64,000 nt of DNA from the NCBI GenBank assembly GCA_963842295.1, contig CAWJFY010000007.1, positions 18,994 to 82,993 of the forward strand, read 5' to 3'. Below, one piece after another: positions 1 to 64,000 of the stretch. The notes below the pieces were generated by a model. It saw only the letters and a program-made list of their open reading frames with translations. It had not been told where the DNA came from and searched no databases. Every line of letters begins with the position of its first letter. Position 1 is the first letter of the stretch. Origin of the DNA: an uncultured Actinomycetota bacterium. Its GTDB lineage: Bacteria > Actinomycetota > UBA4738 > HRBIN12. The position numbers and the translations under genes are program-made.

Positions 1-741
1 GCGCTCCGGTCCCTCGCCGAGGATCACCAGGCGCGCGGGTCGACCCTCGTGGACGCGAGCGAACGCGCGCAGGAGCGTCCCGAAGTCCTTCTGCTTCGAG
101 AGCCTCCCCACCGACAGCACGACGGGCGGCTCCCCCTCACGGAACCAGGGATGATCCAACGGGGTCCTCGCCAGCTCCTTCAGCTCGGGGGTCACGATGG
201 GGTTGTGTACCACCTCGATGCGCTCTCGGGACAGGCCGGTCGTCCGAGCGAGGTCATCCGCCGTCCCGCGGGCGACGGACACGATGCGATCCGCCCACGG
301 GTAGAAGCGCCCGATCAGTCTGGGCATCAGCCGATGCCTCCGGCGGGGTGAATGCGCTGCCTCGAGGGAGAGCGCGTTCTGCTCGTTCACGACCAGCCTC
401 GTGTCCACCCGAGCCAGCGCCCTGGCCCAGATGCCCACGACGTTCACGTAGTTCATCGACGTCAGCATCGCCGCCGGACGTTCGCGCCGCAGGTACCGGA
501 TGAGGCCCGGGATACTCGTGAGGACACGGCCGGAATCCAGGTTCACGATGCGGACCGTGTCGGGAACCTCGAGGAGATAGTGCCCTTCCGCCCGGCTCAG
601 CACGAGGTCCACGTCGTATCCCTGATCCGCGATCCCGCCGGCGAGCTTCGCCATCGCCCGCTCGGCGCCGCCGCCGTCCATGTTCGAAGTGAAGATCGCC
701 ACCCGTACCTTGCCGTTCGACGTGCCACCCCGTTCGGTCAT
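1..741 (-). CDS. Glycosyltransferase, GT4/GT-B fold, partial (C-terminus lies beyond window start)
   Basis: Not in ORF track because there is no in-window stop. Reverse translation from ATG at 741 gives MTERGGTSNGKVRVAIFTSNMDGGGAERAMAKLAGGIADQGYDVDLVLSR..., a typical GT4 N-terminal Rossmann domain. Its ATG overlaps the TGA of the upstream wzx (ATGA). Confidence 0.6.
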   Translation of the reverse strand, partial: MTERGGTSNGKVRVAIFTSNMDGGGAERAMAKLAGGIADQGYDVDLVLSRAEGHYLLEVPDTVRIVNLDSGRVLTSIPGLIRYLRRERPAAMLTSMNYVNVVGIWARALARVDTRLVVNEQNALSLEAAHSPRRRHRLMPRLIGRFYPWADRIVSVARGTADDLARTTGLSRERIEVVHNPIVTPELKELARTPLDHPWFREGEPPVVLSVGRLSKQKDFGTLLRAFARVHEGRPARLVILGEGPER

Positions 742-2341
742 GTGAGCCGCACCACCTTGCGGAACCGATGCCACAGGAGCTGCCTCGCCTCGGCCGGCAG
801 TCCGGCGAAGAACGCGACGATCGCGACGACCCCGGCAGACACGCCGGCGTACAGGACGAGGGTCGGCCACGAGCCTGCGTGGGCGGCGGCGCCGAGCGCG
901 CTCGCGCCGGCGAAGAGCGCGCCGGTCGCGAGCGCCGGCCGCACGATGCCTCTCAGCTGTCGCTCGGGTGGGATGCCGAGCAGCCGGCCGATCATCCACG
1001 GGTAGCTGATGCTCTGGATCGTCCGTCCCACGATGAACCCGAGTGCGAGGCCGATGATCCCCATATCCATTGGGCCGAGGAAGAGCAACGCGAGGCCAAC
1101 CGAGAGAACAGCCGAGAGCGCACCGAGAAGCACCTTCCTGCGAAGGTTGAGCGTCAGGTCGATGATGTTGGCGTCCGTGCGGATCAGGGCGAACTGCAGC
1201 ACCATCAGCATGATCATCAGGACCGCGGCCGGTCCCGGGTAATAGCGCTCGCCGACCCACAGCCGCAGGAACGACTCCTCCCACACCAGCACCGTCGTCC
1301 CCGCCACGATCGTGAAGAGCCAGATCGAACTCATGGTCTCTTTCCGGATGCGATCGGCTCGCGCGAGTTCGCCCGCCCCGATCAGCCCACCGAGCCCCGG
1401 CATGATCGCGACGATCACCGTCGCGACCGCGACGGTGATCGCCTGCGGGATGTATTTGGCCAGGGTGTACGTGGTGACGAGCGCCGGAGACTCCACGACG
1501 CCCAGCACGACGACGTCGCTCGCGAGCATGATCACCATGACGAGGTTCCACAGGAGGAACCACCAGCTGAGGCGCACGAAACGGCCGACCTCGGCCAGAC
1601 TCGGCCTCGCGATGCCGAACCACTCGACACGGGACCGCACGATGAACAGTAGGTCACGCCCCACAGCACGGTGGCGATCGTCGTGGCAACGGCGAGACCG
1701 CCGATCCCATAGCCCATGTAGACGGCGACGACGAGGAGCGTCTTGCTGACGAAGACCAGCAGGACCGACAGGCCCAGCCGTTTGTACCCGAGGTTCTCCC
1801 CCTGCAGGACCGACTGCGGCAGGTAGAGCAGGCTGAACAGGACCGCATCGAGGACCAAGATGGCCGCGGCCACACGGACGGTGCCGTAGTCGGCCGGCGC
1901 AACGTGGAGCCAGATCGGCGCAACCCAGGCGAGCACTCCACCGATCGCGACGAGCAGTGGGAGGAAGAGCACCCACACCGCCAGCGCATTGCCGACCTGC
2001 CGCCGCTTGAAGTCGTAGTCGGTCGATCGCTGCTCGTGCGCGATCGTCCACTTCAGGGCCTCTCCCGGACGGCCGCTCGCCGGCGAGGCGTGCCCGATCA
2101 GTCGCTGAAGCACCTGCCAGATCCCGTAAGTGGTGTCACCGAGCTTCGTCAGCAGGATCGGGCTGATGATCAGCCCCGCGATGATCCGTGCGATCTGTTC
2201 CGCCGTCGACGCGGCGGCGTTCAGCGACGCCTTCTTCGTGAGGCTCCCGTCGGAGACCACTCGCGAGACGGCACGCCCGAGGCGACCCTTCGGCTTGGCC
2301 GCTGGGGTCGCGTCTTCCGTCTTCAGCCCTCCCGGCGCCAT
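738..2341 (-). pseudogene. wzx: Wzx-type oligosaccharide flippase (MOP superfamily) split into two frames by a single frameshift near 1645-1660; genuine pseudogene or assembly indel
   Basis: ORF 1532..2341 encodes the N-terminal multi-TM half (TKLGDTTYGIWQVLQRLIG...). ORF 738..2051 encodes the C-terminal multi-TM half from about residue 134 onward. The two good reading frames meet at about 1648-1652, next to a C4 run. Confidence 0.6.
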
Positions 2342-2344
2342 CCT

Positions 2345-3976
2345 CTAGAGCCTCGACCAGATCACGGATCTGATCTCCGAGAGCACCTGATCCTTGGACG
2401 GAGCAGCGTCGACCACGGTCGCCTGAGAACCGTGCCAATCCATGCGCCAGATCTCCTCCGAACGAGGGCGAACGGAAGACTCAGGCTCGACGCCACGCTT
2501 CCGCTCGACAGCGGTATCGGGGTCGAGCCGAAGCACGATCAGGAGGTCCGGGCTCGCGATCCGATCGTAGTAGCTCCGCTCCATCGCGGCCATGGACCGA
2601 GCCCAACCGCCCCATCGCGACGGATCCTTCATGCGGGCCGTCACAGCTCCGTCCATCAGGGTGACCTGCGGCAGCGGATAGCGGTCGCAGAAGACGACCG
2701 AGCCGTTCGATGCGAGGCGCCGTGCCCTCCGATAGGTGCGGAAACGATCGCGAGCCGTGAGCACCTCCCACGCGAGTCGCGCCCGGTTCCGAAGGGTCAT
2801 CCTGCCCTCGTCGGCAGCGGAGAGAGAAGACCTGAGAACCTTCGCGGAGGACGTGGAAGACCGCTTCGCGGCGGCCACCAGTCTCAGCAGGCTCTTGACG
2901 AGCGCGGTGAGCGGAGACCAACCGGGCTTGCCCATGTGCACCGTGTGCGAGTCGATGTTCTCGGAGGAGAACCAGTGCGACAGCGCATCGACCGCTGTCG
3001 TCTTCCCGGCTCCGTCCCCACCCACGACGGCGATCAGCGCGCCACCCGAAGCCAGACGGTTCTTGACCGGGCCCCGCCGAAGGATCTTCCGTCGGAACAC
3101 GGTCCGGAACCGTCGCCACATCCGCACCCAGGTGTCGACGGCCGGCGGCCGGCGGCTCCAGCCGGCGAGCGTTCGCTGGAGGCGGCTCGCCGTCCTGATC
3201 CCGAACCAGCGTGACGATCCAGGTTTCACGGATCGGAGACATCGCTCCCACAGCTCGCGCGAGATGAAGGGGAAGTGTTCGTCGGTGAGCGCCCAGACCT
3301 CGAGGAGGTCCACCTGCCCGAGGAGGTCATCCAGTTCCCGTCGCTCGCTTCGCGACAGCGATCCCTGGAACGTCACGAACGCATCCCACGTGCAGTGCTT
3401 GACCGTCATCCGGATGAGGAACAGAGCGAGCTCGAAGGCCGGGGAGGGGATCTTGAACGTCCGATCGAGGGTCGCGGAATCGAGGTAGGCGTCCTCGACC
3501 GGCAGGTGGATGTTCTTGGTCATGTCATCGCCGATGACGAGCTGATAGTGGGCGTGGATGTGAACGAAGGCGCCCGTCGGATCGAGCCCGTACGAGTGAT
3601 AGACGCCGGGAAGCTGCTTCCACCGAGGTTGGCGGACATCCTTGAAGCCCAGCCGCCGGAGGATCTCTTCGAAGCGTTCCGCGTCCGATCTGCTCACCAG
3701 AAGATCGAGATCGTTCTCCCCGGTCGCGGATCGCCCGATCGCCTCGTTGCTCTTCCAGTGGCAATACCTGATGCCCTCGGCGTCGAGGGACCTGCAAAGG
3801 ACGGCGATCAGCTCGAGCACGCCGTCGTGTTGGGTCCCACGTTTCGGGTCGCCGGAGGCGGGGACTTCCTGGAACCCCCTCGACGATCCAGCGTCGGAGT
3901 CGAGCACGCCCGCGCCACCCACGGTCTTCCCCGGATCTTGGGTTTCGCGCAGGTGAGCACCTCTGTCAGCGCTCAT
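2345..3976 (-). CDS. Two-domain protein: N-terminal Pol-beta-like nucleotidyltransferase-like domain + C-terminal thymidylate-kinase-family P-loop domain
   Basis: 543 aa ORF. N-terminal region has the NTase-like signature GRSATGENDLDLLV. C-terminal region has TMPK motifs: Walker A IAVVGGDGAGKTT, DRY motif (VVFCDRYP), and PDLLIVLRLDPDTAVERKR resembling the TMPK C-terminal PDLxxxLDV motif. Product unknown. Confidence 0.55.
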   Translation of the reverse strand: MSADRGAHLRETQDPGKTVGGAGVLDSDAGSSRGFQEVPASGDPKRGTQHDGVLELIAVLCRSLDAEGIRYCHWKSNEAIGRSATGENDLDLLVSRSDAERFEEILRRLGFKDVRQPRWKQLPGVYHSYGLDPTGAFVHIHAHYQLVIGDDMTKNIHLPVEDAYLDSATLDRTFKIPSPAFELALFLIRMTVKHCTWDAFVTFQGSLSRSERRELDDLLGQVDLLEVWALTDEHFPFISRELWERCLRSVKPGSSRWFGIRTASRLQRTLAGWSRRPPAVDTWVRMWRRFRTVFRRKILRRGPVKNRLASGGALIAVVGGDGAGKTTAVDALSHWFSSENIDSHTVHMGKPGWSPLTALVKSLLRLVAAAKRSSTSSAKVLRSSLSAADEGRMTLRNRARLAWEVLTARDRFRTYRRARRLASNGSVVFCDRYPLPQVTLMDGAVTARMKDPSRWGGWARSMAAMERSYYDRIASPDLLIVLRLDPDTAVERKRGVEPESSVRPRSEEIWRMDWHGSQATVVDAAPSKDQVLSEIRSVIWSRL

Positions 3977-4140
3977 GGTGCGCTTCTCTCGGACATACCT
4001 TGCTCCACCGCGGTTGGGTTACCTCAGACGTTATGCGAACATCATGCGGAGGGGCACCGGTACGATGACGTACCGCCCCTACGACGTGTGCACGATGGTG
4101 GGCTCTCATGGTGCCTCTACCGTGACAACTCGGGCGGGAA

Positions 4141-4175
4141 CCGGCGTAGACGCCGCGTTCCGGCCTCTACGCCGG
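4141..4175. promoter_or_regulatory. Near-perfect 14-nt inverted repeat (ccggcgtagacgcc / ggcctctacgccgg) with 7-nt spacer in the divergent intergenic region just upstream of wzc
   Basis: Read directly: 4141-4154 and 4162-4175 are reverse complements with one mismatch. It sits 5 nt upstream of the first candidate wzc start (4180) and just upstream of the RBS-like GGATGGGGATGGG. Confidence 0.4.
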
Positions 4176-4179
4176 TCAG

Positions 4180-5868
4180 ATGGACCAGGATGGGGATGGG
4201 ATGAGCAAACAGCTCCAGGAACCTCGCTCGGTCTCCACGGACGGGTCGGTCGACCTCCGTGAGTTCTTGCAGAAGGTAGCTCATCGCAAGTGGCTGGTGC
4301 TTGCGGTGGTCATGCTCGTGACCGGTTTGGCCGCCGGCTACTCGTATTCGCGCCCGGAGGTATTCTCGGCCACCTCGAAGGTGCTGGTCCGCCCGACCCT
4401 CATCCAGCCTGGCGACACCGACCCGTTCGACAACATCAGCATGCCAACCGAGGCGCAGCTGGTCGCAAGTACCGATGTCGCCCGGATCGCGTGGGAGACC
4501 CTCGGATCCTCGGGCCGGATCGTCGACCTGATCAATCGGGTCTCCGTCACGACGCCGGAGAGCACGCAGATCCTCCAGATCACGTTCACGGATCGGAGCG
4601 CCGATGGCGCCCGCGCCGGTGCGCAAGCGTTCGCGCAGGCGTACCTCGAGTTCAAGGCCGAGCAGGCGACGGATGAGATCGCGGCCAACACGGCCAAGGT
4701 CCAGGCTCTGATCGACGACGTGAGCGAGGACATCGTGACCTTGGATGCGCGGATCCAGGACCTCACCCAGGACTCCCCCGAGTGGGCGATCGCGAAGTCC
4801 GACCGCAGATCCGCCGAGGCCCGCAGGTCGGGCCTGCTCGATCAGCTCACGGTGATCACCACGTCCAGCATCGACCCCGGCGAGGTGGTGCAGCGGGCGG
4901 AGCGACCGTCGGTGCCGATCAGCCCGAAGCACCAGGTCGATATCGCGCTCGGCGTCCTCCTGGGGCTCGCGGCCGGTGTCGCCCTCGCCTCGGTGCGGGA
5001 CCAGCTGCAAGACCGCATCCAGAGCCCGACCGCCTTCCGGAAGGTCCTGAAGGCGCCGACCCTGGGGCTCATCCCCGAGTCGCCGATGCTCCGCGGAGAT
5101 CTGCCGCGTCTCGTGACGATCGACGCGCCGCGAAGCCCGGCGGCCGAGGCCTATCGAACGTTACGGACGAATCTCCTGGCGGCTTGCAAGGGGACCAAGG
5201 TGAGGACGGTCCTGGTCACGGGAGCCCGGCAAGGCGAAGGGAAGACGACGACAGCCGTGAATCTGGCGGTCGCGCTCGCGCAGGTGGGCAGATCCGTGGT
5301 CCTCATCGGGGCGGACCTCCGGTACCCGCGCGTGCACTCCGTCCTGGGGATCGGAAACGAGCGGGGCCTCGGTCAAGTGCTCCTGGGATCCGTGTCCCTC
5401 GACGACGCGCTCGTCAACTCGTCCATCCCAGACTTGCGTGTCCTCCCGAGCGGACCGGTGACGGGGATCGATGAGCCTGTCGAGCTCCTGCAGTCGGAGC
5501 GCATGTTCGAGGTCATCCGCAGCTGCCGCCAGGCCGACTTCGTGATCGTGGACGGCCCCCCGATCGAGCCTGTCGCCGACAGCCTCGTGCTGGCCGACCT
5601 GGTCGACGGGGTGCTGCTCGTCACGGACGCTCAGTCGGGGACGCGAGCGGGTGTCTCGCGAACGCGTCTCCAGCTCGAGCAGGTCGGAGCCAACATCCTG
5701 GGCGGGGTCCTGAATCGGGTGGACAAGTCCATGACCCCGGACAGGTACGGCGAGTACGAGCAGAGACGCGGACTCTTGCACAGGTCTCCGTACGACGACA
5801 CCGATCGAGAGCTCGCCTCGCTCCGCCAGGAGACGACGTGGCCCCCAGAGACCTCGAGCCGGGTCTGA
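4180..5868 (+). CDS. wzc: Polysaccharide co-polymerase / BY-kinase (Wzz domain fused to CpsD/CapB-like tyrosine autokinase)
   Basis: N-terminal TM and Wzz-like region (LVLAVVMLVTGLAAGYS). C-terminal P-loop VLVTGARQGEGKTTTAVNLAVALA, Walker B-like DFVIVDGPP, and a Tyr-containing C-terminal tail (RYGEYEQ...SPYDD). Alternative start at 4201. Confidence 0.8.
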   Translation: MDQDGDGMSKQLQEPRSVSTDGSVDLREFLQKVAHRKWLVLAVVMLVTGLAAGYSYSRPEVFSATSKVLVRPTLIQPGDTDPFDNISMPTEAQLVASTDVARIAWETLGSSGRIVDLINRVSVTTPESTQILQITFTDRSADGARAGAQAFAQAYLEFKAEQATDEIAANTAKVQALIDDVSEDIVTLDARIQDLTQDSPEWAIAKSDRRSAEARRSGLLDQLTVITTSSIDPGEVVQRAERPSVPISPKHQVDIALGVLLGLAAGVALASVRDQLQDRIQSPTAFRKVLKAPTLGLIPESPMLRGDLPRLVTIDAPRSPAAEAYRTLRTNLLAACKGTKVRTVLVTGARQGEGKTTTAVNLAVALAQVGRSVVLIGADLRYPRVHSVLGIGNERGLGQVLLGSVSLDDALVNSSIPDLRVLPSGPVTGIDEPVELLQSERMFEVIRSCRQADFVIVDGPPIEPVADSLVLADLVDGVLLVTDAQSGTRAGVSRTRLQLEQVGANILGGVLNRVDKSMTPDRYGEYEQRRGLLHRSPYDDTDRELASLRQETTWPPETSSRV

Positions 5869-6005
5869 TCGGCCGAGTCGTACGTCCGCGGGCCCTCGTC
5901 GCTACGTCGAGGGCCGTACGGAACGTACCGACCGCGTGGGTCGGCCCGGAGCGTTGCAGGCCATAGCCTCTGGACAAGCGAGATGGACGAGAGCGGAGGC
6001 ATGCG

Positions 6006-7394
6006 GTGAAGGTTGCGGTGATGGGTACCGGGCACGTCGGATTGGTGACGTGCGTGACGTTCGCCAGCATCGGACACGAGGTCGTCGGAACGGATGTCGA
6101 TGTCGAGAAGATCGAGCTCCTCCGGCGAGGCATCCCACCGTTCTTCGAGCCCGGACTCGAAGAAGCGATGAAGCGGGAATCGGCCTCGGGACGACTGTCC
6201 TTCAGCACGATCGCGGCCGACGCGCTCCGTGACGCTGAGGTCGTGTTCATCTGCGTCGGCACACCCGCTCGCGCCAACGGCGACGCGAACCTCCTCGCGA
6301 TGGAGCAGTCCGCCGGTCAGATCGCGCGCCACGCTCCTGACGGTGCGGTCGTGGTCGAGAAGTCGACCGTCCCGGCAGGGACGGCGGACCGCGTCCGGAC
6401 CACCTTGCAGCGCGAGGGCGGCGGGAAGAGCTTCTCCCTGGCGTCCAATCCGGAATTCCTGCGCGAAGGGGCGGCGATGCACGATGCGCTCGAACCCGAT
6501 CGCATCGTCATCGGCGTCGAGTCACCCCGGTCGCTCGAAGTCCTCCGGCTTCTCTACGCGCCGTTGCTGGAGGCAGGGATCGATCTGATCGTGACCGACA
6601 TCCGCACGGCCGAGCTCGCGAAGCACGCGAGCAACGCATTCCTCTCCCTGAAGATCTCGTTCGCGAACGCGCTCGCACGCGTTTGCGAGCGCGCGGGCGC
6701 CGACGTGACGGCGGTGGCCGACGTGATGGGCTCCGATCCACGTATCGGCCGAGCGTTCTTGAACGCGGGGATCGGCTACGGCGGGTACTGCTTCCCGAAG
6801 GACGTGGCCGCGCTGAAGCGGCTCTCCGAGCGCCTGGGATATCCCTTCCCGTTGCTGCAGGAGGTCGAGCGGCTGAACGACGAAGCCGTCGAGGCCGCCG
6901 CCGCGAAGGTGGAGGAGGCGCTGTGGAACCTCGAGGGCAAGCGGATCGCGCTCCTCGGGCTGGCGTTCAAGGGCGGCACCGACGACGTCCGCTTCTCCCC
7001 CGCACTGACGCTCGCACGGCGGTTGCTCGCGTCGGGAGCGCACGTGGTCGGGTGCGACCCGCACGCCGCGAGCAACGCGAAGAACGAGCTCCCCGAGCTC
7101 GAGCTGGCAGGCGACGCCTACGAGGCAGCGGCCGGCGCCCACGCGATCGTCATCGCCACCGATTGGGAGGAGTTCCGCAACCTGGATCTCGCCAAACTCC
7201 GGGAGATCATGACCTATCCGTTGGTCGTCGACGGCCGGAATCTGCTGGACTCCGGCGAGATGGCAGAGGCCGGGTTCTGGTACTACCCGACGGGTCGCCC
7301 GCCGGTCGTGCCGCCGCCCACCGACTCGGCCCCGCCCGGGGTCGGTGCGGTCGAGGGATCCGCCTCGGTCGAGCAGCGATCCGCCGCGCCGTGA
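6006..7394 (+). CDS. ugd: UDP-glucose 6-dehydrogenase
   Basis: GTG start; [35 protein letters not shown]-binding N-terminus; full-length UDP-glucose/GDP-mannose dehydrogenase family architecture. Confidence 0.85.
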
Positions 7395-8356
7395 GCCCCT
7401 CGCGGGCCGTCGTGACCGGAGGAGCAGGCTTCGTCGGCTCCCATCTCTGTGATCGGCTCCTGGAGGAGGGCTGGGAAGTCGTGTGTGTCGACTCCCTCCT
7501 CACGGGAAGGACGGAGAACCTCTCATCCGCCATGACCAACGATCGGTTCTCGCTCCATGAAGCGGACATCACCCGAGGGCTGGACATCGAGGGTCCGCTG
7601 GACTGGGTGTTCCACTTCGCGTCTCCCGCGTCGCCGCGCGACTACCTCGAGCACCCGATCGAGACCCTCGAGGTCGGCGCTCTCGGGTCCTTGGAGTGCC
7701 TCCGCCTCGCCCAGAGGAAAGGAGCGAGCGTGTTCCTCGCATCCACATCGGAGGTGTACGGCGATCCCAAGGTGCATCCCCAGCCTGAGTCCTACTGGGG
7801 AAACGTGAATCCGATCGGCCCCAGGTCCGTCTACGACGAAGGCAAGCGGTTCGCCGAGGCGGCCACCATGGCGTATCACCGGGTGCATGGCCTGCCGGTG
7901 CGCATCATCAGGATCTTCAATACCTATGGCCCACGGATGCGGCGCGAGGACGGTCGCGCGGTGCCTTCGTTCATCGACCAGGCCCTTCGCGGCGAGCCGA
8001 TCACGGTCCACGGGGACGGGACTCAGACCCGCTCGCTCTGCTACGTGGATGACCTCATCGAGGGGATCTCGCGGGTCCTCCACGCCGAGCTGACGGGCCC
8101 GATCAACCTCGGCAATACGGAGGAGGTCTCCGTGGCGCAGCTCGCTGAGCTGATCCGCTCGCTGGCCGGAACCGAGTCCCGGGTCGTCTTCACGGAGCGA
8201 CCGGTCGACGACCCCGAGATGCGGCGTCCCGACGCTTCGATGGCTCGCGATCTCCTCGGTTGGGAGCCACAGGTCCCCCTCCGTCAGGGCCTCGCCAAGA
8301 CGATGGAGTGGATGCGCAGCTCGTCGGAGGCCGGCCTCTCGGGTCCGCAGCGGTAG
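7391..8356 (+). CDS. uxs: UDP-glucuronate decarboxylase (UDP-xylose synthase), SDR family
   Basis: GTG at 7391 overlaps the ugd TGA (GTGA). [18 protein letters not shown] Rossmann motif; [18 protein letters not shown] typical of UXS/ArnA decarboxylases. The 557-aa track ORF (6683..8356) is an antisense-style upstream extension. Confidence 0.8.
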
Positions 8357-8397
8357 CGCCTTCACCACCCAGGACTCGCCGGCGATACGTCCGGCGG

Positions 8398-9192
8398 CTA
8401 GCCCTGATCGTCTTCAGGCGCACCAGCCACGCCGGCTCGCACGCCATCCGATCTCACCAGATTGGCCAGCATCCCGCTTTGCGTGACGAACGCCGCGGCT
8501 TCGAGTCTCGAGTGCACCTCGAGCTTGCCGAGGATGTTCTGGATGTGCGTCCGCGCGGTTTGAGGACTGATCACGAGCGCGCGCGCGATGGATTCGTTGT
8601 CGGAGCCCTGTGCGAGGAGCGCCAGGACCTCCCGCTCTCGCACGGTCAGGCGAGCGATGCGTTCGAACGCCCTGTCCTGATCCCGCTTCCGACGGAGCAG
8701 GCCCGTGAGCAACGGCCCCAGCATCGTCGGCGGCACGAGGGTGTCGCCCCGATGGACCGCTCGCGTCGCGTTGATCAGGTCCGCGAGCGGTGACTCTCTC
8801 GTGATGTATCCGCTCGCGCCGGCGTCCAGCACCTCGACGAGGCTCCGGTAATCCTCCCGGGCGCTCAAGACGAGTACCTGGCACCTCGGCACGTTGGCCT
8901 TGATCGCGGCCGTCGTCTGCGAACCGTCCGACATCGGAAGATCGACATCGAGGATCGCGACATGTGGGAGCGTACGCTCCGCCTCGGCGATGGCCTCCTG
9001 CCCGCTGCGGGCCTCGGCGACAACCTGGATCTCGGCCTCGCCTTCGAGCACCGTCCTCAGGGCCTGCCGGAAGAGGGCGTGGCGATCCGCCAGCAACACG
9101 CGGATCGGATCCGGGGTATCGCTCAAACCAACCTTCCTTCGGTCACGTCCGTAGCTGGTGAGAAAAGTACCTACATCGTCGGCACGCAACAC
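8398..9192 (-). CDS. Response regulator, NarL/FixJ family (REC + LuxR-type HTH)
   Basis: IRVLLADRHALFRQAL...DVDLPMSDG receiver; C-terminal LTVREREVLALLAQGSDNESIARALVISPQTARTHIQNILGKL LuxR HTH. True start may be internal to the ORF. Confidence 0.8.
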   Translation of the reverse strand: MLRADDVGTFLTSYGRDRRKVGLSDTPDPIRVLLADRHALFRQALRTVLEGEAEIQVVAEARSGQEAIAEAERTLPHVAILDVDLPMSDGSQTTAAIKANVPRCQVLVLSAREDYRSLVEVLDAGASGYITRESPLADLINATRAVHRGDTLVPPTMLGPLLTGLLRRKRDQDRAFERIARLTVREREVLALLAQGSDNESIARALVISPQTARTHIQNILGKLEVHSRLEAAAFVTQSGMLANLVRSDGVRAGVAGAPEDDQG

Positions 9193-9213
9193 GCACCGGA
9201 CAGCGTAGTGAGG

Positions 9214-9921
9214 CTACGTCGTTCGCGTGGTGCGGGAGCGGTCGGCCGCGCTCTTTCGAGGGACAGACCGTTCGACGACGAAGTCCGGGCCTACGGTTGA
9301 GGGGATGGGCACCACGCGGTGGCGAACCGCCAGCGTCGCGGCCTCGAGTCGCGAATGCACCTGGAGCTTCGTCAGGATGCTCTGCACGTGGGTGCGGACC
9401 GTGTTCCGGCTGATGGCGAGCCGATCCGCGATCGTCCGGCCGTCGGCGCCCTCCACCAGGAGCCCGAGCACCTCTCGCTCGCGAGGGGTCAGCTGGGAGA
9501 TGAGCAACCACGCGCTGTCGCCGGAACCGCTGCGACGGCTGGTATTGGCCAGGCGGTGAGGGAACACCGTCTGTCCGGCCACGATCGCCTCGATCGAGCT
9601 GACGAACCTGCTGACGGGCGTGTCCTTCGTCAGGTAGCCACGGAAGCCGGCGCGCGACGCCTCCTCGACCGCTTTCGGATCGTCGAGGGCGGTCACCACG
9701 ACCAGCTTCGCGTCGGGCCACCAATCGAGGATCTCCCGTCCCACCGCGAGGCCACTTCGGTCTGGCAGCCCGATATCGAGCAGGACCAGGTCCGGTCGAT
9801 CGTCCTCGAGATAGGCGAGCGCGCTCCGCCCGCTGGTAACGACCGCGGCAGCTTCCATCCCGGCGTCCTCCAACGCCGACCTGATCGCCTCCGCGAACAA
9901 GATCTGATCATCGACGATCAG
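9214..9921 (-). CDS. Second NarL/FixJ-family response regulator; no canonical in-frame start
   Basis: Frame reads (TTT)VRILIVDDQILFAEAIRSALEDAGM... The track start at 9900 is TTG (L) inside the receiver domain. Between the upstream in-frame TGA (9985-9987) and 9900 there is no ATG/GTG/TTG. A CTG at 9921-9919 overlaps the TGA stop of the kinase gene (CTGA). Confidence 0.7.
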   Translation of the reverse strand: MIVDDQILFAEAIRSALEDAGMEAAAVVTSGRSALAYLEDDRPDLVLLDIGLPDRSGLAVGREILDWWPDAKLVVVTALDDPKAVEEASRAGFRGYLTKDTPVSRFVSSIEAIVAGQTVFPHRLANTSRRSGSGDSAWLLISQLTPREREVLGLLVEGADGRTIADRLAISRNTVRTHVQSILTKLQVHSRLEAATLAVRHRVVPIPSTVGPDFVVERSVPRKSAADRSRTTRTT

Positions 9922-11534
9922 GATGCGGACCGTTGTGGTTCCCTCCCATCCACGGGCAGCAACATGTGGAACGTTGCGCCCCCCTCATCAGAATCCACCC
10001 AGATACGTCCTCCATGTGCCTCAACCACGCGGCGGGTGATGAAGAGGCCAAGGCCGTTTCCATTCCCCGCCCGCGACCCCGCTCCGCCACGAACGAACGG
10101 GTCGAAGATGACCCCGCGTTCCGCGAGAGGGACGCCGGGCCCTTGGTCGCCTACGCTCACGCGTACGGCTCCGTGTTCATCCGTCACGTGAACACTCACG
10201 ACGCCACCTGGATCCGAATAGAGCACCGCGTTCCGCACCAGGTTCACGACGGCTGCCCGCAGGTGCGTCGGATCCGCCAGGGCCATGATCGGCGGCGGTG
10301 CGACGACCAGGACCGTACCGTCGGCCCCGTGGAGGAGTCGGTAGGTCGCAACGGCGTCCTCAACCAGCTGGGCCACGTCGACGTAGCGTGGGCTCAGCTC
10401 GTTGCCTCCTGTCGCCCACCCGAGGATCCCCTCCGTGTCCGTGGCGAGCTGGTCGAGCTCGCGAACCGAGAGTCGGAGCAACGCTTCGTCCCGCGATGCG
10501 CCACGGCCGACGACGCTCTCGAGCGCGGCCTTCACCCCGAGGATGGGCGTGCGCAGCTCATGCGCCGTCCAGGCCAATCCGACGTTCAGTTCCGACGTTC
10601 GTTGCTCTTCCCTCGCCGACGCGGACAGCAACGGAAGGGTGTCGTCGATCAGTGAGGCGATCATCTCGACCCGTCGTTGCAAGAGCGGCCCATCGTTCGC
10701 AACGAACAAGAGCGCGTCACCCGCTTCGCGAACGGTGGCCTGGCTGGCTCCCACCGCATCGGCGAATCGCTCGCTGAGGTCGGCCCGCTGACGCGACGTC
10801 GTCCTCGCCCAGGGAAGGACCGGGCCCATACGCTGCTCGAGCCGCTCGCAGTCTCCGGGGTTCAGACCCGCGACGGACGTGAGGGCACGAGGACCGTGAT
10901 CCTCGCCCCACCAGATGGCGACGGGCGCACGGAACTCGCGCCAGAGGGCGCCCGCGACCATCCGGAGAGCCATCTCCGGGCCGTCGGCGTGCAGGAGATC
11001 CCGACCGATCCCCGCGACTCCCTCGAGAGCCTCCACCTCCCGTTCCAACTCTCCGCGTTCGGCCAGCCCCGCGAGCACACCCGCCAACTGACAGGCGATA
11101 GCAGCCAGCATGCCGGATCGCTCCAGGAGGGCATCTCGTCGTGCCTGGACCTCGAGGACCCCCAACGAGGTCTCCCGCCAGACCAGGGGGAAGAACGCCA
11201 CTCTCGTGTCCGCCGCTCGGAGGTCGAGATGGGAGTAGACCCTCGTTTGGAAGGCCACCCGCCGTGCCGTCAGCTGCGCACGGCCCTGATGGGCTCCGGC
11301 TCCCTCGCGCCAAGCGGCTCGAAGACGGCCGGCAGCATCGGGCCTGGAGATCTGCACAGCCGCTTCAGGACCCACGATCTCCCGGATCCATCCGCTGGCA
11401 GAGGCGGCGGCTTCATCGGGATGGTGCGCCGAAGCCAGTGCGTAGGAAAGGCTCTCAACTACGCTTCCGACGGCATCCGCCGATGTGACGTCCGGATCAA
11501 GGTCCGAACCACGCCAGGGGGAGCTGGCCGCCAC
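9918..11534 (-). CDS. Sensor histidine kinase (GAF-type N-terminal region, HisKA + HATPase_c)
   Basis: H-box HELRTPILGV; N/G boxes NLVRNAVLYS, GDQGPGVP, GNGLGLFI. Confidence 0.85.
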   Translation of the reverse strand: MAASSPWRGSDLDPDVTSADAVGSVVESLSYALASAHHPDEAAASASGWIREIVGPEAAVQISRPDAAGRLRAAWREGAGAHQGRAQLTARRVAFQTRVYSHLDLRAADTRVAFFPLVWRETSLGVLEVQARRDALLERSGMLAAIACQLAGVLAGLAERGELEREVEALEGVAGIGRDLLHADGPEMALRMVAGALWREFRAPVAIWWGEDHGPRALTSVAGLNPGDCERLEQRMGPVLPWARTTSRQRADLSERFADAVGASQATVREAGDALLFVANDGPLLQRRVEMIASLIDDTLPLLSASAREEQRTSELNVGLAWTAHELRTPILGVKAALESVVGRGASRDEALLRLSVRELDQLATDTEGILGWATGGNELSPRYVDVAQLVEDAVATYRLLHGADGTVLVVAPPPIMALADPTHLRAAVVNLVRNAVLYSDPGGVVSVHVTDEHGAVRVSVGDQGPGVPLAERGVIFDPFVRGGAGSRAGNGNGLGLFITRRVVEAHGGRIWVDSDEGGATFHMLLPVDGREPQRSAS

Positions 11535-11979
11535 TCTCCGCTTCCTTTCTCCATCGTCGGAACAGTGCTGACGATAATCTTTCCCGGTGATCAGCGGAGT
11601 AGTCGTCCGGGGGTTTTTGTCCCCCGCATGGACCTACTGCACCCTAGGAAATCTCCGCCATTCAGACTAGCTACAACAACGTAGGCGCAACCCTACAACG
11701 CGGAAGGTGTTCTGGAAAGCCCTTTCCGGAAAATTGCTTCCGACACCTCGACAAGGCGGGATCCGGTTGCACGGCCCATCATGTCGGCCACTGCTCGGCT
11801 TCGTGCACCGCCTCCGAAACCACGGAGCGCGTCCGACCGTGTGCCCTTCTGCGAATCACGCCGCTTCCGCAGGAAACCTACGTTGCAAAGCCCCCGCGCC
11901 TCAGATAGCGGTGATAGACAATGAGGGTCTACATTGCTCCTCACCCCCCAAGAGTAACCATGTAGAGGACCGGGCAAGC

Positions 11980-12465
11980 ATGGGAACCATGGCGCAGGAG
12001 ATCGGGCGGGCGCTCCGTCGTGCTCGGCTCGCGCGCAGGATGACGCTCAAGGACCTCGCGGATGCGTCTGCCGACAGGTTCCGACCGACGTCCGTCGCGG
12101 GGTACGAGCGCGGTGAACGGAAGATCTCGCTGGTGCGCTTCTGTGAGCTGTGCCGGTTATTGGACGTTCCTCCCGAACGCGTGCTCGGCGAGATCCTCCG
12201 AGCTGTCGAAGGACGCTCGGAACCCGGGATCGATCTGACGAAGCTCGAGCGACTGGCAACGCCGGAGAGTGAGCTCATCACGGGGTTCATCCGCCAGGTG
12301 CTCTCGCAACGAGGGGAACTGGACGTCGAAGCGGTCGTCCTTCGAGCCGGAGATGTCGAAGTGCTCGCATCGGCTTCCGGGCGCAGACCGGATGAGCTCA
12401 TCGACCTCGTGAGCTCCGCACGGTCCGGCCGGGATCCGGATGCTCACCGGGACGAGTCCGGTTGA
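11980..12465 (+). CDS. XRE-family (Cro/C1-type) HTH transcriptional regulator
   Basis: ATG at 11980 in frame within ORF 11707..12465. LARRMTLKDLADASADRFRPTSVAGYERGERKISLVRFCELCRLL HTH_XRE signature. Confidence 0.65.
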   Translation: MGTMAQEIGRALRRARLARRMTLKDLADASADRFRPTSVAGYERGERKISLVRFCELCRLLDVPPERVLGEILRAVEGRSEPGIDLTKLERLATPESELITGFIRQVLSQRGELDVEAVVLRAGDVEVLASASGRRPDELIDLVSSARSGRDPDAHRDESG

Positions 12466-13412
12466 GGGCCCCGAAGGTACTCGACCGTTCGCTCGAGCCC
12501 TGACCGAAGATCGGTCTGAGGCCTCCATCCGAGCACCGACGCCGCGAGCGCGTTGTCGAGCGCGATCTTGCGAAGTTCTCCCTCGGGCTGTGGCCCGTAG
12601 GCGGGGGCGGGTCGTATCCCGACGATGTCGGCCAGCATCGCGTGGAGGGTGTTGACCGAGGTCTCGAGACCCGTTCCGATGTTGACCATCGCTCCCGAAG
12701 CACGGTCCAGCGCGGCGAAGAACGCGTTCACCGTGTCCTCGACGAACACGTAGTCTCGCGTCTGTTCCCCGTCTCCGAAGATCGTCGGGGTCCCGCCGGC
12801 GAGCATCGATGACCCGAAGATCGCGATCACGCCGGCCTCCCCCGTCGGATCCTGGCGAGGCCCGTAGACGTTCCCGAGCGCGAGAGCGGTGAAGTCCAAT
12901 CCGCGCTGACGCGAGTAGAAGCCCAGGTACTCGAGCACCACCTTCTTGCTGATGCCGTAAGGAGATTCCGGATGGGAACCGTCGGCCGATGATTCGCGCA
13001 CCGGCAGACTCGTCGGTTCCCCGTAGACCGTCCCGCCCGACGCGGCGTAGACGAGCTTGCGGGACCCCATCGCCGATGCGCACCTCAGCACGTTCAGCGT
13101 GCCCAAGATGTTCACGCCGGCATCGTGATCGGGATCCTCGAGCGACGGCCGAACTCCGGCCTGCGCAGCGAGGTGCATCACGACCTCGGGTCGGTGACGG
13201 GTGAAGAGCTCGAGGAGTCGTTCAGAGCGAACATCCACCTCCTCGAAGGTGAACGCCTTCCCGTGGCCGAACGCGTCCGCCAGATTCTCCCTCCGACCCG
13301 TGGCAAGATCGTCCACGGCGACCACGTGACGACCTTCCGCGAGCAATCGGTCGCAGAGATGGGAACCGATGAACCCTGCTCCACCGGTGACGAGGACGGG
13401 CCGTTCGCTCAT
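12444..13412 (-). CDS. NAD-dependent epimerase/dehydratase (UDP-glucose 4-epimerase-like)
   Basis: ATG at 13412: [24 protein letters not shown]; YGISK catalytic motif. The upstream 31-aa extension in the track ORF is unlikely to be real. Confidence 0.8.
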   Translation of the reverse strand: MSERPVLVTGGAGFIGSHLCDRLLAEGRHVVAVDDLATGRRENLADAFGHGKAFTFEEVDVRSERLLELFTRHRPEVVMHLAAQAGVRPSLEDPDHDAGVNILGTLNVLRCASAMGSRKLVYAASGGTVYGEPTSLPVRESSADGSHPESPYGISKKVVLEYLGFYSRQRGLDFTALALGNVYGPRQDPTGEAGVIAIFGSSMLAGGTPTIFGDGEQTRDYVFVEDTVNAFFAALDRASGAMVNIGTGLETSVNTLHAMLADIVGIRPAPAYGPQPEGELRKIALDNALAASVLGWRPQTDLRSGLERTVEYLRGPQPDSSR

Positions 13413-13575
13413 CGAGGCACCATAGCAAGCATCACCCCTGGTCAGAGGGCCTGGTGACCAACGTAGGCCGAAGCCCCGATGGTCGTGGGTGGACCCGCGT
13501 GCCACGTTTGCATCGGATGTGTCCTGGGTAACGCCCAGAGGACACCGGAGATGTCCCGTCGTCTCGCGTGGGTAG

Positions 13576-14475
13576 GTGCCGAATCTCTTGACCCCCCGTC
13601 AACCTCAGAAGATCCGGAGATCAGTGGGCCTCACCCTGGTCGTCATGCTTGCGGCCCTGGTGGCTCATGGCCTCGCCCTTTCCGCCCCCCGCCTGCAACG
13701 GACGCGAACGATCCGCACGACCCCGTTCGCGAACAGGAACGTCTCGATGAGGGACAACGAAGGCAGCGCGTACGTGCCGCGCAACAAGTCCCTGTGGCTG
13801 GCGGACGACAACGGGCGGGCCGTGTTCGAGGTGAATCCCTCGACGGGAGCCTTGAAGCGGGGCATCGGGAGGAAGCACTTCGAGACCGCCAGGCGGCAGG
13901 GCGGCGGCCCGATCGCGGGTGTCGATCGGACACGTGACTTCGAAAGCATCGCCTACGACCGCGCCCACGACGCGCTCTACGTCTTCTCGAGCACGTGCTG
14001 TGCGCCGTCCGTGCTGCCCACGGCGTTCCGACTGAAGCGGAAACCCAACGGTGTCTTCCGCGTGGCCTCGTACCAACCCTTGCCGGACGGCACGAAGATC
14101 AGCGCCGCCGCGTGGAACCCCGCGAACGGCAGGCTCTTCGTCGGCATCGGCAGGGACCTGCGAACCTACGACTACGCCAGGAACAGCCTTGGCCCTGTCT
14201 TCCGCGTTCCCAGCCTCACCGGCATCTCGGGGATGGGCTTCTCCCCCAACGGCCGCTCCCTCTACGTCACGACCAGCGCAGAGCAGCTCCGTCGCGTGCG
14301 CTGGGCCACCAAGAGGCTCTTTCCGGGGTGGACCATCGCGCTCACGGCATTCGGGATCCATGACAGCCGGGCCGTCGAAGTGATCGATGGCCGGTTCTAC
14401 GTGGTCGATGGCGACGACGCGCGATCCAAGGCCGACCCGCTCAGGTACGCCGTGCACGTTCTCAGGCCCCGCTAG
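13576..14475 (+). CDS. Secreted hypothetical protein, beta-propeller-like (resembles SdiA-regulated/YjiK-type family)
   Basis: N-terminal signal peptide (VGLTLVVMLAALVAHGLALSAP); repeated beta-rich segments. Family assignment is tentative. Confidence 0.5.
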   Translation: MPNLLTPRQPQKIRRSVGLTLVVMLAALVAHGLALSAPRLQRTRTIRTTPFANRNVSMRDNEGSAYVPRNKSLWLADDNGRAVFEVNPSTGALKRGIGRKHFETARRQGGGPIAGVDRTRDFESIAYDRAHDALYVFSSTCCAPSVLPTAFRLKRKPNGVFRVASYQPLPDGTKISAAAWNPANGRLFVGIGRDLRTYDYARNSLGPVFRVPSLTGISGMGFSPNGRSLYVTTSAEQLRRVRWATKRLFPGWTIALTAFGIHDSRAVEVIDGRFYVVDGDDARSKADPLRYAVHVLRPR

Positions 14476-14520
14476 CCCCCTCCTGGCGACGGTCAGCGGA
14501 TGTCACCGCCACTCCTGGTG

Positions 14521-14706
14521 CTAGGCGAGCTTCGCCACTGCCCAGATCAGGCCGCCCCAAGCGGGGAGACCTACGGCGATGGCGACGAGGGCGCCGCGGA
14601 AGAACGCCGACGGATCCTCCAGGAACTCCTGCTCGGTCCTGGGCCTCATCTTCGCTGCGTAAGCGAGCTCCTCGATCATGCGGTCCCCCTTCGTGAAGTC
14701 GCTCAT
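14521..14706 (-). CDS. Small membrane protein (61 aa)
   Basis: ATG at 14706: MSDFTKGDRMIEELAYAAKMRPRTEQEFLEDPSAFFRGALVAIAVGLPAWGGLIWAVAKLA. One C-terminal TM helix. The remainder of ORF 14521..15264 is antisense to nei. Confidence 0.45.
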   Translation of the reverse strand: MSDFTKGDRMIEELAYAAKMRPRTEQEFLEDPSAFFRGALVAIAVGLPAWGGLIWAVAKLA

Positions 14707-14839
14707 ACAGGATGACTCGGCATGAAGGGACGCTCGCTGTACGGCGGATGAACAGGAAAAGAAGGATAGGCGAGCACGAGGAGCACTCGAGGGTGGGTGG
14801 ATCTCGTCGCTCGCCGACCGGTTACCGGATGATGTCGGC

Positions 14840-15637
14840 GTGGCAGAAGGCGACACCGTGATCGCGACCGCCGCCCGGCTGCATGAGGCGCTCGCGGGAC
14901 GGCTCCTCACGCGAACCGACTTCCGGGTTCCCCGCTTCGCGACGGCCGATCTCTCCGGCCAGGCCGTCCGCGAGGTCGTGTCGCGAGGCAAGCATCTTCT
15001 CGTGCGCACGGACGGCGCGGTTTCCGTCCACTCCCACCTCGGGATGGACGGCGCGTGGCGCCTGTACACGCCCGGCGAGCGGTGGCGAGGGCGCTCCTTC
15101 GAGGTCCGAGGCGTGCTCGAGACCGAGCGGCTGATCGCGGTCGGGCATCGGTTGCGCAGGCTCGAGGTGCTCCGGACCTCAGCGGAGGCGGACGTGCTGG
15201 ACCATCTCGGCCCCGACGTCCTGGGACCGGACTGGGACCCCGCCGAGGCGGCCCGCAGGCTCACGGCGTCTCCGGAGCGGGAGCTGGGCGAGGCTCTCGT
15301 CGATCAGTCGGTGATGGCGGGCCCCGGCAATGTCTATAGGTCGGAGGTGTGCTTCCTGGCCGGGATCGACCCGCGAACACACATCGGAGAAGTCCCGGAC
15401 CCGACGGAGCTCGTCGATCTCATGAAGTCGCTGATGGAACGCAACCGCGCCGGAGGGAGGCGGGTGACCACGGACGATCCCCGGCGAGGCCACGAGCTGT
15501 GGGTCTACGGCCGGCGAGGCCGACCGTGCCGGCGGTGCGGAACTTCTGTCCTCTCGTTCATGCAAGGTTCTGTCGGCGAGGAGCGTGTGGCCTACGTGTG
15601 CCCACGCTGCCAACCGCCGCGGGGCACCATCGCCTAG
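14840..15637 (+). CDS. nei: Endonuclease VIII-like DNA glycosylase (Fpg/Nei family, Nei2-like)
   Basis: GTG start: M-AEGDTVIATAARLHEALAGRLLTRTDF (Nei PEGD-type N-terminus, but Ala replaces the catalytic Pro2). H2TH region; C-terminal zinc finger CRRCG...CPRC. Confidence 0.75.
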   Translation: MAEGDTVIATAARLHEALAGRLLTRTDFRVPRFATADLSGQAVREVVSRGKHLLVRTDGAVSVHSHLGMDGAWRLYTPGERWRGRSFEVRGVLETERLIAVGHRLRRLEVLRTSAEADVLDHLGPDVLGPDWDPAEAARRLTASPERELGEALVDQSVMAGPGNVYRSEVCFLAGIDPRTHIGEVPDPTELVDLMKSLMERNRAGGRRVTTDDPRRGHELWVYGRRGRPCRRCGTSVLSFMQGSVGEERVAYVCPRCQPPRGTIA

Positions 15638-17193
15638 CTGACGACCGACCGACTTCCAGCGAGGGTCGTGTGGAGATCGCCGGAATCGACGGCAGCGCCG
15701 TTCGCAACCGCGACTCGACGTCCACGTCGTCCCCTTCCTCGGGAGATCAGGGTCCGTGGCACCGCCACTTCACAACCGACGGCCTCTGTTTCCCAGTCGA
15801 GGCAGTGGTCGGTCCCAGGTCCGCCCCTCGATGAGTCGCTGTCGTCGTTGCCCATCAGAAGGTCGTCGCCCCCTTGGCCACGTAGGGCATCGTGTCCGAA
15901 CCCGCCGGCGATCCGATCGTTCCCTGTGCCTCCCAGGATCAGGTCGTCGCCGTCATCGCCATAGATGGCGTCGTCGTCCGGGCCGGCGTCAACGGTGTCC
16001 ACCCCCGCGCCTCCGTGTATGACGTCATTCCCGGACCCACCGGCGATCATGTCATCGCCCAATCGGGCGCCGAGCGCGTCGTTGCCCAGGCCACCCATCA
16101 GCACATCGGTCTCGCCGCCTCGGCCACCGTCGCAGAAGTCGTTCCCCGCTCCACCCAGCAGCGTGTCGGCACCGAACTGACCGAGGAGGGCATCGTGTCC
16201 GAACCCACCTGCGAGCCGATCTCTCCCCTCCCCCCCGTCCAGCACGTCCATCCCGTATCCACCGCAGACCCAGTCGTTCCCTCCAGCTCCCACAACGATG
16301 TCGTTCCCTCCGAGAGCGGATATCACGTCGGGACCTTTCGTGCCCAAAAGCCGATCATCGCCCTGCGTTCCCACGATCGTCGGGGATCTGCCGCCGCAGC
16401 GGCGGGCCGATCGATGCGTGTGGGGGGAACGCTCGCATCCAGGCCTGCGTTCGCTCTGTAGGCACAGGTCCCGATCGGCACCTCCCGTCGCCACATCGAA
16501 CCCCTTGCCTCCGAAGAGGATGTCGTGTCCCTCCTCTCCGAATAGCCGGTCGCGATGGTCCAGCCCGTAGAGGAGATCGGCGCCGCTCCCCGCGATGAGC
16601 CGATCGCCGCCCTCGTCCCCCACGATCATGTCAGCGTCCGTACCACCCTCGAGAAGATCTGCGTCCCCCGCGCCTCGCAGGTAGTCTCGGCCAGGACCGC
16701 CCTTGAGGACGTCGGCCCCCGGACCAGCGTTGATGAGGGCATCGCTGCCGCTCCCGCCGAACAGACTGTCCGAACCGCGGTCCCCGCCCCCCGATGTCAT
16801 GATGTCGTTACCCCCGTTGCCGCTTTGCGTGTCGTTCCCTCCGACACCGAAGAGACCATCGTCGCCCGCGCCACCGAACAGGTGGTCGGCCCCACTGCCT
16901 CCGATGATCTCGTCGTTCCCAGCATCGCCGCAGACCATGTCGTCGCCCTCATACGCGTAGATCACGTCATCGCCGCCAAGGCCAGCGATGACGTCGGCAC
17001 CTTGAGTTCCCACGATGGTGTCACCGTCCGTCGTCCCGACGATCGTGAGGGTCAGGCCACCACACGTCGACTGGGCCACGGCATGTGTGGGGAGGGACAC
17101 GACCGTTGCTCCGGCAAGGCACAGAAGGGTCGCCCACGCGCTCGAGCGGCGGCTCAGTCCAGTCAGGCGCCGGAGGGTTCCCGCGGGCGTCAC
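15634..17193 (-). CDS. Secreted hemolysin-type calcium-binding repeat (RTX-like) protein
   Basis: Signal peptide with RR motif (LRRLTGLSRRSSAWATLLCLAGA). Many GGxGxDxL/I nonapeptide repeats (GGSGADHLFGGAGDDGLFGVGGNDT...). Its 3' end overlaps the nei 3' end by 4 nt (convergent). Confidence 0.8.
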   Translation of the reverse strand: MTPAGTLRRLTGLSRRSSAWATLLCLAGATVVSLPTHAVAQSTCGGLTLTIVGTTDGDTIVGTQGADVIAGLGGDDVIYAYEGDDMVCGDAGNDEIIGGSGADHLFGGAGDDGLFGVGGNDTQSGNGGNDIMTSGGGDRGSDSLFGGSGSDALINAGPGADVLKGGPGRDYLRGAGDADLLEGGTDADMIVGDEGGDRLIAGSGADLLYGLDHRDRLFGEEGHDILFGGKGFDVATGGADRDLCLQSERRPGCERSPHTHRSARRCGGRSPTIVGTQGDDRLLGTKGPDVISALGGNDIVVGAGGNDWVCGGYGMDVLDGGEGRDRLAGGFGHDALLGQFGADTLLGGAGNDFCDGGRGGETDVLMGGLGNDALGARLGDDMIAGGSGNDVIHGGAGVDTVDAGPDDDAIYGDDGDDLILGGTGNDRIAGGFGHDALRGQGGDDLLMGNDDSDSSRGGPGTDHCLDWETEAVGCEVAVPRTLISRGRGRRGRRVAVANGAAVDSGDLHTTLAGSRSVVS

Positions 17194-17455
17194 GGCGCAA
17201 ATCTACCCTCATCGGACCCGGCGACGGCTGCTGGTGGCAACAGATCGGGCGACAACGGGATGCTCGAGCGCGATCGGAAGCAGACGGGCTGGTCGGTCGG
17301 GCAGGCGGCGTGCGGCTCGGCGCGAGCATTCGCGAGTACCGGGAACTCGACGAGGCCGGCACCCGCTGGCCGACGTCTGAAACCTTCCACCGGATCTGCG
17401 ATCTGTTCGAAGGTTCAGGTCCGCGAACGCTAGGTCACTAGGCCGAAACCATCCG

Positions 17456-18340
17456 TCAGTTCTCGCCGTCCGCGAGGAACGGATCAACTGGGCGCCGAAG
17501 GCCGTCACCGTCGAGCGTAGGTCGTCGCTCGCCCCTCCACTGACTAGCGCGCCGAACTTGCCGAGTCTCCCACCACACACGCATGGCCCACCGCTCGGTC
17601 GTCGCCAGCTTCCACACCGTCGACCGCCGTCGCCCAGCAAAGATCGCGAGAGTTCCGGCGACCGCCAGGATGACGCAGATCTGGATGAGGGTCAGCGCCT
17701 CGGAATCGCTGGCGTCGAAGGTGGGTCCGCACTCGGACCCAGGGCAAAGGGACGTACCGTCGGCCGCTCTGACTCGGGCATCTCCGGTTGAGGCGAGTTC
17801 GTTGAGGACCGAAGCCACCGAATGGATCCACGAGCCGATGCTGCCCCGCACGCTCCTCTCATCTTCCGGCACGTCGCCCGAACCATCCTGGGTGCTCTCC
17901 CCGATCATCGACTCTCCCCCAGGATCAAAGGACCCTGTGGATGCCGTCACCGCCGGGTCACCGGTTGCACCCCGTGCCTCGGGTGCGGGGTCCGGCGATG
18001 GAGCTGGTGACGGTTCCGGGGATGGATCTGGTGTCGGTTCCGGCGATGGATCCGGCGAGGGCTCCGGCGAAGGGTCGGGGGTAGGCGAGGGATCGGGTGA
18101 CGGTTCCGGGGATGGATCGGGTGTCGGTTCCGGCGATGGATCCGGCGAGGGCTCCGGCGAAGGGTCGGGGGTAGGCGAGGGATCGGTTTGATCGGACGTC
18201 GAGACAACGGCGTCCACGGTCTCATCGAGGGACGACAACATCTCGGCGCTGGCCGCGGGCGCGAAAGCCCCCAGAGTCAGGATCGCTGCGAGGACTGATA
18301 CAAGCCTGAGCGAGCGACCCCGTTCACTACATCGACGCAT
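17456..18340 (-). CDS. Cell-surface protein with Pro/Ser/Glu/Asp-rich tandem repeats and C-terminal TM anchor
   Basis: Signal peptide MRRCSERGRSLRLVSVLAAILTLGAFAPAASA; (PTPDPSPEPSPDPSPE)n low-complexity repeats; C-terminal hydrophobic helix LIQICVILAVAGTLAIFAGRRRS. Confidence 0.65.
   Translation of the reverse strand: MRRCSERGRSLRLVSVLAAILTLGAFAPAASAEMLSSLDETVDAVVSTSDQTDPSPTPDPSPEPSPDPSPEPTPDPSPEPSPDPSPTPDPSPEPSPDPSPEPTPDPSPEPSPAPSPDPAPEARGATGDPAVTASTGSFDPGGESMIGESTQDGSGDVPEDERSVRGSIGSWIHSVASVLNELASTGDARVRAADGTSLCPGSECGPTFDASDSEALTLIQICVILAVAGTLAIFAGRRRSTVWKLATTERWAMRVWWETRQVRRASQWRGERRPTLDGDGLRRPVDPFLADGEN
18006..18185. repeat. Direct tandem repeat, 2 x 90 bp (one mismatch), built of GGx-GAx-GGx sub-repeats; encodes the PS-rich repeats of the surface protein
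   Basis: 18006-18095 and 18096-18185 are identical except one t/g difference. Degenerate related copies extend back to about 17950. Confidence 0.85.
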
Positions 18341-18586
18341 GCCTACCCCATCACAATGGGGAAGTTTCGCCAGCCGTCAACCGGAGCCATCCTAGTACTC
18401 CTACCCGGGAATGGCCTGGGTGAGCCCAGTAGGCACGATCAACCGGATCACTCTCGGCAGGCGTCGCCGAGCAATGTGCTGGCTGGCACCGTCGGGCCAC
18501 TAGGAGCGTTCGCCCAAATTCGCCCCAAGGATGCGGGCCAGGTTGGAGACCGCATGAGCTCCTGTCCCTGCGACCTGCGACGATCG

Positions 18587-18662
18587 TGGCTCCGGGGGTG
18601 GGACTCGAACCCACAACCTACGGATTAACAGTCCGCCGCTCTGCCAATTGAGCTACCCCGGA
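18587..18662 (-). tRNA. tRNA-Asn (anticodon GTT), CCA encoded
   Basis: Reverse complement gives a 76-nt cloverleaf: 7-bp acceptor stem TCCGGGG/CCCCGGA, D-arm TAGCTCAATTGGCAGAGC, anticodon loop CT-GTT-AA, T-arm GGTTCGAGTCC, discriminator G, then CCA. Confidence 0.85.
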
Positions 18663-18721
18663 AGGTTCAATCTCGGATGCTACCCGACCCACAACCGCGT
18701 TCGCGTCTACGATTCTGCACC

Positions 18722-19498
18722 GTGACCATCGATCCCGTTCGCGCCCGTTGGGCTGCCGGCGAAGCCGCGATCGCCACATGGCTCCTGCTCGAGGGTCCCG
18801 CGTCCGCGGAGATCCTCGCGACGGCCGGCTTCGACGCGGTCGTCGTGGACCTCCAGCACGGCCACGCCACGCTGCACGACCTCCCTCACGTTCTCAGGGC
18901 TCTCGGAGCGAGGCCGGCGGTCCCCTTCGTTCGCGTCGCCTGGAACGACCCCCCGGAGCTGATGCGCGCCCTCGATCTCGGTGCTCGCGGCGTGATCTGC
19001 CCGATGGTCGGTTCCCGCACCGAGGCCGAGACGTTCGTCTCCGCCTGCCGTTACCCGCCTGCAGGCACCCGTAGCTACGGCCCGATCCACGCCGCGTTCG
19101 GCCAGGGCAACGACCAGACCGCGCGGGCCAACGAACAGGTGCTCCTCTTCGCGATGATCGAGACGGGGGACGGCCTCAGGAACCTCGACGAGATCGCCGC
19201 CACACCCGGTCTCGACGGTGTGTTCGTCGGACCGGCAGACCTGAGCCTGGCGATGGGCCTCGAGACGTTCGCCGATCTCACCGATCCGACCTTGTTGGCG
19301 ACCCTCGACACGATCGTGGACGCATCGAACAGCCACGGCATCACGGCGGGCATCCACTCGCCCTCTCCGCCGCGCGCGGCGGAGATGGCGGCGCGCGGCT
19401 TCCGGTTCGTCTCCTGCGCCGTCGACACGGACCTCCTCCGCGACGCTGCCGCGAACGCCCTCCACGCCGCCCGCCAGCCCGGTAGGCTGTCGCGATGA
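18722..19498 (+). CDS. HpcH/HpaI-family aldolase (2-keto-3-deoxy acid aldolase)
   Basis: GFDAVVVDLQHG...VRV...IETGDGLRNLDEIAATPGLDGVFVGPADLS motifs. GTG at 18722 gives 258 aa, typical family length. ATG at 18677 is an alternative but lies only 15 nt from the tRNA gene. Confidence 0.7.
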   Translation: MTIDPVRARWAAGEAAIATWLLLEGPASAEILATAGFDAVVVDLQHGHATLHDLPHVLRALGARPAVPFVRVAWNDPPELMRALDLGARGVICPMVGSRTEAETFVSACRYPPAGTRSYGPIHAAFGQGNDQTARANEQVLLFAMIETGDGLRNLDEIAATPGLDGVFVGPADLSLAMGLETFADLTDPTLLATLDTIVDASNSHGITAGIHSPSPPRAAEMAARGFRFVSCAVDTDLLRDAAANALHAARQPGRLSR

Positions 19499-19758
19499 AG
19501 CTCCGCTCGTTGTTCTTCCTGATCGCAGGCGTCGCGCTCGGCATGAAACTCGCCGCCAAGCTCCGCGAGGATGACCCCAACGTCCTGCACGGGCCACAAC
19601 GCAAACGGAGCGATCAGCAACCGGCGCTGCGGCTGGTCTCGGGCCAGGTCCAGCGGATCACCGATGCCGCGACAGGCAAGAGCTTGGATGCGATCCGCCG
19701 CGTCCGAAGCGGGATCCGCGATCGTCTGGGGGAGGACGACGCGGCCGCCTGGAACTGA
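19495..19758 (+). CDS. Small hypothetical protein with N-terminal TM helix (87 aa)
   Basis: ATG overlaps the aldolase stop (ATGA). MKLRSLFFLIAGVALGMKLAAKL hydrophobic N-terminus followed by a charged tail. Confidence 0.4.
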   Translation: MKLRSLFFLIAGVALGMKLAAKLREDDPNVLHGPQRKRSDQQPALRLVSGQVQRITDAATGKSLDAIRRVRSGIRDRLGEDDAAAWN

Positions 19759-19775
19759 AGGCTTCTCGGGGTCTC

Positions 19776-21191
19776 CTACCAGGAGAACCCGGGTGGCACC
19801 GGACGGCAAAGCGATCGCGTGAGCGAACGCAACTGATCGGTCTTCGTTGGTCGCGTCGAGGCCACGTTCTGGAGCTGTCTGGGATCCCTGAGGAGGTCGT
19901 ACAGCTCTTCCTCGCCGGTCGAGTAGTGGACGAACGTGAAGGACGGCGTCCGAACACCGCAGTAGGTGGGCACGAGCTCGGGCCGCTCGAATTGCTCCAG
20001 CACGACGGAGTCTCGCACGGCGGACGCAGCCCCGGTCAGGACGGGTCGCAGGGACACACCGTCAACCGACAGAGAAGCGCCCGCGAAGTCCACGATCGTG
20101 GGGGCGAGGTCGACGTTGGATACGAGCGAGTTGGTCACCGTGCCTGATGGGCTCCCCCCGGGCAGACGGATGATCAACGGGACTCGGATCGACTCCTCGT
20201 ATGGGACTCGCTTGCCGGTCCATCGATGCTCGTGGATGGAGAGTCCGTTGTCGGAGGTGAAGATGACGAGGGTGTTGGTGGAACGACCGGTCTCAGCAAG
20301 CGCTTGGAGGATCCCCGAAACCATGTCATCGACGGCGAGCAGAGTTTCCCACTGCCGGCGCCTGGCACGCCTCAGCTCTTCCACCGGCCGCAAGGGACGT
20401 TGCTTGATATAGGCAGGCTTGTCGGACAGATCCGCCTCATTCACCGCCGGCCCGAGAGGAACGGGCGTCGCGGAGAACCTGCCGCGATGGCGTGGCGCGG
20501 CGATGAAGTTCCCGTGCGGTGCGAACGGGGCCGCCATCAGGAACAGCGGCGTCTCAGTCGGACTACGCCGGATGAAAGCGACTGCCTGCCTCCGGATGAC
20601 GTCGGTCGAGTAGTCCCTTGGCCGAGCGCCATAGGACACGAGGCCGCGCGAGTCGTCGAACATCGTGTAGTTGAAATAGCGCCCGTTCCCGTTCGAGAAA
20701 GCGAACCAACGATCCCAACCTGGCGGCACGTGCACGGCGTCACCGCGGTAGCCGTTGATGTACTTGCCGATAAGTGCGGTCCGGTAGCCCACGGCATCGA
20801 GTGCCGTTGCGATCGTGCTCGACTCCGATGCCTGGAAAGCGGTCCATCCGCCAGCAGGCGGGACGTTGGAGTACACCCCAGTGGTATGGGAATAGCGGCC
20901 GGTGAGGATCGTGGCCCGGGACGGACAGCACAAGGGGTTCGTGACGATCGCGCGCGTGAGCCGGATCCCTCGGCGCACGAGGAGGCGCTGCACTTCGGGC
21001 ATCAAACGGAGCGTGTCGTAGCGCTGGTCGTCCGTGACGATAAGGACGATGTTGGGTCGACCGGGTACCTGTGCATGCGCCGGCTGAGACGTCGTTTCAG
21101 CGGCGAGCAACACCGCCGCGAACATCGCCAGACCGGCGACAAGCGTGAACGTGCGCAGGCCACGCTGCACCGGAACACGAGCAACCCCCAT
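19776..21191 (-). CDS. Sulfatase (Cys-type, formylglycine-dependent), secreted
   Basis: Signal peptide; NIVLIVTDDQRYD metal-binding start; sulfatase signature LCCPSRATILTGRYSHTTGV (C-x-P-x-R). Confidence 0.85.
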   Translation of the reverse strand: MGVARVPVQRGLRTFTLVAGLAMFAAVLLAAETTSQPAHAQVPGRPNIVLIVTDDQRYDTLRLMPEVQRLLVRRGIRLTRAIVTNPLCCPSRATILTGRYSHTTGVYSNVPPAGGWTAFQASESSTIATALDAVGYRTALIGKYINGYRGDAVHVPPGWDRWFAFSNGNGRYFNYTMFDDSRGLVSYGARPRDYSTDVIRRQAVAFIRRSPTETPLFLMAAPFAPHGNFIAAPRHRGRFSATPVPLGPAVNEADLSDKPAYIKQRPLRPVEELRRARRRQWETLLAVDDMVSGILQALAETGRSTNTLVIFTSDNGLSIHEHRWTGKRVPYEESIRVPLIIRLPGGSPSGTVTNSLVSNVDLAPTIVDFAGASLSVDGVSLRPVLTGAASAVRDSVVLEQFERPELVPTYCGVRTPSFTFVHYSTGEEELYDLLRDPRQLQNVASTRPTKTDQLRSLTRSLCRPVPPGFSW

Positions 21192-21447
21192 GATCCGAGG
21201 AAGCTAGCACAGGGGTTGAGCGGAGCTCTGGCTCGGCGCACGATCACAGGAGAGCAACCTCCCTCTCGGGAGAGACCGATTCCCATCCCATGAGCGCAGA
21301 GGTTCGTGCTCAAGAAAAAGGGGTGCGGGTGCCGATGACTCGTGGTACAAAACAACGCGGATCCGTGCCGCTTGTCGGACTCGCGGGCACTTGACCCGGG
21401 AGCCGTCGCCGTACTCGGAGGAAGGCGGAGGAGCGGAAGTGGAGAGG

Positions 21448-21624
21448 ATGGGACTCTACGCAGCTTTGAAACGGAGGTTGGGCTCCGAAGAGGGAGCGAC
21501 CGCCGTGGAGTATGCCTTGATGATCGCCCTGATCGCACTCGTGGTCGTGGCAGCAGTGACGTTCCTCGGGCAAAGCACGAACAGCGTGTACGAGAATGGC
21601 GAGCTGATCAAAGGGCTGACCTGA
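21448..21624 (+). CDS. flp: Flp/Fap-family pilin (type IVb, Tad-type), orphan
   Basis: ATG at 21448 preceded by GGAGAGG. MGLYAALKRRLGSEEGATAVEYALMIALIALVVVAAVTFLG: a G/XXXXEY processing motif followed by a hydrophobic helix. No tad/cpa genes in the window. Confidence 0.7.
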   Translation: MGLYAALKRRLGSEEGATAVEYALMIALIALVVVAAVTFLGQSTNSVYENGELIKGLT

Positions 21625-21628
21625 TCGG

Positions 21629-22945
21629 CTACTCGAGGTAGTCGCGCAGTCGTTGCGATCGTGACGGGTGTCGCAGCTTCGAGAGCGTCTTCGATTCGAT
21701 CTGGCGGATCCGCTCGCGCGTGACGCCGAACTCACGACCGACCTCTTCCAGCGTCCGCGGATGCCCATCGACGAGGCCGAACCTGAGCTCGATCACCTTC
21801 TTCTCCCGCTCCGAGAGGGTGTGGAGCACCGAGCCGAGCTGCTCCTGTAGCAGGATGAACGAGGCGGCATCCACCGGGACCACCGCGTCGGAGTCCTCGA
21901 TGAAGTCTCCGAGATGGGAGTCCTCCTCCTCGCCGATCGGCGTCTCCAGCGACACCGGTTCCTGGGACACCTTCTGGATCTCGCGCACTTTCTCGGCGCC
22001 GATCCCCATCACCTTGCCGATCTCCTCTGGGGTCGGCTCGCGGCCCAGGTCTTGCAGCAGCTGCCGCTGCACCCGAACGAGCTTGTTGATCGTCTCGACC
22101 ATGTGGACAGGGATCCGGATCGTCCGCGCCTGGTCGGCGATCGCGCGCGTGATCGCCTGGCGGATCCACCAGGTCGCGTACGTCGAGAACTTGAAACCCT
22201 TCGAGTGGTCGAACTTCTCCACGGCGCGGATCAGGCCCAGGTTCCCTTCCTGGATGAGGTCGAGGAAGAGCATCCCGCGGCCCACGTACCGCTTCGCGAT
22301 CGAGACGACAAGGCGGAGGTTCGCCTCGATCAACTTGCGCTTGGCGAGCTGACCGTCCCTCTCCACACGGTGGAGATAGGCGACGACGTCGTCGTCCGTC
22401 TTGGGGCGGTAGGACTTCTTCTGGGCGAGCGGATCACGGCCGATCCCTTCGACCTTCCCGAACGCCGTCACCTGGTGGTTCCAGATCTCCCAGACCCGGG
22501 TGGTGGCCAGGCGGAACCGTTTGGGGTCGGGCTTCCCGTCCGACACGATCTGCTCCTGCAGCTCGGTGCAGAGCTCCCCGGCCTCGATCCGCCTCGCGAG
22601 GTCCACCTCCTGCGGCGCGTTCAACAGCGGGACCTTGCCGATCTCCTTCAGGTACATCCGGACCGGGTCGTTGGTGGGCGCCTTGAGCGCGTCGACCTCG
22701 ATGCGGATCTGCGTCACGGCATCGGTGTCGTCCCCGGGAAGCTCGATGATCTCGATGCCCGCGGTGTTCAGGTGGTCGGTCAGCTGCGCGAGAACGTCCT
22801 CCACCTGATCGGGCGTGATCTCCGGCAATGCCTCGAAGACGTCCCCGGATGTGACGAAGCCGCGTTCGCGGCCAAGCACGACGAGCTGTTCCTTGACCTC
22901 ATCGAGGCTGTAGGTGTCGGAAACTGGTTCGCGAGCCGCGCTCAA
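21629..22945 (-). CDS. sigA: RNA polymerase principal sigma factor (sigma-70 group 1, SigA/RpoD-like)
   Basis: Acidic region 1.1 N-terminus; [11 protein letters not shown]; region 2 [42 protein letters not shown]; region 3 and region 4.2 ([27 protein letters not shown]). Stop is 4 nt from the flp stop (convergent). Confidence 0.85.
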
Positions 22946-23025
22946 CGGGGGTCATCCAGCTGCGTCGGGAGCACGGCCTAGAGTGTACGGAACAAGCGGC
23001 GGCGCCGACCCTGGGCGGATCGGAC

Positions 23026-24831
23026 CTATCCCGCGTCGAGCAATCCCTGGCGGATCCTGCGGAGCTCGCCATCCACCGCGACGAGTTCGTGGAACAACTC
23101 GTCGTAGCCGGCCTCCGTCTGCGGGTTCAGCTTCTGCAGACGGATCCGCAGGTCGTCGCTCTTCGCCTTCAACACGAACTCCTGCAGACGCGCGAAGACG
23201 TGCGACGCGTACTCGCGCGTCGGTTCGCCTTCGATCGACTCGACCGCCAGGGCGCTGGCCGCCGCCGCGACCTTCGGGTCGTCGGCGCCGGCCAGCGACC
23301 CCACGTCCCCGGAGAACTCTCGCAACGCCGCCAGCGCTGCCTTTCCCGTCGGCGTCCGCACATGATCATCGGTGAGCAGCGGCGCGTACTCGTCGAACAC
23401 CGCTCGGTCCCGGGTGAGGAGCCGCAACATCTCCCGCTCGACACGATCGCGCGCGGACAGCCGCTTCATCGTCTTCGCGACCTGTTCGGGGTGGCCGCCG
23501 AGCCGACGCTGCAGTGCCGTGCGCACCGAGTCCTCGGACACCCCCGTCAGGTCGGCCAACAGGTGTCCGTACTCGCTCCGTCTCACCGGGTCCTGCAGCT
23601 TCTGCAGCATCGGCAGCGCGTCCGCGACCGCCGCCGACTGCCCCTCGACGTTGGACAGGTCGTGGCGACCCACCGTCCGCCTCACCATGTACTCGACGAT
23701 CGGGCGAGCCTCCTTCGCAGCCTCCCGGACTTCGTCCGCCCCGCGCTTCGCCACGAACTCCGCCGGGTCCAGACCCTCCGGCATGATCATCACGACCGCT
23801 TGGACCGGGTACTGCTCCTGGAACGCGAACGCCCGCTCGGCTGCGCGCGCACCCGCTTCGTCGGAGTCGAACGCAAGCACCGCCCTGGTCGCGAACCGGG
23901 ACATCAGCTTGAAGTGCGCTTCGCCCAGCGCCGTGCCACAGGTCGCGACCGCGCTGTCGATCCCCGCCTGGGCAAGCCCGATCACATCGGTGAAGCCCTC
24001 GACCACGAACACCTGGCCCGACCGCGCGACCGTCTGCCGCGCCCTGTGCAGGTTGTAGAGGACCTCACCCTTCCGATAGATCGGCGTCTCGGCGGTGTTG
24101 AGGTACTTCGCCTGCTCCGCCGCGCGGGCGTCGCTGGGCAGCACCCGGGCCCCGAAGCCGAGATAGCGCCCCTGGAGATCCTGGATAGGGAACGTCAGTC
24201 GCCCACGGAACCGGTCGCGGACCACACCGTCCTCACCCTTCGTCGCGAGCCCGGCCTCCAGGAGCACCTCAGGGCCGAGGTCCTTCGCAAGGCGCCGAAG
24301 CAGGAAGTCCGGGTAGCCCGGCGCGTAGCCGATCCCGAACGCTTCGAGCGACTCAGCCGAGAGCCCGCGCTCCTCGACGTAGGCCCGCGCGTCGTCGGCC
24401 TCCCGGCCGTCGAGGAGCATCCGCGAGTAGAGCTTGGCGGCCTCCTCGTTCGCCTTGAACAGCGAGTTGCGACGCTGTGCCGCGCGGCGCTCGGCCGCCG
24501 AATCACCCTCGTACCGGAGCGTCACTCCTGTCAGCTGCGCCAGCCGTTCCACCGCCTCCACATAGGACAGGCTCTCCAGCTCGCGGAGGAACGTGATCGC
24601 GTCGCCACCCTTGCCGCAGCCGAAGCAGTAGAAGACGCCCTTCGATGGCGACACGCTGAATGACGCCGTCTTCTCCTGATGGAACGGGCACAGGCCCGAC
24701 ATCGAGTCGTGTCCGGTCTTCTTCAACGCGAGGTACTGCGAGACGAGCGCGACCATGTCCGTCCGCTCCTTGACCGCCTCGATGTCCTCCTGTCTGATCC
24801 GCGCCATGCCTACCCCTGGTCGTGAAGCCAC
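23026..24831 (-). CDS. dnaG: DNA primase
   Basis: Zinc-binding CPFHQEKTASFSVSPSKGVFYCFGCGKGGD; TOPRIM region (VVEGFTDV). Confidence 0.9.
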   Translation of the reverse strand: MASRPGVGMARIRQEDIEAVKERTDMVALVSQYLALKKTGHDSMSGLCPFHQEKTASFSVSPSKGVFYCFGCGKGGDAITFLRELESLSYVEAVERLAQLTGVTLRYEGDSAAERRAAQRRNSLFKANEEAAKLYSRMLLDGREADDARAYVEERGLSAESLEAFGIGYAPGYPDFLLRRLAKDLGPEVLLEAGLATKGEDGVVRDRFRGRLTFPIQDLQGRYLGFGARVLPSDARAAEQAKYLNTAETPIYRKGEVLYNLHRARQTVARSGQVFVVEGFTDVIGLAQAGIDSAVATCGTALGEAHFKLMSRFATRAVLAFDSDEAGARAAERAFAFQEQYPVQAVVMIMPEGLDPAEFVAKRGADEVREAAKEARPIVEYMVRRTVGRHDLSNVEGQSAAVADALPMLQKLQDPVRRSEYGHLLADLTGVSEDSVRTALQRRLGGHPEQVAKTMKRLSARDRVEREMLRLLTRDRAVFDEYAPLLTDDHVRTPTGKAALAALREFSGDVGSLAGADDPKVAAAASALAVESIEGEPTREYASHVFARLQEFVLKAKSDDLRIRLQKLNPQTEAGYDELFHELVAVDGELRRIRQGLLDAG

Positions 24832-25820
24832 CCGCGGGGAAGGAACAGTCGCTCGTACGTCCGGAGCGCGTACCGGTCCGTCATGCCCGAGATGTAGTCG
24901 GCCACGCGGGTCGGCAGGTCGCCCGGCGCCCGATGGTACTCCTCGGGCATGTCGTCCGGATGATCGAGGAAGTGCTGGAACAGCTCCCGGATCAGCCGGG
25001 TCGCGCGCTCATGTTCGCCGTGCGTGTCCTCCCGCAGGTAGACCTGTTCGAACATGAAGTCCCGGAGCGCGTCCAGCGCAGCGAACACCGGCGTCGTCAG
25101 TTGCACCTCAGCCTGGTCTTCGCTGGCGGCGACCAGGTCCGTCACGAGCGTGTTGATCCGGGCAGAGTGGGTGGCGCCCAGCGCCTTCATCGGACCCGCC
25201 GGGAGTTCAGTCTCGCTCAGCACGCCCGCGCGCAGTGCGTCGTCCACGTCGTGATTCAGGTACGCGATGCGGTCGGCGAACCGCACGATCTGCGCCTCAA
25301 GTGTCGACGGTGGCGGCATCGACCACGGGTGGTTCACGATCCCGTCCCGTACCTCCCACGTGAGGTTCAGACCCTCGCCCTCGTTCTCGAGGTGCTCGAC
25401 GACCCGGAGCGACTGCTCGGAGTGGCGGAACGGCCGGCCCAGGAACGGCGTGAGCGCCTGCTCCCCGAGATGTCCGAACGGCGTGTGGCCGAGGTCGTGC
25501 CCAAGGGCGATCGCCTCCGCGAGGTCCTCGTTCAGTCGCAGCGCCCGCGCCGCCGTCCGCGCGATCTGCGACACGTCAAGCGTGTGCGTGAGCCGCACCC
25601 GATAGTGATCGCCCTCGGGCGACAGGAACACCTGCGTCTTGTGCTTCAGCCGGCGGAACGCCTTGGCGTGCACGATCCGGTCGCGGTCCCGTTGGTAGAC
25701 CGTCCGGAGGTCGTCCTGCGGTTCGTCGCGCTCTCGGCCCTTCGTCTCGGAGGCGAGCGATGCTCTCCGAGATAGGACCTGGCGCTCGATCTCTTCGGTT
25801 CGCTCTCGGGGGGTCGTCAC
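24810..25820 (-). CDS. dgt: dGTP triphosphohydrolase-like HD-domain protein
   Basis: HD motif LGHDLGHTPFGH; overlaps dnaG start by 22 nt. Confidence 0.8.
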   Translation of the reverse strand: MTTPRERTEEIERQVLSRRASLASETKGRERDEPQDDLRTVYQRDRDRIVHAKAFRRLKHKTQVFLSPEGDHYRVRLTHTLDVSQIARTAARALRLNEDLAEAIALGHDLGHTPFGHLGEQALTPFLGRPFRHSEQSLRVVEHLENEGEGLNLTWEVRDGIVNHPWSMPPPSTLEAQIVRFADRIAYLNHDVDDALRAGVLSETELPAGPMKALGATHSARINTLVTDLVAASEDQAEVQLTTPVFAALDALRDFMFEQVYLREDTHGEHERATRLIRELFQHFLDHPDDMPEEYHRAPGDLPTRVADYISGMTDRYALRTYERLFLPRGWLHDQG

Positions 25821-25854
25821 GGACTCATGGTAGCCGTGCCGACAGACAGCCCGG

Positions 25855-26463
25855 TCAACGGCCCATCACTCGGTAGTACAGGTACGCGAACGTCTCGCGA
25901 AGGTACCCTGCGCTTCTCGTCTCCTGTGAGGTCGCCGCGGACTTCCACGTCGCCGACGCATGCCCGTCGATCCCCAGATCCCGGGCCATCCGCTCGACCC
26001 GTGCGTTGTGCCACGGGTCCGAGACGAGGAACGCGGAGTCCATCCCGGCCTGTCGCATCACGGGAGCGGCCGCTCGGAGCGACTCGTAGGTGGTGTGGCC
26101 TTTCGGCACCGGCAGGATCGCATCCTGCGGCACTCCCATCTCTATGAGGTATGCCCGGCCGGCCTCAGCCTCGGTGAAGCGATCTCCCGATTGACCGCCG
26201 CCGAGGACGAGGACGCGGTCGGCCCTTCCCTGCTCGTAGAGGAGCACGGCGTGATCGAGGCGCCCGGCGAACACCGGCGAGGGTTCACCGTCGTACTGGG
26301 CAGCGCCCAGGACCACGATCGCGTCGGCCCGATCGAGCTCCGAGGCGTCGTCATGGTGAGCCGCCCGCCATACGACGATCGCGCACCCGGCCACGAACCC
26401 AACCGTCAAGAGGAGGACGAACGAGACCGTTGCGAGGAACGGGTGTCGGCGGAGGAGGCTCAC
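25855..26463 (-). CDS. DUF218 (YdcF/SanA/ElyC-like) membrane-anchored protein
   Basis: N-terminal TM helix; DAIVVLGAAQYDGEPSPVFAGRLDHAVLLYEQGRADRVLVLGGG core typical of DUF218. Confidence 0.6.
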   Translation of the reverse strand: MSLLRRHPFLATVSFVLLLTVGFVAGCAIVVWRAAHHDDASELDRADAIVVLGAAQYDGEPSPVFAGRLDHAVLLYEQGRADRVLVLGGGQSGDRFTEAEAGRAYLIEMGVPQDAILPVPKGHTTYESLRAAAPVMRQAGMDSAFLVSDPWHNARVERMARDLGIDGHASATWKSAATSQETRSAGYLRETFAYLYYRVMGR

Positions 26464-26718
26464 CTGCCAAGGCTAGCAACGCCTCTCTCAAAGGCTCAGT
26501 CGGTGCAGAGGATCGTCACGTTCGCGCTGAATGACACCTCTTCGCCCGCGTCGACCACCCGTCGTTCGACCTCCCGGCGTGAGTCGCCCACGGCGCCGAT
26601 GATGTATCCGTCGCCGGCGGCGTCCGGCAGGCCCTCGAAGCATTCGGTCGGGGCGACCATCAATGCGGTTCCGAGCGGATCCAGTAGCCGTTGGGTCAGG
26701 GGGTCGAGGTCGCGGGGA

Positions 26719-26907
26719 TCAGACGCCAAGTCGATGACCGCGATCCACCTCTCTTGGTGCGCGGGGAGGGGCCGACGGTCGGGAGACCGTCGGCGTGGCG
26801 GCGAACGTCCCTGACGCCTGCCGGGATCCGGGATCTTCACCGCAGCCGGCCAGTACCAGCGCGCAAGCGAACGCGATCGACACCTTGTGCATCCGTCGCC
26901 TCATCAC
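26719..26907 (-). CDS. Small lipoprotein; may continue by frameshift into ORF 26496..26840
   Basis: MMRRRMHKVSIAFACALVLAGCGED lipobox. The downstream ORF 26496..26840 in another frame could be its C-terminal domain. Confidence 0.35.
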   Translation of the reverse strand: MMRRRMHKVSIAFACALVLAGCGEDPGSRQASGTFAATPTVSRPSAPPRAPREVDRGHRLGV

Positions 26908-28241
26908 GGCGTCACGATCCAGCTGTTCGAAGTGTAGGCAGGGAGGGTGGCACGGAACGCTGCGATCACCGCGCCCGGATCGGCGTCGCGAGGAACATGA
27001 AGCAAAGCCCCGAAGACACCCGGACGGATCGCGAGCGGCGCGTCGTCGCTGTCGACCACCTCGACGAGAGACCCGGGGTACGCACGTCGGATCACGGTCA
27101 CCACCGCCTCGGCTTCGGCCGAGGTCTGGTAGTCACCCACGATCACCGCGACCTCTTCGGCGCTGGGATCTCGAGTCTCGCTGGCGTCCGGCAGATCCCC
27201 ACGGAGCGGGACGTACGAGCCCCGATCCCGCCGGTCCGGATCGACCACGTCTATCGGATCCACCAGCACTGCGCCGCACCCGATGGTGTGCATCTCACCC
27301 GCCCGCTCGACCTGGAGCAAGTGTCTGCCGTGCATCTGATCGGGACGGCTCCAGACGAGCCGCCCGCGAAGGCGTCCCGCGAGGTAACGCTCGCCGTCGA
27401 GCCGTCTCACGAGGGACGCCGCGCCGTGCTCGAACCGCCACAGCTCGAACGTGGGTGCTTCGGTCGACGAGCCTCGCGCGCTGACCCGCACGAAATCGAT
27501 GCCACCTGCTCGAGCGATCGGAGTCCGGATGGTCACCCATCGATCGCCTCCGGCTCGGAAGTGGGTGAGCCGGCGCCACCGAGTCTGGTGGACGTCCGTT
27601 GCCCAGAGATCGCCCAGCCGGTCCCCCTCTGGCATCTGGTCGTTGGGCGGCGCTGACACGACCGCCGCGATCCGACGATCCGACAGGAACTGCGGCGCGA
27701 ACACGCTCGCTCCCCGGACCGGCACCGGGCGCTCGTCGACCTCGCCTGTGACGGGGTCGCGCACCACGATGGAAGAGCCCGTCGACCAGGCGAGCTGGCC
27801 GGCCGCCGACCACGTGGGGTGTGACGCCTCTCCCGCTTGGGGAAGGACATCCACTCCCTCGCGCGTCATCGCGACAACGACGTCAGCGCCCGCCCGATCG
27901 ATGATGAAGGCGGCGCCGATCCGCCGCCGGACGGCGAGGTGCTTGATCGTGCCGTGTCCGATCGATGTCGCCAGCGCCCGGTGCACCCCCACCGACGCGA
28001 GTCCCTCGGCGGTCACGCCCCGCCCCGCACCCACGGACACGAGCCGCCCGCCGGCCACCGCCCAAACCCCTCGGCCCGAAACGAGGCCCGGCGCGCTGCG
28101 AGCGTATGCCGGAAGGCTCGGACACCCTCGAGAAGGGTTCGCTCGAACGGAATTGGCTGGCGTGCCACCGGCGCCCGCCGTGAGTAGACCGGCGGCCGTC
28201 GACGCCGCGACGACCGCCGCGATCACGAGTCTCCGTATCAT
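26904..28241 (-). CDS. Secreted hypothetical protein with predicted beta-propeller (TolB/WD40-like) region
   Basis: Probable start MIRRLVIAAVVAASTAAGLLTAGA (signal/TM), from M80 of the track ORF. Beta-rich repeats. Function unknown. Confidence 0.45.
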   Translation of the reverse strand: MIRRLVIAAVVAASTAAGLLTAGAGGTPANSVRANPSRGCPSLPAYARSAPGLVSGRGVWAVAGGRLVSVGAGRGVTAEGLASVGVHRALATSIGHGTIKHLAVRRRIGAAFIIDRAGADVVVAMTREGVDVLPQAGEASHPTWSAAGQLAWSTGSSIVVRDPVTGEVDERPVPVRGASVFAPQFLSDRRIAAVVSAPPNDQMPEGDRLGDLWATDVHQTRWRRLTHFRAGGDRWVTIRTPIARAGGIDFVRVSARGSSTEAPTFELWRFEHGAASLVRRLDGERYLAGRLRGRLVWSRPDQMHGRHLLQVERAGEMHTIGCGAVLVDPIDVVDPDRRDRGSYVPLRGDLPDASETRDPSAEEVAVIVGDYQTSAEAEAVVTVIRRAYPGSLVEVVDSDDAPLAIRPGVFGALLHVPRDADPGAVIAAFRATLPAYTSNSWIVTP

Positions 28242-28258
28242 CTCGACCTCCTCGAAGA

Positions 28259-28876
28259 TCAGTAGTTCGTGACGTACTGGAAGTGCATGGGATCCGGCGC
28301 CGAGTCCCAGCTGAGGCCCCAGAAGAAGCGATGACCGGGGAATCCTCCGCGCCACACGTCGGGGATGTACGTGCCGTAGTTGGTCCCGTCGATGCCCCGG
28401 CCGTTCCAGTGCGTCTGGTACCGGGGGTTCCGCTGCCAGTTCGTGTCGATCGCGGCTCCCCACGAGTGGACTGACCACGATGTCGACCCCGCGATGAGCC
28501 GGCAGTTATAGCCGCCGATCCCCGGGTACAGGGCCCCGTCGCGATGCGCGGCATTGATGTGATTCCGGATGTTGAAGCCGACGTTGCGCGCGAGGTACGT
28601 GTGGTAGTACACGTACTTCCCGGCCCCGAACGGATCCGTGTCCGCGTGCGGCCACCAGGAGCGTGCGTTGTTGGCCTTGTCGCTGCATCGCGGGCCGAAG
28701 ACGTCGTTGAGGCCGGCGAGACCGCTCGGCCGAGGCGGGACGCCTGCATCCGAGTGGTCGTGCGTCCAGTCCGACATATGGCCCGCGAGCGCGGACGACC
28801 CCGCGAACAGCGAGATCGAGAGCAGGGCGATCAGGACGACCGAGACGATTCGAGCACAGGCGGGAGAGCGTGCCAT
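28259..28876 (-). CDS. Secreted peptidase M15 family (VanY / D-Ala-D-Ala carboxypeptidase-like, LAS metallopeptidase)
   Basis: Signal peptide. SWHSWGAAIDTN matches the S-x-H-x-x-G-x-A-x-D zinc-ligand motif; the C-terminal DPMHFQY His motif is also present. Confidence 0.65.
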   Translation of the reverse strand: MARSPACARIVSVVLIALLSISLFAGSSALAGHMSDWTHDHSDAGVPPRPSGLAGLNDVFGPRCSDKANNARSWWPHADTDPFGAGKYVYYHTYLARNVGFNIRNHINAAHRDGALYPGIGGYNCRLIAGSTSWSVHSWGAAIDTNWQRNPRYQTHWNGRGIDGTNYGTYIPDVWRGGFPGHRFFWGLSWDSAPDPMHFQYVTNY

Positions 28877-28967
28877 GACATCCCCTCCTTCGTGGGGGAG
28901 GAGGGAGGACGCGCGACACTACCCCACGCTGAGGCGCGGCACCGTGACGGATCTCACGACTGAGGAG

Positions 28968-29540
28968 CTAGGGTTGGCGCGCGTTCCGAAGCCGGCGTGC
29001 GGCCGTCCATGCGAGCCAGACGGAGCGGAACGCGAAGCGCTCCTCGTCGTCCACACCCGCGTTCGACCATCGGAGGACGGTCAACACCGCCCGATCCGAC
29101 TCGAACGTCTCGTGGATCGGCTCGGGCATGTGCACGCCGGCCGGATCCACCACGTCCGTGTCACGGATCGAGTTCCTCGGCAGGCGGCCGAGCTCGACGA
29201 CGTCTTCCGAGTCCTGCTCGAGCACGAACACGAGGTCGAGAGGAAGCACAGCTGCGATCACCGGGGCGACGGCGCGCCGCATCGTCGGAAGCACGTTGAG
29301 CTGCGGCTCGCGAGGCCCCGGTTCCGGTTGGGGCACGACTCCGCACGGGAAGGAGTACTCCGCCCGGTTCCGTTCAAGCCATCGGCTTCGCGCCAGACGG
29401 CCCTGATCCTCCTCGTCCGGTTGAACCCCCTCGCGGAACATGTCCCCGGCGATACGCGACGTGGCGGCGTCCCCCGCCCCGTGGATGAACAGCGAACCGG
29501 TCGTGAGGCGCTCGACGTCGATCCCCTGCCATTCGAAGAA
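28968..29540 (-). CDS. Hypothetical protein
   Basis: Only the C-terminal ~190 aa of ORF 28968..29969 looks protein-like (VVPFFEWQGIDVERLTTGSLFIHGAGDAATSRIAGDMF...). The N-terminal part overlaps ppdK in another frame. Start is uncertain. Confidence 0.35.
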   Translation of the reverse strand, partial: FFEWQGIDVERLTTGSLFIHGAGDAATSRIAGDMFREGVQPDEEDQGRLARSRWLERNRAEYSFPCGVVPQPEPGPREPQLNVLPTMRRAVAPVIAAVLPLDLVFVLEQDSEDVVELGRLPRNSIRDTDVVDPAGVHMPEPIHETFESDRAVLTVLRWSNAGVDDEERFAFRSVWLAWTAARRLRNARQP

Positions 29541-29545
29541 CGGCA

Positions 29546-32230
29546 CTACTTCGAGGCGGACTCGGCCGCGCCGACCGCGGCCTGGCCGGCCGCCAGCCGA
29601 GCCGTCTCCACCCGGAACGGGGAGCAGCTCACGTAGTCGAGCCCGATCTCGTGGCAGAACACGACGCTCGCCGGGTCGCCTCCGTGCTCCCCGCAGATCC
29701 CGAGGTGCAGCGCCGAGTTCGCCGCGCGGCCCTCCTCGCTCGCGATCCGCATCAGCCGGCCCACGCCCTCGACGTCGATCGTGACGAACGGATTCGCCGG
29801 CACCAGCTTGCGCTCCTCGTACATGCCCACGAACTTTCCGATGTCGTCCCGCGAGAACCCGAACGCCGTTTGCGTCAGGTCGTTGGTCCCGAACGAGAAG
29901 AACTCCGCCGTCTCCGCGATCTCCGCCGCGGTGACTGCCGCGCGCGGCAGCTCGACCATCGTCCCCCACTCGAGGTGGGAGAGCTCGGTGTCACCCAGCG
30001 ACTCGTCGGCCACCGGCTCGAGCTCCTCCCGCATCTGCCGCAGCTCGGGCGCCGTCGCGACGAGCGGGATCATGACCTCGATCTTCGGGTCGCCGCCGTC
30101 ACGGCGAACCTGCGCGGCGGCCTCGAAGATCGCTTGCACCTGCATCGCGTAGAGCCCCGGCTTCACGATGCCAAGGCGCACGCCGCGGAGCCCCAGCATC
30201 GGGTTCGTCTCGTGCAGCTCGTTCACCTTCTGCAGCAATGCCTTCCGCTCGTCGACATCCTCGCCACGCGCCTCCGCCAGCGCCACCTCGACGGCCAGGT
30301 CGACCTGGTTCGGCAGGAACTCGTGCAGCGGCGGGTCGAGCAGCCGCACGGTCACCGGCAGTCCGTCCATCGCGCGGAAGATGCCCACGAAGTCCTCTCG
30401 CTGCAGCGGCGCCAGTGCGTCGTAGGCCTTCGCCTCGTCCTCCGCCGTCTCCGCGAAGATCATCGTCCGGACGGCCTCCACACGCTCTTCACCCAGGAAC
30501 ATGTGTTCCGTTCGGCAGAGCCCGATCCCCTCGGCGCCACGCTCGCGTGCGTTCCTCGCCTGCTCGGGCGTGTCGGCGTTCGCGCGCACCCGCAGCCGCC
30601 GCACCCGGTCCGCATGCGCCATCAGTGCCTCGAAGGCCTTCCAGATCTTCTGCTCGCGGGCCGCTGCGTCACCGGCGCGAGCCTTCTCCAACACCGACTC
30701 CTCGAGGGGCAGCTCGCCGACGTAGACGTTGCCCGTGAAGCCGTCGATCGTGATGACGTCGCCCTCCTGCATGGTCGTGCCGTTCGCCGAGAAGGTCCGC
30801 TCGGCCGGCGAGAGCTTGATCGCGTCGGCACCGCACACGGCGGGGATGCCCTCACCGCGAGCGACGACCGCCGCGTGCGAGTTGGTCCCGCCGGCGCTCG
30901 TGAGGATGCCCTGCGCCGCGATCATGCCGTGGTAGTCGTCGGGCGTGGTCTCGCGACGGACCAGGATCACGCGCTCGCCCTGCTTCCCGAGGCGCTCCGC
31001 CTCGTCGGCCGTGAAGACCACCTTGCCGATCGCGGCGCCTGGCGACGCGTTGAGGCCCTTCGCGATCGCGGCGGCGCCCTCGGCCTTGACGCGCCGCTTG
31101 AAGAGCTCCTCGAGCCGGTTCGCGTCCACTCGCAGCAACGCGGTGTCGGCGTCGATCAGCCGCTCCGCCAGCATGTCGTGCGCCATCACCCACTCGGCGA
31201 ACGCGGTCCGCTTTCCCACGCGTACCTGGAGGATCCAGAGCTTCGTCTTCTCGATCGTGAACTCGATGTCGCACATGTCCCGGTAGTGCCGCTCGAGCGT
31301 GTCCATGTGCTGGCGAAGCTCTCGGTACGACGCCGGGTCGATCGTCTCGAGCTCGACGATCCGCAGCGTGTTGCGGATCCCCGCCACGACGTCCTCGCCC
31401 TGGGCGTTCGGAAGGTAGTCGCCGTACGGCACCTTCTCCCCCGTCGAAGGGTCGCGCGTGAAGGCGACGCCGGTGCCGGAGTCCTCGCCGCGGTTGCCGA
31501 ACACCATCGCCTGGACGTTCACCGCGGTGCCGAGGTCGTCGGAGATCTTGTTCTGCCGCCGGTAGTCGCGAGCGCGCTTGCCGTTCCACGACTGGAACAC
31601 CGCCGCGATCGCCAGCCGGAGCTGCTCCTTCGGGTCCTGCGGGAACTCCTCGCCGGTATGCGTCCGGTAGATCCCGCGGAACTCCTCGATCAGCGCGGTG
31701 AGGTCGTCGGCATCGAGATCGGTGTCCTGGGTACCCTGCCCCTTGCGCTCCTTGGCACGGTCGAGGGCCTCTTCGAACGCCTCGCCGGGAACGTCCATGA
31801 CGATCTTGCCGAACATCTGGATGAACCGGCGGTAGGCGTCCCGGGCGAACCGCACATCGCCGTCCGACTGCTTCGCGAGCCCCTCGACGGACCGGTCGTT
31901 GAGCCCGAGGTTCAGGACGGTGTCCATCATCCCCGGCATCGAGAACTTCGCGCCCGACCGAACGCTCACCAGCAGCGGATCGTCGGGATCGCCGAGCTCG
32001 CGGCCCATCGCCTCCTCGAGGCGGCCGAGGTGCTCCCCCGCCTCCTGGAGCATCTCGGGCGGGGCCCCACCTCGCTCGAGGAACGCCAGGCAGGCCTCGG
32101 TGGTGATCGTGAACCCGGGAGGGACCGGCAGCCCCATGTTCGTCATCTCGGCGAGGTTCGCTCCCTTCCCGCCGAGGAGGTCCTTCATGTCTTTGTTGCC
32201 TTCGGAGAAGTCGTAGACGTACTTGGTCAT
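29546..32230 (-). CDS. ppdK: Pyruvate, phosphate dikinase
   Basis: MTKYVYDFSEGNKDMKDLLGGKGANLAEMTNMGLPVPPGFTITTEAC N-terminus; phospho-His domain (GGTNSHAAVVARG); PEP-utilising TIM barrel (CGE active-site region). Confidence 0.9.
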   Translation of the reverse strand: MTKYVYDFSEGNKDMKDLLGGKGANLAEMTNMGLPVPPGFTITTEACLAFLERGGAPPEMLQEAGEHLGRLEEAMGRELGDPDDPLLVSVRSGAKFSMPGMMDTVLNLGLNDRSVEGLAKQSDGDVRFARDAYRRFIQMFGKIVMDVPGEAFEEALDRAKERKGQGTQDTDLDADDLTALIEEFRGIYRTHTGEEFPQDPKEQLRLAIAAVFQSWNGKRARDYRRQNKISDDLGTAVNVQAMVFGNRGEDSGTGVAFTRDPSTGEKVPYGDYLPNAQGEDVVAGIRNTLRIVELETIDPASYRELRQHMDTLERHYRDMCDIEFTIEKTKLWILQVRVGKRTAFAEWVMAHDMLAERLIDADTALLRVDANRLEELFKRRVKAEGAAAIAKGLNASPGAAIGKVVFTADEAERLGKQGERVILVRRETTPDDYHGMIAAQGILTSAGGTNSHAAVVARGEGIPAVCGADAIKLSPAERTFSANGTTMQEGDVITIDGFTGNVYVGELPLEESVLEKARAGDAAAREQKIWKAFEALMAHADRVRRLRVRANADTPEQARNARERGAEGIGLCRTEHMFLGEERVEAVRTMIFAETAEDEAKAYDALAPLQREDFVGIFRAMDGLPVTVRLLDPPLHEFLPNQVDLAVEVALAEARGEDVDERKALLQKVNELHETNPMLGLRGVRLGIVKPGLYAMQVQAIFEAAAQVRRDGGDPKIEVMIPLVATAPELRQMREELEPVADESLGDTELSHLEWGTMVELPRAAVTAAEIAETAEFFSFGTNDLTQTAFGFSRDDIGKFVGMYEERKLVPANPFVTIDVEGVGRLMRIASEEGRAANSALHLGICGEHGGDPASVVFCHEIGLDYVSCSPFRVETARLAAGQAAVGAAESASK

Positions 32231-32302
32231 GGCCGAAGTCTACGGAACGAGGACTCGCCGGTGTACGCTCACCTCCTCACCGTTCACCTCACGGAGGATC
32301 TG

Positions 32303-32452
32303 ATGGCGCACGCGAAGGACAAGGGCGCGAAGAACGTCAAGAAGAAGGCCGCGAAGGGCATCAAGGAGAAGCGGGCCGAGAAGAAGCTGAAGCACGACGT
32401 CCGCCGGACCACCGGCGCCGTCGAGACCATCGGCGAGCGGTCGCCGAGCTAG
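32303..32452 (+). CDS. Small lysine-rich basic protein (49 aa)
   Basis: ATG at 32303 preceded by GGAGG with 4-nt spacing. MAHAKDKGAKNVKKKAAKGIKEKRAEKKLKHDVRRTTGAVETIGERSPS. It is the 3' end of the giant antisense ORF 29651..32452, but codon usage and the SD motif look genuine here. Confidence 0.5.
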   Translation: MAHAKDKGAKNVKKKAAKGIKEKRAEKKLKHDVRRTTGAVETIGERSPS

Positions 32453-33360
32453 GCGGGGACGAGGTCGGGCGTCGTCCCCGGTGCCACGCACGTCGCGATC
32501 ATCGAGCCGAACACCTCGTCGCACGCCGCCAGCGTTGATCCCGACCGAGCGGCCTCAACCACCTGCTCGATCGCCGCGAGCACCACGTCCGGGGCATCCC
32601 GGTGAACGAAATGCCCCGAGTCGGTCGCAACGACCTGGATCGCGTTCGATGAGAGAGCGGCGAGACGGACCTGGGTCCGCGAGGCCAGCTTCGGCACCGT
32701 CGCGAGCCACTCGTCTTCGATGATCCCGGCTGTCACCACGATGAGCGGGATGCCGCCGAGGTCCCCCGCGGCGTGAAGCTCTCGCACCGTCGCGTGGATG
32801 TCGATCCGGTCGGAGCCGTCGATCCACGGCCCCGCATCCAACCGCTCGTAGACGGGCACCTCAGGCTCGCTCGACACGTCGATCAACACCACGCCGGCCA
32901 CATCGTCCGGGTACTTGCCCTCGAACGCCCGGACGGGCATGCCGCCGTACGAATGACCCACCAGCACCACCGGTGGTTGGATCTCCAGGGATCCCACCAA
33001 CCGATGCAGCTCCTCAGCCATCAGCCCAGCCGTCACCTGTTCGCCGGTCGGCCGGTCGTCGCTTCCACCGGTCCCGGCTCGGTCGTAGGTGCACACCCGG
33101 GTGACTTCGTCGACCTGATGGATGAAGTCGACGAACTCGCTCGTGCCGGCGGCGCCGAGCCCGGCCTCGAGGATCACCGTCGGCTCGCCCTCGCCGCGGC
33201 ACTCGTAGGCAAGCTCGTAGCCGCCGACGTCGGCCCGGCCCCCCGCCGGCTCGGGCGAGGGCGAGACGTCCGACGACCGTGACGGGCTCGGCGCCGCTTC
33301 GCCTCCCCCGCATGAGGCCAGGGCGACCGCAGCCACCAGCGCCGCCATGATCGGTCGCAT
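32449..33360 (-). CDS. Alpha/beta-hydrolase fold lipoprotein
   Basis: Start at M43 of the track ORF (MRPIMAALVAAVALASCGGG lipobox); nucleophile elbow VLVGHSYGG. Confidence 0.65.
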   Translation of the reverse strand: MRPIMAALVAAVALASCGGGEAAPSPSRSSDVSPSPEPAGGRADVGGYELAYECRGEGEPTVILEAGLGAAGTSEFVDFIHQVDEVTRVCTYDRAGTGGSDDRPTGEQVTAGLMAEELHRLVGSLEIQPPVVLVGHSYGGMPVRAFEGKYPDDVAGVVLIDVSSEPEVPVYERLDAGPWIDGSDRIDIHATVRELHAAGDLGGIPLIVVTAGIIEDEWLATVPKLASRTQVRLAALSSNAIQVVATDSGHFVHRDAPDVVLAAIEQVVEAARSGSTLAACDEVFGSMIATCVAPGTTPDLVPA

Positions 33361-34664
33361 CACGAGAGCGACCGCAGGGCGGCCGAGACCTCGTTCATCA
33401 CGGCCTCCGACGACGCGAAGCCCGCGTGCACGCGATTGCCGTCCGCCGCCAGGACCAGCCCCGGCGCGGCGCCTTCGGCCATCCACTCGCTGAGAGCCCC
33501 ACTGAACGCCGTCGCGTCCATGGGTGTATCCCAGACGGTGCTGAGGATCACCGCGACGTCTTCGCCGTCACTCCAGGCCCGGTAGATGCCGCCGTCCCAG
33601 CCGGCAGCGGCCGTCTCCGCGACCGACTCGTCGAGCCGGAGGTTCAGGAGCGCTTTCAGCCACACCTCGCCCACGACCATCACGTCGTGGTCACGCCAAC
33701 CGGGGCCGAACGTGGGCGCGAAGTCCGGCACGTCGACTCGCTCGGACACGTCGTCCGGGTACTTCGACGGGTGCAGGACCTGCTCCGTCGTGGTCGGGAA
33801 CTTCCTCAGCGCGCGGTCGACGGCCGCCGGCCCGCCCTCGTCCGCCAGGGCATCCGCGAACCGCTGCCCTGCCGCGTACGGATAGGCGAAGATCTCGAGC
33901 ATCAAAGGAGGGACCTCGGCGGCCGGCCCGTCGCCGGATCCCGAGCCTGTGGCCGCGACCGGGAAGCGGAGCAGCACCTGGGTGGCGAAGTGGTTGGCGC
34001 TCCCCTCGACGATGCCCAACGCTGCCTGGAAGGGCTCGTCGTCGCATCGCACCACCAGGTCGTCCAGTCGGTCGAGGTCGAAGTGCTGGTCGTCGATCGC
34101 GTGCGTCAGCTCGTGCGCCAGTACGAAGTGCTCGAGACGATCGAGGTCGGCGTCGCCCGTGTAGACGAGCTCCCCGTTCTGCGAATCGTAGAAACCGAGG
34201 ACCTGCCCCTGTTGATATGCGTCGATGGCCCCGAGGATGCCGACGTCGCGCGGGATCGCGCCGATGGTCGCCCACGCATCGCTGCGACGAGCGTAGAAGC
34301 GCTTCGGGTAGTACACGTCGAGGTACTCGCGCAAACGCCGGTCGATCTCTTCGGGTGTGACCGGCTCGACGTTCACGCGTCGCTGGAACACGAGCCCCCT
34401 CACGGCCTCCACCTGGTTCTCCGCCTCCGCGATCGTGGGGGGCGTCGGAACCCTGGTCACAGGACCCTTGGGGATGTCGGCGGGGATGCAGAGCCGGCGC
34501 ATCGCCTGAATCGCCGTCGTCGGTCCCGTCTTCACCTCGACCACTGGGGGCGGGGAGACAGACGCCGTCCTCGACGGCTGCGGCTCGTCACCCTGCGTGC
34601 ACGTCGTGACCAGCAGCGATGTGGCACCGATCGCCACGAGTCGCCGTATCACCGGTCGCCTCAA
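33360..34664 (-). CDS. Putative zinc metalloprotease lipoprotein (HExxH)
   Basis: Signal/lipobox LLVTTCTQG; HELTHAIDDQHF zinc-binding motif. Family not identified. Confidence 0.5.
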   Translation of the reverse strand: MRRPVIRRLVAIGATSLLVTTCTQGDEPQPSRTASVSPPPVVEVKTGPTTAIQAMRRLCIPADIPKGPVTRVPTPPTIAEAENQVEAVRGLVFQRRVNVEPVTPEEIDRRLREYLDVYYPKRFYARRSDAWATIGAIPRDVGILGAIDAYQQGQVLGFYDSQNGELVYTGDADLDRLEHFVLAHELTHAIDDQHFDLDRLDDLVVRCDDEPFQAALGIVEGSANHFATQVLLRFPVAATGSGSGDGPAAEVPPLMLEIFAYPYAAGQRFADALADEGGPAAVDRALRKFPTTTEQVLHPSKYPDDVSERVDVPDFAPTFGPGWRDHDVMVVGEVWLKALLNLRLDESVAETAAAGWDGGIYRAWSDGEDVAVILSTVWDTPMDATAFSGALSEWMAEGAAPGLVLAADGNRVHAGFASSEAVMNEVSAALRSLS

Positions 34665-34836
34665 CGACGCCTCGAGAGAACCACGGCGCTCGCCGCCGCC
34701 ACCATGGCCAGACCCGAGAGCACCGCGGAGACGACCAGCAGACCCGTCGACTCGAGGAACCCTGCAGCGGAAACGCCAAGGGCGACGATCGCGCCGACCC
34801 AGAGGACGAACGCCACCGCGTAGACGATCACAGACG
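34661..34836 (-). CDS. Small two-TM membrane protein (58 aa), translationally coupled to glyQS
   Basis: GTG at 34836 overlaps the glyQS TGA (GTGA). [56 protein letters not shown]. Confidence 0.45.
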
Positions 34837-36201
34837 CTCCGAGAGAAACGCCACGAGCCCGTCGATCGGGAGGCGATCCTGGGTCATCGAGTCCCGCTCG
34901 CGGACGGTCACCTGCGCGTCCTCCAACGAATCGAAATCGACGGTCACGCAGAACGGCGTGCCCACCTCGTCCTGTCGCCGGTAGCGCCGGCCGATCGAGC
35001 CCGCGTCGTCGTAGTCGCACATCCACCCGCCCTTCACCAGGTCGAAGACGCGTCGTGCCTCCGGCGTGAGCTTCTCGTTGCGTGAGAGCGGGAGCACCGC
35101 CACCTTCGTGGGCGCCAGCCGCCGGTCGAGGGCCAGGTAGGTGCGTTTCTCCGTACCTCCCTTGGCAGTCGGCGCCTCCTCTTCCCGGTACGCGTCCAGT
35201 AGGAACGCGAGCACGGCGCGGTCCACTCCCGCCGCTGGCTCGATCACGTACGGGTGATACCGCCGTTCCTTCTCCTGGTCGAAGTAGGTGAGATCCTCGC
35301 CGGACGCTTCCTGATGCGCCTTCAGGTCGAAGTCGGTCCTGTTCGCGACGCCTTCGAGCTCGCCCCAGTCTGTGAACGGGAACCGGTACTCGATGTCGAC
35401 CGTGCGCTTCGAGTAGTGGGACAACTCGTCGGCGTCGTGTTCGCGGATACGCAGGTTCTCTTCACGCAGGCCCAGATCGGTCCACCAGCGCGTACGCTCA
35501 CCGATCCAGAACTCGTGCCACTCCTCGTCCGTCCCTGGCTCGACGAAGAACTCCATCTCCATCTGCTCGAACTCCCGGAGGCGGTAGATGAAGTTCCCCG
35601 GCGTGATCTCGTTGCGGAACGACCGGCCGATCTGGGCGATCCCGAACGGAACCTTCTTGCGGCTCACCTGCTGGATCGTCGCGAAGTCTACGAACATCGC
35701 TTGCGCCGTCTCTGGCCGGAGGTACACGGTGTTCTCGGCGTCTTCGATCGGGCCCATGTTCGTCTTGAACATGAGGTGGAAGTTGCGCGGCTGCGTGAAG
35801 GCCGTCTGCCCGCAGTTGGGGCATTTCGGCGCGCGCTCCATGTCGAGCGTGGTGTCGTCGGCTTCGTGACCCGACTGCGGCGAATGGAACCCGGCCAGGT
35901 GATCGGCGCGGAAGCGCTGATGGCAGTTCAGGCATTCGACCAAGGGGTCCGTGAAGACCTCGAGGTGGCCGGAGGCCTCCCACACCTTCGGCGACATGAT
36001 CACGGCGGCTTCGAGGCCGACCACATCGTCCCGCAGCTGCACCGTCGAGTGCCACCACTGCTCGCGGACGTTGCGCTTGAGCTCGGTGCCGAGCGGCCCG
36101 TAGTCCCACGACGAGCGGAGGCCCCCATAGATCTCCGAGGACTGGAATGCGATGCCTCGCCGTTTGGCGAGGGAGGTGACGGCCTCCATCAGGTCGGCCA
36201 T
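34828..36201 (-). CDS. glyQS: Glycine--tRNA ligase (class II, alpha2 type)
   Basis: Start at M61 of the track ORF ([45 protein letters not shown]); class II motifs and anticodon-binding domain present. Confidence 0.9.
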
Positions 36202-36302
36202 GAGGACTCCTTTCCCGGCCGCTGGCTGCGGCCGCCGGCGTAGGTCCATGCTACCGGCGTGCGTAGTCAACCGGGTCCGGTGCGTCCCGATACCTGCTTC
36301 TC

Positions 36303-36593
36303 TTGATCTTCCCGTGGTGGGCTCTGGCGGTGCCCCTGCGGAGCATCTGGCGCAGGGAGCGAGTGGCTGAAGTCGCCTCACCGGGCCGCATCGAGCGGTT
36401 CCGTGATCGCCATCCTGGTCTCGATCGCGAGATCCACGTGGGACCGACCGCTCGGCTGGCGATCGTCGCTCTCGCCGCCGCCGCCGCGGTGGTGCTATCC
36501 CTCACGAAGCAGGATGTCGATCGCTACGTGTTCGCGGCACCCGTCCTCGTCGCCGGACTGACGGTCGCGCTCGCGAAGTGGAACGACCTGTAG
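36303..36593 (+). CDS. Possible small membrane protein
   Basis: Hydrophobic segments ([16 protein letters not shown]; [16 protein letters not shown]). No clear RBS. Weak call. Confidence 0.25.
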
Positions 36594-36597
36594 CTCG

Positions 36598-37968
36598 CTA
36601 GTCCGTACCGGTTCGCGGATCGCCGGCCGATTCCTCCTGCGGCGGCGGCTTGAGCCTCTCCGCGAGCAGTTTCTTGCGGGCGGCTGCCGGCGAGAGGGCG
36701 CGGACAGCCCCCTCATCGCTTGTATCGCTGGGCTGCCGCTCGTGCTCGGCGAGCCGGAGGAAGTTCTCGAGGGCTGCGGCGTGGGCCTTCGCGTCTCTGG
36801 TCTCGGCGTCGGCCGTGTTCCCGGTGGAGGCGGCGTGTGACACTCGCCTCGCCTTCTGTTGCTTCGACGCTCGCCTCGGTTCCTTGCCAGCCGGTGTCTC
36901 CTTCGGAGTGGGGGGAAGGGGCTTCTGCTCGCGCGAGGCGCCGATGGGTTCGCCTGCGGCCGCGGCCACCCGGTCCTCGCCGACCTCGTCGACGACTTCG
37001 GAGTCGGGAACCTGGACGATCGCGGGCGCCGCATCGGAGGAGGAGGCCGCTGCCGGTGGAGCAGGTGCGGCGGGACGTGTCACGCTCGACTCGGCAAGCA
37101 CCAGGGCTCGTTGGATGTCGCCCTCGAGCCGCCTCCGAGCCTCCTCCGATTCGGAGAGCTTCTCCTGCAGCCGTTTGACCCTCTCCGCAGAGAGCCGATA
37201 TACCTCGCGGACGGCGTTGAGCCGATCATCGTCGATCAGCGAGAAACCCGCGGGGATCGAGGTTGTGGGCGCAACCCCGACGTTGATCGGCTGGATCGGA
37301 TCACGCAGAGACAGAGCGCTCATGGTGAGGAACAGCAGCACCAGGGCGCCGGCGAGGATCTGGTACCTGAGCCATTCGGAACGAACCGGCGCGATCGTCC
37401 CCTCATCCGTCTGGTCGATCTCGGCGACGGCTTCGTCCCGCAGCGGCACGTATGTCCTGAACAGGCTGCGTTCCGGATCTTCCGATCCCCCCGTGTCCGA
37501 GATACCGGAGGGACTGATCGGACCTTGTCGTGCGGCTGCGAAGACCAAGGAGTCGTTCAGGCTGGCTTTGGATCCGATATCGATGGGGTCATCCCGGTCC
37601 GTCGAGAACAAGAGCATCCCCTTGTCGGTCGACGACCAGACGCGCACGCGCTCGACCCGATCGTCGGTGAGGATCAAGAGACCGATGTACGCCTCGAGCG
37701 AATCCGCCGACTCGCCGGTGATCGGTTGGGTCAGATCGACGCTGTCGAGGCGGGGGCCGAGGACCCGGTCGACGTATCTGACGGCGCGGACCTCAGAGAC
37801 CGCACGCTGTTCGTCGAGAACCTGGCCCCCCATGATCAGCGCGTACGCGAGCCCGATGAGCGCCGCCAGGGCCATGCCGGCCCAGACGTATCTGCTCACT
37901 CCGTCTCTGGTGAACCGTTGTATCAGGCTCATCCGGCCCCTCCTCGCCGGTGCGGTAAATGGCGTCAC
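36598..37968 (-). CDS. Hypothetical bitopic membrane protein with extracytoplasmic domain, coiled-coil and disordered C-terminal tail
   Basis: Two TM segments (YVWAGMALAALIGLAYALIMGG; ILAGALVLLFLTMSALSL) flank an approximately 150-aa loop. A coiled-coil (RVKRLQEKLSESEEARRRLEGD) is followed by an Ala/Pro-rich tail. Confidence 0.5.
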   Translation of the reverse strand: MTPFTAPARRGRMSLIQRFTRDGVSRYVWAGMALAALIGLAYALIMGGQVLDEQRAVSEVRAVRYVDRVLGPRLDSVDLTQPITGESADSLEAYIGLLILTDDRVERVRVWSSTDKGMLLFSTDRDDPIDIGSKASLNDSLVFAAARQGPISPSGISDTGGSEDPERSLFRTYVPLRDEAVAEIDQTDEGTIAPVRSEWLRYQILAGALVLLFLTMSALSLRDPIQPINVGVAPTTSIPAGFSLIDDDRLNAVREVYRLSAERVKRLQEKLSESEEARRRLEGDIQRALVLAESSVTRPAAPAPPAAASSSDAAPAIVQVPDSEVVDEVGEDRVAAAAGEPIGASREQKPLPPTPKETPAGKEPRRASKQQKARRVSHAASTGNTADAETRDAKAHAAALENFLRLAEHERQPSDTSDEGAVRALSPAAARKKLLAERLKPPPQEESAGDPRTGTD

Positions 37969-38101
37969 AGGCGATGGTCACGCGCGTCCTCGGCACGATA
38001 CCGGGTTGGGCATCGGGAGCGACACCGCCGAACGACGGACAGGAGCTAAGCCTTGTGGAGGAGAGTGCGACCGAAAGACCTAGTCAGGATGCCCGGAGGG
38101 A

Positions 38102-38845
38102 TCACGGCTCGTCGGCGAGGCCACCGAAACGCCTCGAGCGCTTCTGGAAATCGCGGATCGCTTCGAAGAGGTGCTCGCGGTCGAAGTCAGGCCAGAACAC
38201 CGGCGTGAACCAGAGCTCCGAATAGGCCACCTCCCACAGGAGGAAGTTCGAGATCCGTTGCTCGCCGCTCGTGCGGATCAGCAGGTCCGGTGGCGGCATG
38301 TCGGGCCGGTACAGTCGCTCCGCGATCTTCTCCTCGTCGATGCTCTCGGGGCGGAGCGAACCGTCGCGGACCTCGCGTGCCAGGTCCTTCACGGCGTCCA
38401 CGACCTCGGCCCGACCTCCGTAGTTGAACGCGATCGTGAGGGTGGTCCCCGTGTTGGCGGCGGTGAGCGCCTCGGCCTCCCGGATCTCCTTCAGGACTGA
38501 GCGCGGAACCCGCCAGTTCCGCCGCCCGATGAAGCGGATCCGGACGTTCATCCGATCCAGCTCGTCACGGCGGCGACGGAGCAGGCTTCGGTTGAAGTTC
38601 ATCAGATACCGCACCTCGCCGGGCGGTCGGCGCCAGTTCTCGGTCGAGAACGCGAACACGGTGAGCCATGGGAGGCCCACCTGCACGGCCCCCTGAACCG
38701 TGTCCCACAGTGCCTCTTCTCCGGCGCCGTGGCCCTCGGTGCGAGGCAAGTCCCGCTGCTTCGCCCAGCGCCCGTTGCCGTCCATCACGATCGCGACGTG
38801 CCGCGGGATGCGGGCCAGATCGAGATCGTGGAGGTAGCTGCTCAC
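38102..38845 (-). CDS. uppS: Undecaprenyl-diphosphate synthase (cis-isoprenyl transferase)
   Basis: HVAIVMDGNGRWA, FSTENWRRP, RR...ELDRMNVRIRFIGR motifs. GTG at 38845 overlaps the recO TGA (GTGA). The Arg-rich N-terminal extension in the track ORF is an artefact. Confidence 0.85.
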   Translation of the reverse strand: MSSYLHDLDLARIPRHVAIVMDGNGRWAKQRDLPRTEGHGAGEEALWDTVQGAVQVGLPWLTVFAFSTENWRRPPGEVRYLMNFNRSLLRRRRDELDRMNVRIRFIGRRNWRVPRSVLKEIREAEALTAANTGTTLTIAFNYGGRAEVVDAVKDLAREVRDGSLRPESIDEEKIAERLYRPDMPPPDLLIRTSGEQRISNFLLWEVAYSELWFTPVFWPDFDREHLFEAIRDFQKRSRRFGGLADEP

Positions 38846-39582
38846 GTCGCCGTCCGCACGAGCATCGGCACCGATCTCATCCGGCGCTCCAGGTGGTACT
38901 CGGCGAAACCGAACAACAGCCCCCGCGCCTCCTTCCGGGTTCGCGTCTCGGGGGTGGGCGTGGCTCCCGCGTCGGCGAGGTCCACGAGGGCGAGCGTGGC
39001 CATGTACGCGAGCGCCGAGGCCGAGACGTGCCCCGCGCCGGGCTCGGCGTCGCCGACGCAGACGGCGCCGCCGAGCCCGGCCGAGAACAGCTGGACATCG
39101 GTGCTGCCGCAGACGGCGCACGCCGTGAGGCTCGGATGGAAGCCGGAGACCGACAGGAGCTTCAGGACGAACGACTCGGCGACGGCGGCAGGGTCGGCGG
39201 GCTTCGACTCCAGCGCTCGGAGACCGGAGAGCAGCAGGAGGACGAGCCGAACGTTCCGCTCGTGCTCCTCCGCGACGCGGTCGACGGCCTCGAGCATCGT
39301 CTCGCCGGAGGCGAACAGGGCGAGGTCGTCTCGGATCGCACGGTGCGGGGCCAGGATCTCAGCCTGCGTGATCGTGTCGAGCGATCCACGACCCCGATAG
39401 AGCATCAGGCTCACGTGAGTGAACGGTTCCAACCGCGCGCCGAAGCGGCTTGTGGTCTTGCGGATGCCCTTGGCCACCCCGCGGACCTTCCCGGAGCCCT
39501 GGGTCATGATGGTGACGATCTTGTCGGCCTCGCCGAGCTTCGCCGACCGGAGGACGACGCCCTGCTCCTTGTAGGGGGGCAT
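38842..39582 (-). CDS. recO: DNA repair protein RecO
   Basis: N-terminal OB fold (VVLRSAKLGEADKIVTIMTQGSGKVRGVAKG); C-terminal Cys cluster (CAVCGS); conserved recO-uppS order. Confidence 0.85.
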   Translation of the reverse strand: MPPYKEQGVVLRSAKLGEADKIVTIMTQGSGKVRGVAKGIRKTTSRFGARLEPFTHVSLMLYRGRGSLDTITQAEILAPHRAIRDDLALFASGETMLEAVDRVAEEHERNVRLVLLLLSGLRALESKPADPAAVAESFVLKLLSVSGFHPSLTACAVCGSTDVQLFSAGLGGAVCVGDAEPGAGHVSASALAYMATLALVDLADAGATPTPETRTRKEARGLLFGFAEYHLERRMRSVPMLVRTAT

Positions 39583-39696
39583 CCGTCGATGGTAGCTCTC
39601 CCCGAACGCCCTTCACCCCAGGAGGCGTGTGGCGTTTCCGTTGCGGCCGGCGGGCCACGGTGCATCCGTGGGCGTTGCGGCGGAAAGAAAGCTTCC

Positions 39697-40557
39697 TCAG
39701 GCGCCCACGGGGTGCCAGACCGTCTTGAACTCCACGAGGGCCGTGACCTCGTAGGGACTCTGCGCCTCGTCGCTGAACGGGTCGACGTCCGGCGCGCGGT
39801 GCACCCTCTTCACGTTCTCTGCGGAGAGCTCCTCGAGTTCCCGGCGCAACTCGTCCGGGACGCCGGTGGCGTCGATCGCGTTCACGTCCATGTGACCCGC
39901 GAGCCACGGCACGAGCTCATCCGTGGATCCGGTGAGGATGTTCACGACGCCCCCTGGCACGTCGGAGGTCGCGAGGACCTCCCCGAGCGAGACCGCCGGC
40001 AGCGGCGCTCGCTCGCTCGCCAGCACCACGGCGGTGTTGCCGCTGACGATCGCCGGCGCCAGGCGAGAGACCAGCCCGAGGAGCGACTGGTCCTGCGGGG
40101 CCACGACACCCACCACGCCGGTCGGCTCGGGGACCGTGAAGTTGAAGTACGGCCCGGCCACGGGGTTGGAGGCGCCTTGGATCTGATGGATCTTGTCGGC
40201 CCACCCCGCGTACCAAACCCAGCGGTCGATCGCGGCGCTCACGCCTTTCTCGGGATCCTTCGCGCCCGTGTCCTTCAGCTCCGACTCGAACTGCGACCGC
40301 CGGCCCTCCATCAGCTCAGCGACGCGATACAGGATCTGGCCTCGATTGAAGGCCGTCTTCGCCGCCCATCCTTGCTGGGCGGCGCGCGCTGCACGCACGG
40401 CGTCGCGGAGATCCTTGCGCGACGCGCGCGCCGCCCACGCGAGGAGCTCGCCGTCGGCGCTGAGGACCTCGTACGACCTCCCGGACTCGCTTCGCGGGAA
40501 CTCCCCGCCGATGTACAGCTTCGCGGTCCGCTTGACGGGAAGCCGGTCGTCGGTCAC
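39697..40557 (-). CDS. Aldehyde-dehydrogenase-like protein, short (286 aa), lacks the catalytic Cys/Glu core
   Basis: Aligns to the ALDH N-terminal NAD-binding region (KLYIGGEF...WAAKTAFNRGQILYRVAELMEGRRSQFE...GVVGVVAPQDQSL) but ends before the ELGGK/Cys region. ATG overlaps the stop of the full-length ALDH (ATGA). Confidence 0.6.
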   Translation of the reverse strand: MTDDRLPVKRTAKLYIGGEFPRSESGRSYEVLSADGELLAWAARASRKDLRDAVRAARAAQQGWAAKTAFNRGQILYRVAELMEGRRSQFESELKDTGAKDPEKGVSAAIDRWVWYAGWADKIHQIQGASNPVAGPYFNFTVPEPTGVVGVVAPQDQSLLGLVSRLAPAIVSGNTAVVLASERAPLPAVSLGEVLATSDVPGGVVNILTGSTDELVPWLAGHMDVNAIDATGVPDELRRELEELSAENVKRVHRAPDVDPFSDEAQSPYEVTALVEFKTVWHPVGA

Positions 40558-42053
40558 GGCGTCAGCTCCACGTACGGCTCGAGGCCGTGCAGGCCGCCCT
40601 CGCGCCCGAAGCCCGACTCCTTGTAGCCGCCGAACGGCGACGAGGGGTCGAACCGGTTGAACGTGTTCGCCCAGACGACGCCGGCCTCAAGGCGTTCGGC
40701 CATCCACAGGATCCGCGAGCCCTTCTCCGTCCACACGCCGGCCGACAGGCCGTACGGCGTGTTGTTCGCCTTCTCGACGGCCTCCTCCGGCGTCCGGAAC
40801 GTGAGGATCGACAGGACCGGCCCGAAGATCTCTTCACGTGCGATCCGATGCGACTGGCTGACTCCGGTGAACAGGGTCGGACGGAACCAGAACCCGCGCT
40901 CCGGTAAGTCGCAGGCGGGCTGGTACATCTCGGCGCCTTCCTCGACGCCCGCGGCCACCAACTCCTCGATCCTCGTGAGCTGCGCCCGCGAGTTGATCGC
41001 GCCGATGTCCGTGTTCTTGTCCAGTGGATCGCCGACGCGGAGAGTCTGCAGTCGCGCTTTCAGCTTCTCGAGGAGCGGCTCGAAGATCGGTTCCTGCACC
41101 AGGAGCCGTGAGCCGGCGCAGCAGACATGTCCCTGGTTGAAGAAGATCCCGTTCACGACGCCTTCGACGGCCTGATCCAATGGGGCGTCCTCGAACACGA
41201 TGTTCGCCGCCTTCCCGCCCAGCTCGAGCGTGAGCCGCTTGTTCGAGCCGGCGATCGTCCGACGGATCTGCTTGCCGACCTCGGTCGAGCCCGTGAACGC
41301 GACCTTGTCGACATCGGCGGCGACGAGCGCGGCACCGGTCTCTCCCGCGCCCGTGATCACGTTCACCGCGCCCGGCGGCAGCTCCGCTTGCTGGATCACC
41401 TCAGCGAGCAGCAGGGCCGTGAGCGGTGTCGTCTCGGCGGGCTTGAGCACCGTCGTGTTGCCCGTGGCGAGCGCCGGCGCGAGCTTCCACGCCGCCATCA
41501 ACATCGGGAAGTTCCACGGGATCACCTGTCCCGCCACCCCTACTGGCTTCGCATCGCGACCGGGGAACGCGTAGTCGAGCTTGTCGGCCCATCCGGCGTA
41601 GTAGAAGAAGTGGGACGCGGCGAGCGGCAGGTCGATGTCGCGCGACTCCTTGATCGGCTTGCCGCCGTTCATCGACTCGAGGACGGCGAACTCGCGCGCG
41701 CGCTCCTGCAGCGCGCGCGCGATCCGGTACAGGTACTTGGCTCGCTCCTTGCCGGGCAGATCCCGCCAGCGGGACTCGGATGCGTCGCGCGCCGCCGAGA
41801 CCGCCAGCTCGACATCCTCGGGTCCCGCTTCAGGGACCTCGGCGAGGACTTCCTCCGTGGACGGGTCGATCGTCGCCATGTAGCGACCGCTCTTCGGCTC
41901 GACGAACTCACCGCCGATGAACAGCCCGTATCGCTCCTGGAGCCGGACGACGTCCTTCGACTCCGGCGCCTCCGCGTACTCCCAATCGGGAACCGCGGGC
42001 GCGCGATCCCGCGTCGTGTCGAGCTCGGTCATCTGCCCGTCCTCACGGAACAA
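40554..42053 (-). CDS. Aldehyde dehydrogenase (NAD(P)+)
   Basis: LTLELGGKAANIVFEDA and FFNQGHVCCAGSRLLVQE (catalytic Cys); FTGSTEVGKQI. Confidence 0.85.
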   Translation of the reverse strand: MFREDGQMTELDTTRDRAPAVPDWEYAEAPESKDVVRLQERYGLFIGGEFVEPKSGRYMATIDPSTEEVLAEVPEAGPEDVELAVSAARDASESRWRDLPGKERAKYLYRIARALQERAREFAVLESMNGGKPIKESRDIDLPLAASHFFYYAGWADKLDYAFPGRDAKPVGVAGQVIPWNFPMLMAAWKLAPALATGNTTVLKPAETTPLTALLLAEVIQQAELPPGAVNVITGAGETGAALVAADVDKVAFTGSTEVGKQIRRTIAGSNKRLTLELGGKAANIVFEDAPLDQAVEGVVNGIFFNQGHVCCAGSRLLVQEPIFEPLLEKLKARLQTLRVGDPLDKNTDIGAINSRAQLTRIEELVAAGVEEGAEMYQPACDLPERGFWFRPTLFTGVSQSHRIAREEIFGPVLSILTFRTPEEAVEKANNTPYGLSAGVWTEKGSRILWMAERLEAGVVWANTFNRFDPSSPFGGYKESGFGREGGLHGLEPYVELTP

Positions 42054-43005
42054 CGGTAGCCGACTCGGGACTGGATGATCCGACTTCCGTGGTCTCGCGG
42101 CGGGAGGTCAGATAGGCGCCGAGGATCACCAGCGCCACCCCCACGACCGCGATCGACCCCACCTCGTCGTGGCGGAAGAGCATCCCGAGCGCGAGGGCGA
42201 CCACCGGGATCAGGTAGCCCACGATCGAAGCCCTCGTCGGCCCCACACGCCCCACGAGTCTCCCCATCAGCACGAAGGCCACGCCGGTGCCGAGGATGCC
42301 TACGGCCCCGGTCGCGGCCAGCGCTGACCAGGCGAAGTGAGAACCGGGTATCGAGAACAGGCCGAACGGGGCAGTGAGGATCGCGCCGATCGTGAGGATC
42401 CGCGCCATCACCGGCAGCGACCCGTATCGCTGCTGGAGCGGCGTGGCTACGTTGAACGCGATGCCGTAGCAGATCGTTGCGACGAGGATGAGGACCACGC
42501 CGACGACCTGGCTGGAACCCTCCCCCGCCGCGGAGAGAGCGATCGCGGCGACACCGATGAAGCCGAGAGGTATCCCGACGAGCTGGCGCGAGCCGGGAGG
42601 CCGCCGGAGCAGGATCGTCGCGATGACGGCGGTGAAGATCGGAGCCGCCCCGTTGAGCATCCCCGCGATCGCGGAGTTCACCGACCCCTGCGCCAGCGGG
42701 AAGAGCGTGAACGGGATCACCACCCACGTGATCGAGAGGAGCAGCAGGCGACGCCGGTCCGCTCGATCGATGGGAGCCCGCACACCGGGGATGAGCCAGA
42801 GCGCCGACGCGCCGAACAGGATCCGGAGCCAGGTGACCAGGCCCGGGCGGAACGCCTCCAGGCCGATCGCCATGAGCAGGAACGACGAGCCCCAGATCGT
42901 GCCGACGACCAGGAACAGCACCCAGTCCACGCCCGCGAACGCCCCACGGTGCGTGCCGTGCGTGGTGGACAGCACCCGAGCACCCATCGCCTGAACAACG
43001 ACCAA
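42043..43005 (-). CDS. DMT-superfamily transporter (EamA-like, 10 TM)
   Basis: Two EamA-like halves; hydrophobic throughout (LVVGTIWGSSFLLMAIGLE...). Confidence 0.7.
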   Translation of the reverse strand: MVVVQAMGARVLSTTHGTHRGAFAGVDWVLFLVVGTIWGSSFLLMAIGLEAFRPGLVTWLRILFGASALWLIPGVRAPIDRADRRRLLLLSITWVVIPFTLFPLAQGSVNSAIAGMLNGAAPIFTAVIATILLRRPPGSRQLVGIPLGFIGVAAIALSAAGEGSSQVVGVVLILVATICYGIAFNVATPLQQRYGSLPVMARILTIGAILTAPFGLFSIPGSHFAWSALAATGAVGILGTGVAFVLMGRLVGRVGPTRASIVGYLIPVVALALGMLFRHDEVGSIAVVGVALVILGAYLTSRRETTEVGSSSPESATVVP

Positions 43006-43007
43006 CG

Positions 43008-43970
43008 TCAGTCGATCGTGAAATAGTCCGGCCCCGCATAACGGCCGGTGCGCTCCTTCTCGATCTGCATCAACACATCGTTCAAGAGCGAGGACGCTCC
43101 GATCCGGAAACGATCCGGCGTCATCCAGTCGGCGCCCAAGGTCTCGTGGAGCAGGACGAGGTTCTGGATCGCCTGCTTCGCGGCGCGAACCCCACCGGCG
43201 ACCTTGATGCCGACGGCGCGACCGGTGTCACGATGGAAGTCGCGGATCGCCTCCATCATGCAGAGCGCTACCGGCAGCGTGGCGTTGACGGCGATCTTGC
43301 CCGTCGAGGTCTTGATGAAGTCCGCGCCCGCCGCCATGGCGAGCATGCTCGCCTGCCGGACGCGGTCGTAGGAGCCGAGCTCCCCCGTCTCGAGGATCAC
43401 CTTCAGGTGGGTGGTGCCGGCCGCCTCGCGGGCCGCCACGAGCTCGTCGAATGCCTGTGCGTAGCGCCCTCCGAGGAACAGGGATCGGTTCAGCACGATG
43501 TCGATCTCATCGGCCCCGGTCTCGGTCACATGGCGGATCTCCTGCAGCCGCGCGTCGAGCGGTCCGAGGCCACTCGGGAAGCCGCCCGCCACACTCGCGA
43601 CCTTCACTCCCGTACCTTCCAGGTGCTCGAGGGCGACGGACACGAGCTGCGGATACAGGCAGACCGCCGCGACGGGAGGGATCGACCGATCGACCGGGTC
43701 CGGACGAACCGCCTTCGCACAGATCGCGACGATCTTGCCGACCGTGTCGCTCCCTTCCAGGGTCGTGAGATCCATCGACCGGATCGCGAGGTCGAGGGCC
43801 CAGAGCTTCGCGTCGCGCTTGATCGAACGCTTCGCGAGCGACTCTGCGCGTTCTTCGAGACCCACCGCGTCGACGGCCGTCGTCCGGACGGCCATCCGTA
43901 CGGCCTCCACGGCCGCGACGGGCGCGGGTGCCGAGGGCCGGCTCCGCTCGATGTGCGCTGCGTGCGCCAT
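43008..43970 (-). CDS. deoC: Deoxyribose-phosphate aldolase (long form)
   Basis: Schiff-base lysine region FIKTSTGK; LKVILETGELG; GIKVAGGVR. Confidence 0.8.
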   Translation of the reverse strand: MAHAAHIERSRPSAPAPVAAVEAVRMAVRTTAVDAVGLEERAESLAKRSIKRDAKLWALDLAIRSMDLTTLEGSDTVGKIVAICAKAVRPDPVDRSIPPVAAVCLYPQLVSVALEHLEGTGVKVASVAGGFPSGLGPLDARLQEIRHVTETGADEIDIVLNRSLFLGGRYAQAFDELVAAREAAGTTHLKVILETGELGSYDRVRQASMLAMAAGADFIKTSTGKIAVNATLPVALCMMEAIRDFHRDTGRAVGIKVAGGVRAAKQAIQNLVLLHETLGADWMTPDRFRIGASSLLNDVLMQIEKERTGRYAGPDYFTID

Positions 43971-44026
43971 GCCTCGATGGTAGCCCAGCCGGTCGTTCCG
44001 GAACCCGCCCGGTAGGCTCCCGCCCC

Positions 44027-44377
44027 GTGACGACCGGACGCGTGCTCGCCCTCACGGCCGCGCTGCTCCTCGTCGCGTGCGGTGGCGACGAGGCGAAGCC
44101 CCCCGAAGCCTGCACCGAGCCGGTCACCGTGACGAAGGTCGAGCTCGCGGACTTCGCGTTCCGACCCAACTGCCTGTCCGTGGATACGGGAGCCGCGATC
44201 ACGCTCGAGAACACGGGTGACGCGATCCACACCTTCACCGTGACGGGGACCGACGTCGACTTCAGCCTGGATGCGGGGATCTCGGTCGAGGCGAGCCTCT
44301 CGGGCGTAGAACCCGGCACCTACGCCGTGACGTGCACGTTCCACCCGCAGATGGAGGCGACCCTCACGGTCGGCTGA
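44027..44377 (+). CDS. Cupredoxin-like (type-1 copper site) lipoprotein
   Basis: GTG at 44027 in frame: VTTGRVLALTAALLLVACGG lipobox. Copper-ligand pattern H(TF)...C-TFHP-QM (His...Cys-x-x-His-x-x-Met). Confidence 0.55.
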   Translation: MTTGRVLALTAALLLVACGGDEAKPPEACTEPVTVTKVELADFAFRPNCLSVDTGAAITLENTGDAIHTFTVTGTDVDFSLDAGISVEASLSGVEPGTYAVTCTFHPQMEATLTVG

Positions 44378-44380
44378 GGC

Positions 44381-45313
44381 TCAGAACCCCAGCCGCTCCA
44401 GCGCCTTGGGATCTCGCTGCCACTCCTTGACGACCTTCACCCGAAGATCGAGGAAGACCTTGGTACCGAGCACCAACTCCATCTCCTCGCGGGCCCGCGA
44501 TCCGATCGTGCGGAGCGTTTGTCCGCCCTTGCCGATCACGATCCCCTTCTGCGAGTCACGCTCCACGATGAGGGACGCGTGGATCTTGGTGAGCCCCTCC
44601 TCGACGTCGATCTCCTCGATCATGACGGTGATGGAGTGGGGTAGCTCCTGCCGCGTGACGTGGAGCGCCTTCTCGCGGATCATCTCGGCCAACCGCATCT
44701 CGAGCGGTTGATCGCTGATCGTCTCCTCCGGATAGAGCGCCGGCCCCTCGGGCAGGAGGCCGAGGACCAGTTCCCGGAGCACCCCGATCCCCTTCTCCAC
44801 CTTCGCGGACACGGGGACGATCTCGTCGTAGTCGCCGATCTCGGCGGCCGCGGCCAGCTGGGGCACGACCCCGTGCTTGCCGATGGCGTCGATCTTGTTC
44901 ACCACGGCGATCTTCGGGCACCCGTGCGGCCGCACGCGTCGTTCGTAGACGAACGCGTCGCCACGCCCGATGCCGGATGCCGCGTCGACCACGTGAAGGA
45001 TCACGTCCACCCCCTCCACGGCGTTGCCGACCACGTCGTTGAGCCGGACGCCGAGCTCCGTCCGAGGCTTGTGGAATCCGGGGGTGTCGGTGAAGACCGC
45101 TTGCGCATCCTCCGTCGTCAGCACCGCGTGCAAGCCTCGACGCGTCGTCTGCGGCTTGTCCGAGACGATCGAGACCTTGTGACCGACGAGCGCGTTCACC
45201 AGCGTCGACTTGCCGACGTTGGGGCGGCCCACCACGGCGACGAGACCGGACCGCGAGATCACTCGAGGTCGTCCGGCCCGAAGGCGTGGGGCAACAGGTC
45301 CCCGAGACGCCAC
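44381..45313 (-). CDS. era: GTPase Era
   Basis: G1 VAVVGRPNVGKST, G3 DTPG, G4 NKID, C-terminal KH domain. Start may instead be GTG at 45262 overlapping the cdd stop. Confidence 0.9.
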   Translation of the reverse strand: MASRGPVAPRLRAGRPRVISRSGLVAVVGRPNVGKSTLVNALVGHKVSIVSDKPQTTRRGLHAVLTTEDAQAVFTDTPGFHKPRTELGVRLNDVVGNAVEGVDVILHVVDAASGIGRGDAFVYERRVRPHGCPKIAVVNKIDAIGKHGVVPQLAAAAEIGDYDEIVPVSAKVEKGIGVLRELVLGLLPEGPALYPEETISDQPLEMRLAEMIREKALHVTRQELPHSITVMIEEIDVEEGLTKIHASLIVERDSQKGIVIGKGGQTLRTIGSRAREEMELVLGTKVFLDLRVKVVKEWQRDPKALERLGF

Positions 45314-45687
45314 CGCGCGCGGACGCCGTCCGCTCCCTCGGCGACCACCACCGTGTCGGCGTCACCGAACTCCCACAGCACCTGCCGGCACCCGCCGCAC
45401 GGCGGCGTGGGCGTCGGCGCGTCGGTGGCGACCGCGACGGCGAGGACCCTCGGCTGTCCCGAGGTCACCGTCAGCGCGATGGCGTTCCGCTCAGCGCAGA
45501 CGGAGAGCGGGTAGCTCGCGTTCTCGATGTTGACGCTCGCACGCGCTTCGCCGTCGCCACCCAGCACCGCGGCCCCGACGCGGAACCCGCTGTACGGCAC
45601 GTAGGCGAGCGGCATGGTCTCGCGCGCCAGGCGCAGCATCGCATCGAGCGTGTCGTCGTCCACACGCGTCCCGTTCGACTCAGCCAT
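45259..45687 (-). CDS. cdd: Cytidine deaminase
   Basis: Zinc-binding CAERNAI and PCGGCRQ motifs. Confidence 0.85.
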   Translation of the reverse strand: MAESNGTRVDDDTLDAMLRLARETMPLAYVPYSGFRVGAAVLGGDGEARASVNIENASYPLSVCAERNAIALTVTSGQPRVLAVAVATDAPTPTPPCGGCRQVLWEFGDADTVVVAEGADGVRARWRLGDLLPHAFGPDDLE

Positions 45688-46942
45688 CGGCCGCCTCCGG
45701 CCCCACTCCGTTCTGATCCGTCCGGGTGATCACGACGCTCGCGATCCGCCGTCCCTGCACCTGGTCCGCCTTGAGGTTCAGACCACGGAAGGAGACCTCC
45801 TCGCCCGTCTCTGGCATGCGCCCGAGCAGGTCGAGCATGAGGCCGGCCACCGTGTCCCATTCCCCGTCCGGCAGCTCGGTGCGGAGCAGCTCGTTCACGT
45901 CGTCGATCGAGGCTTTCCCGGACACGCGGTAGGTGCCGTCGCCGAGCTCCAGCACCTCGGGTTCCTCGCGGTCGTATTCGTCGGCGATCTCTCCCACGAG
46001 CTCTTCGAGCAGATCCTCGAGCGACACGATCCCCGTGACCGAGCCGTGCTCGTCGTAGACGAGGGCTTGATGGAACTTCTCGCGCTGCATCTCTTTCAAG
46101 AGCTCGGCGACTCGCTTGGTCTCCGGCACGAAGTGAGCCGGCCTGATGATCTCGGAGAGCGGCATGTCCTTCTTCCCCTGATGCAAGGCTTTCAGGACGT
46201 CCTTGGCGAAAACGACGCCCTTCACGTCGTCGAGCGACTCGTGGAAGACGGGGATCCGAGAGTATCCGTGCGAGAGCACGAGGGCCTGGACGTCGCGAAG
46301 CGTCTTGTCGTCCTCGATGGCGACGATGTCCGGGCGAGGCACCATGACCTCTCTCACGATCGTGTCGCCGAACTCGAAGATCGAATGGATCAGCTCCTTC
46401 TCGCCCTCGTCGATCGAGCCTTCCTCGGAGCCGACCTCGGCCATCGAGCGGATCTCCTCCTCGGAGACGAACGGTCCCTGCTTCAGCCCCTTGCCGGGGA
46501 GAAGCACGTTGGCCAGCCCGATCAGGATCCTCGTCGGTGCGGCGAGCACACGGCCCAGGAACCACACGATCGGTGAGAGCGCGAGCGCGACGCGATCTGT
46601 GTGCAGGACCGCGAACGTCTTGGCCATCGCCTCCACGAACACGAAGTACAGGAGCGTGAACACGAACGACCCCAGCGTGACCCAGGTATCCCCGAACTGA
46701 CGCTCGGCGAGGAACGCCACGAGGATCGCCGAGCCGTTCTGCACGAACATCACCGTGAGATACACGGCGTTCAGATAGCGCGGCGGATCTGACTCGATCT
46801 TGACCAGTGTCTCCGCGTTCCTCCTCCCTTCCTCTTGGAGCGCGAGCGCCCGAACGCGCGACGTCCGCGTGAGCGACGCCTCGGCCGCAGCGAGCACGGA
46901 ACCGAAGAGCACCAGCCCGGCGGCGAGCACCCACCACCACAT
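45680..46942 (-). CDS. HlyC/CorC-family transporter (DUF21 TM domain + CBS pair + CorC_HlyC)
   Basis: ATG at 46942 (MWWWVLAAGLVLFG) overlaps the ybeY stop. CBS pair and C-terminal transporter-associated domain. Track ORF extends to 46984. Confidence 0.8.
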   Translation of the reverse strand: MWWWVLAAGLVLFGSVLAAAEASLTRTSRVRALALQEEGRRNAETLVKIESDPPRYLNAVYLTVMFVQNGSAILVAFLAERQFGDTWVTLGSFVFTLLYFVFVEAMAKTFAVLHTDRVALALSPIVWFLGRVLAAPTRILIGLANVLLPGKGLKQGPFVSEEEIRSMAEVGSEEGSIDEGEKELIHSIFEFGDTIVREVMVPRPDIVAIEDDKTLRDVQALVLSHGYSRIPVFHESLDDVKGVVFAKDVLKALHQGKKDMPLSEIIRPAHFVPETKRVAELLKEMQREKFHQALVYDEHGSVTGIVSLEDLLEELVGEIADEYDREEPEVLELGDGTYRVSGKASIDDVNELLRTELPDGEWDTVAGLMLDLLGRMPETGEEVSFRGLNLKADQVQGRRIASVVITRTDQNGVGPEAADG

Positions 46943-47427
46943 CACGGCGCGCGCACCCCGCTGTACCGCTCCTGCCGCTCCCACATCCGGGTGCGCGCGC
47001 CGTCGTCCTCGTGGTCGTACCCGAGGAGATGCAGGATCCCGTGAACCATCAGGAGCCGGAGCTCCGCATCCGGATCTTCCGGGTTGTTCCGCTCAGCCTC
47101 GGTCGGCGCCACGACGACGTCGCCGAGGAGGCGGCGGAGGCCATCCTCGTCGGCGTCGTCCAGCGGGAAAGACAGGACGTCGGTCGGACCCGGCTCGTCC
47201 ATGAACCGCTCGTGGAGTTCCGCCATCTCTGTCCCGTCGACGAAGGACACCGACAGCTCCGCGCGCTCGACACCTTCCGCCCGGAGGGTGTCGCGTGCGA
47301 GCTCGAGCAGTGCTCCCTCGTCCACCGGCCGGTCCTGCCGGTTGGAGATCAGGACCTTGGGCCAGGGGCCGTCCCGCGCGTCGTCGGGCAGGTCGCCTGC
47401 GCCCGGATGGCCATCGTCATCCATCAC
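46942..47427 (-). CDS. ybeY: Endoribonuclease YbeY (rRNA maturation factor)
   Basis: HGILHLLGYDHE zinc-binding motif. Confidence 0.85.
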   Translation of the reverse strand: MMDDDGHPGAGDLPDDARDGPWPKVLISNRQDRPVDEGALLELARDTLRAEGVERAELSVSFVDGTEMAELHERFMDEPGPTDVLSFPLDDADEDGLRRLLGDVVVAPTEAERNNPEDPDAELRLLMVHGILHLLGYDHEDDGARTRMWERQERYSGVRAP

Positions 47428-48421
47428 TCGTCACCCCGAGGCGCTGCTGACCGTAGCGGTCGTACGCCTCGACGATCTCCTGGACGATCTTGTGCCGAAC
47501 GACGTCGCGGCCCCCCAGTCGGCAGAAGGAGATCCCACGGATCCCGGAGAGGATCTCCTGGATCACGAGGAGACCCGATCGCTGACCGCTCGCGAGATCC
47601 ACCTGGGTGTCGTCCCCGTTCACCACGGCTTTCGATCCGAATCCGATCCTCGTGAGGAACATCTTCATCTGCTCGGGGGTCGTGTTCTGCGCCTCGTCGA
47701 GGATGATGAACGCGTCGTTCAGCGTTCGCCCTCGCATGAACGCCAGGGGCGCGACCTCCACGGTTCCTCTCTCCATCAGCCGCGAGAGGCTCTCGCCGCC
47801 GGTCATCTCGAACAGGGCGTCGTACAGGGGACGCATGTACGGATCGATCTTCTCGTAGAGCGTCCCCGGCAGGAACCCGAGCCGCTCCCCCGCCTCGACC
47901 GCCGGCCGCGTGAGGATCAGCCTCGAGACCTGACGATCCTGGAGGGCCCGCACCGCGGTGGCGACGGCGAGGTACGTCTTGCCCGTGCCGGCCGGGCCGA
48001 TCGCGAAGGTCACGGTGGATCCACGCATCGCATCCACGAAGCGCTTCTGCCCGACCGTCTTCGGTGCCACCGACGTGCCCCGGGCCGTGAGGAGCGTGTC
48101 GCCGAGCACCTCGCTGGGACGGATCGCCTCGACATCATCGCTCTCCGAGACGCCTTTGATCAGCTCGATCGTCTGGCCCACGGCGGAGTCGGAAAGGTTG
48201 TGTCCTTTCTCCAGCAGCGCCAGCAGCTCTTCGAACAGCCGAGCCAGCTGCTCAGCCTCGTGATCGGGCCCCGTGATCGTGATCTCGTTGCCGCGGACCA
48301 AGATGTCTGAGGAGAAGGCGTCCTCGATCAATTTCAGGAACGCATCCTGCTGGCCCAAGAGCGCCACCATCGACTGGTGACCGGGGACGAGGATCTTCAC
48401 TTGCGTGGTGGCGGCTGCCAC
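47417..48421 (-). CDS. phoH: PhoH-like ATPase
   Basis: Walker A GPAGTGKTYLAVA; PhoH family conserved core. Confidence 0.85.
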   Translation of the reverse strand: MAAATTQVKILVPGHQSMVALLGQQDAFLKLIEDAFSSDILVRGNEITITGPDHEAEQLARLFEELLALLEKGHNLSDSAVGQTIELIKGVSESDDVEAIRPSEVLGDTLLTARGTSVAPKTVGQKRFVDAMRGSTVTFAIGPAGTGKTYLAVATAVRALQDRQVSRLILTRPAVEAGERLGFLPGTLYEKIDPYMRPLYDALFEMTGGESLSRLMERGTVEVAPLAFMRGRTLNDAFIILDEAQNTTPEQMKMFLTRIGFGSKAVVNGDDTQVDLASGQRSGLLVIQEILSGIRGISFCRLGGRDVVRHKIVQEIVEAYDRYGQQRLGVTSDG

Positions 48422-48504
48422 GTGTCGCGCTCTCGGGGGTGACCCCGTTCCTCCTGTTGTCGAGAACGGGACCCTTCGGGTCCCGTGGGCAGCATCCTAC
48501 CGCT

Positions 48505-48855
48505 TTACCCCGGTGGCCACGCCATCGGCCTGCCGCCGAGCAGGTGGAAATGCAAGTGGAACACGCTCTGCCCTGCGTCGGGCCCCACGTTCGTGACGAG
48601 GCGCCATCCGGAGTCGGCGATCCCCTCGGCGTGCGCGAGATGCGCCGCCGCTTGCGCCACATCCGCCAGCAGGTCGCCATGTCCGTCGTCGATCTCCGCG
48701 ATGGACCGTACGTGCTCCTTGGGGATGATCAGGATGTGCGTGGGCGCTTGGGGGTTGGAATCGCGGAACGCGACCAGCCGGTCGGATTCGCGAACGATCT
48801 CGGCGGGTATCTCACGCGCCGCGATCTTGCAGAAGAGACACGAGGTGTCCGCCAC
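48505..48855 (-). CDS. HIT-family (histidine triad) protein
   Basis: CLFCKI...THILIIPKEH...FHLHFHLLGG histidine triad. Confidence 0.8.
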   Translation of the reverse strand: MADTSCLFCKIAAREIPAEIVRESDRLVAFRDSNPQAPTHILIIPKEHVRSIAEIDDGHGDLLADVAQAAAHLAHAEGIADSGWRLVTNVGPDAGQSVFHLHFHLLGGRPMAWPPG

Positions 48856-48883
48856 GATCCGGAGCCTACCGCCGGCGCCAGGC

Positions 48884-49987
48884 TCAGGAACGGAACTCGG
48901 GCCGTCGCAGCGCGCGCGGCGCGGTGCCGTTCCCGCTGGGCGGTTCGTCCCGCAGCTGAGCGAGCCGCTCGAGCAACGAGCGCTCCTCCTTAGAGAGATC
49001 GCGTGGCGTGACGACGTGGACGGTCACGAAGAGGTCACCGCGTCCTCGCCGCTGCAGGTGCGGCACACCCCTACCCCGTAGCCGCAGGACCGTCCCCGAC
49101 TCGGTACCCGCATCGATGGAGAGGCGCTCGGGTCCCTCGAACGTCTCGATCTCGATCTCCCCACCGAGCGTGGCCTGTGTGACGGACACGTCCAGGACGC
49201 CGAAGAGATCGTGCCCCTGCCGCTCGAACGCATCCGACGGCTCGACCTCCACGCCGACGATCAGATCGCCCGGCGGCCCGCCGGCCACCCCCGCGTTGCC
49301 CTCGCCCGCCACGCGAAGATCCATCCCCTCGACGACGCCTGCGGGAACATCGAAGGCGACCGTGCCCGGAGCGCGGACGCGACCTTCTCCCATGCAGTCC
49401 TCACATCGATCGAGGATCTCCTCGCCGGTGCCGCCACATGCCACGCACGGCGCCGCCGTCATCACGGTGCCGAAGATGCTTCGCCGAACGCTCTGGACCT
49501 CTCCGACACCACCGCAGCTCCGGCAGGCGATCGGCGACGTCCCCGGCTCCGCTCCACTGCCGTTGCACCGGGCGCAGCCCGCGAGGCGCTCGACCTCGAT
49601 CTCCTGCTGCACGCCGAAGACCGACCCGCGGAAGGACAGTCGCACGCGAGTGCGGAGGTCTTCGCCGCGGCGGATCCTCGACCTGGGTCCCCTCGATCGC
49701 CCGCCGAACCCGCCTCCGAAGAACATGTCGAAGAGGTCCTGGATGTCGGTGAACGGGGCCCCCTGGGGACCGGCGGATCCGAACTCGTCGTAGCGCCGGC
49801 GCTTGGCGGGATCGGAGAGGATCTCATAGGCGCCAGTGATCTCCTTGAACCGCTCCTGATCTCTCGGATCGGCGTTCACGTCCGGGTGCAGCGTCCGCGC
49901 GAGCTTCCGGTAGGCAGCCTTGATCTCTGCCGGCGGCGCATCTCGCCGGATGCCGAGGATCTCGTACAGGTCGCGGACCGCCGCCAT
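48884..49987 (-). CDS. dnaJ: Chaperone DnaJ
   Basis: J domain DLYEILGI...HPDVN; four CxxCxGxG zinc-finger repeats. Start at M69 of the track ORF. Confidence 0.9.
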   Translation of the reverse strand: MAAVRDLYEILGIRRDAPPAEIKAAYRKLARTLHPDVNADPRDQERFKEITGAYEILSDPAKRRRYDEFGSAGPQGAPFTDIQDLFDMFFGGGFGGRSRGPRSRIRRGEDLRTRVRLSFRGSVFGVQQEIEVERLAGCARCNGSGAEPGTSPIACRSCGGVGEVQSVRRSIFGTVMTAAPCVACGGTGEEILDRCEDCMGEGRVRAPGTVAFDVPAGVVEGMDLRVAGEGNAGVAGGPPGDLIVGVEVEPSDAFERQGHDLFGVLDVSVTQATLGGEIEIETFEGPERLSIDAGTESGTVLRLRGRGVPHLQRRGRGDLFVTVHVVTPRDLSKEERSLLERLAQLRDEPPSGNGTAPRALRRPEFRS

Positions 49988-49989
49988 CC

Positions 49990-51045
49990 CTACGCCTCGT
50001 GCTCGGTGGCGATCTCCGAGAGCCGCTTCGCCACGGCACGGACGGACGCCATCGCCGACAGGTAGTCCATCCGGGTCGGACCCACCACCCCGATCGTTCC
50101 GACCGTGGCGTCGCCGGCTTTGAACGGTGCGGTGACGATGGAGGCCTCCCACTCGCCGGTCGTCGGATGCTCTGCGCCGATCGTGACCCACACGTCCTCC
50201 CGGTCAGCCGTCACATCCTGCAGGACCTGGAGCATCTCCTGTTCGCGCTCGAGGGTCTCGACGAGACGCCGGAGCGTCTGACGACGCCACGCCTGCGCCT
50301 CGTCGGTGAGGTTGGAGACGCCGCCGACGACCACGTGTGCAGCACCCTCCCCCTGGGTCGCGGTCCGGAGCGTCTCGGCGACATGCAGGAGGAGATCGTG
50401 GTCGGACGTGGACGCCTCGGCAGCCAGCTTCAACAAGCGAGCCTGGGCGTCGAGATAGGTCAGCCCTCGCAACGACTGGAGTCGATCCTCGACCGATCGG
50501 AGGACGTCGACATCCACAGACTCGGGTCGATCGATCACGCGCTTGTCCACGCGCCCGTGCTGGCCGACGGCCAGGATCATCACCGTGGGGCCCATGTCGA
50601 TCAGCTCGAGCCGGACGATCGGCTCTTCGGCGGCGCCGGGCGGGACGGCGAGACCGGCGTACTGCGTGAGCCGGCTCAGCAGCTGGACGGATCCCTTGAG
50701 GACCTCCTCCAGATCAAGGATGGCCTCGGCGAAGTACCCGGCGATCGCCCGCCGGTCCGAATTCCGGAGGCGGGCGCCGTGGGGTTGGGTGTCCACGTAG
50801 TGGCGGTATCCGGTGTCGGTGGGGATGCGTCCGGCGCTCGTGTGCGGGTGGGTCAGGAACCCCAGCTCCTCGAGCGCAGCCATCTCGTTGCGGATCGTGG
50901 CGCTCGAGACGCCGAGGCCGGAGCTCTCTGCGATCGTCTCCGAACCCACCGGCTCCCCGGAGCGAACGTACTCCTCGACCAACGCGTTGAGGACCGCCGC
51001 CTTCCGCAGACCGAGCTCGTGGTGCTGCTCCACCATGGCTCTCAT
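49990..51045 (-). CDS. hrcA: Heat-inducible transcription repressor HrcA
   Basis: RKAAVLNALVEEYVRSGEPVGSETIA winged-helix N-terminus; conserved hrcA-dnaJ order. Confidence 0.9.
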   Translation of the reverse strand: MRAMVEQHHELGLRKAAVLNALVEEYVRSGEPVGSETIAESSGLGVSSATIRNEMAALEELGFLTHPHTSAGRIPTDTGYRHYVDTQPHGARLRNSDRRAIAGYFAEAILDLEEVLKGSVQLLSRLTQYAGLAVPPGAAEEPIVRLELIDMGPTVMILAVGQHGRVDKRVIDRPESVDVDVLRSVEDRLQSLRGLTYLDAQARLLKLAAEASTSDHDLLLHVAETLRTATQGEGAAHVVVGGVSNLTDEAQAWRRQTLRRLVETLEREQEMLQVLQDVTADREDVWVTIGAEHPTTGEWEASIVTAPFKAGDATVGTIGVVGPTRMDYLSAMASVRAVAKRLSEIATEHEA

Positions 51046-51049
51046 GCTA

Positions 51050-51076
51050 CTGGCACTCTCGGTGGCCGAGTGCTAG
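51050..51076. promoter_or_regulatory. CIRCE operator (HrcA binding site) immediately upstream of hrcA
   Basis: CTGGCACTC-tcggtggcc-GAGTGCTAG versus consensus TTAGCACTC-N9-GAGTGCTAA; perfect 9-nt spacer. Confidence 0.8.
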
Positions 51077-51125
51077 GCAGCGCCGGAACCCACGTGTCCA
51101 ACTCGAAGATGCCCGTGAGGACCGA

Positions 51126-51734
51126 TCAGCACCAGTCCACGGCGTTGAGAGCATCCAGGAGCTGGTTCGTCGCCGCCTGCGTGTCGCCGCCGCCCTGCGC
51201 CACCTGCTGGTAGGTCTCGATCGCCGCGACGACATCGTCCACGAGCTCGGCGCGGTCCGTCTCCCCCAGTCCTCTGAGAGCAGCGGCATCTTCGGTCAGC
51301 GCCTCGGCGGCTCGCCCCAGAGCGTCTACCCGGAGCAGCTGGACGTCGACCAGATCTCGGCACACCTTCATCGCGGGTTCGGCGATCGCCGAGGGCGATG
51401 TGGACGACGGGGTCGGAGTGGCGGGGTCGTCGCCACCGAGCACTTGCGCGAGGGCGATCACGGCGCCGATCGCCAGGATCGCACCCGCCACGATCGGGAG
51501 GGAGAAGCCCGCGCTCGAGATCCCTCGTCGGTTCCTCCCATGGGGTGTCCCGCAGTTCGGACAGGTCCATGCGCGCGTGCCCGGGCGCGTGTGGAAGCGA
51601 CCGCTGCAGACCGTGCACCGCACGAAGCTCCAGGTGCCCGCGCAAACGATGCATCGATAGCCCTCCGCGTCGGCGTCGATCTCCTGGCGCGTCTGGCACT
51701 GAGGGCAGGTGATCTGAGCCATCGGCCGGCTCAT
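51126..51734 (-). CDS. Double zinc-ribbon membrane protein (hypothetical)
   Basis: Start near MSRPMAQITCPQCQ. Two CxxC...CxxC pairs (CPQC/CIVC and CTVC/CPNC), one TM helix (LPIVAGAILAIGAVIALA), C-terminal extracytoplasmic domain. Confidence 0.5.
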   Translation of the reverse strand: MSRPMAQITCPQCQTRQEIDADAEGYRCIVCAGTWSFVRCTVCSGRFHTRPGTRAWTCPNCGTPHGRNRRGISSAGFSLPIVAGAILAIGAVIALAQVLGGDDPATPTPSSTSPSAIAEPAMKVCRDLVDVQLLRVDALGRAAEALTEDAAALRGLGETDRAELVDDVVAAIETYQQVAQGGGDTQAATNQLLDALNAVDWC

Positions 51735-53275
51735 GCTACCCGTCGCTGCTCGCTCGACCTGGCGAGAAGCACCTTCGCCCCGGCGGCCAGCGCCGATACC
51801 GCTGCGATCCCGAGGAGCGTTGCGGCCAGGCCCATCTGGGAGCCGAATCCGGGCGGCGGTGGATCGCAGAGACCCTGGAGCGTGGTCCCCAGCCGTGCCT
51901 CGAGGCTCGGCGTGGTGCCGGCCAGGTTCTGCAATTGGAACGGGTCCGCGTCCAGATCGTAGAGCTCTCGTTCTCCCGTCTCGTAAGACGCGAAGAGATA
52001 CCGGGCCGTCCGCACAGCGCAGTACGTGGGGACCGGGTTGGTTCCCCGGAGATGCTCGATCAGGACCGCGCGGCGCCACGCTCCCGACCGTCCCGCGAGC
52101 AGGGGGATCAGGCTGTTCCCATCGGCGTCGGGAAGCTCCACGCCGGCGACGTCTGCGATCGTCGGCGCCAGGTCGATGTTGGCGACCACGTGGTCGTCCG
52201 TGCGGACCGCCTCACCAACGACCGCATCGGCGCGCACGATCAACGGAACCCTGATCGCCTCCTCGTACGGCACCTCCTTCTTGATCCATCGATGCTCGCC
52301 CCACAGCAGCCCGTTGTCGGAGGTGTAGATCACGAGGGCATCGTCCAGCCGGCCGGTGTCCTTCATAGCGCCCATCAAGCGATCGACCGCCCGATCGACC
52401 GCCTGCAGTGATCGGTATTGGTTCCGCCGCAAGGTGTCGACGTACTCCGTGCGGTCCGGCCCCACCCGGGGAAGCACCCGGACATACCCCGGCTTGTCCG
52501 TGCGGTCCGCTTCGTTGAAGGAGGGAGGTCTCCACACCTGGAGATCGCCGAAGCCTCCTTCGTCGACCGGCGACGGGATCGCGGGGGCGTGCGGCGCCGC
52601 CGGGGCGAAGATCGCGAACACCGGGCCTTCGCTCTCACGGATGAAGTCCTCGGTCTGATCGGCCAGGACGTCGGTCGAGTAGTCGGCGGCCTCGGCGCCG
52701 TACCGCTGCACGGTCCCGTCGATCGTGAGGCCGTAGTCGAAGTACTCCGCGTGGACGAAGGCGACCCATCGGTCCCACCCCGGCGGCACATACCCGGAGA
52801 GCGCATCGGATTGGTAGGAGTCGAGGTACTTCCCGAAGAATCCCGTCCGGTAGCCAGCGTCGTCCAGCTTCGTGGCGATCGTGGTCGAGTCTTCGAACGA
52901 CTTGAAGCCGCCGTGGAGACCACTTTGGCGATACACCCCCGTCGTGTGCGGGTAAGCCCCCGTCAGGATCGAGGCGCGGCTCGGACAGCACAGCGAGCTC
53001 GTGGTGAACGACTGCGCGAAGCTCACTCCCCTCTCCACCAGCGATCCCTGCACTTCTGGCATCGCCCACAGCGTGTCCCATCGCTGGTCGTCGGTGACGA
53101 TCAGCAGGATCGAGGGAGGGTCCGTCGGCTCATCCTGTGCCGCCGCCGATGGCGCCAGGGATATGGACAAGGCAAGGGCCGCCAGGAACGCGAACGCCAG
53201 GCGACGCGCCTTCCCCGAGCCGGAGGAACGTCCACTGAAGAAGGAAGCGAACGGGGAAGCGCCGGGGCCCTGCAT
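51731..53275 (-). CDS. Sulfatase (Cys-type), secreted, with C-terminal TM anchor
   Basis: Signal peptide (LAFAFLAALALSISLAPSAAA); ILLIVTDDQRWD; SSLCCPSRASILTGAYPHTTGV; C-terminal hydrophobic helix MGLAATLLGIAAVSALAAG. Confidence 0.8.
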   Translation of the reverse strand: MQGPGASPFASFFSGRSSGSGKARRLAFAFLAALALSISLAPSAAAQDEPTDPPSILLIVTDDQRWDTLWAMPEVQGSLVERGVSFAQSFTTSSLCCPSRASILTGAYPHTTGVYRQSGLHGGFKSFEDSTTIATKLDDAGYRTGFFGKYLDSYQSDALSGYVPPGWDRWVAFVHAEYFDYGLTIDGTVQRYGAEAADYSTDVLADQTEDFIRESEGPVFAIFAPAAPHAPAIPSPVDEGGFGDLQVWRPPSFNEADRTDKPGYVRVLPRVGPDRTEYVDTLRRNQYRSLQAVDRAVDRLMGAMKDTGRLDDALVIYTSDNGLLWGEHRWIKKEVPYEEAIRVPLIVRADAVVGEAVRTDDHVVANIDLAPTIADVAGVELPDADGNSLIPLLAGRSGAWRRAVLIEHLRGTNPVPTYCAVRTARYLFASYETGERELYDLDADPFQLQNLAGTTPSLEARLGTTLQGLCDPPPPGFGSQMGLAATLLGIAAVSALAAGAKVLLARSSEQRRVA

Positions 53276-53397
53276 CGCGGCGGAGCGTACCCCCTCGCGG
53301 TTCGCGGAGAGGAAACGGATCTGGCGTGACAACCGTTCCGGGCTCCCAGGCGTCCTACGATCGGTGACGGTCAACGATCTCGAGAAGGGGAACGAGA

Positions 53398-53907
53398 CTG
53401 GACGAAGCCGAGATCCGCGGGTTCCTGGCGCGAGACTACGCGCGCCTGGTGAACGCCGTGGCCCTTGCGTCCGGGAGCTACCCCGCAGCGGAGGACGCCG
53501 TGCAGGAGGCACTGGTTCGAGCATGGATGCGATCCGAACGAGGCGAGCGGGTCGAGTCGCTCCCCGCATGGGTGGCGGCGGTGGCGCTCAACCAGACGCG
53601 GAGTGGGTGGCGCCGGGCGATGGCCGAACGACGGGCCCGGCGGCTCTCGCCCGAGCGATCGGGTTCGGTCGCCTCGGCACCGACCGAGGAGCACGTCGAC
53701 GTGGCGAGGGCGCTCGCAACGCTCCCCCGCCGGCAGCGCGAGGTGGCCGTCCTTCGGTACTTGCTGGAGATGAGCACCGCCGAGGTCGCGGCAGCGCTGG
53801 GGATCACCCAAGGGACCGTGAAGAGCTCGCTCGCGCGAGCGAGAGCGCATCTCGTGGAGGCGCTCGCCGTGCATGAAGAGGTGACGAACGATGTCGAAGG
53901 TCGATGA
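53398..53907 (+). CDS. ECF-type (group 4) sigma factor; start codon unresolved
   Basis: Region 2 (RDYARLVNAVALASGSYPAAEDAVQEALVRAW) and region 4 (LPRRQREVAVLRYLLEMSTAEVAAALGITQGTVKSSLARAR). The GTG at 53449 used by the track would cut into region 2. No ATG/GTG/TTG in frame between the upstream TGA (53365) and 53449. A CTG at 53398 follows an AAGGGG SD-like motif. Confidence 0.65.
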   Translation: MDEAEIRGFLARDYARLVNAVALASGSYPAAEDAVQEALVRAWMRSERGERVESLPAWVAAVALNQTRSGWRRAMAERRARRLSPERSGSVASAPTEEHVDVARALATLPRRQREVAVLRYLLEMSTAEVAAALGITQGTVKSSLARARAHLVEALAVHEEVTNDVEGR

Positions 53908-54844
53908 CGAGCTGACGCGCCGGCTCCGCCGTGCCGAGCGCCCGGTGGACGGCGACGACGTGTTCGAGGGGTTGGAGCGTCGGCGGTCGCACCGCGAACG
54001 GGTCCGTCGTGTGCAGGGGGGTCTGTTGGCGTTCGCGGTGCTCGCCGCGACCCTCGGAGGCTTCGCAGCATTGTCTCGTGCCTTCCGCGAGCAGCCCGAG
54101 CGGCCGGCATCGCCTCAGCCGAGCGGTTCACCGAGCCCAGCGATCGCCGGACGTGACATCGGTCTCGGCGTCGCGATGTGCGACCTCGAGGTCCTGCACG
54201 GCATCGACTGGGACGGCACCGGCATCGATGGCGCCGCGTGGACGGGCGCCCCCGTGGACGAGGACGGCCGGTGTTCGTCCTCGGCCGATGTGCAGCACGT
54301 TGTCGCCGTCGATCGGGACGGCGACGGGATCGCGGAGCAGGGATCCACGTCCACGCTCCGTTCGTGTCTGCTCTGCCGTCCGTTCGACACCATGGACCTG
54401 AACGACGACGGCGTCCTCGAGCTCGTCGTCCTCGAGGAGGCGAGCAGCACGCCGACGTACTCGCTGTACGAGGTCAATCGCCCTGGTTCCGAGCGCGCCC
54501 TCGGCGTCTACCCGATCTTCGTCGCGCCACCGGGCGCGCCGGCGATGAATCTCGACCCCAACGAGCCGACCCGCTTCATGGTGGGCGGTGACGAGGGTTT
54601 CTCCGGGAGCATCGCGTGCGAAAAGGACGGACCAGGCCCGCCGATCCTTCGCTACACATGGGTGCGCGGTGCGGTCGACACAGACACGGAGCTGAGGGTG
54701 GACGTGACGAGGCTCTCTTTCGGAGAAGATGGTGTGGTCCACATCGAGAGCGTCGACCGATTCAGCGTCCCGAGGAACCCCGAGCCCACCGATCTCAAGT
54801 CGACGGAGCCCGCCTGCGGCGTGGACTTCCACCCCGCCGCCTAG
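53891..54844 (+). CDS. Putative anti-sigma factor (cytoplasmic N-terminus, single TM, extracytoplasmic repeat domain)
   Basis: Overlaps the sigma 3' end by 17 nt. TM LLAFAVLAATLGGFAAL about 50 aa from the N-terminus; Asp/Gly-rich FG-GAP/VCBS-like segments in the C-terminal domain. Confidence 0.55.
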   Translation: MSKVDDELTRRLRRAERPVDGDDVFEGLERRRSHRERVRRVQGGLLAFAVLAATLGGFAALSRAFREQPERPASPQPSGSPSPAIAGRDIGLGVAMCDLEVLHGIDWDGTGIDGAAWTGAPVDEDGRCSSSADVQHVVAVDRDGDGIAEQGSTSTLRSCLLCRPFDTMDLNDDGVLELVVLEEASSTPTYSLYEVNRPGSERALGVYPIFVAPPGAPAMNLDPNEPTRFMVGGDEGFSGSIACEKDGPGPPILRYTWVRGAVDTDTELRVDVTRLSFGEDGVVHIESVDRFSVPRNPEPTDLKSTEPACGVDFHPAA

Positions 54845-55957
54845 GCGGTCAGGCCGAGGACGAGCTCGTTCAGGAGCAGCATCCCGCGCTCCGTCGGGAT
54901 CAGGTTGCCGTCGTCATCTAAGAGGAGGCCGCTCTCCAGATACGGATCGGCGCGGCCGTCGTCGACCCAGCTCGCCGGGATGCCCTGGAGGATCCGGAGG
55001 CGAAGGAACACCTCCTCGAGGTAGGCGTCGGCGGGTTCGAGCTCCTCGGACCCGCCGACGGGAAGCTCGCCGCGTTCGACCATCGACAGGTACTCCTCCG
55101 GCGGGCGGACGTTCCACCAACGCCGGCCGTCCCGATACGCGTGCGCGCCGGCACCGAGCCCGACGTAGGGCCGTCGCTCCCAGTACCCCAGGTTGTGGCG
55201 GCACTCATACCCGGGCTTCGCCCAGTTGGAGACCTCGTAGTGGCCGTAGCCCGCGTCACCGAGCAGCCCGCACGCCGTTTCGAACATCTCCGCCTGGAGG
55301 TCGGGATCGGGCGCCGGTGTGTCGCCTCGCGCTACCTGGCGGCCGAGCGCCGTCGCCGGTTCGATCGTGAGCGCGTACGCGCTCACGTGCTCCGGCGACA
55401 GCGCGATCGCTTCCTCGAGGGTCCGCTCCCAAGACTCCACGCTCTCCCCCGCGGCGCCGTAGATCAGGTCGAGGTTCACGTTGTCGTAGCCGGCCGAGCG
55501 AGCGGCGCGGAAGGCCCGGACGAACCGACTCCGGTTGGTGGATTCGCTCGAGCGCCGCGAGCACCGAACGGTCGAAGGACTGCGCGCCCATCGACAAGCG
55601 GCCGTAGCCCGCTTCCCGCAACCCGGAGAGCTTCTGCTCGTCCACGGTGTCGGGGTTCGCTTCGATCGTGACCTCCGCGTCGGGCGTCACGGCGAAGACG
55701 GACCGCAGCGGGCGAGCAGCGCCTTCAGGTCGGCGACCTCGAGCGTCGTCGGCGTGCCGCCTCCGAGGAAGACGCTCACGATCTCCTCGTCCTCCCACGA
55801 GGGCGCGGCGAGCTCCGCCTCCCGGAGCAACGCCGCCACGTATCGCGACGCCAGGTGATCGAGTCCCGGCGTACGCGTTGAAGTCGCAGTAGCCGCACCT
55901 CGTCAAACAGAATGGGACGTGGACGTAGATGCCGGCGGCGTCCAGGAGCGGCCTCAC
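54841..55957 (-). pseudogene. hemW: Radical-SAM heme chaperone HemW (HemN-like) disrupted by three apparent frameshifts
   Basis: N-terminal [29 protein letters not shown] (CxxxCxxC). Correct frame is lost after NAYAG (about 55860), regained at LRSVFAVTPDAEVTIEANPD, lost again at a GGG run (about 55490), and resumes in ORF 54841..55479 (NLDLIYGAAGES...). Alternate frames encode LDHLASRYVAALLREAELAAPSWEDEEIVSVFLGGGTPTT and AFRAARSAGYDNV. Confidence 0.7.
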
Positions 55958-57753
55958 TTCTTCTTCGCCCCCTCGTCAGCGCGCAAGGCCGCGATGAACG
56001 CTTCCTGCGGCACGTCCACGCGACCGACCTTCCGGAGCCGCGCCTTCCCCTTCTTCTGCTCTTCCAGCAGCTTCCGTTTGCGCGTGATGTCCCCCCCGTA
56101 GCACTTCGCGAGCACGTCCTTGCGCTTCGCCTTCACCGTCTCCCGCGCGATGATCTTCGAGCCGATCGCTGCCTGGATCGCGACGTCGAACATCTGCCGA
56201 GGGATCAGCTCGCGGAGCCGCTCCGTCATCTTCTTCCCGTACGAGTAGGCCTTCGACCGGTGGACGATCGTGCTGAAGGCGTCGACGGGCTCGCCGTGCA
56301 GGAGCACGTCAACGCGCACGACGTCGGACTCCTGATAGCCCCACGGCTCGTAGTCGAGAGACGCGTAGCCGCGAGTACTCGACTTCAGATGGTCGAAGAA
56401 ATCGAAGACGATCTCGGCGAGCGGCAGCATGTAGTGCACCTCGACCCGCTCGGGTGTGAGGAAGGTCGTGTCCACCAGCTCGCCCCGTCGCGACTGGCAG
56501 AGGTCGAGCACCGCACCCAGGTATTCCTTCGGGGTGATCACCGTGGCGAACACGATGGGCTCCTCGACCCGGTCGTAGGTCCCCGGCACGGGCATCTCCG
56601 CCGGGTTGTGGACGACGATCGTCTCGTCTCCACGGATCACGTGGAACTCGACGTTGGGCGCGGTCGCGATGAGCTCCAGGTCGAACTCGCGCTCGAGTCG
56701 CTCCTTCACGATGTCCATGTGGAGCAGACCGAGGAACCCGACCCGGAAACCGAACCCGAGCGCCGTCGAGGTCTCCGGCTCGTAGCTGAGCGCAGAGTCG
56801 GAGAGCCTCAGGCGATCCAGCGCCTCGCGGAGCTCCGAGTAGTCGCCACCCTCGTTGGGGAACAGACCCGACCACACCATCGGCTTGGGCTCTCGGTATC
56901 CGGGCAGGGGCTCGCGCGCGGCGTGCTTGCCGGCGATCGTGATCGTGTCGCCGACCTTCGCCTGATGGACGTCCTTCAATCCGGTGACGATGTAGCCGAC
57001 CTCGCCCGGACCGAGCAGATCGACCGGGAGGGGCTCGGGTGCCATGACGCCGGCCTCCTCGGCCTCGGACTCGACGCCGGTCGCCATCAGACGGATCTTC
57101 GCCCGGCTCGGCAGTTCGCCCTCCTTCACGCGGACGGAGGCGATCACACCCCGGTACGGGTCGAACATCGAGTCGAAGACGAGGGCCCGAAGCGGTGCCT
57201 CGGCATCGCCGACGGGCGCGGGCACGTGCTCGATCACCGCCTTCAGGAGGTCCTCGACGCCTTCCCCGGTCTTCGCCGAGATCCGCAGGATGTCGTCGGG
57301 ATCGCGGTCGAGGAGATCGGCCAGCTCCTTCGCCCGCTGGTCCGGCTCGGCCGCCGGCAGGTCGATCTTGTTCAACGCCGGCACGATCGTGAGGCCCGCG
57401 TCCCGTGCCAGGTGGAAGTTCGCGAGCGTCTGCGCCTCGAGTCCCTGCGCGGCATCCACGAGGAGGATGGCGCCTTCGCACGCCTCGAGCGAGCGAGAGA
57501 CCTCGTAGGTGAAGTCGACGTGCCCAGGCGTGTCGATCAGGTTCAGCTCGTACCCGTCGTGGTTGAGCCGGACCGCCTGCGCCTTGATGGTGATCCCCCG
57601 CTCCCGCTCTAGGTCCATGCGATCCAGGTACTGGGCGCGCATGTCGCGGTCCGCCACGGCGTGGGTCAGCTCGAGCAGCCGATCGGCGAGCGTCGACTTG
57701 CCGTGGTCGATGTGCGCCACGATGCAGAAGTTCCGGATGTGGGAGACGTCCAC
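55954..57753 (-). CDS. lepA: Elongation factor 4 (LepA)
   Basis: GTG start; [23 protein letters not shown]-domain; full-length LepA with unique C-terminal domain. Confidence 0.9.
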
Positions 57754-57826
57754 GAGCCACTCATGCTACGAGTGAGATGGGCCGGGCCGGGGAGTTGAGA
57801 ACCCGCTGGTAGACTCCCCGCTTCCC

Positions 57827-58096
57827 ATGGCGAACATCAAGTCCCAGATCAAGCGCAACCGCCAGAACGAGAAGCGCGGCGAGCGGAACAAGACCGTCCG
57901 GACGGCCCTCAAGACGTCGACGAAGAAGGTCAGGGCGGCCGTCGCATCAGGCGATGCCGACGAGGCAACGACCCTGCAGCGCGAGGCCTCACGCGCACTC
58001 GACAAGGCCGTCGCCAAGGGCATCGTGCACAAGCGGACGGCCGCCCGGCGCAAGAGCCGGCTGGCCAAAGCCGCGAGCTCGACCCCGTCGGAGTAG
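57827..58096 (+). CDS. rpsT: 30S ribosomal protein S20
   Basis: [30 protein letters not shown]... classic bS20. Confidence 0.9.
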
Positions 58097-58135
58097 CAGC
58101 GCGCTTCTTCGACACGTCCCTAGACTCGCGTCGCG

Positions 58136-58765
58136 ATGCCCGCTGAGCGCTCGAACCGATCGATGGAGCGGTACTACGAGCGCCGATCTGCCGAGTACGA
58201 CGACTGGTACCTGGGCGCCGGGCTCTTCGCCGACCGGGATCGTCCCGGGTGGGAGGACGAGCTCGCAGCCGTCGAGGATGTGATCTCCACGCTCCCGCTG
58301 GCACGGACCCTGGATGTCGCCTGCGGGACCGGCTTCATCACGAGGTGCTTCCGAGGCCGTGTCGTGGCGATCGATTCGAGCCCGGGGATGCTGGCGGAAT
58401 CACGCGCCAGGCACGATCACCCGCTCGTCCGGGCCGATGCGTTCGCGCTGCCCTTCCGGAGCGAGAGCTTCGATCGCGTCTTCACCGGCCACTTCTACGG
58501 GCATCTGGATCCGGAGCAGCGAGTCCGGTTCCGGGCCGAGAGCCATCGGGTCGCCTTATCCCTCGTCGTCCTCGATGCGGCACTCCGCGATGATGTCGAC
58601 TCCGAACAGATCCAGGAACGAGTCTTGAAGGACGGGTCTTCCCATCGGGTCTTCAAGAGGTACTTCACCGCGTCACAGCTCTCGAGTGAACTCGGAGGCG
58701 GACGCGTGCTGTTCGAGGGTCGATGGTTCGTGGTGGTCGAGTCTTCCGCGTTCCTTGGGCGCTAA
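58136..58765 (+). CDS. Class I SAM-dependent methyltransferase
   Basis: LDVACGTGFIT (motif I); Methyltransf_11-like spacing. Confidence 0.7.
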   Translation: MPAERSNRSMERYYERRSAEYDDWYLGAGLFADRDRPGWEDELAAVEDVISTLPLARTLDVACGTGFITRCFRGRVVAIDSSPGMLAESRARHDHPLVRADAFALPFRSESFDRVFTGHFYGHLDPEQRVRFRAESHRVALSLVVLDAALRDDVDSEQIQERVLKDGSSHRVFKRYFTASQLSSELGGGRVLFEGRWFVVVESSAFLGR

Positions 58766-59697
58766 CCGGCGATCGAGGTCACCAGGGTCGGCATCACGAC
58801 CTCTCCGATCGCGCCCGACTTCAAGGCCCGATCGGCCTCCGTGATGCGGTCGTGGAGCGACACCAGCTGCACCATCGAGAAGTTCTTCGCCTGCTGCTGG
58901 TAGCGGCGGGCTTGCCAGTCGAACCGAAGGCCCGCTTCCTTCGCCACCTGGGCGGGAGGCATCCTTTCCGGGAGGGAGCGCACCTTCAGGAGATCGCGGA
59001 GACGCGCGGCGATCCCCCCGAGGACCATCAGGGCATCGTCTCCGCCTTCCTCGATCGCCCGGAGAGAGCGGATCGCGCCGGGGAGATCCTTCCCGAACGC
59101 CCGGTCGCACAGATCCCAGGTCTTCTGCTCGCCGAGACCGCGGAACTGCTGGGCGACCTCCCGAGGTCCTACGCGCTGGCCGGGGAACGCGTCCTGGAGC
59201 TGCTCGAGCGCCGCGACCAGCTGACCGGGCTCGGTGCCGAGTGTCTCGACGAGGGCACGAGCCCCCGGGATCACCAGATCGAGCTCGCGTGCCTTGGCCC
59301 GTGCCACGAGCCACGGCTCCAGCTCCTTGCGGGCGATGTCGACCTTGCGGACCTCACCGACCGGCTCCACGAGCTTCTGGAGCCCCGCGGGGACCTTCCC
59401 ACGCTCGGCGAGGACGCAGGAGAGGATGAGCGTAGCGTCGGGGTCGGGAGCGTCGAGGTATCGGGCGATCTCCTCGAGGGTCTCCTTGCGGAGTGACTTG
59501 GCGTCGTTGACCAAGAGAGCGCGAGCCTCACCGAAGAGTGAAGGCGTCGCGAGACCCTGGAGCTCGCTCCCCTCCCAGGCCGCGGCATCGACCTCGGTCG
59601 CCTTGGTCTCTCCGAGGATCGCGAGCGCGGCTTCGCGCAGGAGGAATCCGTCCTCGCCCCACAGGAGCGTCACGGGAGGAGGGGATTTCACGCTCAT
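58762..59697 (-). CDS. holA: DNA polymerase III delta subunit
   Basis: ATG at 59697 overlaps the comEC TGA (ATGA). MSVKSPPPVTLLWGEDGFLLREAA...LFGEARALLVNDA delta N-terminal domain. The 652-aa track ORF is an antisense-frame extension. Confidence 0.75.
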   Translation of the reverse strand: MSVKSPPPVTLLWGEDGFLLREAALAILGETKATEVDAAAWEGSELQGLATPSLFGEARALLVNDAKSLRKETLEEIARYLDAPDPDATLILSCVLAERGKVPAGLQKLVEPVGEVRKVDIARKELEPWLVARAKARELDLVIPGARALVETLGTEPGQLVAALEQLQDAFPGQRVGPREVAQQFRGLGEQKTWDLCDRAFGKDLPGAIRSLRAIEEGGDDALMVLGGIAARLRDLLKVRSLPERMPPAQVAKEAGLRFDWQARRYQQQAKNFSMVQLVSLHDRITEADRALKSGAIGEVVMPTLVTSIAG

Positions 59698-62087
59698 CGC
59701 TCGGACTCTACCGTCGGCATGTGACCGACGAAGCTCACGGTCACCATCCCGTCGAGGTCGGTGCGCCAGACCTGGGCGCCGGACGCGGCGATCGCGTCCA
59801 TGATCTCCGCGTTCGGATGCCCGTAGTCGTTGTTCATACCCACGCTCACGACAGCGACCTCGGCGTGGACGGCATCGAACAGCTCGGGAACGGACGTTCC
59901 GCCGCCGTGATGCGGCACCTTGAGAACGTCCACGTCGGAGAGCGCGCCCTCTTCCAGCAGCCACTCCTGCACCGGGATCTCGGCGTCGCCCGTCAGAAGC
60001 ACCGTGTCCTCGTGAAGCGACAGCAGGATCACGATCGAATCGTTGTTCGCATCGGACTCCGTGCCCGTCCAACATCGATCCGGCGACAGCACGTCCAATC
60101 GGATGTCGCCGACTCGAAACACGTCGCCGGCCCGCGGATCCGCAACGGGGATGTCCTCGTCCCGGATCGCGCGATCGAGCTCCCTCTGCGCCGGCGATCC
60201 GTCGGAACACCCCGGCTGGAGCAACACCCCCACCGGGATGCGCGAGAGCACGGTCGGAAGCCCCGCGACATGATCGGCGTGCGGGTGCGTCGCGATGACC
60301 ATGTCGAGTCGTTTCACGCCGAGTGCCGCGAGCTGGGTGGCGACGGTTCGCTCCTCGGGTCCCCCATCGACGAGGATCGTGGCACCTGCCGGGCTCGTGA
60401 CGAGGATCGAGTCGCCCTGGCCGATATCGAGGACGCGGATCGTGAGCCCTGCCGGCGGACCGCTTCCCAGCGCCGACGCCCAGACGACCACGGGGAGGCA
60501 CGCGAGGCTGAGGACGGTCGCCGTCCGAGGCGGACGCCATCCGGTCCGGATCCAGACGGTGATCGCGACCACGAGCACGGAGCCTCCCAGCAGCACGAAC
60601 GGTCCGCCCTTCGCCGAGAGGTACCCGACCGGCGCTTTGCCGAGGTGGTCGGCGATCAGCTCGAGGGCGCGCATCGGCACCAACGCGACCGCCCCGAGTG
60701 CCTTGCCGAGGGGTAGCCACACGAGCCCCGCGCCGGCCGCCACCGCTCCGAGCAGGAGCGACGGCGCAACGAGTGGGAAGGCCGCGAGGTTCGCGGGGAG
60801 CGTCACGAGAGGGACCTCGTCGAAGTAGAACAGGAGCACGGGAGTGACCCCGAGCTGCGCGGAAAGCGTGGCGCCCGCCGCCGCAGCCACCGGGCGTGGG
60901 AGGAAGCGGCCGGCACGATCTGCGAGTGTCGAGGCGAGCGCGACCATCCCCGCGGTCGCGGTCACCGAGAGCTGGAAACCGACCGACCAGGCGAGCCAGG
61001 GATCGACGACGAGAAGGCTGAGCACGGCGGCAGCGAGGATCGAGGCTGTCGTGCGGGGTCGGCCGATGAGCACGCCCACCAACGCCAGGCCCGCCATCAC
61101 TCCTGCTCGGAGCACCGATGGCTCAGCGCCCGTGAGGACCGTAAAGAAGGCGACCGCGCCGAAGCTCAGGGCGAACTTCGGCCATCGCGAGAGCCGAAGG
61201 AGCGCGGTCGCGGCCAGCACCGGCACGAGCACCATCGCCACGTTCCCGCCCGAGACGACGAGGAGGTGACTCAGGCCCGATGCTCGGAAGTCTCGCTCGA
61301 GGCCGGGGTCCAGCTTCGAGTCGTCGCCCAGGAGGAGCCCGAGGAGCAGGCCGGCCTCGGTGGGCGGGAAGACGCGCTCTATCGAACGGCCCGCGATCTC
61401 CCTGGCCGACTGGGTCGTCCGGACGAATGGACTGAGGGACGGCCCGAGGCGGGTGAACACGTCGAGCCCGAGCTGCGCGGCGATGCCCCTGTGGCGGAGG
61501 ACCTCCGCGAACCCCGGATCGTCGGGGACTCGGAGGACGCCCTCGAGCCGGACGCGGTCCCCGCGCCGCGCGCGAGGGAGGTCCTCGTCGCCGCTGACCC
61601 AGACCAGAGAACGGAGCGTGGCGGCGCCGTCCGCCCAGTCGATCCGACGGACCTGCGCGATCGCCGACCAGCCGAACGTCGCCTCCGAGGGATCGGTCTG
61701 CAGGACGGCCTCGATCGTCACGCGCCGTGGCGCGAGCCGAGCAAGGAGCGAGGACTCCAGGCCGCGGTGGTGGATGCCGCTCCACCCCATCGCGAGCGCG
61801 AGGACGCCGACGATCGTCAAGAGAAGCGTCGCGGCCGGAGAGCCGACGCCCGTCGGGCGCGCGGCGGCGACGGCTCGCACGGCAGCCGGCTCCTGAGGGA
61901 CGAGGCGCGCTCGGGCGAGCGGACCCGGGCTTCGAGCCGCGCTCCCACCGGCGAACCACGCCGAGATGAGGCTCGCCAGCCCGAGGCCCAGCAGCGACAC
62001 CGGAGGAACCCGCAGCGGGATCTCCGGCCAGACCATGAGACCGGAGGCGAACGCCGTGGCAGCCACGGGCAGCACCCAGGACCCCAC
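59694..62087 (-). CDS. comEC: ComEC/Rec2-family DNA internalisation channel protein (competence domain + metallo-beta-lactamase domain)
   Basis: Multi-TM competence domain; C-terminal MBL motif MVIATHPHADHVAG. Confidence 0.8.
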   Translation of the reverse strand: MGSWVLPVAATAFASGLMVWPEIPLRVPPVSLLGLGLASLISAWFAGGSAARSPGPLARARLVPQEPAAVRAVAAARPTGVGSPAATLLLTIVGVLALAMGWSGIHHRGLESSLLARLAPRRVTIEAVLQTDPSEATFGWSAIAQVRRIDWADGAATLRSLVWVSGDEDLPRARRGDRVRLEGVLRVPDDPGFAEVLRHRGIAAQLGLDVFTRLGPSLSPFVRTTQSAREIAGRSIERVFPPTEAGLLLGLLLGDDSKLDPGLERDFRASGLSHLLVVSGGNVAMVLVPVLAATALLRLSRWPKFALSFGAVAFFTVLTGAEPSVLRAGVMAGLALVGVLIGRPRTTASILAAAVLSLLVVDPWLAWSVGFQLSVTATAGMVALASTLADRAGRFLPRPVAAAAGATLSAQLGVTPVLLFYFDEVPLVTLPANLAAFPLVAPSLLLGAVAAGAGLVWLPLGKALGAVALVPMRALELIADHLGKAPVGYLSAKGGPFVLLGGSVLVVAITVWIRTGWRPPRTATVLSLACLPVVVWASALGSGPPAGLTIRVLDIGQGDSILVTSPAGATILVDGGPEERTVATQLAALGVKRLDMVIATHPHADHVAGLPTVLSRIPVGVLLQPGCSDGSPAQRELDRAIRDEDIPVADPRAGDVFRVGDIRLDVLSPDRCWTGTESDANNDSIVILLSLHEDTVLLTGDAEIPVQEWLLEEGALSDVDVLKVPHHGGGTSVPELFDAVHAEVAVVSVGMNNDYGHPNAEIMDAIAASGAQVWRTDLDGMVTVSFVGHMPTVESER

Positions 62088-62096
62088 GGATCGCCC

Positions 62097-62705
62097 TCAG
62101 ACCGTGACCTGGTCGCGGATCTCCTCGAGCGTCGCTGGACCGATGCCGCTCACGTCCATCAGGTCCTCGACCGAAGCGAAGGGCCCGTTCTGCTCCCGGT
62201 ACTCGACGATGGTGGCGGCGAGCACCTCCCCGATCCCCGACAGGGTCTCGAGCTCTGTCTCCGAGGCCGAGTTGATGTTGATGAGGCCGCTCGTCGATCC
62301 AGGCATCGAGCCGCCCGGCACGCCCGCTCCCGCTGGCCCGGCCTTCGGCACAAGGATCTGGGTTCCGTCCGCGAGCGGCGCCGCGAGGTTCAGGAGGCTC
62401 AGGTCCGCCTTCAAAAGAGATCCGCCCGCGCGCTCGATCGCATCGATCACGCGATCTCCTTCGGCGAACTCGTACACACCCGGTTGGCGGACCGCGCCGG
62501 CGACGTCGACGATGAGGGTCACCGATGGGCTCGGCGACGAGGAAACCTGCGGGGCGTCGCCGATCCCCGCCTCTGCGATCGTCACCGGCTTGGGCAGCGA
62601 ACGGGCATACCAGAGCCCGGCGCCGCCCAGCACCGCCACCAGGACGACGATCAGCCCGGCGATCTCCCCGCGCGAGAGCATGTCCAGGCGTTCCCGGAAC
62701 GACAT
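62097..62705 (-). CDS. comEA: ComEA-family DNA-binding protein (helix-hairpin-helix)
   Basis: N-terminal TM; C-terminal tandem HhH (INSASETELETLSGIGEVLAATIVEYREQNGPFASVEDLMDVSGIGPATLEEI). Confidence 0.8.
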   Translation of the reverse strand: MSFRERLDMLSRGEIAGLIVVLVAVLGGAGLWYARSLPKPVTIAEAGIGDAPQVSSSPSPSVTLIVDVAGAVRQPGVYEFAEGDRVIDAIERAGGSLLKADLSLLNLAAPLADGTQILVPKAGPAGAGVPGGSMPGSTSGLININSASETELETLSGIGEVLAATIVEYREQNGPFASVEDLMDVSGIGPATLEEIRDQVTV

Positions 62706-62750
62706 GCGCGCGACGCTAGAACGGCTCCGCTTCAGATGCAGTGAGCTACG

Positions 62751-64000
62751 TCACGTGGAAACGAAGTCCTCGATGCGCAAACCCGCCGCGATCGCCTCCA
62801 CGGTCGCAGATGCCCCGTAGATGTTGGCTGATACACGGCCATCCGCGAGACAGGCGGAACCGTATGCTCCGGAGACTTCGGTCCCCGAACCCTCACTGCA
62901 CCGCTCGAGCCAAAGGAAGACGGAGGGCTCGAGCGTGGAACCGAACCCGAGCATCGAGCCCTCGCCTTCGCCGCTCTCCTTCGACAGGGCGATCGGGCCC
63001 GATGTCTCTGCGACCGGGAAGCCCGCATCGGTCTCGTGGATCTCGAGGCTTCTCGCGATCTCTCCAGCCTGGCCCGACTCCTCGAGCGCCACGAGCACGG
63101 TCCATGACGGCAGCCCGTACCTCAGCCAGTGCCCCTGTGGCAGCCGTCGTCGCTCGGACCACTCGTCCGACATCTTCCAGATCTCGATGCTCCGGTACGA
63201 CGGAACGGATCCGACGGGTTCGGTACCGTCGACGTACTCCGCGATCGAGGCCTGCCGTTCGTGAAGGAACACGATGGGGAAGCGGGGCGGCGGATCGCTC
63301 CGCCACAGATAGGAGACCTCGGGCTGGATGCCGAGCGCCGCGAGATCCAGAGCGGGCGGGTAGACGAGGGTGGCGGAGGTCCCGTCCGGGAACACGACCG
63401 GCATCCGGATGAGATCTCCGTCGCCCTCAATCCTCGGGACGAAAGGCTCGGGCTCAAGGACCTCTCCCCGAGTATCGGGACGCAGGCCCATCGGTGGGTT
63501 GTACGCGAACATCCGCCGCTCCATCGGTTGGAGTTCCAGCCCGTACAGGTGGGACTGGACCAGCACGACGTCTCCGGCCACGGCGGATTCGATCACGCGG
63601 CAGCAGCCGCCTCGCAGATCAGGGAGCGGGATCTGATCCCGGTGCCACCTGTCCTCGTCGGGCGAGAACACGATGGTCTGGCCGCAGAAATCGCCGAACA
63701 CGATTCGGGCGGTCGCGACACTCTTCGGGTAGCACTCGGAGAAGTCGAGAGGCGTGTCCGGGAGCGATCCCCACGAGTTGGTCACGGGATCGTAGGCCGC
63801 GGTCGCCTGGTCGTAGTCCCACGCGATCATCTCGCCGTCGAGCCACGATGCCGTCACTGCCTGCGGAGACAGTTCAGAGGACGGAAGCTCTCGCCAGGCG
63901 TTCGTCGCCGGGTCATACGCGATCCCGATGGCGGTGTCCGTGTCGGCACGGTTGTTCCCGTCGAGGGCGGCCCCGAAGACGATCATCTCCTCGCCCGTCC
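62751..64000 (-). CDS. Hypothetical protein, probably partial (reading frame stays open to the window end)
   Basis: 411-aa ORF from M at 63986; the same frame has no stop up to position 64000, so the N-terminus may lie beyond the window. Trp/Asp-rich beta-type segments; no recognisable motif. Confidence 0.4.
   Translation of the reverse strand, partial: TGEEMIVFGAALDGNNRADTDTAIGIAYDPATNAWRELPSSELSPQAVTASWLDGEMIAWDYDQATAAYDPVTNSWGSLPDTPLDFSECYPKSVATARIVFGDFCGQTIVFSPDEDRWHRDQIPLPDLRGGCCRVIESAVAGDVVLVQSHLYGLELQPMERRMFAYNPPMGLRPDTRGEVLEPEPFVPRIEGDGDLIRMPVVFPDGTSATLVYPPALDLAALGIQPEVSYLWRSDPPPRFPIVFLHERQASIAEYVDGTEPVGSVPSYRSIEIWKMSDEWSERRRLPQGHWLRYGLPSWTVLVALEESGQAGEIARSLEIHETDAGFPVAETSGPIALSKESGEGEGSMLGFGSTLEPSVFLWLERCSEGSGTEVSGAYGSACLADGRVSANIYGASATVEAIAAGLRIEDFVST

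Follow-up and report, generated by a model that had tools for sequence, protein, structure and literature searches.

A fused nucleotidyltransferase-fold and thymidylate kinase-fold protein of extracellular polysaccharide loci belongs to a large unnamed family

Introduction

PsmN, encoded in the pseudomycoidin lasso-peptide cluster, is a protein which we take to be a member of PF14907, the "uncharacterised nucleotidyltransferases" (NTP_transf_5). It adds hexose(s) to a phosphate put on by the kinase PsmK, and ANT(2'') has been cited as its template (PMC6993621). In vitro reconstitution of PsmN has not been achieved so far (PMC11912497).

Nucleotidyl and phosphoryl transfer are brought together in a single polypeptide in PAPS synthase, HldE and FKP. 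The same logic appears in the protein studied here, in which a Pol-beta-type nucleotidyltransferase (NTase) fold is joined to a thymidylate kinase (TMPK) fold. The protein is encoded in a 64-kb stretch of DNA (hereafter the window) from an uncultured Actinomycetota bacterium. Like PsmN and PF14907, its N-terminal part has a Pol-beta NTase fold with a DxD motif and is found alongside a kinase, and ANT(2'') is the nearest solved template for both. It differs from PsmK/PsmN in that the kinase has a TMPK fold and is not HPr-kinase-like, the two domains are fused in cis, and the context is polysaccharide and not RiPP biosynthesis. Unlike PAPS synthase, HldE and FKP, it is not homologous to ATP sulfurylase or CysDN, nor to ribokinase/GHMP kinases.

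Results

The fusion gene and its locus

Features of the locus are listed in Table 1. A preliminary description of the window, made from the sequence alone, reported an ORF of 543 aa placed between a wzx flippase gene and wzc and transcribed divergently from the latter. The ORF was found exactly as described, with both neighbours in the reported positions and orientations. All motifs quoted at that time are present as well: GRSATGENDLDLLV (residues 81-94), GGDGAGKTT (319-327), DRY (431-433), and PDLLIVLRLDPDTAVERKR (476-494). The fusion gene is the first in the operon fusion-wzx-GT-wzy-sulfotransferase. When the intergenic region between the divergent operons was scanned with promoter and terminator consensus patterns, no sigma-70-like or terminator-like sites came to light.

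Table 1. Coordinates of the fusion gene, its coding segments and neighbouring features in the window
Feature	Position	Strand	Remarks
Whole ORF, NTase-fold and TMPK-fold fusion	2345..3976	-	543 aa + stop, ATG start
N-terminal extension, residues 1-50	3827..3976	-	predicted disordered, pLDDT 26-32; poorly conserved beyond close relatives (alignment)
Pol-beta-type NTase-fold domain, residues 51-277	3146..3826	-	PF14907-like core and helical bundle
D89-L90-D91 codons, DxD metal-binding motif of the NTase domain	3704..3712	-	invariant in 51/51, down to 31% identity
Inter-domain helix, residues 278-300	3077..3145	-	cationic, Trp/Phe-rich, amphipathic; helix 278-298 in model
TMPK-fold P-loop kinase domain, residues 301-543	2348..3076	-	
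Walker A / P-loop codons G319-G-D321-G-A-G-K325-T-T327	2996..3022	-	G319, D321, G322, G324 in 51/51; K325 in 50/51
D431-R432-Y433 codons, TMPK/dNK-type [DE]-R-aromatic motif	2678..2686	-	D/E 51/51, R 51/51, aromatic 50/51
wzx, MOP-family flippase	738..2341	-	3 nt downstream of fusion gene, same orientation
Divergent intergenic region, fusion operon / wzc operon	3977..4179	.	
wzc-like chain-length determinant / BY-kinase (Wzz and AAA_31/ParA-type P-loop)	4180..5868	+	divergent from fusion gene
UDP-glucose/GDP-mannose dehydrogenase, wzc operon	6006..7394	+	
NAD-dependent epimerase/dehydratase, next after dehydrogenase	7391..8356	+	ORF in window; gene at L006 5622-6587

The protein encoded on a 505-kb contig, 99.6% identical to the window, is the same in 542 of 543 positions. 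Because of this near-identical protein and a large set of homologs, the fusion ORF is far more than a chance reading frame. Compared with this contig, which has wzx as an intact ORF of 534 aa, the window lacks 1 nt near position 1649, and its wzx falls into two reading frames. Gene order on that contig is fusion-wzx-GT4-wzy-ST-GT4-ST-ST (ST, sulfotransferase), continued by a convergent pair of ST and kinase paralog. The pattern in the window's clade is fusion-wzx-GT-wzy followed by four sulfotransferases; since these lie in the same operon, the product in this clade is probably a sulfated EPS.

Organization and conservation of the two domains

The preliminary description proposed a two-domain architecture, an NTase-like region followed by a kinase domain. 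This is borne out by a confident full-length structure model (pLDDT 81.3, pTM 0.76) and by conserved motifs of both domains. Residues D89, D91, D132, the Walker A glycines, D321, R432 and R492 are invariant across 51 sequences down to 31% identity, and K75 and K325 are each present in 50 of the 51 over the same range. Judged by this conservation, both active sites look intact.

In the N-terminal domain, the motifs comprise C72-H-W-K75-S76 on beta1, followed after 12 residues by D89-L-D91-L, then D132 and H139-x-H141-x-H143. The signature hG[GS] x9-13 Dh[DE]h thus occurs in a variant form, W74-K75-[S/G]76, 12 residues, D89-L-D91-L, in which K fills the position of Gly. Residue 76 is S or G in all 51 sequences. 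In the predicted structure the signature is placed on beta1-helix-beta2, and D132, a candidate for the third catalytic carboxylate, is located at the end of the predicted strand 125-131. Modelled alone, the domain has a pLDDT of 87.5 and shows the alpha/beta core of NTases. Its closest structural neighbours are NTases, with MenT1 at the top and ANT(2'') among them, in line with the Pol-beta-type region described before. The window protein scores 22.2 bits with PF14907, below the gathering threshold of 31.2; 21 of 22 family members match this profile at E<0.01 (best E 1.3e-7). The N-domain looks like a divergent, PF14907-like branch of Pol-beta NTases. From ANT(2''), LnuA and MenT toxins it differs by W-K-[SG] in place of hG[GS], by the HxHxH strand and a near-invariant Cys that are not described for them, and by the lack of resistance or toxin-antitoxin context. 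Similarity to LicD / fukutin / FKRP phosphotransferases is weak and only structural; the LicD signature PF04991 has no match in the fusion protein, and genes for making CDP-alcohols were not recognised in the locus.

The helix which connects the domains has a hydrophobic moment of 0.80, the highest in the protein, and a net charge of +5 to +8. Its cationic character is kept across the family (median charge +5). These properties make the linker a candidate membrane-interface helix.

The C-terminal domain has the TMPK-type P-loop (GxDGxGK), the DR[YH] motif and the lid arginine (R492, in 51/51); its lid aligns to that of TMPKs in HMMER alignments, and a TMPK fold is predicted, all in agreement with the hallmarks first noted. 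By sequence and by structure TMPKs are its closest relatives, with identities of 14-21%. Single-sequence searches of PDB gave only marginal TMPK matches (E=0.028), and profiles and structure prediction were needed for the assignment. No other TMPK-type P-loop exists in the 64-kb window, which is a small part of a genome of several Mb.

In dTMP kinase (PF02223 / TIGR00041), the Arg of the "REP" motif binds the dTMP phosphate, whereas in the fusion family this position is an invariant Gly within the invariant H-x-G-[KR]-P. As an illustration, "TREPGG" of V. cholerae TMK pairs with "HMGKPG", and the Arg falls on G349. The fusion C-domain also differs by a poorly conserved insertion of ~40 residues (360-395), by being joined to an NTase domain, and by its location in EPS operons with paralogs. 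Scores with the TIGR00041 equivalog are 28.2 bits for the whole protein and 32.7 for the C-domain alone, against a cutoff of 83.25. The score with PRK07933 is 26.6 versus 193, and with PF02223 25.4 versus 27, a threshold which a few family members pass. Compared with the M. tuberculosis sequence, the thymine-stacking Phe position presumably reads Thr/Cys, to which we give no weight. Because the TIGR00041 score is far below the cutoff and the REP Arg is replaced by an invariant Gly, these sequence comparisons indicate that the fusion protein is not the ordinary dTMP kinase of the cell. The EPS context agrees with this; the preliminary description had remarked that a housekeeping tmk is about 210 aa and not fused.

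Neighbourhoods across the family

Gene neighbourhoods were surveyed in 51 species-level loci, each with at least 12 kb of flanking sequence. Association with wzx and wzc extends beyond the window: polysaccharide genes accompany the fusion gene in 48 of the 51 loci (GT4 in 78%, Wzx in 55%, Wzy in 49%, and Wzc in 47%). Wzx is the commonest adjacent gene on the same strand (15/49 loci), and Wzc, within 10 kb in 47%, is directly adjacent in 9/49. Synteny of the polysaccharide operons is conserved across phyla. In the Chelatococcus daeguensis plasmid pTAD1 the order is Wzc-like gene, fusion homolog, small AAA/P-loop protein, and Wzx; the fusion homolog of strain TAD1 is WP_071924605.1. With the seeds used, no recognisable polysaccharide genes were detected in 2 of the 51 loci, including the one in the cultured Blastococcus capsensis (L061).

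A sulfotransferase is located within 10 kb in 55% of the 51 loci, and about half of the loci, among them one in cultured Chelatococcus, are without one. The census relies on conservative first-round matches, which were cross-checked by scanning for the PAPS-binding motif, with reversed sequences as a control. The negatives are confirmed by this motif scan (4/42, compared with 30/44 in the positives) and by annotated loci. A transitive phmmer closure of sulfotransferases was discarded, as the set grew out of hand (168 ORFs, then 488, then 1,139), in all likelihood due to low-complexity shadow ORFs in high-GC DNA. A GC3-based gene caller was also left out of the census, having picked antisense frames at 71-72% GC. 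Since about half of the loci lack sulfotransferases, the role of the fusion protein is more general than sulfation.

Family size and variants

A word-indexed search revealed >1,800 homologs of the fusion protein, and an exhaustive profile search with E<=1e-30 gave 1,462 representatives of 50%-identity clusters. With few exceptions these are 480-525 aa long and match the profile end to end, and almost all have two domains. The family, found mostly in uncultured soil Actinomycetota, is large, unnamed and widely conserved but unstudied. No characterised family could be named for this architecture at the outset, and literature searches on PF14907/NTP_transf_5 and on thymidylate kinase combined with sulfotransferase, nucleotidyltransferase or polysaccharide found no description of it.

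Variants with three domains, the third being another kinase, do exist: one 90% cluster contains six full-length members. A Wzx-fusion protein (P0198) is a singleton which could be an artefact of assembly or gene calling. Furthermore, several paralogous kinase domains occur per cluster in the same polysaccharide clusters. The partner small kinase gave only generic NMP-kinase-like matches in PDB and NCBIfam, with no match to APS kinase in these searches.

Discussion

We propose, with a probability of roughly 0.55, that members of this family are bifunctional enzymes of the cytoplasm, dedicated to extracellular polysaccharide loci of the Wzx/Wzy type, where they would perform a two-step modification of a precursor at the membrane. 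The fusion protein would act at the inner membrane face, beside the flippase, and modify a polysaccharide precursor in two nucleotide-dependent steps, one after the other; the likeliest precursors are a lipid-linked repeat unit and a dedicated donor. First, its kinase domain would put on a phosphate from ATP. The NTase-fold domain would then attach a nucleotidyl or phospho-linked group, either to this phosphate or to a hydroxyl nearby, with the kinase acting before the NTase as in PsmK/PsmN. Many loci have a second small P-loop kinase, either adjacent to the fusion or joined to it as a third domain, which may take part. The usual substrates of P-loop kinases in the TMPK/NMP-kinase class are nucleotides or small molecules and not lipid-linked glycans, and the TMPK features kept (Asp321 of the P-loop, the A-R-D-R helix, the lid Arg and the [DE]R motif) might just as well point to a nucleotide-like acceptor.

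Precursor activation, essentially the suggestion of the preliminary description, is possible although rather doubtful. Here the kinase would phosphorylate a free non-standard sugar, polyol or acid, and the NTase would make an NDP-linked donor for a glycosyl- or phospho-transferase of the cluster, by the logic of HldE, FKP and Gtp3/Gtp2 with non-homologous folds. It agrees with the pairing of kinase and NTase in one protein of a sugar-polymer locus, with the conservation of both active sites, and with the absence of another obvious sugar-1-phosphate NTase from some clusters, while the tight link with Wzx and the amphipathic helix indicate the membrane over soluble metabolism. The folds also differ from the known ones: sugar-1-phosphate nucleotidyltransferases have Rossmann-like PF00483 or cytidylyltransferase folds, sugar kinases are of the GHMP, ribokinase or ASKHA type, and we know of no Pol-beta NTase that makes an NDP-sugar. 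Nucleotidylylation of target proteins is carried out by GlnE and GlnD, and an NTase that modifies an export protein (e.g. tyrosines of Wzc), coupled to a kinase phosphorylating the same or a partner protein, might tune polymerisation and export. In the window's clade the gene and wzc are transcribed divergently, in Chelatococcus it is directly downstream of a Wzc-like gene, and both MenT1, the top structural neighbour, and the relative TglT act on macromolecules. Such a regulator is nevertheless unlikely, considering that Wzc is near the fusion gene in only 47% of loci and seldom adjacent, that several paralogs per cluster are more typical of tailoring enzymes, and that TMPK-fold kinases are, to our knowledge, not among the known protein kinases.

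The sulfotransferase-rich context of the window's clade resembles the setting of PAPS synthase, and it could be imagined that the NTase adenylylates sulfate and the kinase phosphorylates APS, giving a non-homologous PAPS synthase that feeds the sulfotransferases. We regard this as very unlikely: the fusion protein shows no homology to PF01747, CysD/CysN or PF01583, its kinase is closer to TMPK than to APS kinase, and co-occurrence with sulfotransferases is not obligate, at 55% of 51 loci. Similarly improbable is a broader version, in which the fusion together with partner or paralogous P-loop kinases would form a system for PAPS synthesis or sulfonucleotide handling, with sulfotransferase-free members diverged to other anionic acceptors, e.g. 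phosphate. A plain dTMP kinase with an N-terminal extension, as in the "thymidylate kinase" label which JGI gives to family members, has in its favour the best sequence and structure match of the C-domain, the P-loop Asp, the DR-aromatic motif and the lid Arg. It is already largely refuted by the equivalog scores, the Gly in place of the REP arginine, the low identity to TMPKs, the consistent EPS operon context, several paralogous kinase domains per cluster, and a patchy distribution in some lineages only, not universal. A MenT/AbiEii-like NTase toxin or defence module fused to a kinase is a reading already disfavoured and hardly credible: PADLOC models gave only P-loop noise (E>=0.0086), an antitoxin-like partner is absent, and synteny is kept within polysaccharide operons across phyla.

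At present, members of the family are either ignored as "hypothetical protein" or mislabelled as "thymidylate kinase", and the annotation error corrected here could lead metabolic reconstruction of these MAGs astray. Genetic tests of function are possible in two cultured hosts, Chelatococcus daeguensis TAD1 and Blastococcus capsensis BMG 804. In recent literature, sulfated polysaccharides of bacteria are still presented as an essentially cyanobacterial feature (PMC13390465). Our survey flags sulfotransferase-rich EPS loci as a whole class in uncultured soil Actinomycetota, and if the sulfonucleotide reading were true, they would hold a previously unrecognised, widespread pathway of sulfated EPS. 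If membrane-associated two-step modification, the reading we prefer, is true, a large enzyme family, with no fewer than 1,400 clusters at 50% identity, would contribute to Wzx/Wzy assembly a phospho- or nucleotide-dependent tailoring step, with folds new to that job.

The fusion gene and its locus

The ORF reported in the preliminary description was recovered with an ATG start and every motif quoted for it, and its neighbours were also as described. According to ORF and profile annotation, wzx follows after 3 nt in the same orientation, while the divergent wzc-type gene (Wzz plus P-loop, BY-kinase-like) begins on the opposite strand, about 200 bp upstream, and is followed by UDP-glucose dehydrogenase and then an epimerase. 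A homologue identical in 542/543 residues (G219 in the window, E219 in the homologue) is present on a separate ENA metagenome contig of 505 kb (L006), 99.6% identical to the window across 14 kb, and this independent assembly shows that the gene is real. The wzx gene is an intact 534-aa ORF in L006, and its frame break in the window is due to an indel error of long-read sequencing or else marks a pseudogene specific to the strain.

L006 also reveals the region cut off at the left edge of the window. The fusion opens an operon that continues with wzx, GT4, wzy, a sulfotransferase (ST) gene, GT4, ST, and a Gal-3-O-sulfotransferase-like gene, with a convergent ST and a tandem-kinase paralog downstream. 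All four STs in L006 score above Pfam gathering thresholds, and their presence in the operon system of the fusion implies that the exopolysaccharide (EPS) of this uncultured actinomycete would be sulfated. Equivalent ST-rich loci accompany homologues of 50-70% identity and are found in many MAGs of soil Actinomycetota.

Coordinates of the fusion gene, its neighbours and related features
Feature	Location	Strand	Remarks
NTase-kinase fusion	window 2345-3976	-	543 aa
wzx flippase	window 738-2341	-	break near 1649, two overlapping frames, one base missing relative to L006
HxHxH strand 139-143 and near-invariant Cys72	window about 3548-3562 and 3761-3763	-	alignment, n = 51
Four ST genes	L006 15602-20417		just past the left edge of the window; PF00685/PF13469 (three), Gal-3-O-sulfotransferase-like (one)
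486-aa tandem TMPK-like protein	L006 20392->21632; also L024 20347-21518, L048 8834-11720	- (L006)	in operon with ST; in L048, second NTase-kinase gene next to fusion
Chelatococcus daeguensis pTAD1 module	L087 87345-116826		Wzc-like, fusion homologue, small AAA protein, Wzx
Regulatory genes	window 8398-12465		two LuxR/GerE-type response regulators, histidine kinase, BldD-like HTH
RTX repeat protein	window 15637-17202	-	522 aa; nine calcium-binding nonapeptide repeat matches (PF00353, 203 bits)
Sulfatase	window 19779-21203	-	PF00884 and N-sulphoglucosamine sulphohydrolase C-terminal domain
K319L-like PKD-domain proteins	L003 4628-8545; L004 15929-18250; L061 14448-19296		large; near fusion

Other features of the window were recorded as well. 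The regulatory genes are bordered by the wzc operon on one side and a further epimerase on the other; the arrangement is syntenic in L001, L002 and L006, and is thus probably the dedicated regulatory module of the EPS cluster. The sulfatase is about 16 kb distant from the EPS operon, and turnover of sulfated glycans may be encoded nearby. RTX repeat proteins, such as the one found here, are uncommon in Actinomycetota.

Domain identity and active-site residues

Profile evidence for the two domains, taken alone, is marginal. PF02223 (thymidylate kinase) matched with 25.4 bits (gathering score 27) and covered only the P-loop region, PF14907 (NTP_transf_5) reached 22.2 bits (gathering score 31.2), and TIGR00041, the NCBI dTMP-kinase equivalog, 28.2 bits (cutoff 83.25); the whole protein thus failed curated membership on score in TIGR00041/PF02223 and PF14907. 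The weak PF02223 and PF14907 matches were repeated in 22/22 and 21/22 diverse family members, respectively, and TMPKs ranked first when the family profile was compared with PDB (E=2e-5). An AlphaFold2 model built from an alignment of 22 sequences is confident (pLDDT 81.3, pTM 0.76) except for the disordered N-terminal 50 residues. The best 50 Foldseek matches in PDB were all thymidylate kinases. Structural neighbours of the NTase domain were MenT1 (score 9.6), 5uvd (9.2), ANT(2″) (4xje; 8.6), TM1012 and LnuA (8.2 each), TglT (7.0), Pol beta (6.7) and the glycan-modifying FKRP (5.3). Model and structure searches therefore confirm the initial assignment of an NTase and a TMPK domain. The protein would work like a minimal Pol-beta NTase to which a kinase of the P-loop NMP type is attached.

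Residue conservation was assessed by aligning the window protein with 50 representatives, down to 31% identity (n=51). In the NTase domain, D89 and D91 of the DxD motif and D132 are present in 51/51 sequences and K75 in 50/51, always followed by S or G at position 76. The signature W-K-[SG], 12 residues, D-L-D-L, located on beta1, helix and beta2 of the model, corresponds to the classical hG[GS] x9-13 Dh[DE]h, but with Lys in place of Gly. H139, H141 and H143 are conserved in 46-47/51 sequences; their strand and Cys72 adjoin the DxD strand, and may form an additional metal site. To our knowledge, neither is a described feature of the nearest NTases.

In the kinase domain, G319, D321, G322 and G324 of the P-loop, [DE]431, R432 and R492 are found in 51/51 sequences, K325 and R505 in 50/51, and position 433 is aromatic. 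The motif H347-x-G349-[KR]-P351 is invariant. In a HMMER alignment to Vibrio TMK it overlies T-R-E-P-G-G of TMPKs, where the dTMP-phosphate-binding Arg is replaced by an invariant Gly. With these residues conserved and the REP segment altered in this way, the domain is predicted to be a P-loop kinase descended from TMPKs, competent but with its acceptor site remodelled. Two domains make up the fusion and, judging from sequence, both the NTase-type and the TMPK-type kinase site look intact. Helix 279-296, which joins them, carries a net charge of +5 to +8, and its hydrophobic moment (0.80) exceeds that of every other part of the protein; this is kept across the family and would suit a putative attachment to an anionic membrane surface.

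Family size and distribution

Homologues numbered 1,835 in a word-indexed search, and each of the best 120 is about 500-550 aa long. When 1.84 billion representatives at 50% identity were searched exhaustively with the profile, 1,462 matched at E<=1e-30 and 2,570 at E<=1e-10; almost without exception they are 480-525 aa long and cover the profile from end to end. Existing names are "thymidylate kinase" (JGI), "hypothetical protein" and, once, "nucleotidyltransferase family protein" (NCBI). Among species-representative genomes, 106 species carry a homologue: the majority are uncultured Actinomycetota, including Acidimicrobiia and Nocardioidaceae, together with scattered MAGs of Chloroflexota, Planctomycetota, Gemmatimonadota and Acidobacteriota, and one cultured strain, Blastococcus capsensis BMG 804. 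A full-length homologue (28% identity, E=1e-33) also resides on the megaplasmid of the cultured Chelatococcus daeguensis TAD1.

In about a dozen longer representatives (roughly 700-740 aa), the small kinase is appended as a third domain. This variant is real, since one 90% cluster contains six full-length members from different sources. A single protein of 1,054 aa (P0198) has a full Wzx flippase (Polysacc_synt_3, 257 bits) at the N-terminus of the NTase-kinase; this could be a genuine fusion or the result of a frameshift or an overlooked stop codon, and as a singleton from one contig of 7 kb it is weak evidence.

Genomic context of the family

Context was surveyed in 51 species-level loci having no less than 12 kb of flanking sequence; Pfam-validated proteins served as seeds. 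Polysaccharide genes of any kind occurred in 48/51 loci: GT4 in 78%, Wzx and sulfotransferase in 55% each, Wzy in 49% and Wzc in 47%. An extra kinase-like gene was present in 57%. As a cross-check of the ST census, an independent PAPS-binding-motif scan matched 30/44 ST-positive loci, 4/42 negative loci and 1/86 reversed-sequence controls. STs were absent from the Pfam-annotated L003 and from the RefSeq-annotated Chelatococcus locus, and loci lacking ST matches are genuine negatives.

The commonest directly adjacent same-strand gene is Wzx (15/49 loci), and the order fusion, small P-loop protein (about 225 aa), Wzx is repeated from Actinomycetota through Chelatococcus, whose small protein has only the P-loop region in common with the actinobacterial ones. 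By its gene neighbourhood the fusion belongs to polysaccharide assembly of the Wzx/Wzy type, its closest links being with the flippase and with a second, small kinase. Besides the small P-loop protein, paralogs of the fusion kinase domain within the clusters include the C-terminal half of the tandem TMPK-like protein (28% identity, E=2e-15). Some clusters include a second NTase-kinase gene, as in L048, where a divergent NTase plus kinase gene adjoins the fusion.

The Chelatococcus EPS locus is of XrtA/PEP-CTERM type, with an annotated FemAB-like protein and XrtA-system deacetylase, and even in this well-curated locus NCBIfam has no model for the fusion architecture. Another recurrent P-loop family, with the motif ELCGLPGAGKTT, was observed about 5 kb downstream of the fusion in L040, L047, L049, L052, L053 and L066, which are ST-free loci of a distant clade. 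Large PKD-domain proteins are encoded near the fusion in three distant loci; in that of the cultured B. capsensis (L061), polysaccharide genes were otherwise not recognised.

Possible function

We suggest that the fusion would carry out two nucleotide-dependent steps on the cytoplasmic side of the membrane: a precursor of the polysaccharide would be phosphorylated, and a nucleotidyl or phospho-linked group then transferred. Functionally, the closest precedent comes from the pseudomycoidin pathway with its kinase PsmK and with PsmN, presumably a PF14907 member. PsmK phosphorylates a Ser, and hexoses are attached to this phosphate by PsmN, which comes from an "uncharacterised nucleotidyltransferase" family; ANT(2″) served as the template for modelling PsmN, and a DxD double mutant inactivates it (PMC6993621). 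PsmN has not been reconstituted in vitro (PMC11912497).

Activation of a soluble precursor, as proposed in the preliminary description, is plausible if doubtful, and would require folds that, to general knowledge, have never been observed in such a role. Modification of Wzc by the fusion as a regulator is unlikely. A non-homologous PAPS synthase is attractive for the clade of the window with its four STs, and canonical CysC/N/D/Sat motifs were found neither in the window nor in 84/86 loci, but canonical PAPS genes may sit elsewhere, as in Actinoplanes (PMC13390465). Half of the family belongs to ST-free clusters and the fusion kinase is nearer to TMPK than to APS kinase, and because of this PAPS synthesis is contradicted as a general function and considered quite improbable. 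A MenT-like toxin, for which PADLOC was negative, is hardly to be expected.

Equally improbable is the housekeeping tmk. A dTMP kinase identity was rejected as the score is far below the equivalog cutoff of TIGR00041; furthermore, the family is patchily distributed, located in polysaccharide loci, accompanied by kinase-domain paralogs inside the same clusters, and deviates from TMPKs in the substrate-binding Arg of REP. No further TMPK-type P-loop was found within the 64-kb window, which says little for a multi-megabase genome.

We found no paper describing the NTase-TMPK fusion architecture. Its folds and its "kinase plus transferase" logic are known, and their combination and context are undescribed. 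The two-step action on a precursor would make this large, mis-annotated family a plausible new tailoring step, in no conflict with established biology, and the cultured alphaproteobacterium C. daeguensis offers a tractable system for its genetics. The ST-rich EPS loci of soil Actinomycetota marked by the fusion may hold no less interest than the fusion.
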